The notes under the pieces are model-generated. The model was not told the DNA's origin. It searched no databases and worked only from the letters and a program-made list of their open reading frames with translations. A program made the translations under genes and the position numbers. A stretch of DNA of 64,000 nucleotides, taken from Macrostomum lignano. Its lineage: Eukaryota. The stretch is taken from the NCBI GenBank assembly GCA_002269645.1, contig NIVC01001187.1, positions 124,001 to 188,000 on the forward strand, given 5' to 3'. Positions 1-64,000 of the stretch are shown in pieces; the first letter of the stretch is position 1; every line of letters begins with the position of its first letter.

Positions 1-61
1 TGGCCATTTTTCTCAATTATTTAGCTGTCTATAGGATCAGACGGCATGAATTCAAATTATA

Positions 62-88
62 CGAGGGGTGTCCCAAAAGTTCCCGGAA
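62..88 (+). mobile_element. Possible lone mariner-like terminal inverted repeat
   Basis: TA followed by CGAGGGGTGTCCCAAAAGTTCCCGGAA resembles mariner TIR starts (TA|CGAGGGG...AAAAGT). No partner TIR or transposase seen. Confidence 0.3.
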
Positions 89-638
89 TCTTTGCCCCAG
101 CTCCTCAGTACCTTGACCAATTTTTATGGTTTATGTGTCAAACTAAAGATAATTTTTCAACGAAAAAACTTGTCATTTGAATTTCCTTTCTATCTGGTTT
201 CGGTTAGGAGTTACACCAGGAAATGTGAAGGAATGTCAGTACCAGTGTTACACACCCAGAATGCTCAATCAGCGATTTTATGTAATTAAACTGCGTAGAA
301 ATAGATATTCATACAAACTAAGTAGCCATAGACTATTACTCAAATGTGCAGCACAAGACCGCCTAACTTATTAAGTCAGTAACATTTGAGTAATAGTCTA
401 TGGCTACTGTTGGGCTGCGCCCTTCCAAAAATCAGTTTTTTTGCAAAATTCAACTTTGAATTCGTCATAAAGATGTGGAAACGTCTATGGATGAAACCAG
501 TAAATTGCTGATTAGATCTAGTGGTGCCAGCGCTTGCTTCTTTTTCATGAAGGTTTTGCGTCTTTATGCCTTGAAATTGATTGTTCTATCTATCTTGGAT
601 TCTCTTACGATTTAACTGGCTGAAGCCTAGCTTTAGAA

Positions 639-1030
639 CAGGGGTCGGTGAACTTTTACCACAATTAAGACCAGATAAAGAGTCCAGACCATTGCTGCGG
701 GACAGATGAGAGTGGAAGGGGGTATAGCGGAGAGAGATGAAAAGGAGATGAGATGAGAGAAGAGTGGTGAACTTTGAGATAGATGCGATGGGAGAGAAGA
801 CAAGAGGAGAGAAGGAGAGGAGAGAGAGATCAGATAGGAGGAAAGAGGAGAGGGGATATACGTGGAGAGGAGAGATGAGAAACGAGGGAGAGGGGAAAAA
901 GAGAGGAGGGGAAAGAGAAGAGCTAAGAAGACACAAACTTTGAGCGGGCATTGCTATTGTAAAGTTTTAAAGGACCCGAGGGCCGGATAGAGAGGCTTTG
1001 CAGGCCGCATGTGGCCCGAGAATTGCCCGC
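639..1030 (+). mobile_element. Possible hAT-derived non-autonomous element with a purine-rich low-complexity interior
   Basis: Starts CAGGGGTCGG after CTTTAGAA (close to the NTCTAGAN hAT target). The GGCCGGAT...GGCCGCATGTGGCCCG block at ~980-1020 resembles hAT subterminal sequence. No intact right TIR. Confidence 0.35.
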
Positions 1031-1692
1031 AGACGAATTCCCACCGAGATTTGCCTGAGGAGACAACACCCGAATTTTATCATTTCAGCTGCTAAATATT
1101 AAAAGTAAAATAGACAGCGACAGATAATTTGTATTTTTACAATTGATTAAAATAGAGTTTATCAATTAAATAGTTCAACTTCATATTTTAAAGGTAATTA
1201 CATGCGCATAATTGTTATGATACAGACAATAAAAGATGCTAATACTCTGTGGTAAAATGTGCTAAATACCAGTAAATTAGAGTTACTGAGCAAAATTAAT
1301 GACTAAGGGGTCACATTACATTGCCTGTACACAAGCTGATCAAATGTAGCCACAATGCAATGCAAACCAGTCGTAACAGTATGTTATTACAAAGGGAATT
1401 TACCCAAAGAATATTAGCTTCTGTGCCCAACATTCAAAGGGCATGCGTGGGCTTTCAATCCGCATCTTTTTTGAAACAAAAAAGCAAATTCTTGTGCCCT
1501 CAAGACTCTGACATTTTTGGTACCAAAGACTGGTATCCCTAATAGGTACAGCTGCAATCTGCATATTCCAACAGCTTTGATTGCTGGCTATTTGAAAACT
1601 TGGCTGTAATGTGAGGAACAAAATATAAGACAAACTTCGTGTGAGTTGCTTCATTGCTTGAATCGGTGCATTCGGATACAGCAGAAAAATTT

Positions 1693-2391
1693 CTAGAGGG
1701 CCCGAGAGGACTGTCCATTGCTGCCGCAGCTCAAGCAGAAGCCGCTAGTGGAGCCGCAGCGACAGCGAGGACAACAGAAAGGCAGCCGGGCTGAGTGCAC
1801 CTTCTCCAAGTGGCTCATCAAGTTAATCTTCTGAACAAAGCCTTTATGGCACATTGAGCAGTGAAAGTCCTTAGCAACCAGGTGAATCTTTCTGTGTGTG
1901 TGCAGGTTGGCCTGCTGACTGAACTTCCGGCCGCAGAGGTCACAGAAGAACGGCTGCTCACCTGTGTGCACTCGCTCGTGGTCCAGTAGGTTGACTCTCT
2001 GGCTGAAGCGTCTGGAGCAGATGCAGCACTTAAAGGGCTTGACATGAGTCAGCCTGTGCTGCACCAGAGTGGCCTGGGTACGCAGCCTCTTGCCGCAGTC
2101 TGAGCATGCAAACTGCGGTGTGCCAGACTTGCCTAGCAGGCTGACTGCATCTTGGGAAGTTGAGCCACCTGCAACTGTTGGTGCCTTGGGAGTCTGGGTT
2201 TCAGGCTTCGATTCAGGTTCAGGCCTCTCTGACGGCTCAAGAGTCTGTGGTTCAGGCTTTAGTTTAGTGAGGCCAAGGCTGTGGTGACGCAGCAAGTGCT
2301 TCTTGTACCACCTGGGGCTGCTGAACTGATGGTTGCAGAATGGGCAGCTGGTCATTGGCAGTGGTAGGTCTGTTGACGTTTTCATGTACAC
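1693..2391 (-). CDS. C2H2 zinc-finger protein (five fingers); may have an upstream exon
   Basis: CPFC..HLLRHH, CSDC..HRLTH, CCIC..HERVH followed by a TGEQP linker, CDLC..HRKIH, CSMC..HLEKVH; degenerate sixth finger before the stop. Confidence 0.9.
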   Translation of the reverse strand: MYMKTSTDLPLPMTSCPFCNHQFSSPRWYKKHLLRHHSLGLTKLKPEPQTLEPSERPEPESKPETQTPKAPTVAGGSTSQDAVSLLGKSGTPQFACSDCGKRLRTQATLVQHRLTHVKPFKCCICSRRFSQRVNLLDHERVHTGEQPFFCDLCGRKFSQQANLHTHRKIHLVAKDFHCSMCHKGFVQKINLMSHLEKVHSARLPFCCPRCRCGSTSGFCLSCGSNGQSSRAL

Positions 2392-3210
2392 TAACTTATG
2401 GCAGCCTTGAAAAAAAAAACAAAGAAAAAGATTTTTTATATTTAGCAGAGCTTTGTTGGCTTAAAAAAATTGTTGCATATTTTATATAGTAATTAAATGA
2501 TAGGCCTAGCAAAAGTTTATTTTAATGTTAAGCAAAAAACAAAGATCAATGATAGTTTATATCATCAATTTTTACTGTTTATATATCTTATATTTTTTGT
2601 AAAAGAAATTGCTTATATTAAATTTAAACTATTGTTTTTTAAGCAATAGAAATATATTTAAGTAATTTTTTAAATAATTAAATAAATATTAAAGATTGCT
2701 CATCAAAATAATATTAATCTAGTTCAATATAAACTTATACCAACAATTGCTAATGTTAATTTTAATATACAAAAATGACCTACTTTGACATAGGCCTGGA
2801 ATAGCTGACTAAAGAACAATACAAATATATGCATTTGCATGTAAGTCTAAAGCAAGCTACCAATAAGGCATGGACCTAACTTATTTGTTGTTGCTATTGT
2901 TTTTATTATTAGCAAATCAAAACTTTCTTGTTTTATATACACTTAGCAACATTAAAAGTCACTATTATATGCTAATGATCTTCATTCCTCAACTTAAGTC
3001 TACTGCAGTGTAGCTAAGTTGTGTCACTTGCAAAGATTGAGAGACTTCATATGCATTCTCAAAAGTGGTGACCACAGATAGAATCTTTTATGATAGCAAA
3101 TTTGGTATGAACTAAATTGTAGAAATGGATGTGGATATCAGGATATGGAATGGATTTGTATACTAAAATGCAGATATAGATGCGGATTACTATTTTGTGG
3201 AATCACTATA

Positions 3211-3811
3211 GATATAAATAGCAGATGCAGAAAATCTCTAGATTTAGTTCTGTTATAACATGGATTTATATTCTGCTTTATTTCTGTTTCTATTTAGGTC
3301 CTATTTTCAGATAAATTGTTCTCATTTAAATTTATTATAAAATAATAATGGAAAATTAGTTTCTCTGTTTTTAAAAGTAAAGCTTCTCCAAGATACACTA
3401 CTGATAGTAGAAAATAAGAAATTTGATTAGGTCTGAAGTTATTTTTGTTGCTAGATATAAAAGAAAAATGTACATACATAACATGTCTACTTCTAGAGAC
3501 CAAAGTGTGTAAAGTTTAAGTTTGGATCCTAAATAGTTCAACTAGATAGTTCAAGTCTAGATTGACTAGTTTCTTGTTTTCATGTACCTGTGCCAATTCC
3601 ATAAAGTACATGTAAATCTCTTGAAGTTGATGATTTTCTCATCTTGATTTGTTTTTTGAAAATGGAGACAACAATTTTCCGTCATTATTCACAATAAATT
3701 TGAATGAAAAAAATTATCTAAAAATTAAATAAAAGTAGATATAAAGCAGAATAGAAATCAATGTTTTGACATAACTAAATCTAGAGATTTTCTGCATCTG
3801 CTATTTATATC
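3211..3811. mobile_element. AT-rich foldback/MITE-like element
   Basis: Perfect 39-bp inverted repeat (3211-3249 / 3773-3811), extending imperfectly ~45 bp inward; no coding capacity. Confidence 0.6.
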
Positions 3812-4101
3812 TGCATCAGTAGCGCAACCAGAAATTTTTCAAGGGGGGGCAGATTCTGAGGGTAAAGTCCCGGGAGGGGGGGGGCGGCGGAGGGGTGGCT
3901 CTGTTTTTGGCGAAAATTCGCTTGGTCCCCCCTTTGAAAAAGCATCAACTAAAAAACGATGCTTTAATATTAGTTTGCACCTTACGCTAGCTTAACGGGC
4001 TACACAATAACTAAGTCAAACATAAACGAAAAATCGGGTAGTATAGCTCACTTGGCTAGTAAAAGGAAAATGAATCCGAAAATCAACATTGTGTGAGTAA
4101 C

Positions 4102-4133
4102 GACGCATTTCGCACTCCTAGGTGCATCTTCAG
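4102..4133 (-). ncRNA. Minimal type-I hammerhead ribozyme (sense pLTR copy)
   Basis: Minus strand reads CTGAAGA-T-GCAC-CTAGGA-GTGC-GAAA-TGC-GTC. Confidence 0.75.
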
Positions 4134-4880
4134 GTTTATTTTTTCTCAACAACGAAATTAAACAGGTTTTGCGAATAAATATGTGAAGTTGGTTATAGGT
4201 AAACAAGAAAAATTGGAAAAATTATTGAACAAATCGATATTGGAGAACACATGAGTTAGTCCGTATGGCAGAGTGAAGTCCGGGGGTGGAAAGAATGTAC
4301 ACCCAGTACTCTCTCTCATCAAAAGACACGGAGTAGGTGACCCGCGCCACTATGTTGGAGTTGTGTGTTTAGGCTGGGTGACTGGGCTTTAATGTGCATG
4401 GCCTCAAGAATTCTAAGTTTGAAGTCCGACTGACATTGGTCAATGATTTTAAAGTGCTCGTTTGGGTTGCAGTTAGAGCAGCTACTACAGTGCAGTAAGT
4501 GATCTTGTATAGCAGACGGTTTGAGCCAGTGCTCCCTGGTTCTGGTGTGTAGGTGTCTTTTGGTTTTCCCCACGTAGGAGACGCTCTGGTCAACAGAGCA
4601 GTTGAATTGATAGACGACACCAGCACGCAGAGCACGGGGAACACGCGACTTTAACCGGCCAACGAAATCACCGACTTTGGCAGTCCAAAAAACAACTATG
4701 ATGTTGCAGTTAAGCGATTGGTGAAACAGTTTCTTGATTTTGCTTTTGAAGTGAAGAGAAGGATGTCCAAAGAAAGGAAGGACAAGAATGGGAATGTCAT
4801 CAAAAATGACCACAAAGACCCCATTCTTCACATATTTATTCGCAAAACCTGTTTAATTTCGTTGTTGAGAAAAAATAAAC

Positions 4881-4912
4881 CTGAAGATGCACCTAGGAGT
4901 GCGAAACGCGTC
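4881..4912 (+). ncRNA. Minimal type-I hammerhead ribozyme (inverted pLTR copy)
   Basis: CTGAAGA-T-GCAC-CTAGGA-GTGC-GAAA-CGC-GTC, with palindromic helix III (ACGCGT) typical of Penelope hammerheads. Confidence 0.8.
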
Positions 4913-7204
4913 GTTACTCACACAATGTTGATTTTCGGATTAATTTAGTAGTAATTTCGGATTCATAAACGAAAAAGCCTGTCAAAAAATGCGAAAGTAA
5001 AATACAGTAAAACAAATGACCCATTAGCCTAACTTTGCTCATACACGTTAAAACCACTTGATATTATACATTATGGCAGAAGATGTAAAAGTAAGCTTTA
5101 GCTATTGATTTTCGATTCTCAATGACGGGGGTAGGGGTCGAGTAGTTTTGGGTAGCTTTTTGGAGTAAAACACTACCAACAAAAATAAACGTGAATTTCA
5201 TCATAATCTTTCAGTTTTTCACCTAAAAAAATTCCACACTAGAAGCTGCATAGGTTAGGCGCATTTTCTGGACGATTTGAAGCGGGTAGACGCATAAAAT
5301 CATCGGGCAGCCTGTTACCCCATTTTTCGGGTAGTGTTTTACCCCTTGCCCAATTTAGTAGCATTTAGCTTAGCTTTGCTACGGGCTGCTGGGCAAAATA
5401 CAAATTTGGCAGAATGAAAAGTGAATACTATGCCATTTGGCATTGCGCACCCAGAAATTTCTTAAGGGAAATTAAGGGGGTTGCATGGGGCAGTCTGTTG
5501 TTTAGAATAAAAGCAAGATCTGGCTCGGAGTTTTTGTCCCCAGCTTCCCTCCCGAATGAAAAATTTTATTCTTCCCAAATTCCCGAATGGGGCGCGACAC
5601 ATGCCACGACCCGTTCCACATTCATGGTATAATAATTTGTGTCGTTTTAAGGTTTCAATGGTCATTTTGGGGGCTCTCAGAATCTGGATTATTTATTGAG
5701 TTTATGCCCCTTGACATGATCAGGGACAAAATGTTTTGCAAACTGGATGTATAGCGTTTTGAGTGAATGCAAAATATTAGTCATGTCCTGGAATCATATA
5801 GTATGGCCAAAAGTATCTTAAGAACTCGTTTCTTTGGCTGCACCAGCGGAGAAAAACGTTTTCAGTCAGACTGAACGTGCGATCACAGCTAAATTTATCA
5901 ACCGGAGGATATTTATACTTCTTATAAACCGTTGCTTTCGTGAGCAAATTTCTCGCTATCTAACTTTATAGACCCTTTTCATCTAGGCATCCTGAATTGC
6001 ACGTGCATTCCAATTCAAAGCCTCAAAGTCAATTTCATGAACTCCAGAAAAGTCCAATTTCATATATTATACCCTGTTGCGAACTCTACACATGCTATTA
6101 GAATGTGAAGCTCTCCTTTGCCCCCTGTGTTTGCGTTCTGCAAGATTGGATTACCAGATGTTGAGAGAAGGTTCAGCAAAAGAATCGTTTCAAGTCACCA
6201 TTGCGCTCTTAGATTGAAACCGTGGACAGTTCTCTGACCTCCGCGCACGTCAAGGGGGGCTGCTCCGCACTTGGATTGCTTGGATACTAAAAGAAAGCCT
6301 CGATTCGGTCAAATTTCTGTCTTCCAACCTCCGCCCTTGCGCTCAAAACTGCAAGTCTAAAGTAGCCGAAAACAATTTGAAAATTGATCAGCTACGCTGC
6401 CAGTGCTTGGGCTGAGCGATTGATTTTCTTCGCCGTTTCGTATTGGAGCAAAGTTGGAAACGCGGATCGAGTCCTCTCCGCCAGCAACTGTTGCTCTTCG
6501 TTGTTGGACTCGTGTTGGGGTTCTCCGACCCCCCCCCCCCCCCAACTCAGTCGTCTCCCAAATGCGGACGCCGCCCGAGTCCAGTCAGCTCAAAGCCCCA
6601 CCCTTTTGCATGAGTCGACCACGGGGTGAGGAATCGGAACTGGGAAGAGAGACCTGGGGAAACGGGGAGCCGCTGGCGTGCAGAATAAAACCCCCCAGAC
6701 TGACTCTTGCTTCCGCTAATTTCCTGTTCTGGCGCGGCCTGAACTGCTTTAGCTCTGACGGACTCGCAAGGTAAGCAAGCGGAAGCCCCGCCACTATCGC
6801 AAAATACATTGAAAATCACTGCAGATAGCCTGGTTGAGCTGCCGTGCCGCTGGCTCTCCCTGCCAACACTTTCGAGCAATTTTGCGTTGATTGCCTCGCC
6901 ACACAGAATGCAAATCATTCCCAGGCCTGAAAGGCGCTCTACTTGCTGAGTCTCCATATTAGCTGCACCATGCAGTCTGATTTCAGCAGCGGGCGTATCA
7001 AGGCCGTTCACGCGGAACAGTCCCTCAGACCACACTGCAGCTATAAACAGAGGCCCTTGCTCGATTGCACCTGCACTAACACCTCAGTGTATAAAACGCC
7101 TTCTGCTCGGCTACAACACCCTGCGCCTAGAAAAGCTACACTTCATTCGCTTCTCTTGCTCTTAACTTTAATTTGTAGAAACCGAGAAGTTCGCACCAAC
7201 TGAC

Positions 7205-9944
7205 ATGCCAATCTCTTCTGGCGCTGGCGGCAGAGGACGATTAGGCGGCCGCGACACCTCGCGACCATCGGCCTCGATTTCGTCGGCCCGGTCGACTCCC
7301 AACTTGGCGCAGCCAGTCGGCCAGTCGGGCCAGAGCCGCACGGGCAGGCGGATGATTGACGCTCCGCCCAGAGTGGAGACGCGAAGACAACTCGGCAGTC
7401 AGACTCTCTACGGCAGCCGGCCGCCTTGGGCAACGGACGAGGACGCACCGAGTCTGAAAAAGGAGCAGCAAACGCCTACGACTCCTCAACAGCCGCAACC
7501 GCCCTTCTATCCAGCGGGCGGGGAGCTGCTGCACGGCGAGGCTGCCCGAATGCGTCGACTAAAGGCGGCCCGGGAGCTGTACAAATCGCCGCACAGCCGG
7601 CGCAAGCACAACACCGGCAGCGTGGACGACTTGCTTCGAGACTGCGCCGTCTCCGACCACTCGCACTCGCCCAGTCCTTTGCGCAGAGCTCCTTCGGCTG
7701 CGTCCTCGACAAACGACCTGCAGGCTCAGCGAGAGCGCTCGACATCGAGGCCGGGACACAGAACCTGCAGCACTGGCGTCGGTACCTCGGACGGACCAAT
7801 TGGCGGCTCACCGACTCGCCGCCGACGAAGAAACGACAATTCCATCGAGTCTGACGACAGTCTGGAGGATGGTGACGATAGGAAGATGCGGGCTGGCGCG
7901 GCCAGCAGCGGCACCCGTCACTCCCGTCCGCATCAGAGCCGCATCAGCCGCGGGACGTCTCCGCCGCCACCACAAAAGCCGCTGTACGTGGACACCGGCT
8001 GCGACGCATCGGACTGGGGTGCCAGAAAGTCGCCTACGCGTCAAAACTTCGCTCGTACAAAAATGCCGCCCAGTCTGAAACCGGCTGCAGATCGCAAATA
8101 CGTGCCTCCTGCGCCTGTCCGTCATCCGAGCCCGTCAATAAAACGGCACGACTGCCTGCCGTCAGAAAACCCACCCTTCCGGGCTCGGCCAATGCCGGAC
8201 TTCCGGCGGGTCAGCCCGAGCCCCGGGCGCAACCGATCGCGCTCGCAGTCGCCAGTACGGCCAGCCGCGGTGGCACAGACTTCAAGCGCTACCACCTCCG
8301 GCTACCGCAGCGGCGGCGGGAGCAGCCCACCCAGGCGTCGCGATCAGCAGCCGGGACGGCGACGCAGCATGGACGAGGACTCGCTGACGGAAGCGAGCAG
8401 CACGGGCCCCGGGGACCGGTCGGTAACCACGGAAATTGTACAGCCCCGGCGGGCGCCCGATGACAGACGGTCGGCTGCAGCGGATGCCGTGGACAGCGGG
8501 TTCCGCAGTTTAGAACAGGTGAGTTCGCGACTTGCCGTAATTGCCGCCATTAAGTTTGCAGTGCCGCAACTCCTCGTAAGCAGTGGGACTTGTCAAATGT
8601 GTGACCCGTAGTTTAGAGAATTCGCAACTCTTATTGGTATACTGATCGTATCGTCATTAACTTCCGCCCCTGTTGCTTCTGGTGGCGCCGCCTCTTTGCA
8701 TGCAGCAATTAGATACATGTAGTGCCACGCTGTTGCATTCGCTTCTGAGCTCCCCTACCAGTTTTGCCAGGGACCCCAAATCGAGGGGCTCCTACCCGGC
8801 CTTGCAGGAACCCGCCATACAGCAGCGCGGCGGAGGCAGCGGGCGCAGCAGCCTCCTCCTGGTGCCAGAAAAAGTGTTCAAGGACCGCTCTGTAACGGAC
8901 ATTGACTTGGACGAGATTTTCGGTACAAGCGGACAGCCGCCGCAGCAGCAGCAGTGGCGGCAGCAGGCGGCGCCATCGCAATTCTACTCACAGTCTACTG
9001 AAGTCGGCGAAAATAACGGCGAGGTGAACGAGCGAATCCAGTACTGGCTGAAGCGGAACATTTACTTCCACGCCTGCGAGCCTGCCCCAGACTCGCAGCC
9101 GCAGCCGCAGCCGCAGCAGCCACGGTCCAAGTACGCGTCGAGCCCTCCAAGCTCGGAGACGCTTCGCTCCATGTCCGAGCACCGGCCGCAGCAGCCGCAG
9201 ATGGAGATAATCGTCCAGCGCACCGACGTTCACCAGTTGCCGCCAGCCAAATCCGGCGACGCGCCGAGGCACGTGTCGACCGTGGAGTATCCGGTGCGCA
9301 AGTTCCAGCAGCTGCCCTACGGATACCTGAGCCCATCTTCTTCCGAGGATGACGGCAGCTCAGGTGAGGAGGATGCGGGAGGCAGGCCGAGCGCCCCTGG
9401 GGCTGAGATCCTGCGCCAGGCGGTGGTGTACACGAGGTCCAGCGGCGCGGATTCCGGCTTCTGGTTCTCCGACGAGAACGGTGGCGCCCCGCGCAGCCTC
9501 GGCACGGCGTACAACGGGGTTCCGGCGCAGCCGGGCCAACAGCAACGGCCGGGCTCGGCGGCCTCCTCGTCCGGGGGCTCCTCGCGTGGCGGCGGCCGAG
9601 TCCGGGCTTTGGCCAGTCGCTTCAACCAGCAGCAGCCGGCGCTGTCCAATGGGGAGTACCTGTCTTCCTACCAGCAGCTGGTGACCCCGGGGCGCCCCCA
9701 GCCGCAGAGGAACGGCCCCGCAGCCGGTGGCAGCCGACAGTCGGGCGCTCCGATGGTTTCCTCGCAGCTGCGCCGGGCGACGCCGGGCCAGCCTCCGGCA
9801 CCTGCGTCGGCCGCCGCGGACTCCAAAACCTTCTACTTCGGCGACAGCGCTCTGGTGAGCAAGCGGGAGCAGCGGGAGCACTGGGCCAGCGACTATTTCA
9901 ACCGGCCCAAGATCGAGATCATCGACCGGTCCAGCGATCAGTAG
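7205..9944 (+). CDS. Ser/Arg/Pro-rich, largely disordered protein; two exons (7205-8518, 8808-9944), ~816 aa
   Basis: Two long GC-rich ORFs joined in phase 0 by CAG|GTGAGT (8519) and CCTTGCAG| (8807). Contains an FRARPMPDF motif; no globular domain recognised. Confidence 0.7.
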
Positions 9945-11509
9945 CGGCAAAGCTGGTGCGTGCTTGCTAGAGTTTTTACCTGTTGTCACAGACAGTCGAG
10001 TTTTTACAAGGTGGCAAGCTTGAAAATTGAAAGTTCAAGGCTGCCCGGACTGATCGATATTTGCTGCAGCACTTGCAAGGACTAACAGGGTATCTCCGTG
10101 GGCTACGCCCAGAAACCCTGAGCTCTTGAGCTCCCCTGGCTTCCCACTGCCCAGGCAGTTGCGAGTGCCACCACCTCTGCAGCAGCGCCACCATTGCCGC
10201 AACGCGCCCGCGGGAGACGGGCAGAGACAATAAACTTGAGTTTTTTGTGTAATGTGGCCTGGTTGTCGGCCTGTCTGCCTGGTCCGGGCCACAGCTGTGC
10301 ATTCCTTCTAGGGGCCGCTGACTCAGCAGGGCCGCAAGCAAGCGGGAAACAGAGGGGGGAGGGCAAGTCCTATGGGATCAGCTGAGGGCAACGCTGAATA
10401 TCCGGGCCACTGCCTATGGAGTTGACGATTAATATCGCGACACACATCGTCTTTTGAGAACTTGTACTTGTATTTGTATTGTGTGTTCCTCTAAACCTTG
10501 CCAGCTTCCGTTGTAAATTTTTCAGACGTTCAGCCCGATGAAGATTGCGCAGCTTCAATATCTGCTTCTGGGCTTGGGAGCGACTCCCATCCCCTCCAGA
10601 GCTGACACAGGTGTTTGGTTTCCCCAGTTACGCGTAATCAGAGTGGCCAATTCTGATGATTATCATTAATTAGCAAAACCTCACGGCTCCCTGCTTAACC
10701 AAGCTCGATGATGCGCTGCGCGCCCGCTATTAGTAGCATGCTATGATTTTTACTTGATAATTATGTACAATTATAAAAAATATTCAAGTCGCTTATTGAC
10801 TAGCTAATTTTGAGTAATTTTCTATACTTTTTTAGCTCAATTATCAAATGTTTTCTTTACAGCATAATTGCATGAAAACTGACGCGAAACAGCTGATTCA
10901 GCTCGCGTCATACTACTGTCAGTAGCAGGAGTTTGCTCAGGGAACGCGGGGACATGAAAGCGACAATCCCCCCAAAAAGGCCCAGACAGAGCAGCCCCAG
11001 GCCAGTTTGTTTCCAAGAAACGGCTCGGCAAGGACAGGTGGAGTATTTCTTGGAAAGGGGCTGGTCCGGTTCATTGTGGAGGGGGTGTCGCTTTCACTGT
11101 CTCCCGTACTCCCTAAGCTTGCTATTCATGGCAATTTTGAGTGAAACTCCCTCATCTTCTCCTTTCTCTTTCCCATCGCTTTGTTTTCCTGAAGCAGATT
11201 TTTTTACTCGCATTGGGTTTTTGAGCTTTACTCACGTTTCCTTACCTGCTCCGATGATCTCCTTTGAGAACGGGCCTAATTGATTTGCCCTACAAACTGT
11301 TCCCGAGTAGTTGCGGCACTGCGAACTGTTATTTAAGATGTAATATACCGATTAATGAAGCACACGTAACGTTACAGCCAAAATTTTTCTTAAACTTTGT
11401 TAATATTGTTAAAATAGTGATTATTTTAAATTTTAATATAGCGAGAATGAAAGCGGTGCTGAAATACGCTCGTGAAGTCGCGCACGAGCACTTGGTTTTT
11501 GAATTTTTG

Positions 11510-12135
11510 GGATGATTTTGAGGATGAGGGAAGATTGGGGGATGACTCAGGGATGATTGGGGGATGACTCAGGGATGATTGGGGGATGACTGAGTGATGA
11601 TTGGAGGATGAGGGATGATTAGGGGATGACTCAGGGATGATTGGGGGATGACTCAGCGATGATTGGGGGATGACTCAGGGATGATTGGAGGATGACTCAA
11701 GGATGATTGGGGGATGACTCAGGGCTGATTGGAGGATGACTGAGGGATGATTGGGGGATGACTCAGGGATGATTGGGGGATGACTCAGGGATGATTGGGG
11801 GATGACTCAAGGATGATTGAGGGATGACTCAGGGCTGATTGGAGGATGACTCAGGGATGATTGGGGGATGACTCAAGGATGATTGAGGGATGACTCAGGG
11901 ATGATTGGGGGATGACTCAAGGATGATTGGGGGATGACTCAGGGCTGATTGGAGGATGACTCAGGGATGATTGGGGGATGACTCAGGGATGATTGGGGGA
12001 TGACTCAGGGATGATTGGGGGATGACTCAGGGATGATTGGGGGATGACTCAGGGATGATTCGGGGATGACTCAGGGATGATTGGAGGATGACTGAAGGAT
12101 GATTGGGGAATGACTGAGGAATGATTGGAGGGTGA
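11510..12135. repeat. 22-bp G-rich minisatellite (GGGATGATTGGGGGATGACTCA)n, ~28 copies
   Basis: Period read directly from the sequence. Confidence 0.95.
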
Positions 12136-12520
12136 CTGTGGGATGATTTAGAGAATAACTGAGAGGCATGACAGGGGAATTACAACACCCTAAGTCTCCA
12201 AGGTCTACAGCAGACATGCAGGTGACCAAACACTTGACCGAGACGCTCAGCCTGAATATGAAATTTGTATTCTTAAGAACCGGCTCTGCCAGATCGCTGT
12301 GGAGAATAAAAAATTATTGGCATCCGTAAAAGCCAAGACTTTACTGACTGCTAACAGTAGACATGACAGTTTTGCACTGTTAATGAATTCTTCACACTTT
12401 GGCTTTGCTTACTCGGCACAATTAGCAGTCACTCCAAGAGTAAGAGTGGGCTCGAACCCATGACTTCAGGATATCAAAAACATCACGGGGAAAAAACTAA
12501 GTTCACATCGATCAGCCCAG

Positions 12521-17198
<4,678 letters not shown>

Positions 17199-18062
17199 GT
17201 CGCTGGAGACCGGACTCAGTCGCGCCGGAAGCTCCAAATTTAAAACAAAAAGCATTAGCCTACTCAAGCAGTTCTCAATGACCACAGTTTTAGTGACGGT
17301 GTCCAGCCATAAAATTTTGCATAAAAGTTTTCTCTCACCAATACACGGAAGCAGCCTACCCACACAAATAACGAACCAAGTTTGAAGACTGCTCACTTTT
17401 TCAGTTCAAAGTTCGCACGAGATCAATGGGCGGTGCGGGGTATTTTGCATTTTTTGCGATTGGCAATTGATCAAAAGAGCTGCCGCCTTTGCAGCTTCGC
17501 AGTGGATTGGAAAAATCGAGCATTAGAGAAATTGTAACGTCAACGAATTAACGGAATCTCATTTTCAGAATCTGCCTACGACGTCAATAAATAATTTGGC
17601 GCAATCGAAGAGCGTATAACAAGATTTTGTTCGCCATTAATAAACACTCGAGTTCGGAGCGGAGGGCGGCAGCGAGCGCGCACACAGTAAAACAAACGCC
17701 GACCTTCGGTCGATCTCGGCAGGTTCGGACGAGGGGGCAATGGGGGAGTGGGCGAAAATCGAGCATTGAGATAAACAGGCGAGGCTAAACAGTTCGAAGA
17801 AAAACGGCTGTGAAAATTAATTGGTTAGAGTAAAATAATTGTGAAATTGAGGCGAAACAAAAAAGCCAGTAGCATTGGGAGAGTGGGCGAAGCGGAGTGT
17901 CCGAAGAGCATCTCGTTCAGCGGAGTAACTCGGCCAGTTATTTAGCATATTAGGAGAACGGAAGCGGCGAGCATGCAGAGCAAAACCGAGTGTTAAATAA
18001 ATATATATATGAAGCGCAGAGTTCAGCCGCTGGAGCTGCTACTAACAGTAGCGCGGCTCGCT

Positions 18063-19373
18063 TCAACAGTTGAGGCCGTAGCCCAGGCCGCCCGGAATGG
18101 CGAACGGGAACGGATTGGCCGACAGCAGCTGCGTCAGCGCGTCTGTCCCGCTGGCCGCGGCGGCGACGCCACCGGTCGAGACCGTAGCGGGGCCGGTCAG
18201 GCCGGCGCCGGCGCCAGTCAGAGAGGCCGCGCTGCTGACGGCGCCAGGCGACTGCAGCTGCTGCTGCTGAGCGCGCAAGCGCAGAAAGTCGAAGATCGGC
18301 GGCACCTCGGCGCTGGCGGGCAGGTTCAGCGCCGCCTTGATGGCCTGATCGTCCAGCGGCGGGCAGGCAGCCAGCACGGCCGGGTCCGGCGACAAGGAGC
18401 GGCCCGTCATGGCGGCGATGAGGTGCAGCTGCTGAGTGAGCAGCCAATAGCGACGCCGCTGCTCACCAAGCAGTCCCTGCCCAGCTGGCGCGGCAGCAGC
18501 GGAGGCCGCAGAAGTCGACTGCGAGGAGCTGGGCACAGACAGGCGGCGGCCGGAGCTGCGGACCGGCCGAGGCGACAGCGCGGCGATGGCAGCGGCGGCG
18601 CTGTGCTGATGGTAGTGCTGGTGACCGGCGGCCGCAGTGTGGGCGGCGGCGGCAGCGGCAGCGGCGGCAGCGGCGGCGGCGGCGGAGGGGCTAGTGTCGA
18701 ACTCGCCTGCCAGCTGCGGGGGTGGCGGCGGGAAGGAATGACGCATTCGGCTCGGCGTAGTGTGCCGGCGCTGCTGGATGGCGCTCGGGCTGCCGCGGCT
18801 GACGAGCTCCGATGGCGGGGAGGCGGCGGCAGCAGCGGCAGCGGCTTTCGAGACGATGGGAGACGTGACGGTGCGCGCTGGCACGGCCTCCTCATCGCTC
18901 GGCGTCTGCGTGGCGACTGTGGCAGTGCGTACGGCGCGCGCCTCCTCGGAGCACTTGAGCTCTTCTAGAAGCCGGATGAGGTCCTCCTCCTCCTTGGCGA
19001 TGACTTCCTCGTCCTTCGGTGGCAGCGGCGCGGCATCTTTGGCCTCGGGGCCGAGGATCTTCTTGCGCAGGTAGTTGCGGATGTGCAGCGGCGGGTGGAA
19101 GAACATGTCCAGGTTGATCTCGCGCCGCGCTGTCGGGTCCATGTGCTGGCAGGCGCAATCGCCGTACAGCACGAAGTTCTTGCAGCAGATCACGAGGCCG
19201 GCCGGGAACGACTCGTAGAGAAATCGGGGGTGAAAGATGCGAACGCGCTTGGCCGGGTGGACCAGCATGCAGTCGCCTTTGCAGCCGCTGTTCTCCAGGA
19301 ACTCCTGGCACACCGGGTGCATGTAGGGGCCGTGGATGTAGTGGTTAAACACTTCTCTTGGCAGGTAGGCCAT
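18063..19373 (-). CDS. Intronless Muscleblind-like tandem CCCH zinc-finger protein, divergent, with an Ala/Ser/Pro-rich tail
   Basis: VCQEFLENSGCKGDCMLVHPAKRVRI..LVICCKNFVLYGDC..FFHPPLHIRNYL follows the MBNL pattern CREF..C..C.FAHP..VIAC..C..YLHPP.HL. First ATG at 19373 gives 436 aa. Confidence 0.7.
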   Translation of the reverse strand: MAYLPREVFNHYIHGPYMHPVCQEFLENSGCKGDCMLVHPAKRVRIFHPRFLYESFPAGLVICCKNFVLYGDCACQHMDPTARREINLDMFFHPPLHIRNYLRKKILGPEAKDAAPLPPKDEEVIAKEEEDLIRLLEELKCSEEARAVRTATVATQTPSDEEAVPARTVTSPIVSKAAAAAAAASPPSELVSRGSPSAIQQRRHTTPSRMRHSFPPPPPQLAGEFDTSPSAAAAAAAAAAAAAAHTAAAGHQHYHQHSAAAAIAALSPRPVRSSGRRLSVPSSSQSTSAASAAAAPAGQGLLGEQRRRYWLLTQQLHLIAAMTGRSLSPDPAVLAACPPLDDQAIKAALNLPASAEVPPIFDFLRLRAQQQQLQSPGAVSSAASLTGAGAGLTGPATVSTGGVAAAASGTDALTQLLSANPFPFAIPGGLGYGLNC

Positions 19374-20390
19374 CTTGGACTGCGGACTCTGCTGTCTTGT
19401 CGGATCTCTTCTGCCTGATAAAACTACACCTCTCTCTGACAATTGAGGGTTGGGACCAGGTCTTTAAACTTGTGTTAGCCCACCTCAGCACCAACCCCTC
19501 CCCAGCCCTTCTCAGGCGGCGAAGGATTAGGCCGCAGCCAATCAGAACGAAGCTCATTAATAATAAAGTGCCAACGCCGGGGGGCAAAACAAGCTCTCAC
19601 ACTGACTAAACCAACCGAATCTAAAAATAGAAACGTTTGGACAGAGGGGGTAGAAGGGCGATGACTCAGCTTAGTCAGCAGGGGTTGACTATAATTTGCC
19701 TTATCTGGCCAATCGATTGATTCAGCGACTGTACGCACCGATTTTTCTTACCCCCCTTGCGACCCCACTCCACTCCCCCAGGCCCGCTTCTTCTCCTTTC
19801 ACTTCAGTGGCAGCGATGATAAGGGTTGAATACACATGGCCAATAATTCACTTTAGTGCACACACCCAGACCCAGCCTACACATTTAATCAATGTGGTGC
19901 AATTAATTCAGCTCAATATTTCACAATAAAACCGCGACTCGGTAAATAATTCTGAAATCAATTTATTTCTGGAAGCTGGATAGATCGCAACTTAACGTTT
20001 TATAAGCAAAAATTAACTTGCATAGAACCTAAAAAAATCGGAAGCATTGCAATATAATCATCATAAACGCACCACCGCACATTACAGAAATATGATTCCA
20101 AGCAGAAGAAGCATTAAAGCGAACAGAAATAAATAGCAGCCATATAACAAGCAGCCTACAAAGACATTTCTAAAAATGACTTTTAATTTCTCATCATTTA
20201 CCATACATAAAAAAGACTTCATAGGTACTGAATAGATTTACTTAAAAGCAGGCATCATAAGTGAAAACAAATACGAATTTGAGATTCTTATAGATGAAAG
20301 GGAAAATATATTTATTCAATACAAAAGCTGCTAAGCTGGGTACCAAAACAGTGCGAAATGCGACTGTCAGATTCAAGGAATCAGGAATAC

Positions 20391-21880
20391 TCAGGTAATG
20401 TAGGCCCTGACAGCTCCCAGGATGCGGGATCCGCACTGCGGACAGGCCGAACTCGAGCTCAGGCAGCCGCGGCACAGCAAGAAGTGCGCGCACGGCAGGG
20501 TCACGTGATCCCGGGTGCGCTCTCGGCACAGCAGGCACTTATCACTCTGAGCTGCGACCTCTGCGTCCTCCTCCACGGAGATCTGCGAATGAAAGCCCGG
20601 GTGACCGGACTTCTCTGCAGCCTGCGCTGACTGGGGCTTGGAACTTCTGGCTGCTTGGGCTCGGGATTGAAGGGCTTCTGATTTCTGCTGCTCCAGTGCG
20701 GGTCTCTGCTGCTCCAGTGCGGGTCTCTGCTGCTCCAGTGCGGGTCTCTGCTGCTCCAGTGCGGGTCTCTGCTGCTCCAGTGCGGGTCTCTGCTGCTCCA
20801 GTGCGGGTCTCTGCTGCTCCAGTGCGGGTCTCTGCTGCTCCAGTGCGGGTCTCTGCTGCTCCAGTGCGGGTCTCTGCTGCTCCAGTGCGGGTCTCTGCTG
20901 CTCCAGTGCGGGTCTCTGCTGCTCCATTATGGATCTCTGCTGCTCCAGTGCGGGTCTCTGCTGCTCCAGTGCGGGTCTCTGCTGCTCCAGTGCGGGTCTC
21001 TGCTGCTCCAGTGCGGGTCTCTGCTGCTCCAGTGCGGGTCTCTGCTGCTCCAGTGCGGGTCTCTGCTGCTCCAGTGCGGGTCTCTGCTGCCGCTCCCCTG
21101 ACGCTCCCGACTCGTTCAGCGTTGCGCAGTCGCTCAGCACGGCCTCCACGTCGATCACGTGACCCCAGTCGGGCTGCAGCTCCTCGAACTCGCGGATCAT
21201 CTCGATGAGGTCGCCCGGCCTGCAGGCCAGCTGGCCGCCCCGAGTCATGAAGTGCCGGCAGGCGCAGTACAGCACGCTGCTCCTGGCGAAGCCGAACGAC
21301 TCGACCAGACCGAGCATCGATCTGCGCTCGAGCAGGTCGCTGCTCAGCTTGGCGAGCGCGCGTCTCAGCTTGGCGGAGGTGGCGACGACCCGGTCGTGTC
21401 GCTCGCTCAGCATTCCGTGAGCAACCTTGAGCAGCGTGAGCAGCTCGCACTGCTCGCCTCCCAGCTGCTCGTGAAGCCGCAGCGGCTCGTCGGTCGGGCC
21501 GCCCGGCCGCACCGGAAGCCGGCAGCCGCAGTGGAAGCAGCGAACTGCTCCGGTGGCCGCCTCATCAGCCGGCAGGAAGAGGCCAGCATCCGCCCAGCGA
21601 TACCGGGCCGCCTCATCAGCCAGGAAGGGCGCCGCCGACCGACTGAGCGACCGCAGCCGCGTCGCGTACTCGGCGAAAGCGGGGAACCTGGCGGCGGTGA
21701 CGCAGAACAGCAGGCTGCCTGGAAGGAAAATTGTGTGCTGTTAGTTCCATCGCAGACTTTTGATATTGCAGCAATATTTTTAATGAACACACCACTGAGC
21801 AAGTTACCTCTCGTGTAGAAGCTTGCGCTGTCTGCAAGTGTCAAGCAGAGCTGCTTGCTGAATGCGGAGCTGCCTTCCAT
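20391..21880 (-). CDS. IAP-like copy 1: BIR, UBA-like, 19x heptad linker, RING (type A)
   Basis: Exons 21880-21808 and 21718-20391, phase-1 GTAACT..CCTTCCAG intron. BIR: RLRS..AGLF..CFHC..H..C. UBA-like: ESFGFARSSV..DLIEMI. RING: CLLC..PCAH..C..C..CPQC..AYIT. Confidence 0.9.
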
Positions 21881-21965
21881 TCCGCAGTTTGTGCAGTGGC
21901 GTTTGGTTTCGCTCGTTTCTGCAAAATCTGCAGTGTTTGCAGAGGGGCTGTTTGGATACAAGCAA

Positions 21966-21973
21966 CTTATATA
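21966..21973 (-). promoter_or_regulatory. Candidate TATA box of IAP copy 1
   Basis: TATATAAG ~85 bp upstream of the inferred ATG. Confidence 0.45.
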
Positions 21974-22357
21974 TGCGGGCTAACATCTATATTTACTTAG
22001 TGCTTGGCTAAAAATAGCCCCACCCAAGTGCTTGGACTCTCCGATCGCAAGCACGGGGGCTTCCCGTGTAATTTGCTTGCAGGCCGAAAATAGTCCGAAT
22101 TGCAACTTCCTCATTCTGCAGTACGAGTTGCTGGTCATGTAGAACCCAACTGACTGAGTACAACATGTGCACAAATAGCCAGCTAGAGCCTCAACAAAAG
22201 GAACTTGAAGTTCGCAATCATTGACGTAATCTTTTCATTTTTTAGGTACACTAAATTAGCGATTTTCGATTTTCGATTTCCATTATTTTGAAGTACGAGC
22301 TGAAACCTATTTTAAGCCATTGAATTGTAGGAACAATGAGCTGTGTCATGCATCAGG

Positions 22358-22955
22358 GAATGGATTGCTAATCTAGCCTATCACGGGTGCAGGAATAGAA
22401 TGGATTGCTAATCTAGCCTATCATAGGTGCAGGAATAGAATGGATTGCTAATCTAGCCTATCATGGGTGCAGGAATAGAATGGATTGCTAATCTAGCCTA
22501 TCACGGGTGCAGGAATAGAATGGATTGCTAATCTAGCCTATCATTGATGCAGGAATAGAATGGATTGCTAATCTAGCCTATCATGGATGCAGGAATAGAA
22601 TGGATTGCTAATCTAGCCTATCACGGGTGCAGGAATAGAATGGATTGCTAATCTAGCCTATCACGGGTGCAGGAATAGAATGGATTGCTAATCTAGCCTA
22701 TCATGGATGCAGGAATAGAATGGATTGCTAATCTAGCCTATCACGGATGCAGGAATAGAATGGATTGCTAATCTAGCCTATCACGGGTGCAGGAATAGAA
22801 TGGATTGCTAATCTAGCCTATCACGGGTGCAGGAATAGAATGGATTGCTAATCTAGCCTATCATGGATGCAGGAATAGAATGGATTGCTAATCTAGCCTA
22901 TCACGGGTGCAGGAATAGAATGGATTGCTAATCTAGCCTATCACGGGTGCAGGAA
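22358..22955. repeat. 40-bp minisatellite, ~15 copies
   Basis: Unit GGAATAGAATGGATTGCTAATCTAGCCTATCACGGGTGCA. Confidence 0.95.
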
Positions 22956-23768
22956 TGAAATAGTTTGACTTGTTAAAAGATTCACTCAATTCTGGTTTGC
23001 ACCTTCACCAGACAAGACAAAAACCTGTGCTATCACAATGTCTGTACACTAATTTTCTTAGCTATATGCGAGCATGCATCACTCGTGCGAATTAAAACCA
23101 TCTTTGATGGCGATGTCAACAAGCTTTGACAGGCATCAGAGACTAAGGGCAGAACCCCGTCAATTTTACAAGTTTTGCGGCACAATGCCCGTATCGGGGC
23201 TGGTCGCGAGCCCAGGTCCCTCCTGCTTAGCAACCATTCAATGGAGTAGAATGAGAGGTCTCTAGCTGACTGGCTCAGGACATTCGCCGCCAGTCCTGGA
23301 ACCCAAGTTAAGCAGAGTTGGCCACGGTTAGTACGCTGCTACATAGACTTTTTGCGTCACCCCCTGAAGGCAGACATGCGTGAGTTGAGCTCCAGCTCAC
23401 CAGCTGAGCTGTGGTGACGCGAGAGTTCGAACCCCACACGACATAAACCGGAGCTAAGACAGTCCAAAGCATTGTGTCTTTGAAATAAATCTTTGCACGC
23501 GATTCCAACAACAGAGACGGCAAAATTCAATCAGTTTTTAAAAACCCATTAGGCAGTAATGCAATGCTGGGAAGTTGTAAAATACGAGTATATTACGAGG
23601 TATTATGGCTATTGAGCTGAGTAAACTCTCTAGTTAAAGCTAAGAGACATTCGTACTTTAGCCCTGGATTAAGTGGAAATGTCGATCAAACAAGTCATTG
23701 GACAGTAAAATACACCCCACAGCCGCAGTACTGAGCGCAACGGAATAAAAACAGGGCAGCAACGCCAT

Positions 23769-25024
23769 TCAGGCGATAAACGCCCTCAAAGATGCCAGGA
23801 TGCGGCCACCGCACTGTGGACAGTCTGTTCTAGAGCTGACGCAGCCGTGGCACAGGAGGAAGTGTGCGCATGGCAGGGTCACGTGATCCCGGGTGCGCTC
23901 TCGGCACAGCAGACACTTCTCTGAGCAGCCGCCGAGCTCCTTGGGCTTCAGCTGATCAGCGTCGGGAGAAACTGACGGCTGCCGAGCAACACCAACTAGT
24001 GAGCTTGCACCGACTGTGGCTGCCCGGCACATCGCCACCGCCCCCTGCTGCTCCAGTGCGGGTCTCTGCTGCTCCAGTGCGGGTCTCTGCTGCTCCAGTG
24101 CGGGTCTCTGCTGCTCCAGTGCGGGTCTCTGCTGCTCCAGTGCGGATCTCTGCTGCTCCAGTGCGGGTCTCTGCTGCTCCAGTGCGGGTCTCTGCTGCTC
24201 CAGTGCGGGTCTCTGCTGCCGCTCCCCTGACGCTCCCGACTCGTTCAGCGTTGCGCAGTCGCTCAGCACGGCCTCCACGTCGATCACGTGACCCCAGTCG
24301 GGCTGCAGCTCCTCGAACTCGCGGATCATCTCGATGAGGTCGCCCGGCCTGCAGGCCAGCTGGCCGCCCCGAGTCATGAAGTGCCGGCAGGCGCAGTACA
24401 GCACGCTGCTCCTGGCGAAGCCGAACGACTCGACCAGACCGAGCATCGATCTGCGCTCGAGCAGGTCGCTGCTCAGCTTGGCGAGCGCGCGTCTCAGCTT
24501 GGCGGAGGTGGCGACGACCCGGTCGTGTCGCTCGCTGAGCATTCCGTGAGCAACCTTGAGCAGCGTGAGCAGCTCGCACTGCTCGCCTCCCAGCTGCTCG
24601 TGAAGCCGCAGCGGCTCGTCGGTCGGGCCGTCCGGCCGCACCGGAAGCCGGCAGCCGCAGTGGAAGCAGCGAACTGCTCCGGTGGCCGCCTCATCAGCCG
24701 GCAGGAAGAGGCCAGCATCCGCCCAGCGACACCGGGCCGCCTCATCAGCCAGGAAGGGCGCCGCCGACCGACTGAGCGACCGCAGCCGCGTCGCGTACTC
24801 GGCGAAAGCGGGGAACCTGGCGGCGGTGACGGAGAACAGCAGGCTGCCTGGAAGGTCGGTGAGGGAGCAGTGGTTGAGCATTCTCAGCCTATTGACAGGA
24901 AAATCATAGGGCAAGTCAGCCAGCAGTGCAGAGAGGTCTCACCCAGCGCATATTCAGAGTTCCGAGTTCCGAGCTGGCGCAAATTTTGCGCAGTCCGCTG
25001 GCCGAAGACGCCATTGCGCTGCAT
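23769..25024 (-). CDS. IAP-like copy 2: BIR, UBA-like, 8x heptad linker, RING (type B)
   Basis: Exons 25024-24943 and 24847-23769, phase-1 GTGAGA..CCTTCCAG intron. Different linker end and RING (..CHGCVSSRTDCPQCGGRILASLRAFIA). TATAAG at 25094-25099. Confidence 0.9.
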
Positions 25025-25754
25025 CCACAGCCTGGCACTGACGCAAGCTTCTGCTGCTGCTGGCCACTCTGTGCTCTGTGCAAGGCTTGGCAGCTTATAA
25101 GCGCTGCTTGCAAACCGGTTTAGGTTCCAAGTTAAGCATTTGTAGATAACTTTGCCAAGAGACGAAAGTATATTAGGGGATCTCTCACGTACCCCGTAGC
25201 CAGTTATTTCAGTGGAGTGGAAATTTCTATTTTTAACTCTGAGTCTCAGTCTCAGAATGAGTCTCAGAATGCCATGCCCAGTGTACATTGGATGTACATT
25301 TAGAGTGCGCGGCTGGACTAGTTTGAAAGCGGTTTCTGTGAAGCAGCGCAACGCCCTCTAAAAGTAATTTTCTTTGAATGCAATTGCTTCATTGCCCTTC
25401 AAATATATATTTAAAATTTATGGATATGAAAATGTCGTAAATATGCTTTGTAAAATAATCTAACAGATATAAGAGAATACCATTGATTATTCAAAATTAA
25501 CATTTAGTATTTCACTAGCTATTTAGCCCCCCCCCTTTGGGGGGCCTTAAAAATGACACCAAATTGCCATGAATCAAAACTTTCATCAAGAAAGTTTCTT
25601 TCATCAACCCAAAACCCTTTCTCAATCAGCAAATAGTGCTTATCCTTTCAAGCACAAACTCTTAGTGCATATTGTCACTGGCCGGGGCATATTCTGGTCT
25701 ACAGCAGGAGCTCACGGCCTTATACCTCTCTTTATTAGCCTAACTCAAAGAATC

Positions 25755-26360
25755 CCCCAGACAGCAAGCATCCCCCAGACAGCATGCATCCCCCAGACAG
25801 CAAGCATCAGCAAGCATCGCCCAGACAGCAAGCATCAGCAAGCATCCCCCAGACAGCATGCATCCCCCAGACAGCAAGCATCAGCAAGCATCGCCCAGAC
25901 AGCAAGCATCAGCAAGCATCCCCCAGACAGCATGCATCCCCCAGACAGCAAGCATCAGCAAGCATCCTCCAGACAGCATGCATCCCCCAGACAGCAAGCA
26001 TCAGCAAGCATCCCCCAGACAGCATGCATCCCCCAGACAGCAAGCATCAGCAAGCATCCCCCAGACAGCATGCATCCCCCAGACAGCAAGCATCAGCAAG
26101 CATCGCCCAGACAGCAAGCATCAGCAAGCATCCCCCAGACAGCAAGCATCAGCAAGCATCGCCCAGACAGCAAGCATCAGCAAGCATCCCCCAGACAGCA
26201 TGCATCCCCCAGACAGCAAGCATCAGCAAGCATCCCCCAGACAGCAAGCATCAGCAAGCATCGCCCAGACAGCAAGCATCAGCAAGCATCCCCCAGACAG
26301 CATGCATCCCCCAGACAGCAAGCATCAGCAAGCATCCCCCAGACAGCAAGCGTCCCCCAA
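25755..26360. repeat. Complex minisatellite built from CCCCCAGACAGC(A/T)(A/G)GCAT and CAGCAAGCAT modules
   Basis: Modular periodic sequence; all three plus-strand frames open only because the unit lacks stops. Confidence 0.9.
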
Positions 26361-26371
26361 ACCAAGCATAT

Positions 26372-27556
26372 GCTGGGCACTGATATTGAGGAAAAAATTG
26401 CCACAATACGGCACCTATGTACCATTAAACTACTGCCTTTCTGTAGTTTGGAAAGCCCACTCATTAAAATTCATGTGCCTATCTTTGCTGTGTATGGCAC
26501 TATATGTTTCGGTAAACTTTAAAACAAAATATTTTATTCTGGTAGAGTAGCTCGCTTAATAAATAGGAATAAAATGAATGAGAGAACAAACATTAACTCG
26601 TTTTTATTTACTTTAATTCAATTGCCAATGCATTTCGACCCTTGTAGGTCATCGTCAGGGCAGTAGTGAAATTGAAAATTGTAATAAACAGTTGAATAAA
26701 TATACCTGTGATAACTTGAATACACAATATAAATTATTGTACGTAGTTTTCAATCGACACAAGTTAACACACGGTGCAGTAGCGTACACTCCAAGCTAAA
26801 ACACGCTGAGTTGGCGGCTGGCACCCCCCATAGCTAGCTGGCAGTTTAGGCTCGGGTTCTGATCTTTGATGTACATAGAGCACACTTTGAATATCTTAGA
26901 GGGCTATGTCTGCCTGCCAGCGCACCATGCTGAGTTTGGCCAAAATCTTTTGCGCGCCGTGGTTGCTTACAACAGCCACCACATTTAATCCCGGTAACTC
27001 GGTTTTCTGCTTTAAAAGAAATGGCAGTGGTTGTTAGTCTCACAGTAAAGTAGTATTCAAAGGACCCTATAAATTTAAAATACTAAACTTTTTGCAAGCT
27101 CCCGTACTGTAGAAAGCTTTCATACTTTTGCTACTTTATATGCTAATACGAGCAATACCTTGCAATATTATTGCAGAAATGCATGTAGTTCTGGTTAATA
27201 TTTGAGGAACTTGCTACACAAAAAGAATATAGTTATTTTGAAATTTTTCTATAAAACCCATGCTGTTTCCGAGTATTTAAATGTAAACAATTTGTAATGT
27301 TATTTAACTTACTAAATCACAAGCTTGTAATCTTGTACTCTTTTTGTACAAGTATACATTGAGTCTGCCACTTGCTAAGAATTTCTGCTTGTCTTATTAA
27401 CGAGAGCAATTAACGAGAGCAATTGTACACAGATTGTACACAAAGATAGGCACATGAATTTTAATGAGTGGGCTTTCTGAACTACAGAAAGGCAGTAGTT
27501 TAATGGTACATAGGTGCCGTCTTGTGGCAATTTTTTCCCCAATATCAGTTCCCAGC
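26372..27556. mobile_element. Element bounded by 116-bp imperfect inverted repeats, containing a hammerhead ribozyme
   Basis: 26372-26487 is the reverse complement of 27441-27556 (GCTGGGCACTGATATTG.. / ..CAATATCAGTTCCCAGC). Confidence 0.65.
26623..26662 (-). ncRNA. Minimal type-I hammerhead ribozyme
   Basis: Minus strand reads TGCC-CTGACGA-T-GACC-TACAAG-GGTC-GAAA-TGC-ATT-GGCA. Helix I TGCC/GGCA, helix II GACC/GGTC, palindromic helix III ATGCAT. Confidence 0.75.
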
Positions 27557-27930
27557 CTAACCTTTGGTAAGTGAAGTCAGTCCCTTACTGTCTAAAATAC
27601 TTAGATTAGCTTTTTTGACTTCAAAAATGTATTTATTTTTAACTGACTGTTTATTAAAAATATTCTAGTTATCGATAATTTTCAGCTTCAAGAACAGTTG
27701 GAAGCCAAGAGAAGGCATGAAGGTCACGCGAACATGGCACTAACATATAATAGCAAAACTTATCTCGGAATTCACCCAGTGGCTAAATTTGGAACCAGAA
27801 ACCCCCAAGGCCACTTGAGTGCAGCACTGACGTAGGCGTACGTTAATTTATTACGTTGTGCATCAGATGCAACCAGTGAGCCATTACTCACATGCTAAAT
27901 ATAGACTGCAAAGTACATGGCCTGTCCACG

Positions 27931-27949
27931 CCAATAGAACACTATAAAA
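27931..27949 (+). promoter_or_regulatory. CCAAT and TATA motifs of IAP copy 3 (mirrored at 34698-34716 for copy 4)
   Basis: CCAAT at 27931 and TATAAAA at 27943, ~75 bp before the ATG at 28023. Confidence 0.55.
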
Positions 27950-28022
27950 GCACTGCTAGATGTAGGGCTAGCATGGACCAACCAAACAGGCCGCATTCGC
28001 AGCACCCACTGCCAGTCCTGAC

Positions 28023-29383
28023 ATGCCGGCATTCAGCAAAGTCACCGAGGACAAAATACACTCGGCCAGATCGCCCTACAGACTGGGTAAGCAGAGCTGT
28101 CCGCTCTCTTTTACTACTGAAATTTACTCTGCCGTGATGTTAAAAAATTGCTCAACCACTGCTCCCTCACCCACCTTCCAGGCAGCCTGCTGTTCTGCGT
28201 CACCGCCGCCAGGTTCCCCGCTTTCGCCGAGTACGCGACGCGGCTGCGGTCGCTCAGTCGGTCGGCGGCGCCCTTCCTGGCTGATGAGGCGACCCGGTGT
28301 CGCTGGGCGGATGCTGGCCTCTTCCTGCCAGCTGATGAGGCGGCCACTGGAGCAGTTCGCTGCTTCCACTGCGGCTGCCGGCTTCCGGTGCGGCCGGACG
28401 GCCCGACCGACGAGCCGCTGCGGCTTCACGAGCAGCCGGGAGGCGAGCAGTGCGAGCTGCTCACGCTGCTCAAGGTTGCTCACGGAATGCTGAGCGAGCG
28501 ACACGACCGGGTCGTCGCCACCTCCGCCAAGCTGAGACGCGCGCTCGCCAAGCTGAGCAGCGACCTGCTCGAGCGCAGATCGATGCTCGGTCTGGTCGAG
28601 TCGTTCGGCTTCGCCAGGAGCAGCGTGCTGTACTGCGCCTGCCGGCACTTCATGACTCGGGGCGGCCAGCTGGCCTGCAGGCCGGGCGACCTCATCGAGA
28701 TGATCCGCGAGTTCGAGGAGCTGCAGCCCGACTGGGGTCACGTGATCGACGTGGAGGCCGTGCTGAGCGACTGCGCGACGCTGAACGAGTCGGGAGCGTC
28801 AGGGGAACGGCGGCAGAGACCCGCACTGGAGCAGCAGAGACCCGCACTGGAGCAGCAGAGACCCGCACTGGAGCAGCAGAGACCCGCACTGGAGCAGCAG
28901 AGACCCGCACTGGAGCAGCAGAGACCCGCACTGGAGCAGCAGAGACCCGCACTGGAGCAGCAGAGACCCGCACTGGAGCAGCAGAGACCCGCACTGGAGC
29001 AGCAGAGACCCGCACTGGAGCAGCAGAGACCCGCACTGGAGCAGCAGAGACCCGCACTGGAGCAGCAGAGACCCGCACTGGAGCAGCAGAAATCAGAAGC
29101 CCTTCAATCCCGAGCCCAAGCAGCCAGAAGTTCCAAGCCCCAGTCAGCGCATGCTGCAGAGAAGTCCGGTCACCTGGGCTTTCATTCGCAGATCTCCGTG
29201 GAGGAGGACGCAGAGGTCGCAGCTCAGAGTGATAAGTGCCTGCTGTGCCGAGAGCGCACCCGGGATCACGTGACCCTGCCGTGCGCGCACTTCTTGCTGT
29301 GCCGCGGCTGCCTGAGCTCGAGTTCGGCCTGTCCGCAGTGCGGATCCCGCATCCTGGGAGCCGTCAGGGCCTACATTACCTGA
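28023..29383 (+). CDS. IAP-like copy 3: BIR, UBA-like, 13x heptad linker, RING (type A)
   Basis: Exons 28023-28086 and 28182-29383, phase-1 GTAAGC..CCTTCCAG intron; same domain motifs as copy 1. Confidence 0.9.
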
Positions 29384-30804
29384 GCCATTTTGCTACGACT
29401 TTGAAACGCCTTTGTTGGTTCCGGCAGCACATTTTCTAGGATTTCGCGAAGAATTTTCGACTCAACTTTCATGGACGACTCAGGTTGGACTCAAAATGGC
29501 AGTTCTTGCTTGATTTTTCGACTTAAATTTTGATCTACCGGCTGGCTTGAAGTTTGACTGTCGGTCTTTTGCCACAATTGAGTTCTTGGTTGTTTATCTA
29601 GCCTTTCTCTCCGCCTTCAAAGTCTTCAATGCTCTATTGTTTTACTATAATGCGGATAAAGAATAACTGCGTTTTACTTCGATAAAACTTATATTTAAGC
29701 TTTTTATTATGTTTTATAGATTAGTTAGCTTCGTCAAGACTCAAGACGTTAATTGGTTTGTTAAAATGCGCTCTATGAAATATTTTGTACTGTTATTTAT
29801 TATTAACAATAAATAAACCGGTCGTATGAACGAAATTCCAAGTGACTTCTCGAGGGCTTTTCTCAGAGTTTTTGGTGCCCAAAATTTGGTGGGATTTCAT
29901 TGTCGTCTATGCCGTTTAGGAGTATTTAGGACAATGACCTGTGGGCCTATTTCGAGCTCTCAATGAGCTTTTATGCTCCTTACGATACCGAAATATTGTC
30001 CTAAAAATATGAGCAGTCTGGGATCAGCCGCTATCAGGCATGAGGGAGAAACAAATGTTGTGCCTTCGCCTGCAGCTCTGCAGTCTCTGACCCTCATCTC
30101 CGCTCCCCTTCTCTCCCTCCCTGCAGCCTCTGAACCTCATCTCCGCTCCTCTTCCCTCCCTGCAGCCTCTGACCCTCATCTCCCTTTCACTTAGTTTTGT
30201 ATAAATTCTGCACACAATCATCATCGCAACAATATACTAAATCTCTTAGATCTGTCTGACCGATATTTCAGTATGCAGCCTGAATGCCTGAACCGATTTT
30301 TTTCAAACTTGCTGTATTGAATTGGAAATTCTTGTGAGATTGTGTGGGTGTAATTGCATTAAAAAAATAGAACGGGAAGATGGTTAAATATTCGAAAAAC
30401 TGTATTTTCCCCATCTAATTAGTGTATTTTTTTCGCAGTGAGGGCTCAATATGTCTTTGGCCATAGACTAAACTTCAGCTTCTTGGGCTGATGCTACGAG
30501 CTATAAATAATTAAATACGAGTATTCGAAAACATGCTTTTTTGCATAAGGGAGAGATATCAGCCAGTGCACTTTAAAAGTATTGAATTATTGCGCAACTT
30601 TTTTTAATTTTTTTTTTAATTTTTTTTTATTGCGCAACTGTGTATAGGCCTCACTGCTATATATCACTCACTGTGTATATCACTGCTATGTATTTGACTG
30701 CAGTGCCGAAGCATATATGGCTGATGCTAAAAATGGTCTGTCGGTGTGTGCCCCGGTGGGTGCTTGCTACGTCTGTTGGATGCTTGCTGTTTGGCGCCAC
30801 TATA

Positions 30805-31438
30805 CACTCAGCAACATTTAAAACGCAACACTCTAACTAGAAGAAAAATCAACTCACTCAGAAGAGTCAAAGCGCATAGTCTATGGTTCAAATAGAGCTT
30901 CAGAAACGCGTGTAGCCTCCTCTCGCAAGTAACAGGGCGATGACTATGGACTGTTTTCAGATAGAATGATCCAGCTGAGAGAATGGTTCAACAGATGACA
31001 GACGCGGAAAGATGGCGAGCAGTCGGAATGTTGGAAGCAGGTTGTACTCTTCGAACAACAGCAGTTGTACTGCGAAGTTGGTGAAGCACCGTACCTTTTC
31101 TCGCGTGAGCCACGCTTCCAGTGGCTCTGCTCTTCTGTAGCAGACGTAAAACTGTTGAAGGCGACCTCCCGAAGTGGTTCGCAACTGTTCGAAGAGTACA
31201 ACCTGCTTCCAACATTCCGACTGCTCGCCATCTTTCCGCGTCTGTCATCTGTTGAACCATTCTCTCAGCTGGATCATTCTATCTGAAAACAGTCCATAGT
31301 CATCGCCCTGTTACTTGCGAGAGGAGGCTACACGCGTTTCTGAAGCTCGATTTGAACCATAGACTATGCGCTTTGACTCTTCTGAGTGAGTTGATTTTTC
31401 TTCTAGTTAGAGTGTTGCGTTTTAAATGTTGCTGAGTG
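30805..31438. mobile_element. Tc1-like transposon 5' end, present in inverted duplicate at the palindrome centre
   Basis: TA|CACTCAGCAAC ends on both sides. ORF 31260 leftwards reads MTDAERWRAVGMLEAGCTLRTVANHFGRSPSTVLRLLQKSRATGSV, a Tc1 N-terminal HTH. No DDE domain. Confidence 0.85.
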
Positions 31439-31877
31439 TATAGCAGTGAGGCCTATACACAGTTGCGCAATACTTCAATACTTTTAAAGTGCACTGGCTG
31501 ATATCTTTCCCTTATGCAAAAAGCATGTTTTCGAATGTATTCGTATTTAATTATTTATAGCTCGTAGCATCAGCTCAAGAAGCTGAAGTTTAGTCTATGG
31601 CCAAAGACATATTGAGCCCTCACTGCGAAAAATACACTAATTAGATGGGGAAAATACAGTTTTTCGAATATTTAACCATCTTCCCATTCTAATTTTTTAA
31701 TGCAATTACACCCACACAATCTCACAAGAATTTCCAATTCAATACAGCAAGTTTGAAAAAAATCGGTTCAGGCATTCAGGCTGAATACTGAAATACCGGT
31801 CAGACAGATCTAAGAGATTTAAAATATTGTTTTGTGATGATGATTGTGTGCAGAATTTATTCAAAACTAAGTGAAAG

Positions 31878-32630
31878 GGAGATGAGGGTCAGAGGCTGCA
31901 GGGAGGGAGAGAAGGGGAGCGGAGATGAGGTTCAGAGGCTGCAGGGAGGGAGAGAAGGGGAGCGGAGATGAGGTTCAGAGGCTGCAGGGAGGGAGGGAAG
32001 GGGAGCGGAGATGAGGGTCAGAGGCTGCAGGGAGGGAGAGAAGGGGAGCGGAGATGAGGTTCAGAGGCTGCAGGGAGGGAGAGAAGGGGAGCGGAGATGA
32101 GGTTCAGAGGCTGCAGGGAGGGAGAGAAGGGGAGCGGAGATGAGGGTCAGAGGCTGCAGGGAGGGAGGGAAGGGGAGCGGAGATGAGGGTCAGAGGCTGC
32201 AGGGAGGGAGAGAAGGGGAGCGGAGATGAGGGTCAGAGGCTGCAGGGAGGGAGAGAAGGGGAGCGGAGATGAGGTTCAGAGGCTGCAGGGAGGGAGAGAA
32301 GGGGAGCGGAGATGAGGGTCAGAGGCTGCAGGGAGGGAGGGAAGGGGAGCGGAGATGAGGGTCAGAGGCTGCAGGGAGGGAGAGAAGGGGAGCGGAGATG
32401 AGGGTCAGAGGCTGCAGGGAGGGAGAGAAGGGGAGCGGAGATGAGGGTCAGAGGCTGCAGGGAGGGAGAGAAGGGGAGCGGAGATGAGGGTCAGAGGCTG
32501 CAGGGAGGGAGAGAAGGGGAGCGGAGATGAGGTTCAGAGGCTGCAGGGAGGGAGGGAAGGGGAGCGGAGATGAGGTTCAGAGGCTGCAGGGAGGGAGAGA
32601 AGGGGAGCGGAGATGAGGGTCAGAGACTGC
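31878..32630. repeat. 43-bp minisatellite, ~17 copies (only ~2.5 copies in the mirror arm at ~30085-30190)
   Basis: Unit GAGGTTCAGAGGCTGCAGGGAGGGAGAGAAGGGGAGCGGAGAT. Confidence 0.95.
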
Positions 32631-33326
32631 AGAGCTGCAGGCGAAGGCACAACATTTGTTTCTCCCTCATGCCTGATAGCGGCTGATCCCAGACTGCTCA
32701 TATTTTTAGGACAATACTTCGGTATCATAAGGAGCATAAAAGCTCATTGAGAGCTCGAAATAGGCCCACAGGTCATTGTCCTAAATACTCCTAAACGGCA
32801 TAGCCGACAATGAAATCCCACCAAATTTTGGGCACCAAAAACTCTGAGAAAAGCCCTCGAGAAGTCACTTGGAATTTCGTTCATACGACCGGTTTATTTA
32901 TTGTTGATAATAAATAACAGTACAAAATATTTCATAGAGCGCATTTTAACAAACCAATTAACGTCTTGAGTCTTGACGAAGCTAACTAATCTATAAAACA
33001 TAATAAAAAGCTTAAATATAAGTTTTATCTAAGTAAAACGCAGTTATTCTTTATACGCATTATAGTAAAACAATTGAGCATTGAAGACTTTGAAGGCGGA
33101 GAGAAAGGCTAGATAAACAACCAAGAACTCAATTGTGGAAAAAGACCGACAGTCAAACTTCAAGCCAGCCGGTAGATCAAAATTTAAGTAAAAAAATCAA
33201 GCAAGAACTGCCATTTTGAGTCCAACCTGAGTCGTCCATGAAAGTTGAGTCGAAAATTCTTCGCGAAATCCTAGAAAATGCGCTGCCGGAACCAACAAAG
33301 GCGTTTCAAAGTTGCAGCAAAATGGC

Positions 33327-34624
33327 TCAGGTAATGTAGGCCCTGACAGCTCCCAGGATGCGGGATCCGCACTGCGGACAGGCCGAACTCGAGCTCAGGC
33401 AGCCGCGGCACAGCAAGAAGTGCGCGCACGGCAGGGTCACGTGATCCCGGGTGCGCTCTCGGCACAGCAGGCACTTATCACTCTGAGCTGCGACCTCTGC
33501 GTCCTCCTCCACGGAGATCTGCGAATGAAAGCCCGGGTGACCGGACTTCTCTGCAGCCTGCGCTGACTGGGGCTTGGAACTTCTGGCTGCTTGGGCTCGG
33601 GATTGAAGGGCTTCTGATTTCTGCTGCTCCAATGTGGGCCTCTGCTGTTCCATTGTGGGTCTCTGCTGCTGCAGTGCGGGTCTCTGCTGCTCCAATGTGG
33701 GCCTCTGCTGCTCCAGTGCGGGTCTCTGCTGCTCCAGTGCGGGTCTCTGCTGCTCCAGTGCGGGTCTCTGCTGCTCCAGTGCGGGTCTCTGCTGCTCCAG
33801 TGCGGGTCTCTGCTGCTCCAGTGCGGGTCTCTGCTGCCGCTCCCCTGACGCTCCCGACTCGTTCAGCGTCGCGCAGTCGCTCAGCACGGCCTCCACGTCG
33901 ATCACGTGACCCCAGTCGGGCTGCAGCTCCTCGAACTCGCGGATCATCTCGATGAGGTCGCCCGGCCTGCAGGCCAGCTGGCCGCCCCGAGTCATGAAGT
34001 GCCGGCAGGCGCAGTACAGCACGCTGCTCCTGGCGAAGCCGAACGACTCGACCAGACCGAGCATCGATCTGCGCTCGAGCAGGTCGCTGCTCAGCTTGGC
34101 GAGCGCGCGTCTCAGCTTGGCGGAGGTGGCGACGACCCGGTCGTGTCGCTCGCTCAGCATTCCGTGAGCAACCTTGAGCAGCGTGAGCAGCTCGCACTGC
34201 TCGCCTCCCGGCTGCTCGTGAAGCCGCAGCGGCTCGTCGGTCGGGCCGTCCGGCCGCATCGGAAGCCGGCAGCCGCAGTGGAAGCAGCGAACTGCTCCGG
34301 TGGCCGCCTCATCAGCCGGCAGGAAGAGGCCAGCATCCGCCCAGCGACACCGGGCCGCCTCATCAGCCAGGAAGGGCGCCGCCGACCGACTGAGCGACCG
34401 CAGCCGCGTCGCGTACTCGGCGAAGGCGGGGAACCTGGCGGCGGTGACGCAGAACAGCAGGCTGCCTGGAAGGTCGGTGAGGGAGCAGTGGTTGAGCAAT
34501 TTTTTAACATCACAGCAGAGTAAATTTCAGTAGTAAAAGAGAGCGGACAGCTCTGCTTACCCAGTCTGTAGGGCGATCTGGCCGAGTGTATTTTGTCCTC
34601 GGTGACTTTGCTGAATGCCGGCAT
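33327..34624 (-). CDS. IAP-like copy 4: BIR, UBA-like, 10x heptad linker, RING (type A)
   Basis: Exons 34624-34561 and 34465-33327; mirror of copy 3 in the palindrome. Confidence 0.9.
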
Positions 34625-35284
34625 GTCAGGACTGGCAGTGGTTGCTGTGAATACGGCCTGTTTGGTTGGTCCATGCTAGCCCTACATCTAGCAGTGCTTT
34701 TATAGTGTTCTATTGGCGTGGACAGGCCATGTACTTTGCAGTCTATATTTAGCATGTGAGTAATGGCTCACTGGTTGTGTCTGATGCACAACGTAATGAA
34801 TTAACGTACGCAATTAATACGCCAGTTCTGCACTCAAGTGGCCTTGGGGGTTTCTGGTTCCAAATTTAGCCACTGGGTGAATTCCGAGATAAGTTTTGCT
34901 ATTATATGTTAGTGCCATGTTCGCGTGACCTTCATGCCTTCTCTTGGCTTCCAACTGTTCTTGAAGCTGAAAATTATCGATAACTAGAATATTTTTAATA
35001 AACAGTCAGTTAAAAATAAATACATTTTTGAAGTCAAAAAAGCTGATCTAAGTATTTTAGACAGTAAGGGACTGACTGCCTGTCTGCAATGTGCAATTTC
35101 ATTTCATGTTCATGAATTTTTGAAACAAATGCAACCCATTGAGTTCGCGGGTACGCTGCGGAGTTCAGCGAACACTGAACCCTTAAATCTAGATTTAGTG
35201 TAGACTGAAGTCCAAAGTACTGAGAGATAAACATTGCGCCCAGAGTTCGCATAAGTCTATTGATACAAAGTACTGACGCCTGAC

Positions 35285-35828
35285 ACCAGGTAGATCAGAG
35301 CCGTAGGCTAATGGCACTGCAGGTAGATCAGATCCGTAAGCTAATGACACTGCAGGTAGATCAGATCCGTAAGCTAATGACACTGCAGGTAGATCAACTG
35401 TAGGCTAATGACACTGCAGGTAGATCAGCTGTAGGCTAATGACACTGCAGGTAGATCAACTGTAGGCTAATGAAACTGCAGGTAGATCAGCTGTAGGCTA
35501 ATGAAACTGCAGGTAGATCAGCTGTAGGCTAATGAAACTGCAGGTAGATCAACTGTAGGCTAATGACACTGCAGGTAGATCAACTGTAGGCTAATGACAC
35601 TGCAGGTAGATCAACTGTAGGCTAATGACACTGCAGGTAGATCAACTGTAGGCTAATGGCACTGCAGGTAGATCAACTGTAGGCTAATGACACTGCAGGT
35701 AAATCAACTGTAGGCTAATGAAACTGCAGGTAGATCAGCTGTAGGCTAATGAAACTGCAGGTAGATCAACTGTAGGCTAATGACACTGCAGGTAGATCAG
35801 CTGTAGGCTAATGGCACTGCAGGTAGAT
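35285..35828. repeat. 31-bp minisatellite, ~17 copies
   Basis: Unit GTAGGCTAATGACACTGCAGGTAGATCAACT. Confidence 0.95.
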
Positions 35829-36100
35829 GCTCGGTCTTGTCGAGACGTTCAGCTTCGTCAGCTATTGAAAACTGAAAAAATAATCTATAAAGCGATAGCC
35901 AAACTTGACGCACTTGATAGCAACCGAAAGTGGCCCAGCAGACCAAAGGTCACAGTGCAGTGCATTCTTGCCCAAAAATAACTGTGAACCAGAGGACTGC
36001 AGCACAATACTTTATTAGCCTAGCCCAAGCTTTATTCTAAAACCTGTTTAGCTCTCGAGCGAAGCACTGCATCTGCTGGAACTGAGCCTACCGATCCCCG

Positions 36101-37817
36101 ATGCACAGCTGCCGGCTACTTGGAGCCAAGGTTGCCGCGAGACTGCAGCCCGGAACAGCCTACGTGAGCAGTAAGTGAGCAAGCAAAGACCCCCCCATCT
36201 TGTCGGAGTTGGCCTAAACCTGCCGAGCTGATTGACCTCCTTCCAGGCGGCCTGCTGTTCTCCGTCACCGCCGCCAGGTTCCCCGCCTTCGCCGAGTACG
36301 CGACGCGGCTGCGGTCGCTCAGTCGGTCGGCGGCGCCCTTCCTGGCTGATGAGGCGGCCCGGTGTCGCTGGGCGGATGCTGGCCTCTTCCTGCCGGCTGA
36401 TGAGGCGGCCACCGGAGCAGTTCGCTGCTTCCACTGCGGCTGCCGGCTTCCGGTGCGGCCGGGCGGCCCGACCGACGAGCCGCTGCGGCTTCACGAGCAA
36501 CTGGGAGGCGAGCAGTGCGAGCTGCTCACGCTGCTCAAGGTTGCTCACGGAATGCTGAGCGAGCGACACGACCGGGTCGTCGCCACCTCCGCCAAGCTGA
36601 GACGCGCGCTCGCCAAGCTGAGCAGCGACCTGCTCGAGCGCAGATCGATGCTCGGTCTGGTCGAGTCGTTCGGCTTCGCCAGGAGCAGCGTGCTGTACTG
36701 CGCCTGCCGGCACTTCATGACTCGGGGCGGCCAGCTGGCCTGCAGGCCAGGCGACCTCATCGAGATGATCCGCGAGTTCGAGGAGCTGCAGCCCGACTGG
36801 GGTCACGTGATCGACGTGGAGGCCGTGCTGAGCGACTGCGCGACGCTGAACGAGTCGGGAGCGTCAGGGGAAAGGCGGCAGAGACCCGCACTGGAGCAGC
36901 AGAGACCCGCACTGGAGCAGCAGAGACCCGCACTGGAGCAGCAGAGACCCGCACTGGAGCAGCAGAGACCCGCACTGGTGCAGCAGAGACCCGCACTGGA
37001 GCAGCAGAGACCCCCACTGGAGCAGCAGAGACCCGCACTGGAGCGGCAGAGACCCGCACTGGAGCAGCAGAGACCCACAATGGAACAGCAGAGACCCGCA
37101 CTGGAACAGCAGAGACCCGAACTGGAGCAGCAGAGACCCGCACTGGAGCAGCAGAGACCCGCACTGGAGCAGCAGAGACCCGCACTGGAGCAGCAGAGAC
37201 CCACAATGGAACAGCAGAGACCCGCACTGGAACAGCAGAGACCCCCACTGGAGCAGCAGAGACCTCCACTGGAGCAGCAGAGACCCGCACTGGAGCAGCA
37301 GAGACCCATAATGGAGCAGCAGAGACCCGCACTGGAGCAGCAGAGACCCATAATGGAGCAGCAGAGACCCGCACTGGAGCAGCAGAGACCCGCACTGGAG
37401 CAGCAGAGACCCATAATGGAGCAGCAGAGACCCGCACTGGAGCAGCAGAGACCCACAATGGAACAGCAGAGACCCGCACTGGAACAGCAGAGACCCGCAC
37501 TGGAGCAGCAGAGACCCACAATGGAACAGAAGAGACCCGCACTGGAACAGCAGAGACCCCCACTGGAGCAGCAGAGACCCCCACTGGAGCAGCAGAGACC
37601 CGCACTGGAGCAGCAGAGACAGTCCGCATCAGCCTGTTCCATCAGCAAGAATTCAGTTGCATCAGACAGGTGCACGGGTTGCTGGCAAAGTGCCAAGAGC
37701 CAGGTAACCCTGCCCTGCGCGCACCTGCTGCTGTGTGCTGACTGCCTTCAAGCTCGGTCCCGCTGCCCCAGCTGTGGGGTACGAATCTTGGCCTCCGTTC
37801 GGGCCTATCTCGTTTGA
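36101..37817 (+). CDS. IAP-like copy 5: BIR, UBA-like, ~35x heptad linker, RING (type C)
   Basis: Exons 36101-36170 and 36247-37817, phase-1 GTAAGT..CCTTCCAG intron. RING: CTGCWQSAKSQVTLPCAHLLLCADCLQARSRCPSCGVRILASVRAYLV. Confidence 0.9.
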
Positions 37818-38149
37818 GGCGAGCTCAGTGATTGCCAGCAGCACCTGTGGCCCTTACCCTTCCCATGTCTTTCATGTTTGAACCTAAAAAAATAAGTTTG
37901 AAAAGTCACATCAACAGTCATTGCGATCCTTCTTTTTTCAAGTTGTATTTGTTTGAACATTCACTTGATATTCAAGCGCCGAAAACCCCGCCGCAGGCTG
38001 ACGACGTTGAGTCTGAAAAATGCGAATTGAGTGGCTGAGCTGACTCGCACTGCTGATCTGATCTGTTGGATTAATATTGCAAGCTTCTGACTAGTTCGAA
38101 ATAAAACATATTCAGCGATATGCTCGCTTTTTCACGCTTCTGCTTAGCT

Positions 38150-38412
38150 CTCCCTAGCAACCCATCTCCCTAGCAACCCATCTCCCTAGCAACCCATCTC
38201 CCTAGCAACCCATCTCCCTAGCAACCCATCTCCCTAGCAACCCATCTCCCTAGTAACCCATCTCCCTAGCAACCCATCTCCCTAGCAACCCATCTCCCTA
38301 GCAACCCATCTCCCTAGCAACCCATCTCCCTAGCAACCCATCTCCCTAGCAACCCATCTCCCTAGCAACCCATCTCCCTAGCAACCCATCTCCCTAGCAA
38401 CCCATCTCCCTA
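38150..38412. repeat. 16-bp minisatellite (CTCCCTAGCAACCCAT)n
   Basis: ~16 copies. Confidence 0.95.
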
Positions 38413-38423
38413 GTAATGTGATC

Positions 38424-38951
38424 TCACTCACTCAGCTGGTGTCCCGGCCTGGCCTTCCTGGATCCAACATGCAGCTCACAGAAATGGGGGCTGTTGTTAA
38501 AATCGCAAACGCAGGTGCCCTCCATCAGCTGCCTTTTCAGATAGGCCTTGCTGTGCTCTGGCGTGTTCTGAGCAGCCGAGAGCCGCTGGCAGCGGCCTCC
38601 GGTTGTGTCTGGCGACTGCCCGAGTGGGCAGGGGTTGGGCGGGTCGCACTGCCTCAGGCACGGGCGGTTCCTGGCTCCAGCGGGCAACGGCGGCAGCGTC
38701 ACGGCCGAGTTCATCGGCCGCGGCTCCGCGGGCTTCCCAAGGCTCGCCAGCTGCTGCCACAGCCGGTCGGTGGCCGCGGCCTGAGCCTCCTTGGACAGCG
38801 CAGCTTCAGTCCAGTTGGCCACCTGCACCAGCCGGCGGAACTGAGCCTGCAGACGGTCCAGGAGGTCCTCTTGATAGGCGGGCCGGCCGCGCAGCGACTG
38901 CGGCAGCAGCAGCAGCAAAATTAGCAGCGAGGTTCTCTTCAACAGCGGCAT
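38424..38951 (-). CDS. SCG5: Neuroendocrine protein 7B2-like secreted protein
   Basis: Signal peptide (LLILLLLLPQSLRG). CDPPNPCPLG contains the 7B2 hallmark PPNPCP, followed by C..NTPEHSKAY..CVCD..HFC. The 3' end may be spliced (GTGAGT at 38431). Confidence 0.75.
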   Translation of the reverse strand: MPLLKRTSLLILLLLLPQSLRGRPAYQEDLLDRLQAQFRRLVQVANWTEAALSKEAQAAATDRLWQQLASLGKPAEPRPMNSAVTLPPLPAGARNRPCLRQCDPPNPCPLGQSPDTTGGRCQRLSAAQNTPEHSKAYLKRQLMEGTCVCDFNNSPHFCELHVGSRKARPGHQLSE

Positions 38952-39229
38952 GGCTGGCTGGTTGGCTTCCGCTTCTTCTGCTCTCTCGGCGGATTAACAC
39001 TCGGGCAAATTAAAGGGAAATTTTGCTACAATTTTGCTTTTGGTCCCCCGTGCCAGCAGGGCGCAGAGAAATTCGATCAATGAACTCGAGCGGGACAGAA
39101 GCGTTTTCGAAAAATATTCTAGAAGCAATCGCTGACTGAATTGGAATTCTGTGTTGCTGCAGTTTGAAGTTCAAATAATTGCGACTTTCTGGCTTCAGTA
39201 AGCTCTTGCTCTGGATTTGCTTTTTGTCA

Positions 39230-39490
39230 GGAGCGGCAGCAGCTCAGCCTGAATCTCGCGCCAGAGTGCCCGGGTTCGATTCCGTGCGCGGGCCTGCCCA
39301 TGAGGGCCAACCCGCAAGGCACTGAGACTGTACATGCCTGACGGTTAAAAATTTCTGGGTCGCTGTACACCCTGTGTGAGCGGGTGTGCTCAGAGGCAGC
39401 GGGATGGGCCTGACTGATGGATGCCGGTGGACTGTCGACGTGACCTGCGGCAGCGCCCACAGCCCCCTGCAATCGTACTAAAACTAAGCT
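39230..39490 (+). mobile_element. Possible tRNA-derived SINE
   Basis: B-box GGGTTCGATTCC at ~39271 in a GC-rich ~260-bp island; no cloverleaf. Confidence 0.4.
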
Positions 39491-39607
39491 GTTTGGTTTC
39501 AGACGATGTGAAGAAATAAACTAAATTACGAAATTGGAGGTGGTGGCCAGGGAAACGGATTCTAGAAGTCCTTGCTTGGCCAGCGCACGCTCGGGAAACT
39601 CTACAGT

Positions 39608-39735
39608 GTACTCCTTCTGTGTACTTTTAAACAGTGTACTTTTTAACAGTGTACTTTTGAACAGTGTACTTTTGAACAGTGCACTTTTGAACTGTGCACT
39701 TTTGAACTGTGCACTTTTGAACTGTGTACTTTTGT
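39608..39735. repeat. 15-bp minisatellite (TGTACTTTTGAACAG)n
   Basis: ~8 copies. Confidence 0.9.
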
Positions 39736-39747
39736 TTTTGTATTGCG

Positions 39748-39800
39748 TCATAACCAATCAGTCCTGAAGACTTCATCGTTGCAGCAGCCGGCTTGCTGAT

Positions 39801-39855
<55 letters not shown>

Positions 39856-41210
39856 CTCCAGCCGCAGGTCGACGGACACCCGAGCCCGCAGCTCCTCGAG
39901 CAGTCGGCGTCGCCGATCCTCCCGTAGCCTCGTCGCCATCGCCGTCAGCCTCTCGCCGGGCGTCGCCGCCGTCGCCGTCGTCGTCAGCAGCAGTCGGGAG
40001 CAGCTTGCGGAGCAGGCGGTGCGCGGTGAACACCAGCGGGCTGGCGAGGTTGTAGGGCACGGGCAGCGGCAGCAGCTGGTGGCGGTGCAACAGGGCGAAG
40101 CGGATCATCCGCCTGCTGCGGGCCCTCAGCCAGCTGTTTTCCTTGTCGGCCTGGACGCGCTGGAAGCTCGCCGACACCATGGTGATCAACAGTTTGACGC
40201 CGACCACGAAGCCGAGGATCATCCAGCTGGCGTAGAGGATCGAACCTTTGGCGGCGCGGTGGGAGAGGGGCGGCGGTTCACTCGAATTTGCTGGACTTTG
40301 ATCCCGAATGCGGCGCTACAATGCGGCGCTGGAGGCATTTAAGCCAGCACCCTGAAGCCAGCACCCTGAAGCCAGCACCCTGAAGCCATCACCCTGAAGC
40401 CAGCATCCTGAAGCCATCACCCTGAAGCCATCACCCTGAAGCCATCACCCTGAAGCCATCACCCTGAAGCCATCACCCTGAAGACATCAACCTGAAGCCA
40501 TCACCCTGAAGACATCAACCTGAAGCCATCACCCTGAAGACATCAACCTGAAGCCATCACCCTGAAGATATCACCCTGACGCCATCACCCTGAAGCCATC
40601 ACCCTGAAGCCATCACCCTGAAGCCATCAACCTGAAGCCATCAACCTGAAGCCATCACCCTGAAGACATCACCCTGAAGATATCACCCTGAAGCCATCAC
40701 CCTGAAGATATCACCCTGACGCCAGCACCCTGAAGCCATCACCCTGAAGCCATCACCCTGAAGCCATCAACCTGAAGCCATCAACCTGAAGACATCAACC
40801 TGAAGCCATCACCCTGAAGCCATCACCCTAAGGCCAGAACCTCAGAAACCGGGCCGAACCTCACCCATGAAGGTTGTGAACCGCGCAGTGTGTGGGCAGC
40901 GGGCTGAAATACTGATCCCAGGTGGCGGAGGTGCCAGTCAGGCTGTAGTCCTGAGGGGTTGTCATGTCGAACATCGCCCAGAAGAAGGTCACAGCAATAG
41001 ACGTGAAGGTGTTGCCGAAGACGCTGCTGCCGTACTGGAAGTTCCGGTACAGGTTGGTCATGGCGGTGGTGTAGGCGATGTTCACCGTGATCAGCACGGA
41101 CAGGAACTTGGCCGCGTTCTTCATCATGCTCTGCACCGTGATGGCCAGCACCCCCATGGTCTTCTGCCACACGAACACGTTGCCCAGGGAGACGAACAGG
41201 AACAGATTGC
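39748..41210 (-). CDS. TRP (TRPC-like) channel, C-terminal exons only: S4-S5 linker, S5, pore, S6, TRP domain
   Basis: Exon 41210-40865: MGVLAITVQSMMKNAAKFL..NLY..FFWAMFDM. Exon from ~40280/40245: ILYASWMILGFVVGVKLLITMVSASFQRV..SWLRARSRRM..LPVPYNL. Junction phase and the frame after ~39950 are unresolved; upstream exons not located. Confidence 0.8.
40343..40828. repeat. 14-bp intronic minisatellite (GAAGCCATCACCCT)n
   Basis: ~34 copies between the TRP exons. Confidence 0.95.
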
Positions 41211-41240
41211 CTGCGGTCGGGGCCGCGCGAGTGCTGTAGT

Positions 41241-41635
41241 CTGGTCCTCATTCTCTCAACTGGTCCTCATTCTCTCAACTGGTCCTCATTCTCTCAACTG
41301 GTCCTCATTCTCTCAACTGGTCCTCATTCTCTCAACTGGTCCTCATTCTCTCATCTGGTCCTCATTCTCTCAACTGGTCCTCATTCTCTCAACTGGTCCT
41401 CATTCTCTCAACTGGTCCTCATTCTCTCAACTGGTCCTCATTCTCCCAACTGGTCCTCATTCTCTCAACTGGTCCTTCGTTTTCTCAACTGGTCCTCATT
41501 CTCTCAACTGGTCCTCATTCTCTCAACTGGTCCTCATTCTCTCAACTGGTCCTCATTCTCTCAACTGGTCCTCATTCTCTCAACTGGTCCTCATTCTACA
41601 CCCAACTGGTTCTCATTCTATGCTCAAATGGTCTT
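41241..41635. repeat. 19-bp intronic minisatellite (GGTCCTCATTCTCTCAACT)n
   Basis: ~20 copies. Confidence 0.95.
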
Positions 41636-43150
41636 GACTTAGCTGTAAGGTGGTCCGTAGACACAGCGGGGAGGCGAGGGTCGCCCATTCTGCTAGCCCC
41701 TGAAGGCCCACAGACAGACAGAGGCGTGGGGCCGGTCATGGTGGTCCGCCGGTCAGGGTGGTCCGCCGGTCAGGGTGGTCCGCCGGTCAGGGTGGTCCGC
41801 CGGTCAGGGTGGTCCGCCGGTCAGGGTGGTCCGCCGGTCAGGGTGGTCCGCCGGTCAGGGTGGTCCGCCGGTCCGTTCTGCAGCGTGATCTTCCGTTGGG
41901 AAGAAACTGGCTCGTCTAGTCGCCCGAAGGAACTGGATGAGCCGTGGGATGCTGTCAGGCTGGCAGACCTCGTCAATGGACGGGTTCGGCCCGAGGTAGC
42001 GTAGCCGGTCTCTGGTAAAGAAAGAGCAGTGACAGACAAAGTGCTGAGCATCTTCATTGTCGTACTCACAAAAAGGGCAAAGTTCACTCTCGAGGTCGCC
42101 TCGGAGGAGGCAGTGCTTAACGAGGTAGCCATGGCCGGTAAAGGTCATGACATGGGCTCGAATATCCTTCCGATTTTGGTTCAGAAGGACGTTTCTGAGC
42201 CTGCGAGAGGGTCAAGGAACCGCGGCACGAGATTGCCGGTAGTTTTGGGTGCCCGCCCCTCTGTCCCTGTGGAGAGAGTCAGTCCAGTCATCGATCTGAC
42301 GATTGATGACTGTCAAGGGCATAGGGACCAAGTGGGCAGGGCCAAAGAAAGAGCCAGAGCGCCGCCCCTCTTGGAGAAGGTGTCGGCCAGCTCGTTCCCC
42401 GGAAACCCTGCGTGCCCTGGGATCCACTTCAGCCTGACAGTATTGCTACTGGCCATGAGGTTGAGCTGCCGGACGCAGTCGGCGACTGTCCGGGAGTTCG
42501 TTGTGGTGTGGCAAAGGGCCTGTAAGGCCGCTTGGCTATCGGAGTGGATGACGATAGTCTCTCCTCTCGTACCCTTGGCGTTCAGCTCTGCAGCGCAGGA
42601 GCTGATGGCAAGGACTTTGTTCAGAAAGACCGAGGAGAGTCTGCCAGTGTTCTGGGCAAGCGTGGCAATGACGCGGCCGTTGATGATGATGCAGACCCCA
42701 AAGCCGGCGCGGCCGTCTTTGATGGATCCGTCCGTGTAGCAATGGACCTCCTGGAAATTCCAGTGGTCAGTGGCAGCATCCCTAGAGGGGATGGAGACCT
42801 TGTAGCGCTGAAAGAGGTTGAGAGTGCGGGGTTCACCGTCAGATAAGACGTGGAGTGGAGCCCGCCGCTGTCTCTCAAGTCTTTGAGGCAGAGGTCGGCG
42901 TGAGGCAGGAGCTTGTGCTTAGTCATGGCCCTGTGGGGCCATGGCTAAGCACAAGCTCGAATACGAATGCCAGCGTCAATTAGACGGCGGGCAGTCTTTG
43001 CCGCTTCCCTGGGGACAAAGATGTCCAGCGGGGGAATGTTGAGGAAGGCGTTGAGACCATCGTGAGGAGCAGACGGGGGGCGCTCATGATCATGCGACAT
43101 GTACGCCTGATGCGCTCTCCTGAGAGCCTCTAGGCAGGTCTTCATCTGCT
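41630..43150 (-). mobile_element. Degenerate 5'-truncated non-LTR retrotransposon with RNase H and CCHC knuckle; 17-bp repeat at 41738-41871 in its 3' UTR
   Basis: YTDGS..AGFG, HSDSQAAL, WIPGHAGFPGNELAD, then TGHGYLVKH..CPFC..EDAQHFVCHC. Frameshifts and stops present; 3' end ..CAGCTAAGTCAAG. Confidence 0.9.
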
Positions 43151-43189
43151 GGGCGCGTGTCGTCGTATGTCGTCGTGGATCCACTTGAC

Positions 43190-43700
43190 TTTTTCGAGTC
43201 CAGCTAGAACTCCCAGCTAGATGCCTTCACCCTCGAGCTGACGACAGGTTTCTAACATATATCGCAGGAAGACGATGGTGTTCTTCTTGTCTAGGTGGTC
43301 CTGAATGTTCTTTGCCAGATCCTTGGCTGTGTCTCCCCGCGCAATGTTGTTGTCCTCAACTAATGTGGGGATGTACTCGCCTGCAGAGTAGAGTAGAATC
43401 TCTGGGCCTGGCTCTCGTCCTTGATTCCGGCTGCTACGACATAGCTCTCGAACCGCCGGGTCCAGGTCTTCCATCGTTGAGCGACTGCATGAGGCTCGCC
43501 TTCTGCCTCGAACGCACTGGGAGGCAGTAGTGCTATGGCTTGCGACGCCATATAAGAGTTCAAGTATGATTTGGCAGAAAAGGCTCAGAGCCCCTACACA
43601 GGCGATGTGATTATATTTATTTAGAATATGGAATATTTGACTGTCGCCGATATTGAGCATTGAGCAATGTACATTAAATATGAGCTAGAGTAGCGATCAG
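43190..43700 (-). mobile_element. Ty3/Gypsy gag fragment with PBS-like motif and LTR remnant
   Basis: PPSAFEAEGEP..WKTWTRRFESYVVAAGI..LLYSAG..KKNTIVFLRY..RQLEGE; TGGCGTCGC motif at ~43550 just inside an AATAAA-containing segment. Confidence 0.75.
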
Positions 43701-43787
43701 GCTATGTACGCTGAGTCATGCGCGGGGGGTGGAGAATGGGGGGGCGGTCGCCAACTAATTAAATAAAGTATATGAAAGTGCATCACA

Positions 43788-44560
43788 CTGTCCACCTCTC
43801 ACCCTGACACTCTCATATTGATTCTCTGACTCTCTGTCCACCTCTCACCCTGACACTCTCATATTGATTCTCTGACTCTCCTGTCCACCTCTCACCCTGA
43901 CACTCTCATATTGATTCTCTGACTCTCCTGTCCACCTCTCACCCTGACACTCTCATATTGATTCTCTGACTCTCCTGTCCACCTCTCACCCTGACACTCT
44001 CATATTGATTCTCTGACTCTCCTGTCCACCTCTCACCCTGACACTCTCATATTGATTCTCTGACTCTCCTGTCCACCTCTCACCCTGACACTCTCATATT
44101 GATTCTCAGACTCTCCTGTCCACCTCTCACCCTGACACTCTCATATTGATTCTCTGACTCTCCTGTCCACCTCTCACCCTGAAACTCTCATATTGATTCT
44201 CTGACTCTCCTGTCCACCTCTCACCCTGACACTCTCATATTGATTCTCTGACTCTCCTGTCTACCTCTCACCCTGACACTCTCATATTGATTCTCTGACT
44301 CTCCTGTCTACCTCTCACCCTGACACTCTCATATTGATTCTCTGACTCTCCTGTCTACCTCTCACCCTGAAACTCTCATATTGATTCTCTGACTCTCCTG
44401 TCCACCTCTCACCCTGACACTCTCATATTGATTCTCTGACTCTCCTGTCCACCTCTCACCCTGACACTCTCATATTGATTCTCTGACTCTCCTGTCCACC
44501 TCTCACACTGACACTCTCATAATTCTCTGACTCTCCTGTCCACCTCTCATCCTGACACCC
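43788..44560. repeat. 47-bp minisatellite, ~16 copies
   Basis: Unit TGTCCACCTCTCACCCTGACACTCTCATATTGATTCTCTGACTCTCC. Confidence 0.95.
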
Positions 44561-44770
44561 TTAAGGTCACTCTGCACTGCTTCAACCGTCAATCCTACTA
44601 CGAAGTCCCAAGGACTACTACATCTACTTAAGTTGTCCTTGCGAAGTCCTTGGAAATTTCTTTAAATAAAAGTAGCAAGCTGAGCTGACACTGCGCAGTA
44701 GTATGTTTAGCGCATGATTCAAACTGTCAAAGGCCATCCAATCCCAGCCGAGCTGATCTGCTGCAGTCCC

Positions 44771-44777
44771 TATAAAA
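44771..44777 (+). promoter_or_regulatory. TATA box of the neuropeptide gene
   Basis: TATAAAA ~120 bp upstream of the ATG at 44896. Confidence 0.55.
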
Positions 44778-44895
44778 CCGGAACTGCAGCTGCAGTCGCT
44801 CGCGCATCGCCCGACAGCTCTGGAGGTCGCCAATCCGCGAACAGCCAGCAGCAGGGGATTTCAACAAGCTGATCTTCGAGACCCTTCTGAACCGG

Positions 44896-45192
44896 ATGAT
44901 GCTTCAGTCAGCGGACAGGATTCGGCTGGCGTCGCTGCTCCTGGCCGCGACGCTGGCGATGACGGCGGCGGCCACGGAGACTCCCAAAGAGGGCGGGCCG
45001 CCGCGTCGGCTGGTGTCGAAGCGGCCGCTCCGCCTGATCTCCTCGCAGCTGTCCTACCAGCCGCTGAGGCAGCAGCTGCTCCAACAGCTGAACAGGCAGC
45101 GCCTCTTCAACGGCTGGCTGATGAACGTCGTCGGCAATCGCAGGGGCGATCGCGGCGGCGGCAGCGTCCGGAGCGTCATGCGGTTCGGCTGA
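44896..45192 (+). CDS. Single-exon RFamide neuropeptide precursor (98 aa)
   Basis: Signal peptide (LASLLLAATLAMTAAA), KR and RR cleavage sites, C-terminal SVMRF-G-stop (amidation donor). TATA upstream; AATAAA at 45344. Confidence 0.8.
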   Translation: MMLQSADRIRLASLLLAATLAMTAAATETPKEGGPPRRLVSKRPLRLISSQLSYQPLRQQLLQQLNRQRLFNGWLMNVVGNRRGDRGGGSVRSVMRFG

Positions 45193-45574
45193 CCGGTTCG
45201 GCATGGAGCAACAGCTGTGACTCTTGGCTAGCCGCTGAGCACATCGTTGAGCACACTGACTGCTGGCCCAACAACCTCCCCGAGCCCCACTCATCGACCC
45301 TGCTCCCAAACCAATGCGATTTTGAACTCTCTTCAAAAAAATCAATAAATAAATGAGTCACCACCGATCTACCGCATCAAAAGTGCCCAAAACCTGCCGT
45401 CTGCTTAAGAGGACTGGGCTTTTCTGTTGCGACTCAAAACTGCTTCGAGTTTTAGTTCGCTTTTAGTGCAAATCATTTTTAGTATATAGGACTAGCAATC
45501 AGGCCCCCCGTTGGGGAGGCAAAAAAGAATCGAAAAAATTATTGACTAAACTATACATGTAGCTTCTGACCTCT

Positions 45575-46100
45575 TAGCCTGGACATCTCAGCAATTCCCT
45601 TAGCAAGCCTGGACATCTCAGCAATTCCCTTAGCAAGCCTGGACATCTCAGCAATTCCCTCAGCAATTCCCTCAGCAAGCCTGGACATCTCAGCAATTCC
45701 CTCAGCAAGCCTGGACATCTCAGCAATTCCCTCAGCAAGCCTGGACATCTCAGCAATTCCCTCAGCAAGCCTGGACATCTCAGCAATTCCCTCAGCAATT
45801 CCCTCAGCAAGCCTGGACATCTCAGCAATTCCCTCAGCAAGCCTGGACATCTCAGCAATTCCCTCAGCAAGCCTGGACATCTCAGCAATTCCCTCAGCAA
45901 GCCTGGACATCTCAGCAATTCCCTCAGCAAGCCTGGACATCTCAGCAATTCCCTCAGCAAGCCTGGACATCTCAGCAATTCCCTCAGCAAGCCTAGACAT
46001 CTCAGCAATTCCCTCAGCAAGCCTGGACATCTCAGCAATTCCCTCAGCAAGCCTGGACATCTCAGCAATTCCCTCAGCAAGCCTGGACATCTCAGCAATT
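45575..46100. repeat. 30-bp minisatellite, ~17 copies
   Basis: Unit CAGCAAGCCTGGACATCTCAGCAATTCCCT with occasional 12-bp partial units. Confidence 0.95.
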
Positions 46101-46436
46101 TCCCCCGTCAGCACTCTCAAAATTCGAATGAGAGCACAGGAGTAACCCGATATGCATAATCCAGAAGCCAGACATAATAAATGCGATTAACACCGATCAG
46201 ACTGATGAAGAAAGGAAAATTGGGCCCTCCCTCACCCACCTGTGAGGGCGTGGTAAAGGGTGGGGTCTTCCTATCAGATTTCTATGCAATTTCTGTGCAG
46301 TCAGCTCACTTCTCTTTTCAAGGGTACATGTATCAATACGAATATTTTTTATTACAAACTCCAACTAAAATTGGTTTGTTGGTTGAAAATGTTTGCAAAA
46401 TATAATAATTCCTTAACGCAATCAATCTTATAATCA

Positions 46437-48174
46437 GACTGAGATGGTAGCTCAGGTAGACTGAGATGGTAGCTCAGGTAGACTGAGATGGTAGCTCAGG
46501 TAGACTATGGTAGCTCAGATAGACTGAGATGGTAGCTCAGATAGACTGAGATGGTAGCTCAGGTAGACTGAGATGGTAGCTCAGGTAGACTGAGATGGTA
46601 GCTCAGGTAGACTGAGATGGTAGCTCAGGTAGACTGAGATGGTAGCTCAGGTAGACTGAGATGGTAGCTCAGATAGACTGAGATGGTAGCTCAGATAGAC
46701 TGAGATGGTAGCTCAGGTAGACTGAGATGGTAGCTCAGGTAGACTGAGATGGTAGCTCAGGTAGACTGAGATGGTAGCTCTTCTTGACTTATACTTGACT
46801 TAGCTGCAGGGCTGTCCCGGGGGGACACAGCGGGAAGGCGCGGACGCCCATTCCGCTAATCCCTGAACGGCCGACGCATCGCTATGGACGAAGGGTTGGC
46901 GCCGCTCAGGGAGGTCCCCAGTGTCACCAGCAGCTATGATGCTCTCTGGAAAGGAGAGTTCAGCCCTGCGGGGTGGCCCGGAGGTAGCGCATGAGCTGAT
47001 TAAAGTTTTCGGGTTTACACGCTTCGTAATAGATGTGTGTGGCCCGAGGTAAGTGAGTTTGGCTCTCATGAAGGCGGGACCGGGACAGATGCTTACAAAA
47101 TCCTCAGCAGTTTCGTCACCCGAGTAGCAAAAACTGTATTTGGCGTTGTTGGTGTTGCCCTGCAGGTATTGGTGACTGGAGAAGCAGCCGTGGCCTGAGA
47201 GGGTCATGGTGGCAGCCCGGATGTTTCTTCGCGAGAGGCGCAGGAGGAGCTTCTGGAGTTGGTGAGAGGGCTGAGGGACAGCGCCTCTGGATTGCCTGCA
47301 GGTAGTGCAGTTCACCCAGGCTAAGCGGTGCTGGGTCCTGATCCACGCCTTGATGCGCGAGTCGATGACACAGCCGGGAATCGGGACAATGGGTTGCCAA
47401 TGGGATCTTCAGGAAGATTCCAACACCAAAGCCGGTGTTGACTAATTGCTTAGAAACATCGGTGTAGCAGTGGAGCGATCATCAGGGTTCCAGTGGTCAT
47501 TGATGATATCGCGCGGGTCGATAGCTACGGAGTAGCGTTGTCTCAGGTCGAGCGTTGAGGCAATGCCATCGGTGAAGACGCGATTGGCCTGGCACTCACT
47601 GAGAATGTTGAGGCACAGGTCGCTATGTGGAACAAGGTTCCGCTTAGCAGGTGCTCATGTAGAGGAATTTGACGCCGGCGTCTATGCCGGCGTCTAGTAT
47701 AGACGCCGCGTCGTTCTGGCCGCCTCACCCCTGACGTAGACTGAGATGGTAGCTCAGGTAGACTGAGATGGTAGCTCAGGTAGACTGAGATGATAGCTCA
47801 GGTAGACTGAGATGGTAGCTCAGGTAGACTGAGATGGTAGCTCAGGTAGACTGAGATGGTAGCTCAGGTAGACTGAGATGGTAGCTCAGGTAGACTGAGA
47901 TGGTAGCTCAGGTAGACTGAGATGGTAGCTCAGGTAGACTGAGATGGTAGCTCAGGTAGACTGAGATGATAGCTCAGGTAGACTGAGATGGTAGCTCAGG
48001 TAGACTGAGATGATAGCTCAGGTAGACGGAGATGATAGCTCAGGTAGACTGAGATGATAGCTCAGGTAGACTGAGATGGTAGCTCAGGTAGACTGAGATG
48101 GTAGCTCAGGTAGACTGAGATGATAGCTCAGGTAGACTGAGATGATAGCTCAGGTAGACTGAGATGGTAGCTCA
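46437..48174. repeat. 22-bp minisatellite in two blocks (46437-46780, 47737-48174)
   Basis: Unit AGACTGAGATGGTAGCTCAGGT on both sides of a ~950-bp insert. Confidence 0.95.
46785..47450 (-). mobile_element. 3' fragment of a second, related non-LTR retrotransposon
   Basis: TLSGHGCFSSHQYL..DETAEDFVSICP..RAKLTYLGP (degenerate knuckle region). 3' end CAGCTAAGTCAAG is shared with the 41.6-kb element. Confidence 0.75.
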
Positions 48175-48644
48175 AAAGCTGGTTCCCCATAAGCTGAATA
48201 TGAGGAGTAGGACAGACAAGAAACAAAGACAACGGTGATTGACAGGTGACATACGATTTAACTCCTGGCCTAATGGCCAACCAAAAACGTAGAGTTGGAA
48301 AACAAACTTAAATTTATATTTCTCAAAGTAACCTGAAAACAAGAAGCGCCAGCAAAAAAGTGTGAAAATGCGAACAGAAAAAACACATTTTAGTAAACTG
48401 CAGGGGGGCAAATGCTTCACAGTGAGATCTGAGGATAGGCTTGCCAACAGGCAATAAACAGGCGGCTGGGTATTTAAATCTTATTTATAAGTGGATAGGG
48501 AAACAAAAAGTGTTTGTTGGAAAAAAACTTGACACTGGACTGGGAGACGAGTTAATTTGGAAAGTAGCTCGTAAAACAACAAGAAAAACAGAGGAACAAA
48601 ACTGTCTTCTTCTTCTCAAAAGACCAGTCAAGAAGAGTTCCGTC

Positions 48645-51600
48645 TCACTGCTGCTCCTGAGAATCGGCAGCAGCTGAGCGGCTCACAGCTCCAGACTTCT
48701 CGTCTTTCTTCTTTTTCTTCTTTTGCTGCTGCTTCTGTTGGCTCAGCATGTCGCACAGGTTGCGCAGCAGGCGGATCTCAGCCTCCGCGCCCTCCATCTC
48801 CGACAGCATCTCCGTTGCGTCGGACACCAGGTCCTGCATCTCCAAGCTGCAGATATCGGCCTCCTCCCTAAATGCGGTCGATATGGGGTGGTTTAAATTA
48901 AGTTTCAAGAAATATGAAATGTTAAGAGCGGGAATCTTATAATCTTCCTGACAGTAAAAGCGAGTAGTTAATTGTAGACTTGTATTAAACCTGCAGAATG
49001 TCAGATGATGTCCAGTCTATTTATGGAACCACACACACAAGTGACGTGGGTTCTATTCATGGAAGCATGCAAATGACGGTTCTATTCAAGGAAACACACA
49101 AGTGACGTCGGTTCTATTTATAGAAACACGCAAGTGACGTCGGTTCTATTTATGGAAACATGCAAGTGACGTCGGTTCTATTAATAGAAACACGCAAGTG
49201 ACGTCGGTTCTATTAATAGAAACACGCAAGTGACGTCGGTTCTATTAATAGAAACACGCAAGTGACGTCGGTTCTATTAATAGAAACACGCAAGTGACGT
49301 CGGTTCTATTAATAGAAACACGCAAGGGACTTCTGTGGCAGGCAGTCGCCTTAGTTCTACTATATCATGTTTATGCTTGCCTATGGAACCTCTAATATAA
49401 GGCTGCACCCACCCTCACACAATAACTTTGGTTCTATTTATAGAAACTCGCCAATAACGGGAAGAAAAGCATCAACAACGCCAATTGCAATTATAGAAAT
49501 ACAGCTGCAAAAAACAAGCACTAATCGGTTGTTAGGTCTTATTTTTGTCCCACCAGCTCTGGCAAGCGGAACACGTGACGCCGGACCGGACGGGCTCAGG
49601 TGACAAAAAAACAAGATAAAGATGGTCAATCCCAAAAGAGACTGCGGACAAAGCACCTGCGTGACCAGCTGCGCCGCAAGCATATTTTGTAGGAAAGAGC
49701 AGACTAGTCAAGAGGGAGGCAAAATGGGATAATTAAAACTGTAACAAACTGCCGGCGCGCAGGTGGCGTTAACTGGAGTCGGACGGCACCAGCTGGCAAG
49801 GGCTCTCGGGCGGAGGCCCCTGACAGGAAACCCTAGCGCTAATTTAGCGAATACCTCGCAGCGGAAATAATTTTTGAAGAGGCCTCGGAACCGGTTATTC
49901 GGAATCGCTTTATTTTTTTCCGATTGAAGCGTGACACAGCAAGAATGCAGCTTCAGATTGTGATTGGCACAAATTAAAGACAGTGACACGGTAATGTAAC
50001 TGGTATCCCGGATGGAATTACCGCATACAGTAGAAGACTAAGACAGTTCCTTGTTAAACCGTCTGAGTGCATCTGCACTGTTTTAACTGAATTTTATAGA
50101 GTTTATTCTTAGAATTATATCTGCGATCGCCTACGAGCAGAATAGTGTCTCAGTGTTTGCAGACTAGTCCCGCCCATTCAATTCTAAGCGTATTTATAGT
50201 GTACACATAGCCATCATTGATTCTGTACAGTGTATTAAATAGTGTACACATAGCCATCATTGATTCTGTACAGAGTGTATTTATAGTGTACACATAGCCA
50301 TCATTGATTCTGTACAGTGTATTTATAGTGTACACATAGCCATCATTGATTCTGTACAGAGTGTATTTATAGTGTACACATAGCCATCATTGATTCTGTA
50401 CAGAGTGTATTTATAGTGTACACATAGCCATCATTGATTCTGTACAGTGTATTAAATAGTGTACACATAGCCATCATTAATTCTGTACAGATTGTATTTA
50501 TAGTGTACACATAGCCATCATTGATTCTGTACAGTGTATTTATAGTGTACACATAGCCATCATTGATTCTGTACAGTGTATTAAATAGTGTACACATAGC
50601 CATCATTGATTCTGTACAGATTGTATTTATAGTGTACACATAGCCATCATTGATTCTGTACAGAGTGTATTTATAGTGTACACATAGCCATCATTGATTC
50701 TGTACAGTGTATTTATAGTGTACACATAGCCATCATTGATTCTGTACAGTGTATTTATAGTGTACACATAGCCAACATTGATTCTGTACAGAGTGTATTT
50801 ATAGTGTACACATAGCCAACATTGATTCTGTACAGAGTGTATTTATAGTGTACACATAGCCATCATTGATTCAGTACAGAGTGTATTTATAGTGTACACA
50901 TAGCCAACATTGATTCTGTACAGAGTGTATTTATAGTGTACACATAGCCATCATTGATTCTGTACAGAGTGTATTTATAGTGTACACATAGCCATCATTG
51001 ATTCTGTACAGAGTGCATTGATAGTGTACACACAGCCATCATTGATTCTGTACAGAGTGTATTTATAGTGTACACATAGCCATCATTGATTCTGTACAGA
51101 GTGTATTTATAGTGTACACATAGCCATCATTGATTCTGTACAGAGTGTATTTATAGTGTACACATAGCCAACATTGATTCTGTACAGAGTGTATTTATAG
51201 TGTACACATAGCCATCATTGATTCTATACAGAATGTATTTATAGTGTACACATAGCCATCATTGATTCTGTACAGAGTGTATTTATAGTGTACACATAGC
51301 CAACATTGATTCTGTACAGTGTATTTATAGTGTACACATAGCCATCATTGATTCTGTACAGAATGTATTTATAGTGTACACATAGCCATCATTGATTCTG
51401 TACAGAGTGTATTTATAGTGGTGTACACATAGCCATCATTGATTCAGTACAGAGTGTATTTATAGTGTACACATAGCCATCATTGATTCTGTACAGTGTA
51501 TTTATAGTGTACACATAGCTATCATTGATTCTGTACAGAATGTATTTATAGTGTACACATAGCCATCATTGATTCTGTACAGAATGTATTTATAGTGTAC

Positions 51601-53402
51601 ACATAGCCATCATTGATTCTGTACAGAGTGTATTTATAGTGTACACATAGCCATCATTGATTCTGTACAGAGTGCATTTATAGTGTACACATAGCCAACA
51701 TTGATTCTGTACAGTGTATTTATAGTGTACACATAGCCATCATTGATTCTGTACAGAATGTATTTATAGTGTACACATAGCCATCATTGATTCTGTACAG
51801 AGTGTATTTATAGTGTACACATAGCCATCATTGATTCTGTACAGAGTGCATTTATAGTGTACACATAGCCATCATTGATTCTGTACAGTGTATTTATAGT
51901 GTACACATAGCCATCATTGATTCTGTACAGAATGTATTTATAGTGTACACATAGCCATCATTGATTCTGTACAGAGTGTATTTATAGTGTACACATAGCC
52001 ATCATTGATTCTGTACAGAGTGTATTTATAGTGTACACATAGCCAACATTGATTCTGTACAGAGTGTATTTATAGTGTACACATAGCCAACATTGATTCT
52101 GTACAGAGTGTATTTATAGTGTACACATAGCCATCATTGATTCTGTACAGAGTGTATTTATAGTGTACACATAGCCATCATTGATTCAGTACAGAGTGTA
52201 TTTATAGTGTACACATAGCCATCATTGATTCTGTACAGAGTGTATTTATAGTGTACACATAGCCATCATTGATTCTGTACAGAATGTATTTATAGTGTAC
52301 ACATAGCCATCATTGATTCTGTACAGAGTGTATTTATAGTGTACACATAGCCATCATTGATTCTGTACAGAGTGTATTTATAGTGTACACATAGCCATCA
52401 TTGATTCTGTACAGTGTATTTATAGTGTACACATAGCCATCATTGATTCTGTACAGAGTGTATTTATAGTGTACACATAGCCATCATTGATTCTGTACAG
52501 AGTGCATTTATAGTGTACACATAGCCATCATTGATTCTGTACAGTGTATTTATAGTGTACACAAAGCCAACACTGATTCTGTACAGAATGTATTTATAGT
52601 GTACACATAGCCATCATTGATTCTGTACAGAGTGTATTTATAGTGTACACATAGCCATCATTGATTCTGTACAGAGTGTATTTATAGTGTACACAAAGCC
52701 AACACTGATTCTGTACAGAGTGTATTTATAGTGTACACATAGCCATCATTGATTCTGTACAGAGTGCATTTATAGTGTACACATAGCCATCATTGATTCT
52801 GTACAGTGTATTTATAGTGTACACAAAGCCAACACTGATTCTGTACAGAGTGTATTTATAGTGTACACAAAGCCAACACTGATTCTGTACAGAGTATTTC
52901 TGTACAGACTAATGTAACTCTAAAATCCGTAACTAATTCCTCGGACCCAAAACTTAGAATGTGAACTGGAACAGAGCTCCCAGCTGCTGCTATCATCATC
53001 TGGCAGCACACTAAAGGCCACTCACCGCTCCAGCTGCTCCAGCCCATCCATCAGTGCTTCGGTATGGACGGCCAGTTTCGAGCGCAGTCGAGCTTCGATA
53101 GTCTCGCCGTTGCCGTCAGCAGCCTCGTTGGCCTCGCCCTCGGCGTCGGCTCCCTCCGCCGCATCCTCTCCGCCTTCAACAACCGGGTCGCTGCAGTCCA
53201 GCCAGCCGGCCAGGTCTTCCCCATTGTCGCCGAGAGCCTCGTCGGACGGATCGTCCAGCACCTGCAGGGCGCCAACGATGTCCTCCACGGTCTTGGCGAG
53301 CTCGTCCTGCACGCGGGCTCGGTAAGCCTCGCCGAATGCCACCAGGCAGTCCTGGCTGGAATCCTCGTTGCCAACTGGCTGCTCGGGCTCCTTGTCCACC
53401 TC
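48645..53402 (-). CDS. Unknown acidic/coiled-coil protein, last two exons (53402-53026, 48867-48645)
   Basis: Phase-2 join GAGCG|GTGAGT..CATTTAG|G gives ..EQLERREEADICSLEMQDLVSDATEML..QKKKKKK. Upstream exon not found. Confidence 0.65.
49040..49326. repeat. 32-bp minisatellite, ~8 copies
   Basis: Unit CACGCAAGTGACGTCGGTTCTATTAATAGAAA. Confidence 0.9.
49438..49683 (-). CDS. Possible small two-TM protein (81 aa) inside an intron
   Basis: True ATG, two hydrophobic segments, GC-rich promoter-like block at ~49750-49870; no homology recognised. Confidence 0.3.
   Translation of the reverse strand: MLAAQLVTQVLCPQSLLGLTIFILFFCHLSPSGPASRVPLARAGGTKIRPNNRLVLVFCSCISIIAIGVVDAFLPVIGEFL
50180..52905. repeat. 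42/44-bp minisatellite, ~60 copies
   Basis: Unit GTGTATTTATAGTGTACACATAGCCATCATTGATTCTGTACA(GA). Confidence 0.97.
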
Positions 53403-53449
53403 CTGGAAGAGAAGAGGTGAAAATGTGAGCTATTGATGCGCCTGTTCTG

Positions 53450-54105
53450 CGAGTGATGTGTCACAACTGTGATTGACTCCAGTGATGTGTCACAACTGTG
53501 ATTGACTCCAGTGTGTGTCACAACTGTGATTGACTCCAGTGTGTGTCACAACTATGATTGACTCCAGTGATGTGTAACAACTGTGATTGACTCCAGTGTG
53601 TGTCACAACTGTGATTGACTCCAGTATGTGTCACAACTATGATTGACTCCAGTGTGTGTCACAACTGTGATTGACTCCAGTGTGTGTCACAACTGTGATT
53701 GACTCCAGTGTGTGTCACAACTGTGATTGACTCCAGTTTGTGTCACAACTGTGATTGACTCCAGTTTGTGTCACAACTATGATTGACTCCAGTTTGTGTC
53801 ACAACTATGATTGACTCCAGTGTGTGTCACAACTGTGATTGACTCCAGTTTGTGTCACAACTGTGATTGACTCCAGTTTGTGTCACAACTATGATTGACT
53901 CCAGTTTGTGTCACAACTGTGATTGACTCCAGTGTGTGTCACAACTGTGATTGACTCCAGTGTGTGTCACAACTGATTGACTCCAGTGTGTGTCACAACT
54001 GTGATTGACTCCAGTGTGTGTCACAACTGTGATTGACTCCAGTGTGTGTCACAACTGATTGACTCCAGTGTGTGTCACAACTGTGATTGACTCACTGTGA
54101 TTGAC
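53450..54105. repeat. 28-bp minisatellite
   Basis: Unit GTGTGTGTCACAACTGTGATTGACTCCA. Confidence 0.95.
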
Positions 54106-54107
54106 TG

Positions 54108-54710
54108 TGTCAGTCATGTGATTACTGTGTCAGTACACTCACTGATCATGGAGCATATTGTCAGTCATGTGATTACTGTGTCAGTACAGTGATCATGGAG
54201 CATTGTCAGTCATGTGATTACTGTGTCAGTACAGTGATCATGGAGCATTGTCAGTCATGTGATTACTGTGTCAGTACAGTGATCATGGAGCATTGTCAGT
54301 CATGTGATTACTGTGTCAGTACAGTGATCATGGAGCATTGTCAGTCATGTGATTACTGTGTCAGTACAGTGATCATGGAGCATTGTCAGTCATGTGATTA
54401 CTGTGTCAGTACACTCACTGATCATGGAGCATATTGTCAGTCATGTGATTACTGTGTCAGTACACTCACTGATCATGGAGCATATTGTCAGTCATGTGAT
54501 TACTGTGTCAGTACACTCACTGATCATGGAGCATATTGTCAGTCATGTGATTACTGTGTCAGTACACTCACTGATCATGGAGCATATTGTCAGTCATGTG
54601 ATTACTGTGTCAGTACAGTGATCATGGAGCATTGTCAGTCATGTGATTACTGTGTCAGTACACACACTGATCATGGAGCATATTGTCAGTCATGTGATTA
54701 CTGTGTCAGT
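54108..54710. repeat. 45/51-bp minisatellite abutting the 28-bp array
   Basis: Unit TGTCAGTCATGTGATTACTGTGTCAGTACAGTGATCATGGAGCAT and a 51-bp variant. Confidence 0.95.
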
Positions 54711-55269
54711 GCCGATTAAGACACCAGAAAGAGAGAGGGGCGGTGCTGCAATTAGAGCAGAAGCTGAGCCCAACACAAACTAGAAGCTAAATCAGACAAT
54801 TATTAAATAGATAAAACATGAAAATTGCGAGCTTGCGCGGTAAAAATGACTCAACATTTATTTGATCCCGCGCTCATTAGCATATTTATAGCTATGATAA
54901 ACAATCGGCAGGTGCATGCAGGCGAAGCCGGTGCTTCTCAAATACTAATTGGGTTGCGCGTGTAAACAATTCGGTCCAACAAAGTGATTTGAATTGCGAC
55001 ATCAAAAAATTGCAGATAAGAGCGTACATGTAGCAAGGAAACAGAAGCCATATCTATCTATTCCAGAGAAGGAACTTGTGCAGAAGCTTAGTCATTTACT
55101 CGTGTTATTTATGAGACATCACAACAGCATAACAAAGACTACAGATAGATAGGATAGACCCAACAGCAGAGCGCAGTAAAAGAGCATCTTGCACTATATA
55201 TAATTGCCAATAAAATAATAAGCCTTGACTGGCTAAAGCTAATTGCGAATCGGCCAGGTCTTTGCGGAG

Positions 55270-56013
55270 GCCGGTTTCTGAGACCTGAGCCTGCACACTG
55301 TGATGGGGGGTGGCCGGTTTCTGAGACCTGAGCCTGCACTGTGATGGGGGTGGCTGGTTTCTGAGACCTGAGCCTGCACACTGTGATGGGGAGTGGCCGG
55401 TTTCTGAGACCTGAGCCTGCACACTGTGATGGGGGGTGGCCGGTTTCTGAGACCTGAGCCTGCACTGTGATGGGGGTGGCTGGTTTCTGAGACCTGAGCC
55501 TGCACTGTGATGGGGGTGGCCGGTTTCTGAGACCTGAGCCTGCACACTGTGATGGGGAGTGGCCGGTTTCTGAGACCTGAGCCTGCACACTGTGATGGGG
55601 GGTGGCCGGTTTCTGAGACCTGAGCCTGCACACTGTGATGGGGGTGGCCGGTTTCTGAGACCTGAGCCTGCACACTGTGATGGGGGTGGCCGGTTTCTGA
55701 GACCTGAGCCTGCACACTGTGATGGGGTGGCTGGTTTCTGAGACCTGAGCCTGCACACTGTGATGGGGGTGGCCGGTTTCTGAGACCTGAGCCTGCACAC
55801 TGTGATGGGGGTGGCCGGTTTCCGAGACCTGAGCCTGCACACTGTGATGGGGGTGGCCGGTTTCTGAGACCTGAGCCTGCACTGTGATGGGGGGGGGTGG
55901 CCGGTTTCTGAGACCTGAGCCTGCACACTGTGATGGGGGTGGCCGGTTTCTGAGACCTGAGCCTGCACTGTGATGGGGGGGGGTGGCCGGTTTCTGAGAC
56001 CTGAGCCTGCACA
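55270..56013. repeat. ~42-44-bp minisatellite downstream of DNAJC16
   Basis: Unit GGCCGGTTTCTGAGACCTGAGCCTGCACACTGTGATGGGGGT with a variable G run. Confidence 0.95.
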
Positions 56014-56118
56014 CAGGGATGGAGTTCATGGCCATGGAATTACAGTGCAGGTACTGGTGCTAATGCATAGTTCAGAGAGATTAGACCTTTAATTTAAATC
56101 ATGAATAGTTTTCATCTG

Positions 56119-59100
56119 TCAGCTGCGGCCGTCCACATCCAGCGACTCTGGCCAGGCGTCCACCCGCACCCTGGGCAGCTGGCCGTCGAACAGCCGGTCC
56201 AGCCAGTTCGGCAGGCCGGCCAGCAGGTCCCGCTCGAACAGCGGCGCGTCTGGCTCGCTCAGCGGGTCCCCGAAGCCTCCGCCGTTGTCGCCACCGTCGC
56301 GTCGACGTCGTCGCCGTCGTTTCAGCGTGGCTGCCTCGCCGTCGTAGTCGTCCGAGGAGTCCTCGGAGGATTCGTCCGAGTCGTGCAGGCCGAGGAAGCG
56401 GCAGTCGAACTGGCGCTGCATGGCCGACCGGATTTTCGGGTGGTAGATGCAGAAGTACCTGAGGAGTGGGGTGGGTGTGGGATGCAGAAGTACCTGAGGA
56501 GTGGGGTAGGTGCGGGATGCAGAAGTACCTGAGGAGTGGGGTGGGTGCGGGATGCAGAAGTACCTGAGGAGTGGGGTGGGTGCTGATGCAGAAGTACCTG
56601 AGGAGTGGGGTGGGTGCTGATGCAGAAGTACCTGAGGAGTGGGGTGGGTGCGGGATGCAGAAGTACCTGAGGAGTGGGGTGGGTGCGGGATGCAGAAGTA
56701 CCTGAGGAGTGGGGTGGGTGCTGATGCAGAAGTACCTGCGGGTTATTTAGGCTGCAATAAAACTTGGGAGCTCGATATGATGTGACATTTCGAGCTTATA
56801 AAACGGTTATTGACCCTCGAGTGACAAGCCCGATGAAAACGGTACCCAGGCCAAGAAGCGTCCCAGAGCCACTTGCCTTGCCCCAGAGTCGTTGCAGGTA
56901 GCACAGGTAAGATAGGAAAGAGCTGACTCTAGACGACAACTCTAAAACGACAAGATGTCCCGGTACAAGTCGCCAAAAAGTCATCAAAGAGTCACCTAAG
57001 AGCCAATTTGAAGTGTTTTATTGTCCGCGACTCTGAGGCGCTTCTATAATGAATCTGAGGCCGTAGAGTCGTATTTGAGGCGTGCTGGATTTCATCTCAT
57101 TTCGCATTAATAACAACTCGATTTAGACTACTTGAGTTAGTAGAAAGTTAGGCACTAACATAGCGACTCTTCCGATTCTGCAACTCAAGTGATGACTCAA
57201 CAGTCGCCTCTCTGTCGCACTGTAGTCATTTGAATCGTTAAAAAGTCGCCCCAGAGATTTTCCAGAGTCACTAGTGAGTTGTTTGCATTGACTCTTTAAG
57301 CGATTCTTGTCACGGTAAAGTTTTCAATGGACAGGCCAATTTCAGTGCACGCAGAGCACAGCTACCCCCCCCCCGCCAACATGTTCCCATCTCACTTTCG
57401 GAACCCGTTAACGGCCAGCACAGTCCCGGAGCAGTTTCTCGGCTGGACCACCCGCTGTTCGCCCAGCTTCCGGCCGATGACAAACTCGAGGATGGCGCGG
57501 TACCAGCCCATCCGCTCGCCGACGTCCAGCACGGCGAAGCGTAGCCGTTCGACGCTGGCGAATGGCGCCAGGCAGCGGGCGAAGTCGGCGGCCAGCTTGG
57601 CCTTCAGGCTGGAGTCCACCACCAGCACCAGGGAGATCTGGCCCTGCGGACTGGCGCTGATGAGGCGCCTGTAGTTGCTGGACTCTAGCTCCGCCAGCAT
57701 CCGCGTGTTGTCCGGCCGCCGGCCAGCTGTCTCGAACGGGCTCGGCGCCCCAGTCTGGCGCCGCTGACCTGCGCCGCTGCCAGTCCCGTTGCTATGCTGG
57801 TTGCTATGCGACTTGCGATTTGCCGAGCGGAGCTTCTGCTCCTCCCACTGGGCCAGACGGGTCATGATGTAGGCAGTGCCGATCACCATGGCAACGGTGA
57901 GCACCACGAGCATTGGACCGCTGGGGTCGACGCCCCGCAGGTGCAGCATCGCCCGGCCGCACAGGGTGTGCAGGCGGCGCCAGATGCGGATGGGCAGCGC
58001 CGGCCGGGACTCGTCGGCAAAAGCCGGCGCCGAGGCCAGCACGGTCAGGCCGAGGGAGTCCTCAGCGACTGCGGCGATGGACTCGCGGAGCTGCTCGACG
58101 GTCAGGCTGACGTTCCAGCGGCCAGCCAGCCAGCGGTAGCCGACGCGGCTGGCCGTGGCCCGCCACAGCAGCAGCACTCGGCCGGCGAAGCTGGCGGCTG
58201 GCTCCTCGGCCGAGCCGAGCGAGCGGAGAAAGTCCAGCTGCAAGTCGGCGTGGATGTAGGCCAGTCGCACCCGAGAGTCGGCGGCTCCGTCTCGACGCCG
58301 CCGGTCCCAGCGGCGGGCCTCACGTCTGGGAATCAAGGGAAGCAGGGCGGAGTGCGAGTTACGGACGGAGTTGCTCAGATGGTGAATGGCTCAGGAGGAG
58401 TTGCTCAGATGGTGAATGGCTCAGGAGGAGTTGCTCAGATGGTGAATGGCTCAGGGGGAAATGCTCAGATGGTGAATGGCTCAGGAGGAGTTGCTCAGAT
58501 AGTGAATGGCTCAGGAGGAGTTGCTCAGATGGTGAATGGCTCAGGAGGAGTTGCTCAGATGGTGAATGGCTCAGGGGGAAATGCTCAGATGGTGAATGGC
58601 TCAGGAGGAGTTGCTCAGATGGTGAATGGCTCAGGAGGAGTTGCTCAGATGGTGAATGGCTCAGGAGGAGTTGCTCAGATAGTGAATGGCTCAGGAGGAG
58701 TTGCTCAGATGGTGAATGGCTCAGGGGGAAATGCTCAGATGGTGAATGGCTCAGGAGGAGTTGCTCAGATAGTGAATGGCTCAGGAGGAGTTGCTCAGAT
58801 GGTGAATGGCTCAGGAGGAGTTGCTCAGATAGTGAATGGCTCAGGAGGAGTTGCTCAGATAGTGAATGGCTCAGGAGGAGTTGCTCAGATGGTGAATGGC
58901 TCAGGAGGAGTTGCTCAGATGGTGAATGGCTCAGGGGAAATGCTCAGATGGTGAATGGCTCAGGAGGAGTTGCTCAGATAGTGAATGGCTCAGGAGGAGT
59001 TGCTCAGATGGTGAATGGCTCAGGAGGAGTTGCTCAGATAGTGAATGGCTCAGGAGGAGTTGCTCAGATGGTGAATGGCTCAGGAGGAGTTGCTCAGATG

Positions 59101-60622
59101 GTGAATGGCTCAGGGGGAAATGCTCAGATGGTGAATGGCTCAGGAGGAGTTGCTCAGATAGTGAATGGCTCAGGAGGAGTTGCTCAGATGGTGAATGGCT
59201 CAGGAGGAGTTGCTCAGATAGTGAATGGCTCAGGAGGAGTTGCTCAGATGGTGAATGGCTCAGGAGGAGTTGCTCAGATGGTGAATGGCTCAGGGGAAAT
59301 GCTCAGATGGTGAATGGCTCAGGAGGAAATGCTCAGATGGTGAATGGCTCAGGAGGAACAGCCTGGATGGTAAATCACTCAGAGGGAATCAACCGAATGG
59401 TAAATGATTTGCTCAGGCAGAGAAAAAGTTCGAATGTAAGTCGCTCACCTGAAGAAGGCCGCAGCCAGTCCGTTCTCCTCACCGGGCCGCAGCAGCAGCA
59501 GCACGCAGAGAAATTTGTCCCGATATGCCATCTGCGCGGGGCAGAGCTCTTCGGCCAGCTCAGGCGAGGCCAGCCGAGGCAAGGCCAGATGCTTGCGAGC
59601 TTCCAGCCAGGCGGACAGGGCCTCAGTCTCCAGGCGCGCAGACTCGAGCCGGCCGACCTCCCCGTCTTCGTCGAACAGCAGGACGGACTCCAGGCCGCCG
59701 GACAGCCGCCTGGCGGAGCGGAAGGCCTCGACGGAGCTGGAAGCGGTGTCCGCATAGGCGAAGGCCAGCCGGCTGCGCCAGGCGTAGGCGGCCATGAGGA
59801 AGCGGATCGGTGGCCGGCCGAGCGGCTTGGCCAGCACCGCGCGCGGCCGGTTGTCCGACCAGCCGGACAGGAAGGCGGCCGCGCCCGAGTCGGCAAGCGG
59901 CGGCAGAGTGTCCACGGGGAACAGGGAGCGGTAGAAGTCGCGGAGGCCGGCCAAGGACAGCTGTCCGGAGTAGTGGTACGCCACGCCGTCCACCACCCGA
60001 TGATGGCGGGCACCTGGTCGATGCGCAGGATCTCGGCCAGGTTGGAGGACATCCCGGCGTGGACGACGGCCATGGGGACGCCCAGGGGCAGCAGGTCCTC
60101 GGCCAGGCGGCGCCACAGCGGGCCGACTCGCATGCAGGGAAAGCAGAAGTCGGCTGTGGCGAATAGAAGGGCCGGCCGGCGCCACGAATCCGGCGCCAGG
60201 CGCACCTGATACTGGCGCAGGGTGATCTGCTCCAGCGCGGGGCCGCCGGCCTCGTCAGAGTGCTGCTGGTGCTGGTGAAAGAACTCGGCGAAGGGGGAAG
60301 CGTGGAACGAGTGGAAGCTGGGGTGGCGCGGGTCGGCCTGCACAGTGCCGAACATGTCGTACTCGCGCCGCTTGCTGGCATCGGACAGGATCTCGTAGGC
60401 CTCGTTAATGCGGACGAATCTGTCCGAGGCGCCAGGGTCCTTGGACTTGTCCGGGTGGTTGGCTCTGGCCAGCCGCTTGTAGGCCTGCTTGACCTCCTGG
60501 GGAGTCGCCGAACGGGACACGCCCAGCACCGAGTACAGGTCCTGCTGCTCCTCCGAGAGGGCTGCTGGCGGCAGCAGACAGAGCAGCAGCAGCAGCGACA
60601 GCAGGCGGCAGTGAGAGTGCAT
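56119..60622 (-). CDS. DNAJC16: DnaJ homolog subfamily C member 16 (signal peptide, J domain, thioredoxin-like, TM, C-terminal domain); exons 60622-59449, 58325-57396, 56458-56119
   Basis: HPD J-domain, CFPC motif, TM (MLVVLTVAMVIGTAYIM), C-terminal LLAGLPNWLDRLFDGQLPRVRVDAWPE. Both junctions are phase 2 and give RREAR and RKYFC. One 1-nt frameshift at ~59997. Confidence 0.9.
56447..56740. repeat. ~35-bp minisatellite overlapping the last DNAJC16 splice acceptor
   Basis: Minus-strand unit ..CACCCACCCCACTCCTCAG|GTACTTCTGCATC, ~8 copies. Confidence 0.95.
58365..59356. repeat. 30-bp intronic minisatellite, ~33 copies
   Basis: Unit GGTGAATGGCTCAGGAGGAGTTGCTCAGAT. Confidence 0.95.
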
Positions 60623-60715
60623 GTTTGCTGACTTGCTGCCGTCTGCCTCTAGCAGCAATCGCTGTTGGCATGAAGGAATGAGGGAATAGAGTGAAAATAG
60701 GCGGTTTACATAATC

Positions 60716-61252
60716 TAAGATCTCACCCGTGAGAACACCTAGTAACCCGAGATCTCACCCGTGAAAATACCTAGTAACCTGAGATCTCACCCGTGAAAAT
60801 ACCTAGTAACCTGAGATCTCACCCATGATCAAATACCTAGTAACCTGAGATCTCACCAATGATCAAATACCTAGTAACCTGAGATCTCACCCGTGAGAAT
60901 ACCTAGTAACCTGAGATCTCACCCCCGTGAGAATACCTAGTAACCTGAGATCTCACCCGTGAGAATACCCAGTAACCTGAGATTTCACCCGTGAGAATAC
61001 CTAGTAACCTGAGATCTCACCCATGATCAAATACCTAGTAACCTGAGATCTCACCCATGATCAAATACCCAGTAACCTGAGATCTCACCCATGATCAAAT
61101 ACCTAGTAACCTGAGATCTCACCCATGATCAAATACCTAGTAACCTGAGATCTCACCCATGATCAAATACCTAGTAACCTGAGATCTCACCCGTGAAAAT
61201 ACCTAGTAACCTGAGATCTCACCCATGAGAATAGCTGGTAACCTGAGATCTC
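60716..61252. repeat. 32/34-bp minisatellite upstream of DNAJC16
   Basis: Unit GAGATCTCACCCATGATCAAATACCTAGTAACCT and a shorter CCGTGAGA variant. Confidence 0.93.
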
Positions 61253-62652
61253 TGGTGTCAATCGGAATAAATTCCCACTCAGGTGGTAGAGCATAGGTCA
61301 GTGGTTCGAGGCCTTGTCCACTAATAATAATTCTATTATTTCCTATTTTAGTCAGTCTCTCTCAGGAAATTCAGTTAAACAGAGTCAAACGCTGCAAGAA
61401 GCAGAAAAAAGCTTGGTTCCGTGTGTAATTCCAGACTCGTCTGGGCGCGTGCTGAGTGGTTGAGACATCACGGTTTGAGACCTGTTAAAGTGCGGCCTCT
61501 GACTAGAGTAGAGCACAAAGTCGAGCTCAGAGTCAGTCTGAATAAAACAAGCTGCTCAAAAAAACAAATAGCGGCCCGTTTGGCGTGTCGCTAGCTTTGA
61601 GAAACAACAACAACAACAAACTCTTTAATGCGAATGAATATGCATTGTTTAGTGCTGTGCAAGAGAATGTTCACAGCACTACTTGCAGTAAGCCCGGCGG
61701 ACGGTGCAATAACAAATAGATAGTATAAAATAGCCTCACACTGCTGCAAGCAAGAAGCACACTAAGCAGACTAGACCGGTAATAAACTAAAGTAATTGGC
61801 CGCTCTATTATGCAAGCAATAATTTGATTTCAAAATCACATGAGCACTACTCTTCACGCAAGTGAATTTCGATGTGTAATAATAATAGTATTAGTATCAA
61901 TATAGTATAAATAGAAGCTGCAATAACTTGCACCAGATCTGCATACCTGAGTGCATATTAACCATCCCGCTGCCTCTGAGGACGCTCACACAAGGTGTAC
62001 ACACATCGTCAGAGAAGTACCAAATTAAGGTGGCAGCTCTAGGAGTCGAGCCTCCCCCCCAGCCGGGACCGAGGAACCAAGTCCTCAAGACCATCTAGAT
62101 GTTCAAGCTGTCCTCATCAAGCCTCTTGAAGCTGTCTAAAATCGAGCCCGCTGTGAGCATGGAGCATTATCGGTCAGACAAGCAGGTGCCAAATTAAAAT
62201 AAAACACGGGTAATGCGGTAAGACTATGCGGTAACTCAATGGAACTCTGCACTGTAAGAGTAAAGAAAGCTGAGGGCACAGAGCAAGGCACAGAGTTCAG
62301 CCACTGCACTTCTGACACTAATTAACTTTCGGAGGCTGGAAAAATTGCCTCATCACATTGATAACAATACAAGCTGCGCACCAGGGGATCTTAGTTACCT
62401 GAATAAACTATTGGGGAGCTCTAAGGATCCATACAGGATTTGCAGCCGGGATCCTTGAGGATTTGGACAAGAACCACTGTTGTATATCAGGACATTAAAC
62501 TCATTTTTTCATCACAAAATCAATGATTGACTTTGATCTGGGGCAGTGAAGATTGCCATTTCTTTAATTTAGCATGCATGCGCGATCTTTGAGTTTACGC
62601 CCTGTTATGCTACAGTGGTCCTTGGATTCGGGAGCTCAGATCCGGGATCCGG

Positions 62653-64000
62653 TCATCTCGCTGCGGCAGACGAAGGCGAAGCGGAACCGGATGAAGCCGA
62701 CGAGGAGGCTGAGGCGGATCCAGCCGGGTGCTCGCGGTTGCCAGGCGCGTTTCCTGGCGCTGTAGAGGCGGCCGCATCAGCACCTGCAGCACCGGCGACG
62801 GCGGCGGCGAGCTGCTCTGAAAAGTGCGGCACGTACTCCGAATAGGCGCAGTCGCCAACGCCCACCCGGCTGGCGAACGGGGCGCCGGGCCTCGGCCGGA
62901 TGTATATGTGGCCGAGCGGCCTGCGGTCGATGGGGCAGGTGGGGCTGGTCTGGCACCAGCGGGCCAGGCAGGCGAAGCAGTACTGGTGGCAGCAGGCGTC
63001 GGGGACGCCAACGTCCGACTCGATGCGGTCGCAGCAGATGGCGCAGTCGCTGCCGATGTCCAGCATGTAGGTGGCCAGCCGGAGCTCGCCGCCGGTGGAG
63101 GCGTCGCGATCGGCGACTGTCGCTGCAGCTGGCAGCTGGCGGCCGGTGCCGCCGGACTGAAAGTCGAGGAAGGGGGCAAGAAGAGGACTAGTCATGGGAT
63201 TTGAGGTTCAAGGCAATGGATCTGACAGAGTTGCGGATTTGGGGTTCTGGTTAGAATAGGGGATTTGGGGGATCGGGGATTAGAGTATAGGGATTTGGAG
63301 GATTATGAATTAGGGTAAGGGACTTTGGGAGTTCGGGATTCGGGAACACAATACACAATATGTGAATAGGGGATTTGGGGAGTAGATGATGAGGGAATAG
63401 GGGAGTTGGGAATAGAGAATTTGGAAATAGGGGATTTTGGTAATAGGTGATTTGGGAATTGATGATTAGGGAATAGGGGATTCGGGAATAAGGGATTTGG
63501 GAATAGGGGATTCGGGAGTAGGGGATTCGGGAGTAGGGGATTCGGGAATAGGGGGTTCGGGAGTAGGGGATTCGGGAATAGGGGGTTCGGGAGTAGGGGA
63601 TTCGGGAATAGGGGATTTGGGAGTAGGGGATTCGGAAATAGGCGATTTGAGAATATGGGATTCGGAAATAGGGGATTTGCCTATAACATAGCTTTGGAAA
63701 AATATTCAATTCGGTAAATTCCGGGGCTCAGTGATTTGGGATACCAGTAATTTTAACTTGGATTCGGAATTAGCCTAATACTCGATCAACAGCTGCCCTC
63801 ACCTCGCTAGCTCCGCCGCTAGCTCCGCCGCCGCCATCGTCAGAGTCGTACTCGAACGGCGCCGGCAGCAGCCACCAGAGGCCGGTGGCGGCAGCAGCAG
63901 CGGCAGCGCCAGCCGGCTCGCAGTCCAACTCGTCCAGCGGGCACTGCCCGCAGGGCCGGCCCGCCCGAATCTTGTGAAAGCAGAGCTCGCGAAATATTCG
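62653..64000 (-). CDS. RING-finger protein (PHRF1/SCAF11-like RING), 5' partial; exons 64000-63803 and 63156-62653
   Basis: CAICCDRIESDVGVPDACCHQYCFACLARWCQTSPTCPIDRRPLGHIYIR. Phase-0 join GAG|GTGAGG..CTTTCAG|TCC. No PHD seen. Confidence 0.75.
63250..63700. repeat. Degenerate 15-bp G-rich intronic repeat (GGGGATTCGGGAATA)n
   Basis: Lies between the RING-gene exons. Confidence 0.9.

Follow-up and report, generated by a model that had tools for sequence, protein, structure and literature searches.

A hypervariable coding minisatellite in the linker of predicted IAP-like RING E3 ubiquitin ligases of Macrostomum lignano

The window considered here, i.e., the whole 64-kb stretch of Macrostomum lignano DNA that was analysed, contains five adjacent two-exon paralogues in mixed orientation, each with an array of 21-bp units in exon 2. 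The array is a hypervariable coding minisatellite: TRF, the ORFs and a separate parse of the units all place in-frame units within the CDS, and the number of units is unequal at every orthologous array across three versions of the locus. As judged from their sequences, the five paralogues are predicted to be divergent IAP-like RING E3 ubiquitin ligases, in which a divergent BIR-fold zinc domain is followed by a helical module, by the linker that holds the array and by a C-terminal IAP-type RING.

The Locus and Its Gene Models

Paralogue 1 occupies positions 20391..21880 of the minus strand (exon 1 21880-21808, intron 21807-21719, exon 2 21718-20391 including the stop codon), and its model is based on the ORF, an ATG, a phase-1 GT donor and the conserved CCTTCCAG acceptor, with exon 1 deduced from the sequence. 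The gene structure of paralogue 2 (23769..25024, minus strand; exon 1 25024-24943, intron 24942-24848, exon 2 24847-23769) matches that of the annotated orthologue P0003. Paralogue 3 (28023..29383, plus strand) was read from the sequence as exon 1 28023-28086, a 95-nt GT..AG intron at 28087-28181 and exon 2 28182-29383, and its splice junction, between YRL and GSLLF, agrees with the NCBI model P0001. Paralogue 5 (36101..37817, plus strand) consists of exon 1 36101-36170, an intron at 36171-36246 and exon 2 36247-37817; its exon 1 was again deduced, as the annotated orthologue P0002 has an internal Met for its start, owing to a 1-nt deletion in that copy.

Paralogue 4 (33327..34624, minus strand; exon 1 34624-34561, intron 34560-34466, exon 2 34465-33327) is an inverted duplicate of paralogue 3. 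The two lie in an inverted duplication at 27575..35077, whose arms (27575-30599 and 35077-31461) flank a spacer at 30600-31460 and are 97.6-99% identical, i.e., about 2.4% diverged. The duplication is absent from both versions of the locus in the Mlig_3_7 assembly.

Each array resides within a single ORF that extends from the conserved splice acceptor, via the array, to the RING finger and the stop codon, and in both P0002 and P0003 the annotated CDS keeps the full array. In the annotated model P0001, 59 aa of the array encoded at its own locus are missing, so that retention of the whole array in the mRNA is not assured for every copy.

The close matches of the window proteins are M. lignano proteins only. 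In an exhaustive HMMER search that covered 1.84 billion representatives, nine matches were returned, eight of which are M. lignano proteins and one a weak match to a four-BIR protein; the search found no member of this IAP-like family beyond M. lignano.

Domains Flanking the Array

The zinc domain of paralogue 3 is encoded at 28238..28489 (plus strand), and an equivalent stretch occurs in all five copies. Its ligands (C, C, H, C) are invariant in the family and are arranged as C-x2-C-x18-H-x7-C, which makes it a divergent member of the BIR class (C-x2-C-x16-H-x6-8-C). The label BIR, given in a preliminary description of this DNA, holds for the fold, as determined with a family profile, hhalign and a structure model, and is invisible to Pfam in the window proteins: the Pfam BIR model matched none of the five, and it scored four distant family members at 15.8-22.1 bits, under the cut-off of 22.9. 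A profile built from six family members matched only BIR domains in the PDB (E 6e-9 to 1e-3), the best matches being NAIP (6e-9) and XIAP BIR3 and DIAP1 (about 3e-5), and hhalign against a four-BIR protein gave a probability of 90%. Further support was provided by the AF2 model of the domain (pLDDT 81), for which each of the top 50 Foldseek matches listed includes a BIR domain (highest TM 0.78).

The same description had assigned a substrate-binding role to the BIR end, and this role is uncertain on sequence grounds. In HMMER alignments to NAIP BIR domains, the positions of both groove tryptophans, conserved in type II BIRs, are non-Trp in the family consensus, unlike in the RING-bearing IAPs, and the window proteins have Arg/Pro and Leu at these sites, which we take to be the groove-forming residues of the BIR alignment. 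Binding of an IBM or of caspases is therefore doubtful.

The helical module of paralogue 3 (28502..28723, plus strand) comprises AF2 helices 108-131, 133-140, 146-159 and 168-181, with the motif SFGF...RHFM..GG...RPGDLI and, across the family, a conserved (S/T)(F/Y)G(F/Y) loop. The module may be UBA-like, an assignment that is putative: hhalign to the UBA domains of XIAP and cIAP1, using approximate sequences, placed the loop on MGF in the expected register at probabilities of 1.3% and 0.4%, which are not significant, and a profile search of the module against the PDB gave no match, UBA or other. Foldseek also matched 3t6p (cIAP1 BIR3-UBA-CARD-RING) over 186 aligned columns, with a TM of only 0.29.

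At the C-terminal end, the IAP-type C3HC4 RING of paralogue 3, together with the stop codon, lies at 29231..29383 (plus strand; Pfam PF13920), and its equivalents are found at 20391-20543 (minus) in copy 1, 23769-23921 (minus) in copy 2, 33327-33479 (minus) in copy 4 and 37665-37817 (plus) in copy 5. All five match PF13920 at 31.2-38.5 bits, above the cut-off of 27, and are thus IAP-type RINGs. By comparison with cIAP1, they share the Cys/His spacing of IAP RINGs and also a short C-terminal tail (AYIT, AFIA, AYLV) that has its aromatic residue three positions from the end. The RINGs fall into three types, namely A (copies 1, 3 and 4), B (copy 2) and C (copy 5), all of which keep the eight ligands. 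Synonymous divergence is 0.35 between A and B and 0.76-0.79 between either of these and C, dN/dS is about 0.4, and the protein sequence of each type is identical in all three versions of the locus.

The RING-bearing IAPs (XIAP, cIAP1/2, DIAP1/2, ML-IAP) combine BIR domains, in some cases with UBA and CARD, with a C-terminal RING. The window proteins resemble them in having a BIR fold with an invariant C/C/H/C site, a PF13920 RING at the extreme end of the protein and, between the two, a helical module in the position of the IAP UBA. In contrast to these IAPs, they possess a single BIR that is too divergent for Pfam and that has a two-residue insertion ahead of the His ligand, their linker is a minisatellite of 4-35 units, and the family has been found only in M. 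lignano. We know of no report of a minisatellite linker in any IAP, and a literature search for Macrostomum with "BIR domain" found no paper.

Units and Conformation of the Array

Arrays were called with TRF and parsed into units separately, and the 21-bp unit named in the preliminary description was matched at up to 3 mismatches and compared with shuffles. This unit has 79 matches, versus 0.01 expected, and the TRF arrays show 91-100% matches and 0% indels. The parse of copies 1-5 gave exactly 19, 8, 13, 10 and 35 units, all of 21 nt and encoding the peptide RPALEQQ, so that the earlier in-frame counts of 19, 8, 13, 10 and about 35 were borne out by TRF, the parse and the ORFs, along with the 56-245 aa that the arrays were said to add.

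The arrays differ in content as well as in length. Array 1 (20684..21090, minus strand; TRF 19.4 copies) is made up of 18 consensus units and of RSIMEQQ at unit 8, and array 2 (24045..24219, minus; 8.3 copies) includes one RSALEQQ. Array 3 (28813..29090, plus; 13.2 copies) is pure, its 13 units being identical and all of the consensus type, whereas array 4 (33620..33837, minus; 10.4 copies) ends in four variant units, RPTLEQQ, RPALQQQ, RPTMEQQ and RPTLEQQ. Copies 3 and 4 are otherwise near-identical, as expected from the arms in which they lie, and differ by three units (13 versus 10), in agreement with what had been reported. Array 5 (36878..37620, plus; 35.4 copies) has 12 unit types and a recurring two-unit motif, RPTMEQQ-RPALEQQ.

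From a single sequence, AF2 models the array as one continuous helix (pLDDT about 89). AF2 is prone to predicting too much helix in perfect repeats, and this modelled helix neither confirms nor refutes the "extended" spacer proposed earlier; if the helix were true, the number of units would translate directly into distance. The RPALEQQ heptad contains one Leu and one Pro, with Gln at a+3, and six units have a Pro-Pro pair (RPPLEQQ), a composition that upholds the earlier argument against a true coiled coil. Like the ER/K single alpha-helix spacers (myosin VI/X, caldesmon and the trichohyalin-like E/Q/R repeats), the array has an E-, Q- and R-rich composition and is predicted by AF2 to form a long isolated helix between two functional modules, and the notion that a longer or shorter spacer changes the effective concentration of its ends applies to both. 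Unlike the dense i/i+4 pattern of opposite charges in those spacers, each heptad here has one E, one R and a Pro, hence a much lower charge density, and the helix is a predicted one.

Variation between Versions of the Locus

The comparison covers the window and contigs 707 and 365 of the Mlig_3_7 assembly; these three versions are assembly-derived homeologues (duplicated chromosome copies) or haplotypes, and not a population sample. Their flanks are 96.6-99% identical. The numbers of units in the window, contig 707 and contig 365 are 19/7/20 in copy 1, 8/7/4 in copy 2, 13/14/16 in copy 3 and 35/10/15 in copy 5, so that orthologous arrays differ by up to three-fold and the array is rightly described as a VNTR, as it had been. 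Across the three versions, copy 2 remains short (4-8 units) and copy 3 intermediate (13-16). Although their 630-bp cassettes are identical, copy 1 of the window has 19 units and copy 1 of contig 365 has 20, with the RSIMEQQ marker unit offset by one position between the two.

All 178 units of the three versions are 21 or 24 nt long, the sole length variant, 24 nt, having arisen by CAG slippage, and the reading frame is kept across the arrays because the unit equals seven codons. The differences between versions could in part be long-read assembly errors. No constraint on length is visible in the three versions, and a function of the array may still be compatible with this. The non-coding minisatellites of the locus vary as well: a 40-bp array has 15/23/15 copies, a 43-bp array 17.6/25.5/25.6 and a 31-bp array 17/87/20. 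Tandem repeats account for 29.5% of the 64-kb window, and tandem and simple repeats for 15% of the M. lignano genome (PMC5730564).

The array shares with other coding VNTRs (mucins, involucrin, the zinc-finger arrays of PRDM9 and the yeast FLO adhesins) head-to-tail units that are a multiple of three and of very high identity, copy numbers that differ between haplotypes and paralogues, maps of variant units that reveal slippage or exchange, and an association with conversion or recombination. It differs from these surface, structural or DNA-binding repeats in that it forms part of the linker between domains of an E3 ligase and is present in five adjacent paralogues that swap units.

Selection and Gene Conversion

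The 630-bp cassette of exon 2 upstream of the array is 98-100% identical in all 13 copies, with 0-11 of the 630 sites different. These differences comprise 14 synonymous and 13 non-synonymous changes (pN/pS 0.33, binomial p = 0.004), and 12 of the 13 ORFs are intact over 330-522 codons, the exception being copy 5 of contig 365, which has a 1-nt deletion. By these sequence measures, the domains flanking the array are under purifying selection, and hence the genes are probably functional. Within the units, the distinct substitutions (about 5 synonymous to 11 non-synonymous) are near neutral, and the indirect evidence leans towards a weak constraint on array length.

The 13 cassettes have no orthology signal, paralogues being as close as orthologues, and they fail the four-gamete test, as sites 41 and 217 carry all four gametes. 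Within the same genes, synonymous sites upstream of the array have diverged by about 0.01-0.03, and those downstream by 0.35-0.79. The alignments break precisely at the exon-2 acceptor and at the end of the array, homology between paralogues stopping at the last LEQQ, beyond which the three RING types begin. Judging from their divergence, the three RING types are old, and so are the first exons and the introns. Near-identical cassettes next to such RINGs argue that the array is the 3' edge of a gene-conversion tract; variant unit types are also common to paralogous arrays. Of the "likely crossover site" suggested in the preliminary description, the switch of RING type and the recombination boundary at the array therefore stand, and that exchanges start at the array is probable. 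As in the concerted evolution of clusters such as globin, RH and opsin, a section of each gene has been homogenised (98-100%) between diverged flanks, and the orthology signal is lost, with four-gamete violations in the cassettes; unlike in those clusters, the tract is bounded by a coding minisatellite and by the splice acceptor of exon 2.

Origin and Role of the Linker

The scenario that we consider probable is one of IAP-like ligases whose minisatellite changes by slippage and exchange, whose cassettes are converted and whose linker is a tolerated spacer. As the three versions show, the array expands and contracts via replication slippage and unequal or ectopic exchange, and the cassette data show that gene conversion holds the array and the upstream 630 bp near-identical among paralogues. 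The array would be a low-complexity spacer of 4-35 heptads, tolerated between the N-terminal modules and the RING, and, as far as function is concerned, its length would be weakly constrained and would not be a calibrated ruler. Nothing shows that the length is tuned for function, and the earlier "tunable ruler" has some evidence against it. An adaptive ruler, in which the array is semi-rigid and its unit number, selected in each paralogue, sets the reach of the BIR and the helical module to the RING-bound E2~ubiquitin, is unlikely; if true, the cluster would be a graded series of ligases differing in reach or autoinhibition. It would explain the placement of the array precisely where the N-terminal modules are joined to the RING, and it accords with the uninterrupted AF2 helix, with purifying selection on the flanking domains and with the short copy 2 and intermediate copy 3 of all versions. 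Linker geometry can also matter in IAPs, since in autoinhibited cIAP1 the BIR3-UBA-CARD part packs against the RING, and 3t6p is among the fold matches. However, a ruler is hard to reconcile with orthologous arrays of 7, 19 and 20 units (copy 1) or 10, 15 and 35 (copy 5), with adjacent non-coding minisatellites that are equally unstable, with substitutions within units that look neutral and with six Pro-Pro units ill-suited to a rigid helix, and P0011, a paralogue with 42% identity, makes do with a linker that lacks the repeat.

Oligomerisation through the array, as a coiled coil or another helical assembly whose length sets the stability of homo- or heterodimers or the choice of partner, appears very unlikely. 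The heptad period, the fixed position of Leu and the AF2 helix point in this direction, as does the fact that IAP-type RINGs act as dimers, but each heptad has a single strongly hydrophobic residue, with Gln at the "d" position, and one Pro or, in some units, two; the weak Pfam coiled-coil matches (TPR_MLP1_2, APG6_N, ATG14) are all far under their cut-offs and are of the low-complexity kind. It is highly improbable that the copies are non-functional, either as decaying duplicates or with length differences that are assembly artefacts of a repeat-rich, partly polyploid genome, because 12 of 13 ORFs are intact, synonymous changes are in excess, each RING type is identical in protein sequence across versions and the arrays contain only in-frame units. 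The 1-nt deletion in copy 5 of contig 365, the one annotation that collapses an array and the presence of the inverted duplicate copy 4 in the window version alone would suit such an explanation, and so would the genome itself, which is hard to assemble and has 180 Mb of duplicated blocks of at least 95% identity (PMC5730564). The arms of the palindrome, however, differ by about 2.4% substitutions and in unit content, unlike an artefactual fold-back.

Beyond the tolerated spacer that we favour, the cluster could amount to a naturally occurring allelic series of E3 ligases, with an unstable minisatellite that keeps making linker-length variants and with selection acting on these, a proposal that we hold to be distinctly unlikely. 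If it were true, the number of units would change how far a flatworm-specific IAP-like ligase reaches, how it is autoinhibited or how it pairs in dimers, and conversion would spread one N-terminal recognition module over three RING "output" types. M. lignano would then possess a built-in means of rapidly diversifying the geometry of its ubiquitin ligases, perhaps in immunity or in germline or stem-cell control.

The Five Arrays and Their Genes

Tandem Repeats Finder detects five arrays with a 21-bp period in the window, at 20684-21090 (19.4 copies), 24045-24219 (8.3 copies), 28813-29090 (13.2 copies), 33620-33837 (10.4 copies), and 36878-37620 (35.4 copies), all with 91-100% matches and no indels. 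A unit-by-unit parse resolves arrays 1-5 into exactly 19, 8, 13, 10, and 35 units of 21 nt, and the unit has 79 matches at three mismatches or fewer, against 0.01 in dinucleotide-preserving shuffles; together these results bear out the preliminary description, which had counted 19, 8, 13, 10, and about 35 in-frame occurrences. The unit encodes RPALEQQ, and every array sits within a long ORF that goes on to encode a RING finger before its stop codon. The arrays are open in all six reading frames, with for instance AAETRTG and VRVSAAP repeats, so that ORF length alone is uninformative about the coding frame, which is set by the flanking BIR and RING.

The arrays are located in exon 2 of five two-exon paralogues (copies 1-5). 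The acceptor CCTTCCAG is common to all five, and each has its own short, ATG-initiated first exon (putative in copies 1 and 5) with a phase-1 GT donor 76-95 nt 5' of the acceptor. For copy 3, matching to its annotated orthologue P0001, an NCBI model that reads ...SPYRL|GSLLFCV... across the splice junction, places exon 1 at 28023-28086 and exon 2 at 28182-29383, separated by a 95-nt GT..AG intron. The consensus unit contains no GT dinucleotide, so a pure array offers no site from which canonical splicing could start.

P0001 (BOX15_Mlig008615g1; L001, the locus on NIVC01000707.1, 10001-11436) has 6 units in the model and 14 at its own genomic locus, its CDS lacking about 177 nt (59 aa) of encoded array. 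The gap is probably not a true intron but the result of array collapse when short-read transcripts were assembled or mapped. The models P0002 and P0003, orthologous to copies 5 and 2, retain full arrays.

Domains on Either Side of the Linker

The C-terminal RING (PF13920, 31-38 bits against a cut-off of 27) is the sole domain that Pfam recognizes in the window proteins. Other Pfam matches (DUF5892, Prok-RING_4, TPR_MLP1_2, APG6_N, and ATG14) fall on the repeat or the RING and were rejected as low-complexity or redundant.

The BIR domain proposed in the preliminary description is invisible to Pfam, which finds none in the window proteins, nor in the N-terminal 230 aa at E values up to 10, and phmmer with the N-terminus returns nothing from the PDB. 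The fold is nonetheless recovered by more sensitive means. A C, C, H, C pattern is invariant in the alignment of the window protein with five distant paralogues, and the profile of this six-member alignment retrieves only BIR domains from the PDB, with NAIP at 6e-9, XIAP BIR3, ILP-2, and DIAP1 at about 1e-5 to 3e-5, and survivin and BRUCE weaker; hhalign against a four-BIR protein gives 90% probability. AlphaFold2 with the small family alignment yields a model with a pLDDT of 81 and a pTM of 0.77, for which the 50 top Foldseek matches listed all contain a BIR domain, with probabilities up to 1.00 and target TM scores up to 0.78. The proteins thus have a BIR fold, though one that stands apart: the family domain has two additional residues ahead of the His ligand, and two positions that are Trp in the NAIP BIR domains are not Trp in the family according to the HMMER alignments. 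In IAPs, those tryptophans line the peptide groove of type II BIRs.

Two paralogue-specific nonsynonymous changes occur within the zinc domain. Copies 3 and 4 alone have HEQPGGEQC in place of HEQLGGEQC (cassette position 256, the cassette being the 630 bp of exon 2 between acceptor and array), the Leu>Pro codon lying between the His and the last Cys ligand of the BIR-like domain at 28437-28439 and 34210-34208, respectively; copy 1 and its orthologue on contig 365 (NIVC01000365.1) have Cys>Tyr at cassette position 118.

A helical module with the family motif SFGF...RHFM..GG...RPGDLI follows the BIR-like domain, and may be akin to the UBA domain found in XIAP and cIAP1. In hhalign comparisons with the XIAP and cIAP1 UBA regions, its GF loop falls on the MGF loop at probabilities of 1.3% and 0.4%, which are not significant, and a profile search of the PDB with the module finds no UBA.

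From a single sequence, AlphaFold folds the whole 13-unit array (residues 202-327) into one helix, with a pLDDT of about 89, and models the remainder badly; this whole-protein model did not enter the fold search. Perfect repeats are often overpredicted as helices, and this tendency, together with one Pro per heptad and six natural RPPLEQQ units, leaves the predicted helix with little weight. The earlier argument against a true coiled coil holds for the canonical form, which is unlikely with a single Leu per heptad.

Variation between Versions of the Locus

Two further versions of the locus were found in Mlig_3_7 (GCA_002269645.1), on contigs 707 (NIVC01000707.1, L001) and 365 (L002 and L003), with flanks 97-98.7% and 98-99% identical to the window, respectively, and 96.6-99% identical to each other. 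The three versions are assemblies of a partly duplicated genome and not a population sample. Unit number differs among them at copies 1, 2, 3, and 5, as expected of the VNTR first proposed: copy 1 has 19 units in the window, 7 on contig 707, and 20 on contig 365; copy 2 has 8, 7, and 4; copy 3 has 13, 14, and 16; and copy 5 has 35, 10, and 15. Copy 4, with 10 units, is absent from both contigs.

For copy 1, the 630 bp upstream of the array are identical in the window and contig 365, yet the arrays have 19 and 20 units, and the lone RSIMEQQ marker unit occupies position 8 in the window and position 9 on contig 365; this is a one-unit change. Among all 178 units, each is 21 or 24 nt long, 132 match the consensus, and 20 types are represented. 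Three 24-nt units (RPALEQQQ, with an extra CAG) occur in the contig-707 copy 3 array (L001 10834-11143) and are trinucleotide slippage nested in the minisatellite. Noncoding arrays of the locus also vary, namely the 40-bp (15, 23, and 15 copies in the window, contig 707, and contig 365), 43-bp (17.6, 25.5, and 25.6), and 31-bp (17, 87, and 20) minisatellites, others being stable between versions. Instability thus belongs to the minisatellites of this genome and does not single out the coding array, whose generating mechanism is ordinary.

The window contains 42 tandem-repeat arrays, with periods of 3 to 416 bp, that together occupy 29.5% of its length; 29 are at least 150 bp long, and examples include a perfect (ATCT)108 at 12845-13279, a CT-rich 16/41/416-bp array at 15424-17009, and a 44-bp array of 62 copies at 50190-52895. 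This agrees with the published M. lignano genome, in which simple and tandem repeats account for 15% and duplicated blocks of at least 95% identity amount to 180 Mb (PMC5730564). Neighboring ORFs, all on the minus strand, encode a C2H2 zinc-finger protein (1693-2391), a secreted-looking protein with a weak, subthreshold 7B2/secretogranin V match (38424-38951), a DnaJ-domain protein (59375-60658), and an unrelated RING-H2-type finger (62653-63195); no Pfam family matches the long GC-rich ORFs at 7205-8611, 8673-9944, and 18063-19442.

Copies 3 and 4 form the arms (27575-30599 and 35077-31461) of an inverted duplication at 27575-35077, about 2.4% diverged and separated by an 861-bp spacer. Both Mlig_3_7 versions are single-copy at this site, so the duplication reflects either structural variation or a difference between assemblies. 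Divergence of about 2.4% between the arms, together with their different unit content, makes a fold-back assembly artefact unlikely. The arms also have unequal numbers of 43-bp minisatellite copies, 2.6 against 17.6.

Concerted Evolution and the Conversion Boundary

The cassettes of all 13 gene copies differ at just 0-11 sites, and similarity is as high between paralogues as between orthologues. All four combinations are present at cassette sites 41 and 217, and variant unit types are found in more than one paralogous array. On the 3' side, homology ends at the last LEQQ of the array. Beyond it, synonymous divergence is 0.35 between RING types A (copies 1, 3, and 4) and B (copy 2) and 0.76-0.79 between either of these and type C (copy 5), with a dN/dS of about 0.4, and each type is protein-identical across the three locus versions. 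On the 5' side, homology ends at the acceptor, extending about 33 nt into the intron between copy 2 and copies 3/4. Copies 1, 3, and 4 have RING type A in common as far as the stop codon, beyond which the 3' UTR of copy 1 is no longer shared.

Such a pattern is the hallmark of ongoing gene conversion, which homogenizes the 5' coding cassette and array of paralogues that are themselves old, and the sequence comparison marks the array as the 3' limit of the conversion tract. The crossover site postulated at the array end thus stands as a tract boundary, given the homology break and the disparity between cassette and RING divergence, while the exchanges themselves may begin within the array. Conversion mediated by cDNA would fit a boundary at the splice acceptor, but the absence of co-conversion in the 3' UTRs makes it unlikely.

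Selection and the Role of the Linker

ORFs are intact in 12 of the 13 copies. The exception, the copy 5 orthologue on contig 365 (L002 9697-10846), has lost 1 nt within its BIR-like region, at cassette position 217, in consequence of which the annotated P0002 begins at an internal Met, without the BIR; the deletion is either a true pseudogenizing mutation or an assembly error. Cassette differences comprise 14 synonymous and 13 nonsynonymous changes against a neutral expectation of about 1:2.8 (pN/pS 0.33, p = 0.004). Within the array, 16 distinct nucleotide changes, concentrated in Ala and Leu codons, divide into about 5 synonymous and 11 nonsynonymous, which is near neutral.

The array is coding, in frame, and hypervariable, and it lies between conserved modules at a conversion boundary. 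A less likely reading is that unit number tunes the spacing between BIR and RING, and in its favor the arrays of copy 2 are short, and those of copy 3 of intermediate length, in each of the three locus versions. Orthologues with 7 or 20 heptads, or with 10 or 35, show no other signs of decay, however, which points to weak constraint on length, and the array is probably a tolerated spacer rather than a tuned one.

Distribution of the Family and Implications

Searched against 5.8 billion proteins, the N-terminal 220 aa have only two matches, both M. lignano "hypothetical proteins" at 98-99% identity. An exhaustive HMMER scan of 1.84 billion representatives added one close and five distant relatives (24-42% identity), all from M. 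lignano, and a weak match to a four-BIR protein. These matches identify the window as M. lignano DNA. Judged from these databases, the family appears so far only in M. lignano, where its members are annotated solely as hypothetical proteins. An array-plus-RING query, covering up to 8000 candidates, matched only P0002, itself a protein of this cluster, so that among those candidates there is no sign of RPALEQQ arrays elsewhere. P0011, a 42%-identical paralogue, has a nonrepeat linker (...RDEQQLETPML...Q8...) that may resemble the progenitor of the 21-bp unit.

The family extends beyond this cluster to P0013, P0006, P0007, and P0009 at other M. lignano loci, some without a RING. The UniRef model P0013 (593 aa) has two halves, each a helical module plus a RING, and is probably two neighboring genes fused; several members carry UniRef names (cyclin, nuclear receptor, RNA polymerase, LCIB) that appear to have been transferred to them in error. 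A literature search combining Macrostomum with "BIR domain", or using the gene identifiers, found no paper on these genes or such a family.

The array is best described as a hypervariable coding minisatellite serving as the linker before the RING in a family of IAP-like RING ligases that is highly divergent, specific to Macrostomum, and evolving in concert. The family joins IAP-type RING ligases with hypervariable coding minisatellites, a combination of which no description was found. It also carries a warning for annotation, as the BIR is missed by Pfam, the array collapses in short-read gene models, and M. lignano assemblies disagree on gene copy number at this locus. M. lignano is amenable to transgenesis, and should activity depend on linker length, its paralogues and homeologues would offer a ready series of 4 to 35 heptads for studying how inter-domain distance controls a RING E3. 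Even with a neutral array, the locus would be a clean case of concerted evolution in which a conversion tract is bounded by a minisatellite.

Follow-up and report, generated by a model that had tools for sequence, protein, structure and literature searches.

Do the five neighbouring genes of a locus in the flatworm Macrostomum lignano, which are nearly identical in one part and strongly diverged in others, form a system that combines a constant recognition module with interchangeable ends, or has a single stretch of old, diverging genes been kept alike by exchange among them? The window, by which is meant the whole stretch of 64,000 nt analysed here, is Macrostomum lignano NIVC01001187.1:124001-188000, and its sequence is identical to that contig. 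The versions of the locus that were compared lie on three contigs, which all belong to a single assembly built on PacBio data from one inbred line that is partly duplicated.

The locus and its gene models

The list of open reading frames and the in-frame translations bear out five intact two-exon genes in the window, in the orientation - - + - + and at the positions and strands proposed in an earlier, sequence-only reading. Each is named below with its type of N-terminus (N1 to N4) and of RING end (A to C):

20391-21880, minus strand: gene c1 (N1-A); exon 1 21880-21808 (MEGSS), intron 21719-21807, exon 2 21718-20391; 466 amino acids
23769-25024, minus strand: gene c2 (N2-B); exon 1 25024-24943 (MQRNG), exon 2 24847-23769; 386 amino acids
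28023-29383, plus strand: gene c3 (N3-A); exon 1 28023-28086 (MPAFS), exon 2 28182-29383; 421 amino acids
33327-34624, minus strand: gene c4 (N3-A), inverted duplicate of c3; exon 1 34624-34561 (MPAFS), exon 2 34465-33327; 400 amino acids
36101-37817, plus strand: gene c5 (N4-C); exon 1 36101-36170 (MHSCR), exon 2 36247-37817; 546 amino acids

An ATG is present in all five models, as is an intron of 76-95 nt with a phase-1 GT[AG]A donor, and the large exon is open in every copy from a common acceptor (CCTTCCAG|GC) to the stop codon. The GenBank annotation of the M. lignano assembly has RNA-seq and transcriptome data as its basis (PMC5730564). One of its gene calls matches the bounds of c1 exactly (20391-21880; L002 2405-3894 plus an offset of 17986), and the c3 model is identical, from its first Met onward, to the GenBank protein P0019 (BOX15_Mlig030874g1). 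The c2-type junction of exon 1 and exon 2 is also present in two transcript-derived GenBank proteins, PAA84649.1 and PAA78111.1, from two sister contigs. Among the gene calls of this contig there is none for c4. The predicted exon-1 donor of c5 had no transcript match, and the WormBase-type model P0012 has a donor 6 nt upstream and lacks an ATG; the c5 orthologue is intact in L003 and carries a 1-nt deletion in NIVC01000365.

Copy c4 and the inverted duplication

The sequence-only reading requires one correction, in that an inverted duplication has c3 in one arm and c4 in the other:

27575-30599, plus strand: left arm of the inverted duplication, carries c3
31461-35077, minus strand: right arm, carries c4; its sequence matches that of the left arm at about 97-98% identity, and the repeat counts differ between the arms
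30800-31443: central Tc1/mariner-like remnant between the two arms, with 258-nt terminal inverted repeats at 30800-31057 and 31186-31443

A short helix-turn-helix ORF (30988-31260; HTH_38, E 4e-9) lies within the remnant. Compared with NIVC01000365, the window contains an additional block at approximately 30800-35077, and c4 is absent from both of the sister contigs compared; present in this contig only, it is therefore either real or a misassembly. An assembly artefact could take two forms: the right arm with c4 could represent the c3 region of another haplotype or homeologue, attached in inverted orientation, or the near-identity of the cores described below could stem from consensus polishing across copies. 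Such an artefact is unlikely. The assembly is known to be redundant, 180 Mb of it lying in blocks of at least 95% identity (PMC5730564), the arms differ by about 2-3%, which equals the differences between contigs, and the downstream flank of c4 shows higher identity to NIVC01000707, at 99.1%, than the 98.1% that it shows to its own left arm. However, the junction is not a bare fold-back but has a centre of about 860 nt containing the Tc1-like element, the arms differ in repeat numbers and by many substitutions, and private variants are present in the conserved part of each gene. The remaining four genes are not artefacts, given that their flanks are unique and that all four are found again in three contigs.

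The near-identical core of exon 2

The part common to all copies, referred to here as the core, is the first 626 nt (208 codons) of exon 2:

21093-21718, minus strand: core of c1 (BIR-like CCHC domain, helical linker, small three-helix domain)
24222-24847, minus strand: core of c2
28182-28807, plus strand: core of c3
33840-34465, minus strand: core of c4
36247-36872, plus strand: core of c5

All pairs of the five cores are 98.4-99.4% identical, a similarity that short-read polishing over near-identical copies could have inflated. Core dS is 0.006-0.038 compared with 0.43-0.48 between RING types A and B and saturation for type C; the discordance proposed at the outset as a test, with dS near zero only in the core, was thus observed. 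For every pair of copies but c3-c4, the first exon, the intron and the DNA on either side of the gene are no more alike than shuffled controls. On the 5' side, core identity runs 8-33 nt into the intron with an end point that differs by pair (8 versus 33 nt), and on the 3' side it ends within a 21-bp minisatellite or, for c1, c3 and c4, 1-2 nt beyond the stop codon. GC3 is 0.87 in the core versus 0.63-0.69 in the tails, an excess that fits GC-biased conversion.

Linkers, RING tails and first exons

The linker is an in-frame 21-bp repeat that encodes QQRPALE heptads (Tandem Repeats Finder):

20684-21090, minus strand: minisatellite of c1, 19.4 units
24045-24219: minisatellite of c2, 8.3 units
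28813-29090: minisatellite of c3, 13.2 units
33620-33837: minisatellite of c4, 10.4 units
36878-37620: minisatellite of c5, 35.4 units

Linker length varies from 8 to 35 units among the five copies, and repeat number differs again on the sister contigs (4 to 20 units). The genes terminate in one of three RING ends, whose distribution agrees with that first described (A in c1, c3 and c4, B in c2, C in c5):

20391-20540, minus strand: RING finger and stop codon (49 codons), type A
29234-29383, plus strand: the same, type A
33327-33476, minus strand: the same, type A
23769-23918, minus strand: RING type B
37668-37817, plus strand: RING type C

Tails of type A are 99-100% identical among c1, c3 and c4, and exon 2 of c1 matches that of c4 through to the stop codon (tail 294/294); type B is 66% identical to A, and type C about 50%. 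The three types can be aligned with every zinc ligand retained, and dN/dS for A versus B is approximately 0.3, from which it appears that the different RINGs are probably functional.

Four N-termini (MEGSS, MQRNG, MPAFS twice, and MHSCR) are indeed present, but their description as dissimilar does not hold. The first exons measure 64-82 nt, use a phase-1 donor throughout and share a Tyr-x-x-Gly motif, which is invariant across the splice junction of exons 1 and 2 and recurs in distant family members. By phase, length and motif, the first exons are evidently old diverged homologues, not unrelated modules. Groupings by exon 1 and by RING are discordant for c1, which has an A tail and an exon 1 unlike that of c3 and c4. 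The pairings N1-A, N2-B, N3-A and N4-C are nevertheless constant, together with gene order and orientation, in three separately assembled locus versions, among which no new combination of N-terminus and RING was seen. As the pairings are fixed, nothing shows combinatorial mixing of modules, the central claim of the sequence-only reading.

Domain architecture of the encoded proteins

The BIR-UBA-RING architecture originally assigned to these proteins stands for the RING, stands at profile level for the BIR, and was not confirmed for the UBA by Pfam, PDB profile search or Foldseek. All three RING types match Pfam zf-C3HC4_3 with 33-38 bits (cut-off 27) and are of IAP type; the best solved relatives are the RINGs of CGRRF1, cIAP1, cIAP2 and XIAP, and the match to cIAP1, cIAP2 and XIAP extends to the last residue.

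Pfam BIR (PF00653) reported nothing for the full-length window proteins and gave 15.6 bits (E 0.024) for the isolated domain, under the cut-off of 22.9. A family profile matches solved BIRs, namely those of NAIP (2e-7), BIRC8 (2e-5), XIAP BIR3 (6e-5) and survivin (1e-4), and among the relatives P0021 reaches 36 bits against Pfam BIR, above the cut-off, with P0005, P0015 and P0004 at 20-22 bits. The zinc ligands C, C, H and C are invariant throughout the family. A phmmer search of 1.84 billion sequences with the core retrieved a wasp XIAP-like protein (E 9e-4). The AlphaFold model has a pLDDT of 61 overall and 70-80 across the BIR-like domain, and nearly all of the top 26 Foldseek matches in the PDB were BIR structures, the best being cIAP1 (3t6p, E 0.23) and none below 0.001. 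Judged by these matches, the BIR is real but very divergent and is recovered only by the family profile. No UBA was matched by Pfam in the window proteins and seven relatives, or among the PDB profile hits. The segment that follows the BIR-like domain is predicted to form a small helical bundle (pLDDT 82), for which Foldseek returned three matches only, all with E > 4 and one of them the UBA of USP13. The modelled order of helix, G-F loop, helix and helix would fit a UBA but does not establish one.

Origin of the pattern

The 12 core sequences of three contigs were compared for signs of exchange. Between positional orthologues 0-10 of 626 nt differ, and between paralogues 3-10, such that orthologues do not cluster in the core, although their upstream flanks tell them apart clearly (96.9-100% identity). 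That core orthologues are no closer than paralogues in spite of flanks 97-100% identical indicates exchange after the locus versions split. Core variants, some of which polishing could have made, are shared by non-orthologous copies, and four gametes occur in 17 of 36 pairs of informative sites, drawn from only 9 such sites.

We consider it likely, on these comparisons of sequence, that the locus is an old tandem family of four genes, in which gene conversion has homogenised the core of exon 2. The pairings N1-A, N2-B, N3-A and N4-C would have arisen by old whole-gene duplications, after which exon 1, intron, flanks and RING tails would have diverged to or near saturation. Repeated non-reciprocal exchange, both among the gene copies and among the locus versions duplicated in this neopolyploid genome, would hold the core approximately 99% identical, with conversion tracts stopping where homology runs out (in the intron at the 5' end, in the minisatellite or past the stop codon at the 3' end). 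The minisatellite changes in length while staying in frame, through slippage or unequal exchange, and yields a Pro-containing heptad spacer of 4-35 units; in this contig, the fifth gene, c4, derives from inverted duplication of the c3 segment beside the Tc1-like element. Each protein is probably a RING E3 in which the C-terminal RING would recruit an E2, and a partner would be bound by the BIR-like zinc domain together with the helical domain after it; the common core would then confer one binding specificity on the paralogues, as a consequence of conversion.

It is quite improbable that selection keeps one BIR-like recognition module identical over functionally distinct RINGs and length-variable Pro-heptad spacers, in a family of RING-IAPs that were retained or re-invented in a phylum reported to have lost them; if true, several ubiquitination outputs would be linked to one target, perhaps a ligand that derives from a pathogen or is connected with cell death or stem cells. 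Very improbable is a selected combinatorial system, in which N-termini, spacers and catalytic RINGs are interchangeable and one constant recognition module is shuffled among them, to give E3s that share a target but differ in output, as might serve immunity or cell death. The constant core and diverged ends on which it would build are real, and it could draw on the constraint between RINGs A and B, the zinc ligands intact in all RINGs, the wide range of spacer lengths and the discordance of c1, but there are only four pairings in three locus versions, the ends are diverged homologues and not foreign modules, and the boundaries fall at points of homology loss, as purely mechanical conversion predicts. 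A selective explanation is not needed, since gene conversion within the stretch of retained homology explains the pattern, which is real but fairly ordinary rather than a designed mix-and-match system.

Just as improbable is a single recent replacement, whereby one exon-2 sequence was copied once into several older diverged genes. Low core divergence throughout and the match of c1 to c4 as far as the stop codon would be expected from such an event; the mosaic sharing of variants among paralogues and contigs, the four-gamete pairs, the failure of core orthologues to be closer than paralogues and the pair-specific 5' end points all argue against it. Purifying selection alone, without exchange, would suit a core that encodes conserved domains but is extremely improbable, as core dS contrasts with values of at least 0.43 in the equally coding RING and identity reaches into the intron.

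Comparison with known systems

The family was found only in M. lignano in a search of 1.84 billion representatives, and the locus appears to be a lineage-specific tandem family of ubiquitin-ligase genes encoding a single BIR-like domain and a C-terminal RING, divergent relatives of the IAPs. The window proteins resemble ML-IAP/BIRC7, ILP-2/BIRC8 and the C-terminal half of XIAP (BIR3-UBA-RING) in having one BIR-type CCHC domain with helices after it and, at the C-terminus, a RING of the zf-C3HC4_3 class. Their RING ligand spacing is that of cIAP1 (C-x2-C-x11-C-x-H-x3-C-x2-C-x6-C-x2-C), with an aromatic residue at -3 from the C-terminus, and the best single-BIR profile match is BIRC8, followed by XIAP BIR3. 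Unlike single-BIR RING IAPs, they have a BIR that falls short of the Pfam cut-off, a BIR ligand spacing of C-x2-C-x18-H-x7-C (x16 and x6 in the known proteins) and a heptad minisatellite spacer ahead of the RING. In the alignment, the two Trp positions of the cIAP1 BIR3 groove are not Trp in the window proteins, making canonical IBM-peptide binding doubtful.

Other M. lignano members, including Mlig002214 (P0013), Mlig014265 (P0004), Mlig010893 (P0021) and Mlig009914 (P0005), are dispersed over other contigs and are 25-42% identical to the window core. They share an N-terminal Y-x-x-G-x-L...TA motif, the CCHC domain, a long helix and an F/Y-G-F/Y helical domain; some have a RING as in the window, and several lack one. 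The QQRPALE array is in none of them, P0013 having a poly-Q tract in its place.

Species-specific amplification of BIR/RING genes, mostly through tandem duplication and with variable domain make-up, is described for the IAP expansions of bivalves (oyster and hard clam; PMC8917759, PMC7831173). Bivalve IAPs have canonical BIRs, described as diversifying, whereas in the M. lignano locus the BIR half is homogenised. In the rodent Naip (Birc1) tandem arrays, conversion has homogenised introns as well as coding sequence and made orthology hard to trace, and the 5' promoter regions differ between copies (PMC1781489). Naip copies are approximately 90% identical over whole genes, in contrast to the abruptly edged 626-nt tract of M. 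lignano at approximately 99%, and Naip proteins are NLRs with three BIRs and without the RING of the M. lignano proteins. A metazoan survey of RefSeq species, in which Macrostomum was not included, reported that RING-IAPs were lost in Platyhelminthes (PMC13159474); the presence of a BIR-RING family in this flatworm qualifies that recent claim.

A homogenized core between diverged ends

The five IAP-like paralogues of the window differ from one another segment by segment. The core, comprising the first 626 nt of exon 2 (a BIR-like CCHC domain, a helical linker and a small helical 'UBA-like' domain), is 98.4-99.4% identical in all ten pairs, whereas upstream DNA, exon 1, the intron and downstream DNA stand at the level of a shuffled control in every pair except c3-c4. 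Tail type A (c1, c3 and c4) is 99-100% identical among its members, type B (c2) matches A at 66%, and type C (c5) shows about 50% identity. By the Nei-Gojobori method, dS in the core is 0.006-0.038, against 0.43-0.48 between RINGs A and B, and synonymous sites of RING C are saturated (pS 0.75-0.81; 49 codons in both RING comparisons). A sequence-only reading of this DNA had described five copies with a near-identical core, four types of exon 1 and three RING tails; the identities and dS values show this to be accurate, and the contrast in dS is the one that it had predicted.

The five paralogues: strand; exon-1 type and RING tail; predicted protein; units of an in-frame 21-bp repeat (QQRPALE) between core and tail
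c1: - strand; N1-A; 466 aa; 19.4 units
c2: - strand; N2-B; 386 aa; 8.3 units
c3: + strand; N3-A; 421 aa; 13.2 units
c4: - strand; N3-A; 400 aa; 10.4 units
c5: + strand; N4-C; 546 aa; 35.4 units

For the heptad array, weak hits to DUF5892/HmpF and to coiled-coil peptides of designed sequence were judged compositional; the proline present in each heptad would argue against a coiled coil.

Gene models and splicing

Six-frame ORFs and in-frame translations place one large exon in each copy (strands - - + - +), and in all five the frame is open from a common acceptor, CCTTCCAG|GC, through to the stop codon. Upstream of each lies a short exon with an ATG start and a GT[AG]A donor; the donors are phase 1 in five of five copies, matching the requirement of the acceptor, and the introns measure 76-95 nt. 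The c3 model matches GenBank protein P0019 exactly from the first Met of the latter, the c2-type junction is found in PAA84649.1 and PAA78111.1, encoded by two sister contigs, and the annotated bounds of c1 (20391-21880, - strand) are exactly those of the model. Since the annotation to which these entries belong was built from RNA-seq and transcriptome assemblies (PMC5730564), and since all four exon-1 types restore across the junction a Tyr-x-x-Gly-x-Leu motif that is invariant in distant family members, the two-exon models are more than guesses. That of c5 is predicted; an older model, P0012, takes a donor 6 nt upstream, leaving no start codon. The GenBank product of c1 has 452 aa versus 466 aa in the genomic model, a 14-aa gap equal to two 21-bp repeat units. 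The transcript mapped there may derive from an allele whose array is shorter, the difference having been recorded as a 42-nt 'intron'.

The M. lignano spliced leader ends in ATG, and its trans-splice acceptor motif, [T/C]TNCAG, is one that the common acceptor fits (PMC8629364); the exon-2 acceptors (window positions 21718, 24847, 28182, 34465 and 36247) read TTCCAG. Trans-splicing at this site was nevertheless rejected, as the leader ATG is out of frame with the BIR and the annotated transcripts are cis-spliced from exon 1. The other frame that a leader ATG would open, about 108 codons without a stop (MAACCSASPPPGSP...), is probably a chance effect at 70% GC. The long ORFs that the GC-rich core and repeats show in other frames or on the complementary strand were similarly taken as by-products of composition and periodicity. 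Nor are c1 and c5 truncated pseudogenes, as an ORF start at an internal GTG might imply, for in both the frame continues upstream without a stop as far as the acceptor.

Domain content

All three RING types pass Pfam zf-C3HC4_3 and align with the RINGs of cIAP1, cIAP2 and XIAP all the way to the final residue, the spacing of the ligands being identical. Their dN/dS of about 0.3 and intact zinc ligands suggest that all three are probably functional.

Pfam BIR was not reported on the full-length window proteins; on the domain alone it reaches 15.6 bits, the cut-off being 22.9. A HMMER search run exhaustively against 1.84 billion representatives recovered, as relatives of the core, a small family made up of M. 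lignano proteins and one XIAP-like protein from a wasp (E 9e-4). The four zinc ligands (C, C, H, C) do not vary in the family alignment, and the family profile matches solved BIR domains (NAIP 2e-7, BIRC8 2e-5, XIAP BIR3 6e-5, survivin 1e-4). One relative, P0021, lies above the Pfam cut-off at 36 bits, and others score 20-22 bits. The AlphaFold model is moderate (pLDDT 61), and its best Foldseek matches are nearly all BIR structures, none significant. From the profile, the ligands and P0021, it is concluded that the domain is a genuine, highly divergent BIR. Alignment to cIAP1 BIR3 shows that two groove-lining tryptophans are replaced, which makes canonical IBM binding doubtful. The 'UBA-like' segment is predicted as a small helical bundle (pLDDT 82) and found no Pfam, PDB-profile or significant Foldseek support as a UBA.

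Elsewhere in the M. lignano genome, P0015 (UniRef A0A1I8IKD2) is a 593-aa model in which two adjacent family genes are seemingly fused (BIR-like-RING, then helical domain-RING), suggesting that further tandem pairs of its family exist.

Probable exchange among paralogues and locus versions

The GenBank contig that encodes one of the matching proteins is identical to the window over 17987-39383, which places the window at NIVC01001187.1:124001-188000 in assembly Mlig_3_7 (GCA_002269645.1) of Macrostomum lignano. The genome of this free-living flatworm is more than half repetitive, and, owing to the duplicated chromosomes of the sequenced line, blocks with at least 95% identity make up 180 Mb of the assembly (PMC5730564). 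Two sister contigs carry further versions of the locus: NIVC01000365.1 has N1-A(-), N2-B(-), N3-A(+) and N4-C(+), and NIVC01000707.1 the same four genes. Gene order, orientation and the pairing of N-terminus with RING are identical in all three versions, repeat numbers vary among the sister contigs (4 to 20 units), and two annotated genes adjoin the array in every case:

18063-19373, - strand: protein of 436 aa, rich in poly-Ala and containing clusters of Cys/His; Pfam gave no match
37972-38951, - strand: protein of 186 aa whose N-terminus resembles a signal peptide; weak match to 7B2/secretogranin V (E 5e-4)

In the c5 orthologue of NIVC01000365.1 (positions 9697-10846 of the fetched piece L001), the loss of one nucleotide from a G run (CCGGGCGG to CCGGCGG) shifts the frame of the BIR, and the annotated product P0001 (281 aa) therefore begins at an internal Met; either this copy is a true pseudogene or the deletion is an indel error of PacBio sequencing.

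Twelve core sequences of 626 nt from the three contigs were compared. Positional orthologues are separated by 0-10 differences and paralogues by 3-10, and orthologues do not cluster; in the 500 nt upstream of exon 2, orthologues are 96.9-100% identical and paralogues unalignable. Core variants are common to non-orthologous copies (e.g., C at site 41 in W_c4, W_c5, X_c3 and Y_c3), all four gametes occur at 17 of 36 informative site pairs, and GC3 is 0.87 in the core versus 0.63-0.69 in the tails. Together with the dS contrast, this pattern carries the signature of gene conversion, probably acting both among paralogues and among the duplicated versions of the locus. A single recent replacement of the core would also leave the copies alike, but fits less well than repeated exchange because the shared variants form a mosaic. 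Purifying selection alone cannot explain a core whose dS is near zero, and a mobile element carrying the core was rejected since all occurrences of the core fall within the three versions of this locus.

Conversion would be limited to the tract where homology persists. Its 5' ends lie 8 nt (c1 and c5) or 33 nt (c2, c3 and c4) into the intron, and its 3' ends inside the minisatellite or, for c1 versus c3/c4, 1-2 nt past the stop codon. Exon 1 would escape homogenization because it is short and set apart by the intron, and the RINGs, located past a length-variable repeat, would have largely separate histories. Of the proposal that the locus mixes modules combinatorially around a constant core, the pattern of a homogenized recognition half flanked by diverged ends is real; the mixing is unsupported, as the pairings are fixed in all three versions, the ends are diverged homologues and a mechanical explanation is enough.

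Copy 4 and other features of the window

Copy 4 is absent from both sister contigs. Relative to these, the window has an extra block at about 30800-35077, consisting of a transposon remnant followed by an inverted copy of 27575-30599:

30800-31443: Tc1/mariner-like remnant with 258-nt terminal inverted repeats (30800-31057 and 31186-31443, 100% complementary)
30988-31260: HTH_38 ORF of 90 aa within it

The remnant is exactly central in the c3/c4 inverted duplication and is missing at that point from the sister contig. The arms are 2-3% different, with unequal repeat counts, and no single contig is consistently closest to the c4 arm. Two readings fit copy 4: a true inverted duplication, or a haplotype that was joined on in the opposite orientation. 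The right arm (31878-32632) contains 17.6 copies of a 43-bp minisatellite and the left (30078-30183) 2.6 copies with a period of 39 bp; NIVC01000365 carries the long form.

Minisatellites are dense across the window, occupying most intergenic space (units of 8-74 bp, arrays up to 2.7 kb, including 12839-13279, 15419-17013, 22358-22956, 25762-26351, 35287-35828, 38149-38413 and 50187-52899), and several generate long spurious ORFs in many frames. The remaining features are:

1693-2391, - strand: C2H2 zinc-finger ORF
4319-4831, - strand: weak GIY-YIG match, which may be part of a Penelope-like element
59375-60658, - strand: DnaJ-domain ORF with a weak thioredoxin-like part
62653-63195, - strand: RING (zf-RING_2) ORF

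Significance and comparison with known systems

A literature search for the gene identifiers and for Macrostomum with IAP returned nothing relevant on these genes, and the locus documents a previously undescribed, Macrostomum-restricted BIR-like/RING family. A 2026 survey reported that RING-bearing IAPs were lost in Platyhelminthes; it covered RefSeq species with standard BIR signatures and left out Macrostomum (PMC13159474). The family would have been missed through that omission and again because its BIR is too divergent for such signatures, a divergence that makes families of this kind invisible to domain-based censuses.

The array is a clean, small case of segmental concerted evolution, with an intron and a coding minisatellite as its edges, in a neopolyploid genome that allows exchange between paralogues to be compared with exchange between duplicated chromosomes. 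Short-read expression data and knock-down reagents cannot separate the copies unless aimed at exon 1 or the RING tail. With all three RING types probably functional, one recognition half may serve several RING outputs; any part in cell death or immunity is speculative.

The locus as it stands does not reveal a new kind of molecular system. In architecture, the proteins are nearest to the single-BIR RING IAPs ML-IAP and ILP-2 and to the C-terminal half of XIAP. In evolutionary behavior, the nearest likenesses are the Naip arrays of rodents, where coding sequence is homogenized by gene conversion and 5' regions differ (PMC1781489), and the tandem IAP expansions of bivalves (PMC8917759, PMC7831173).
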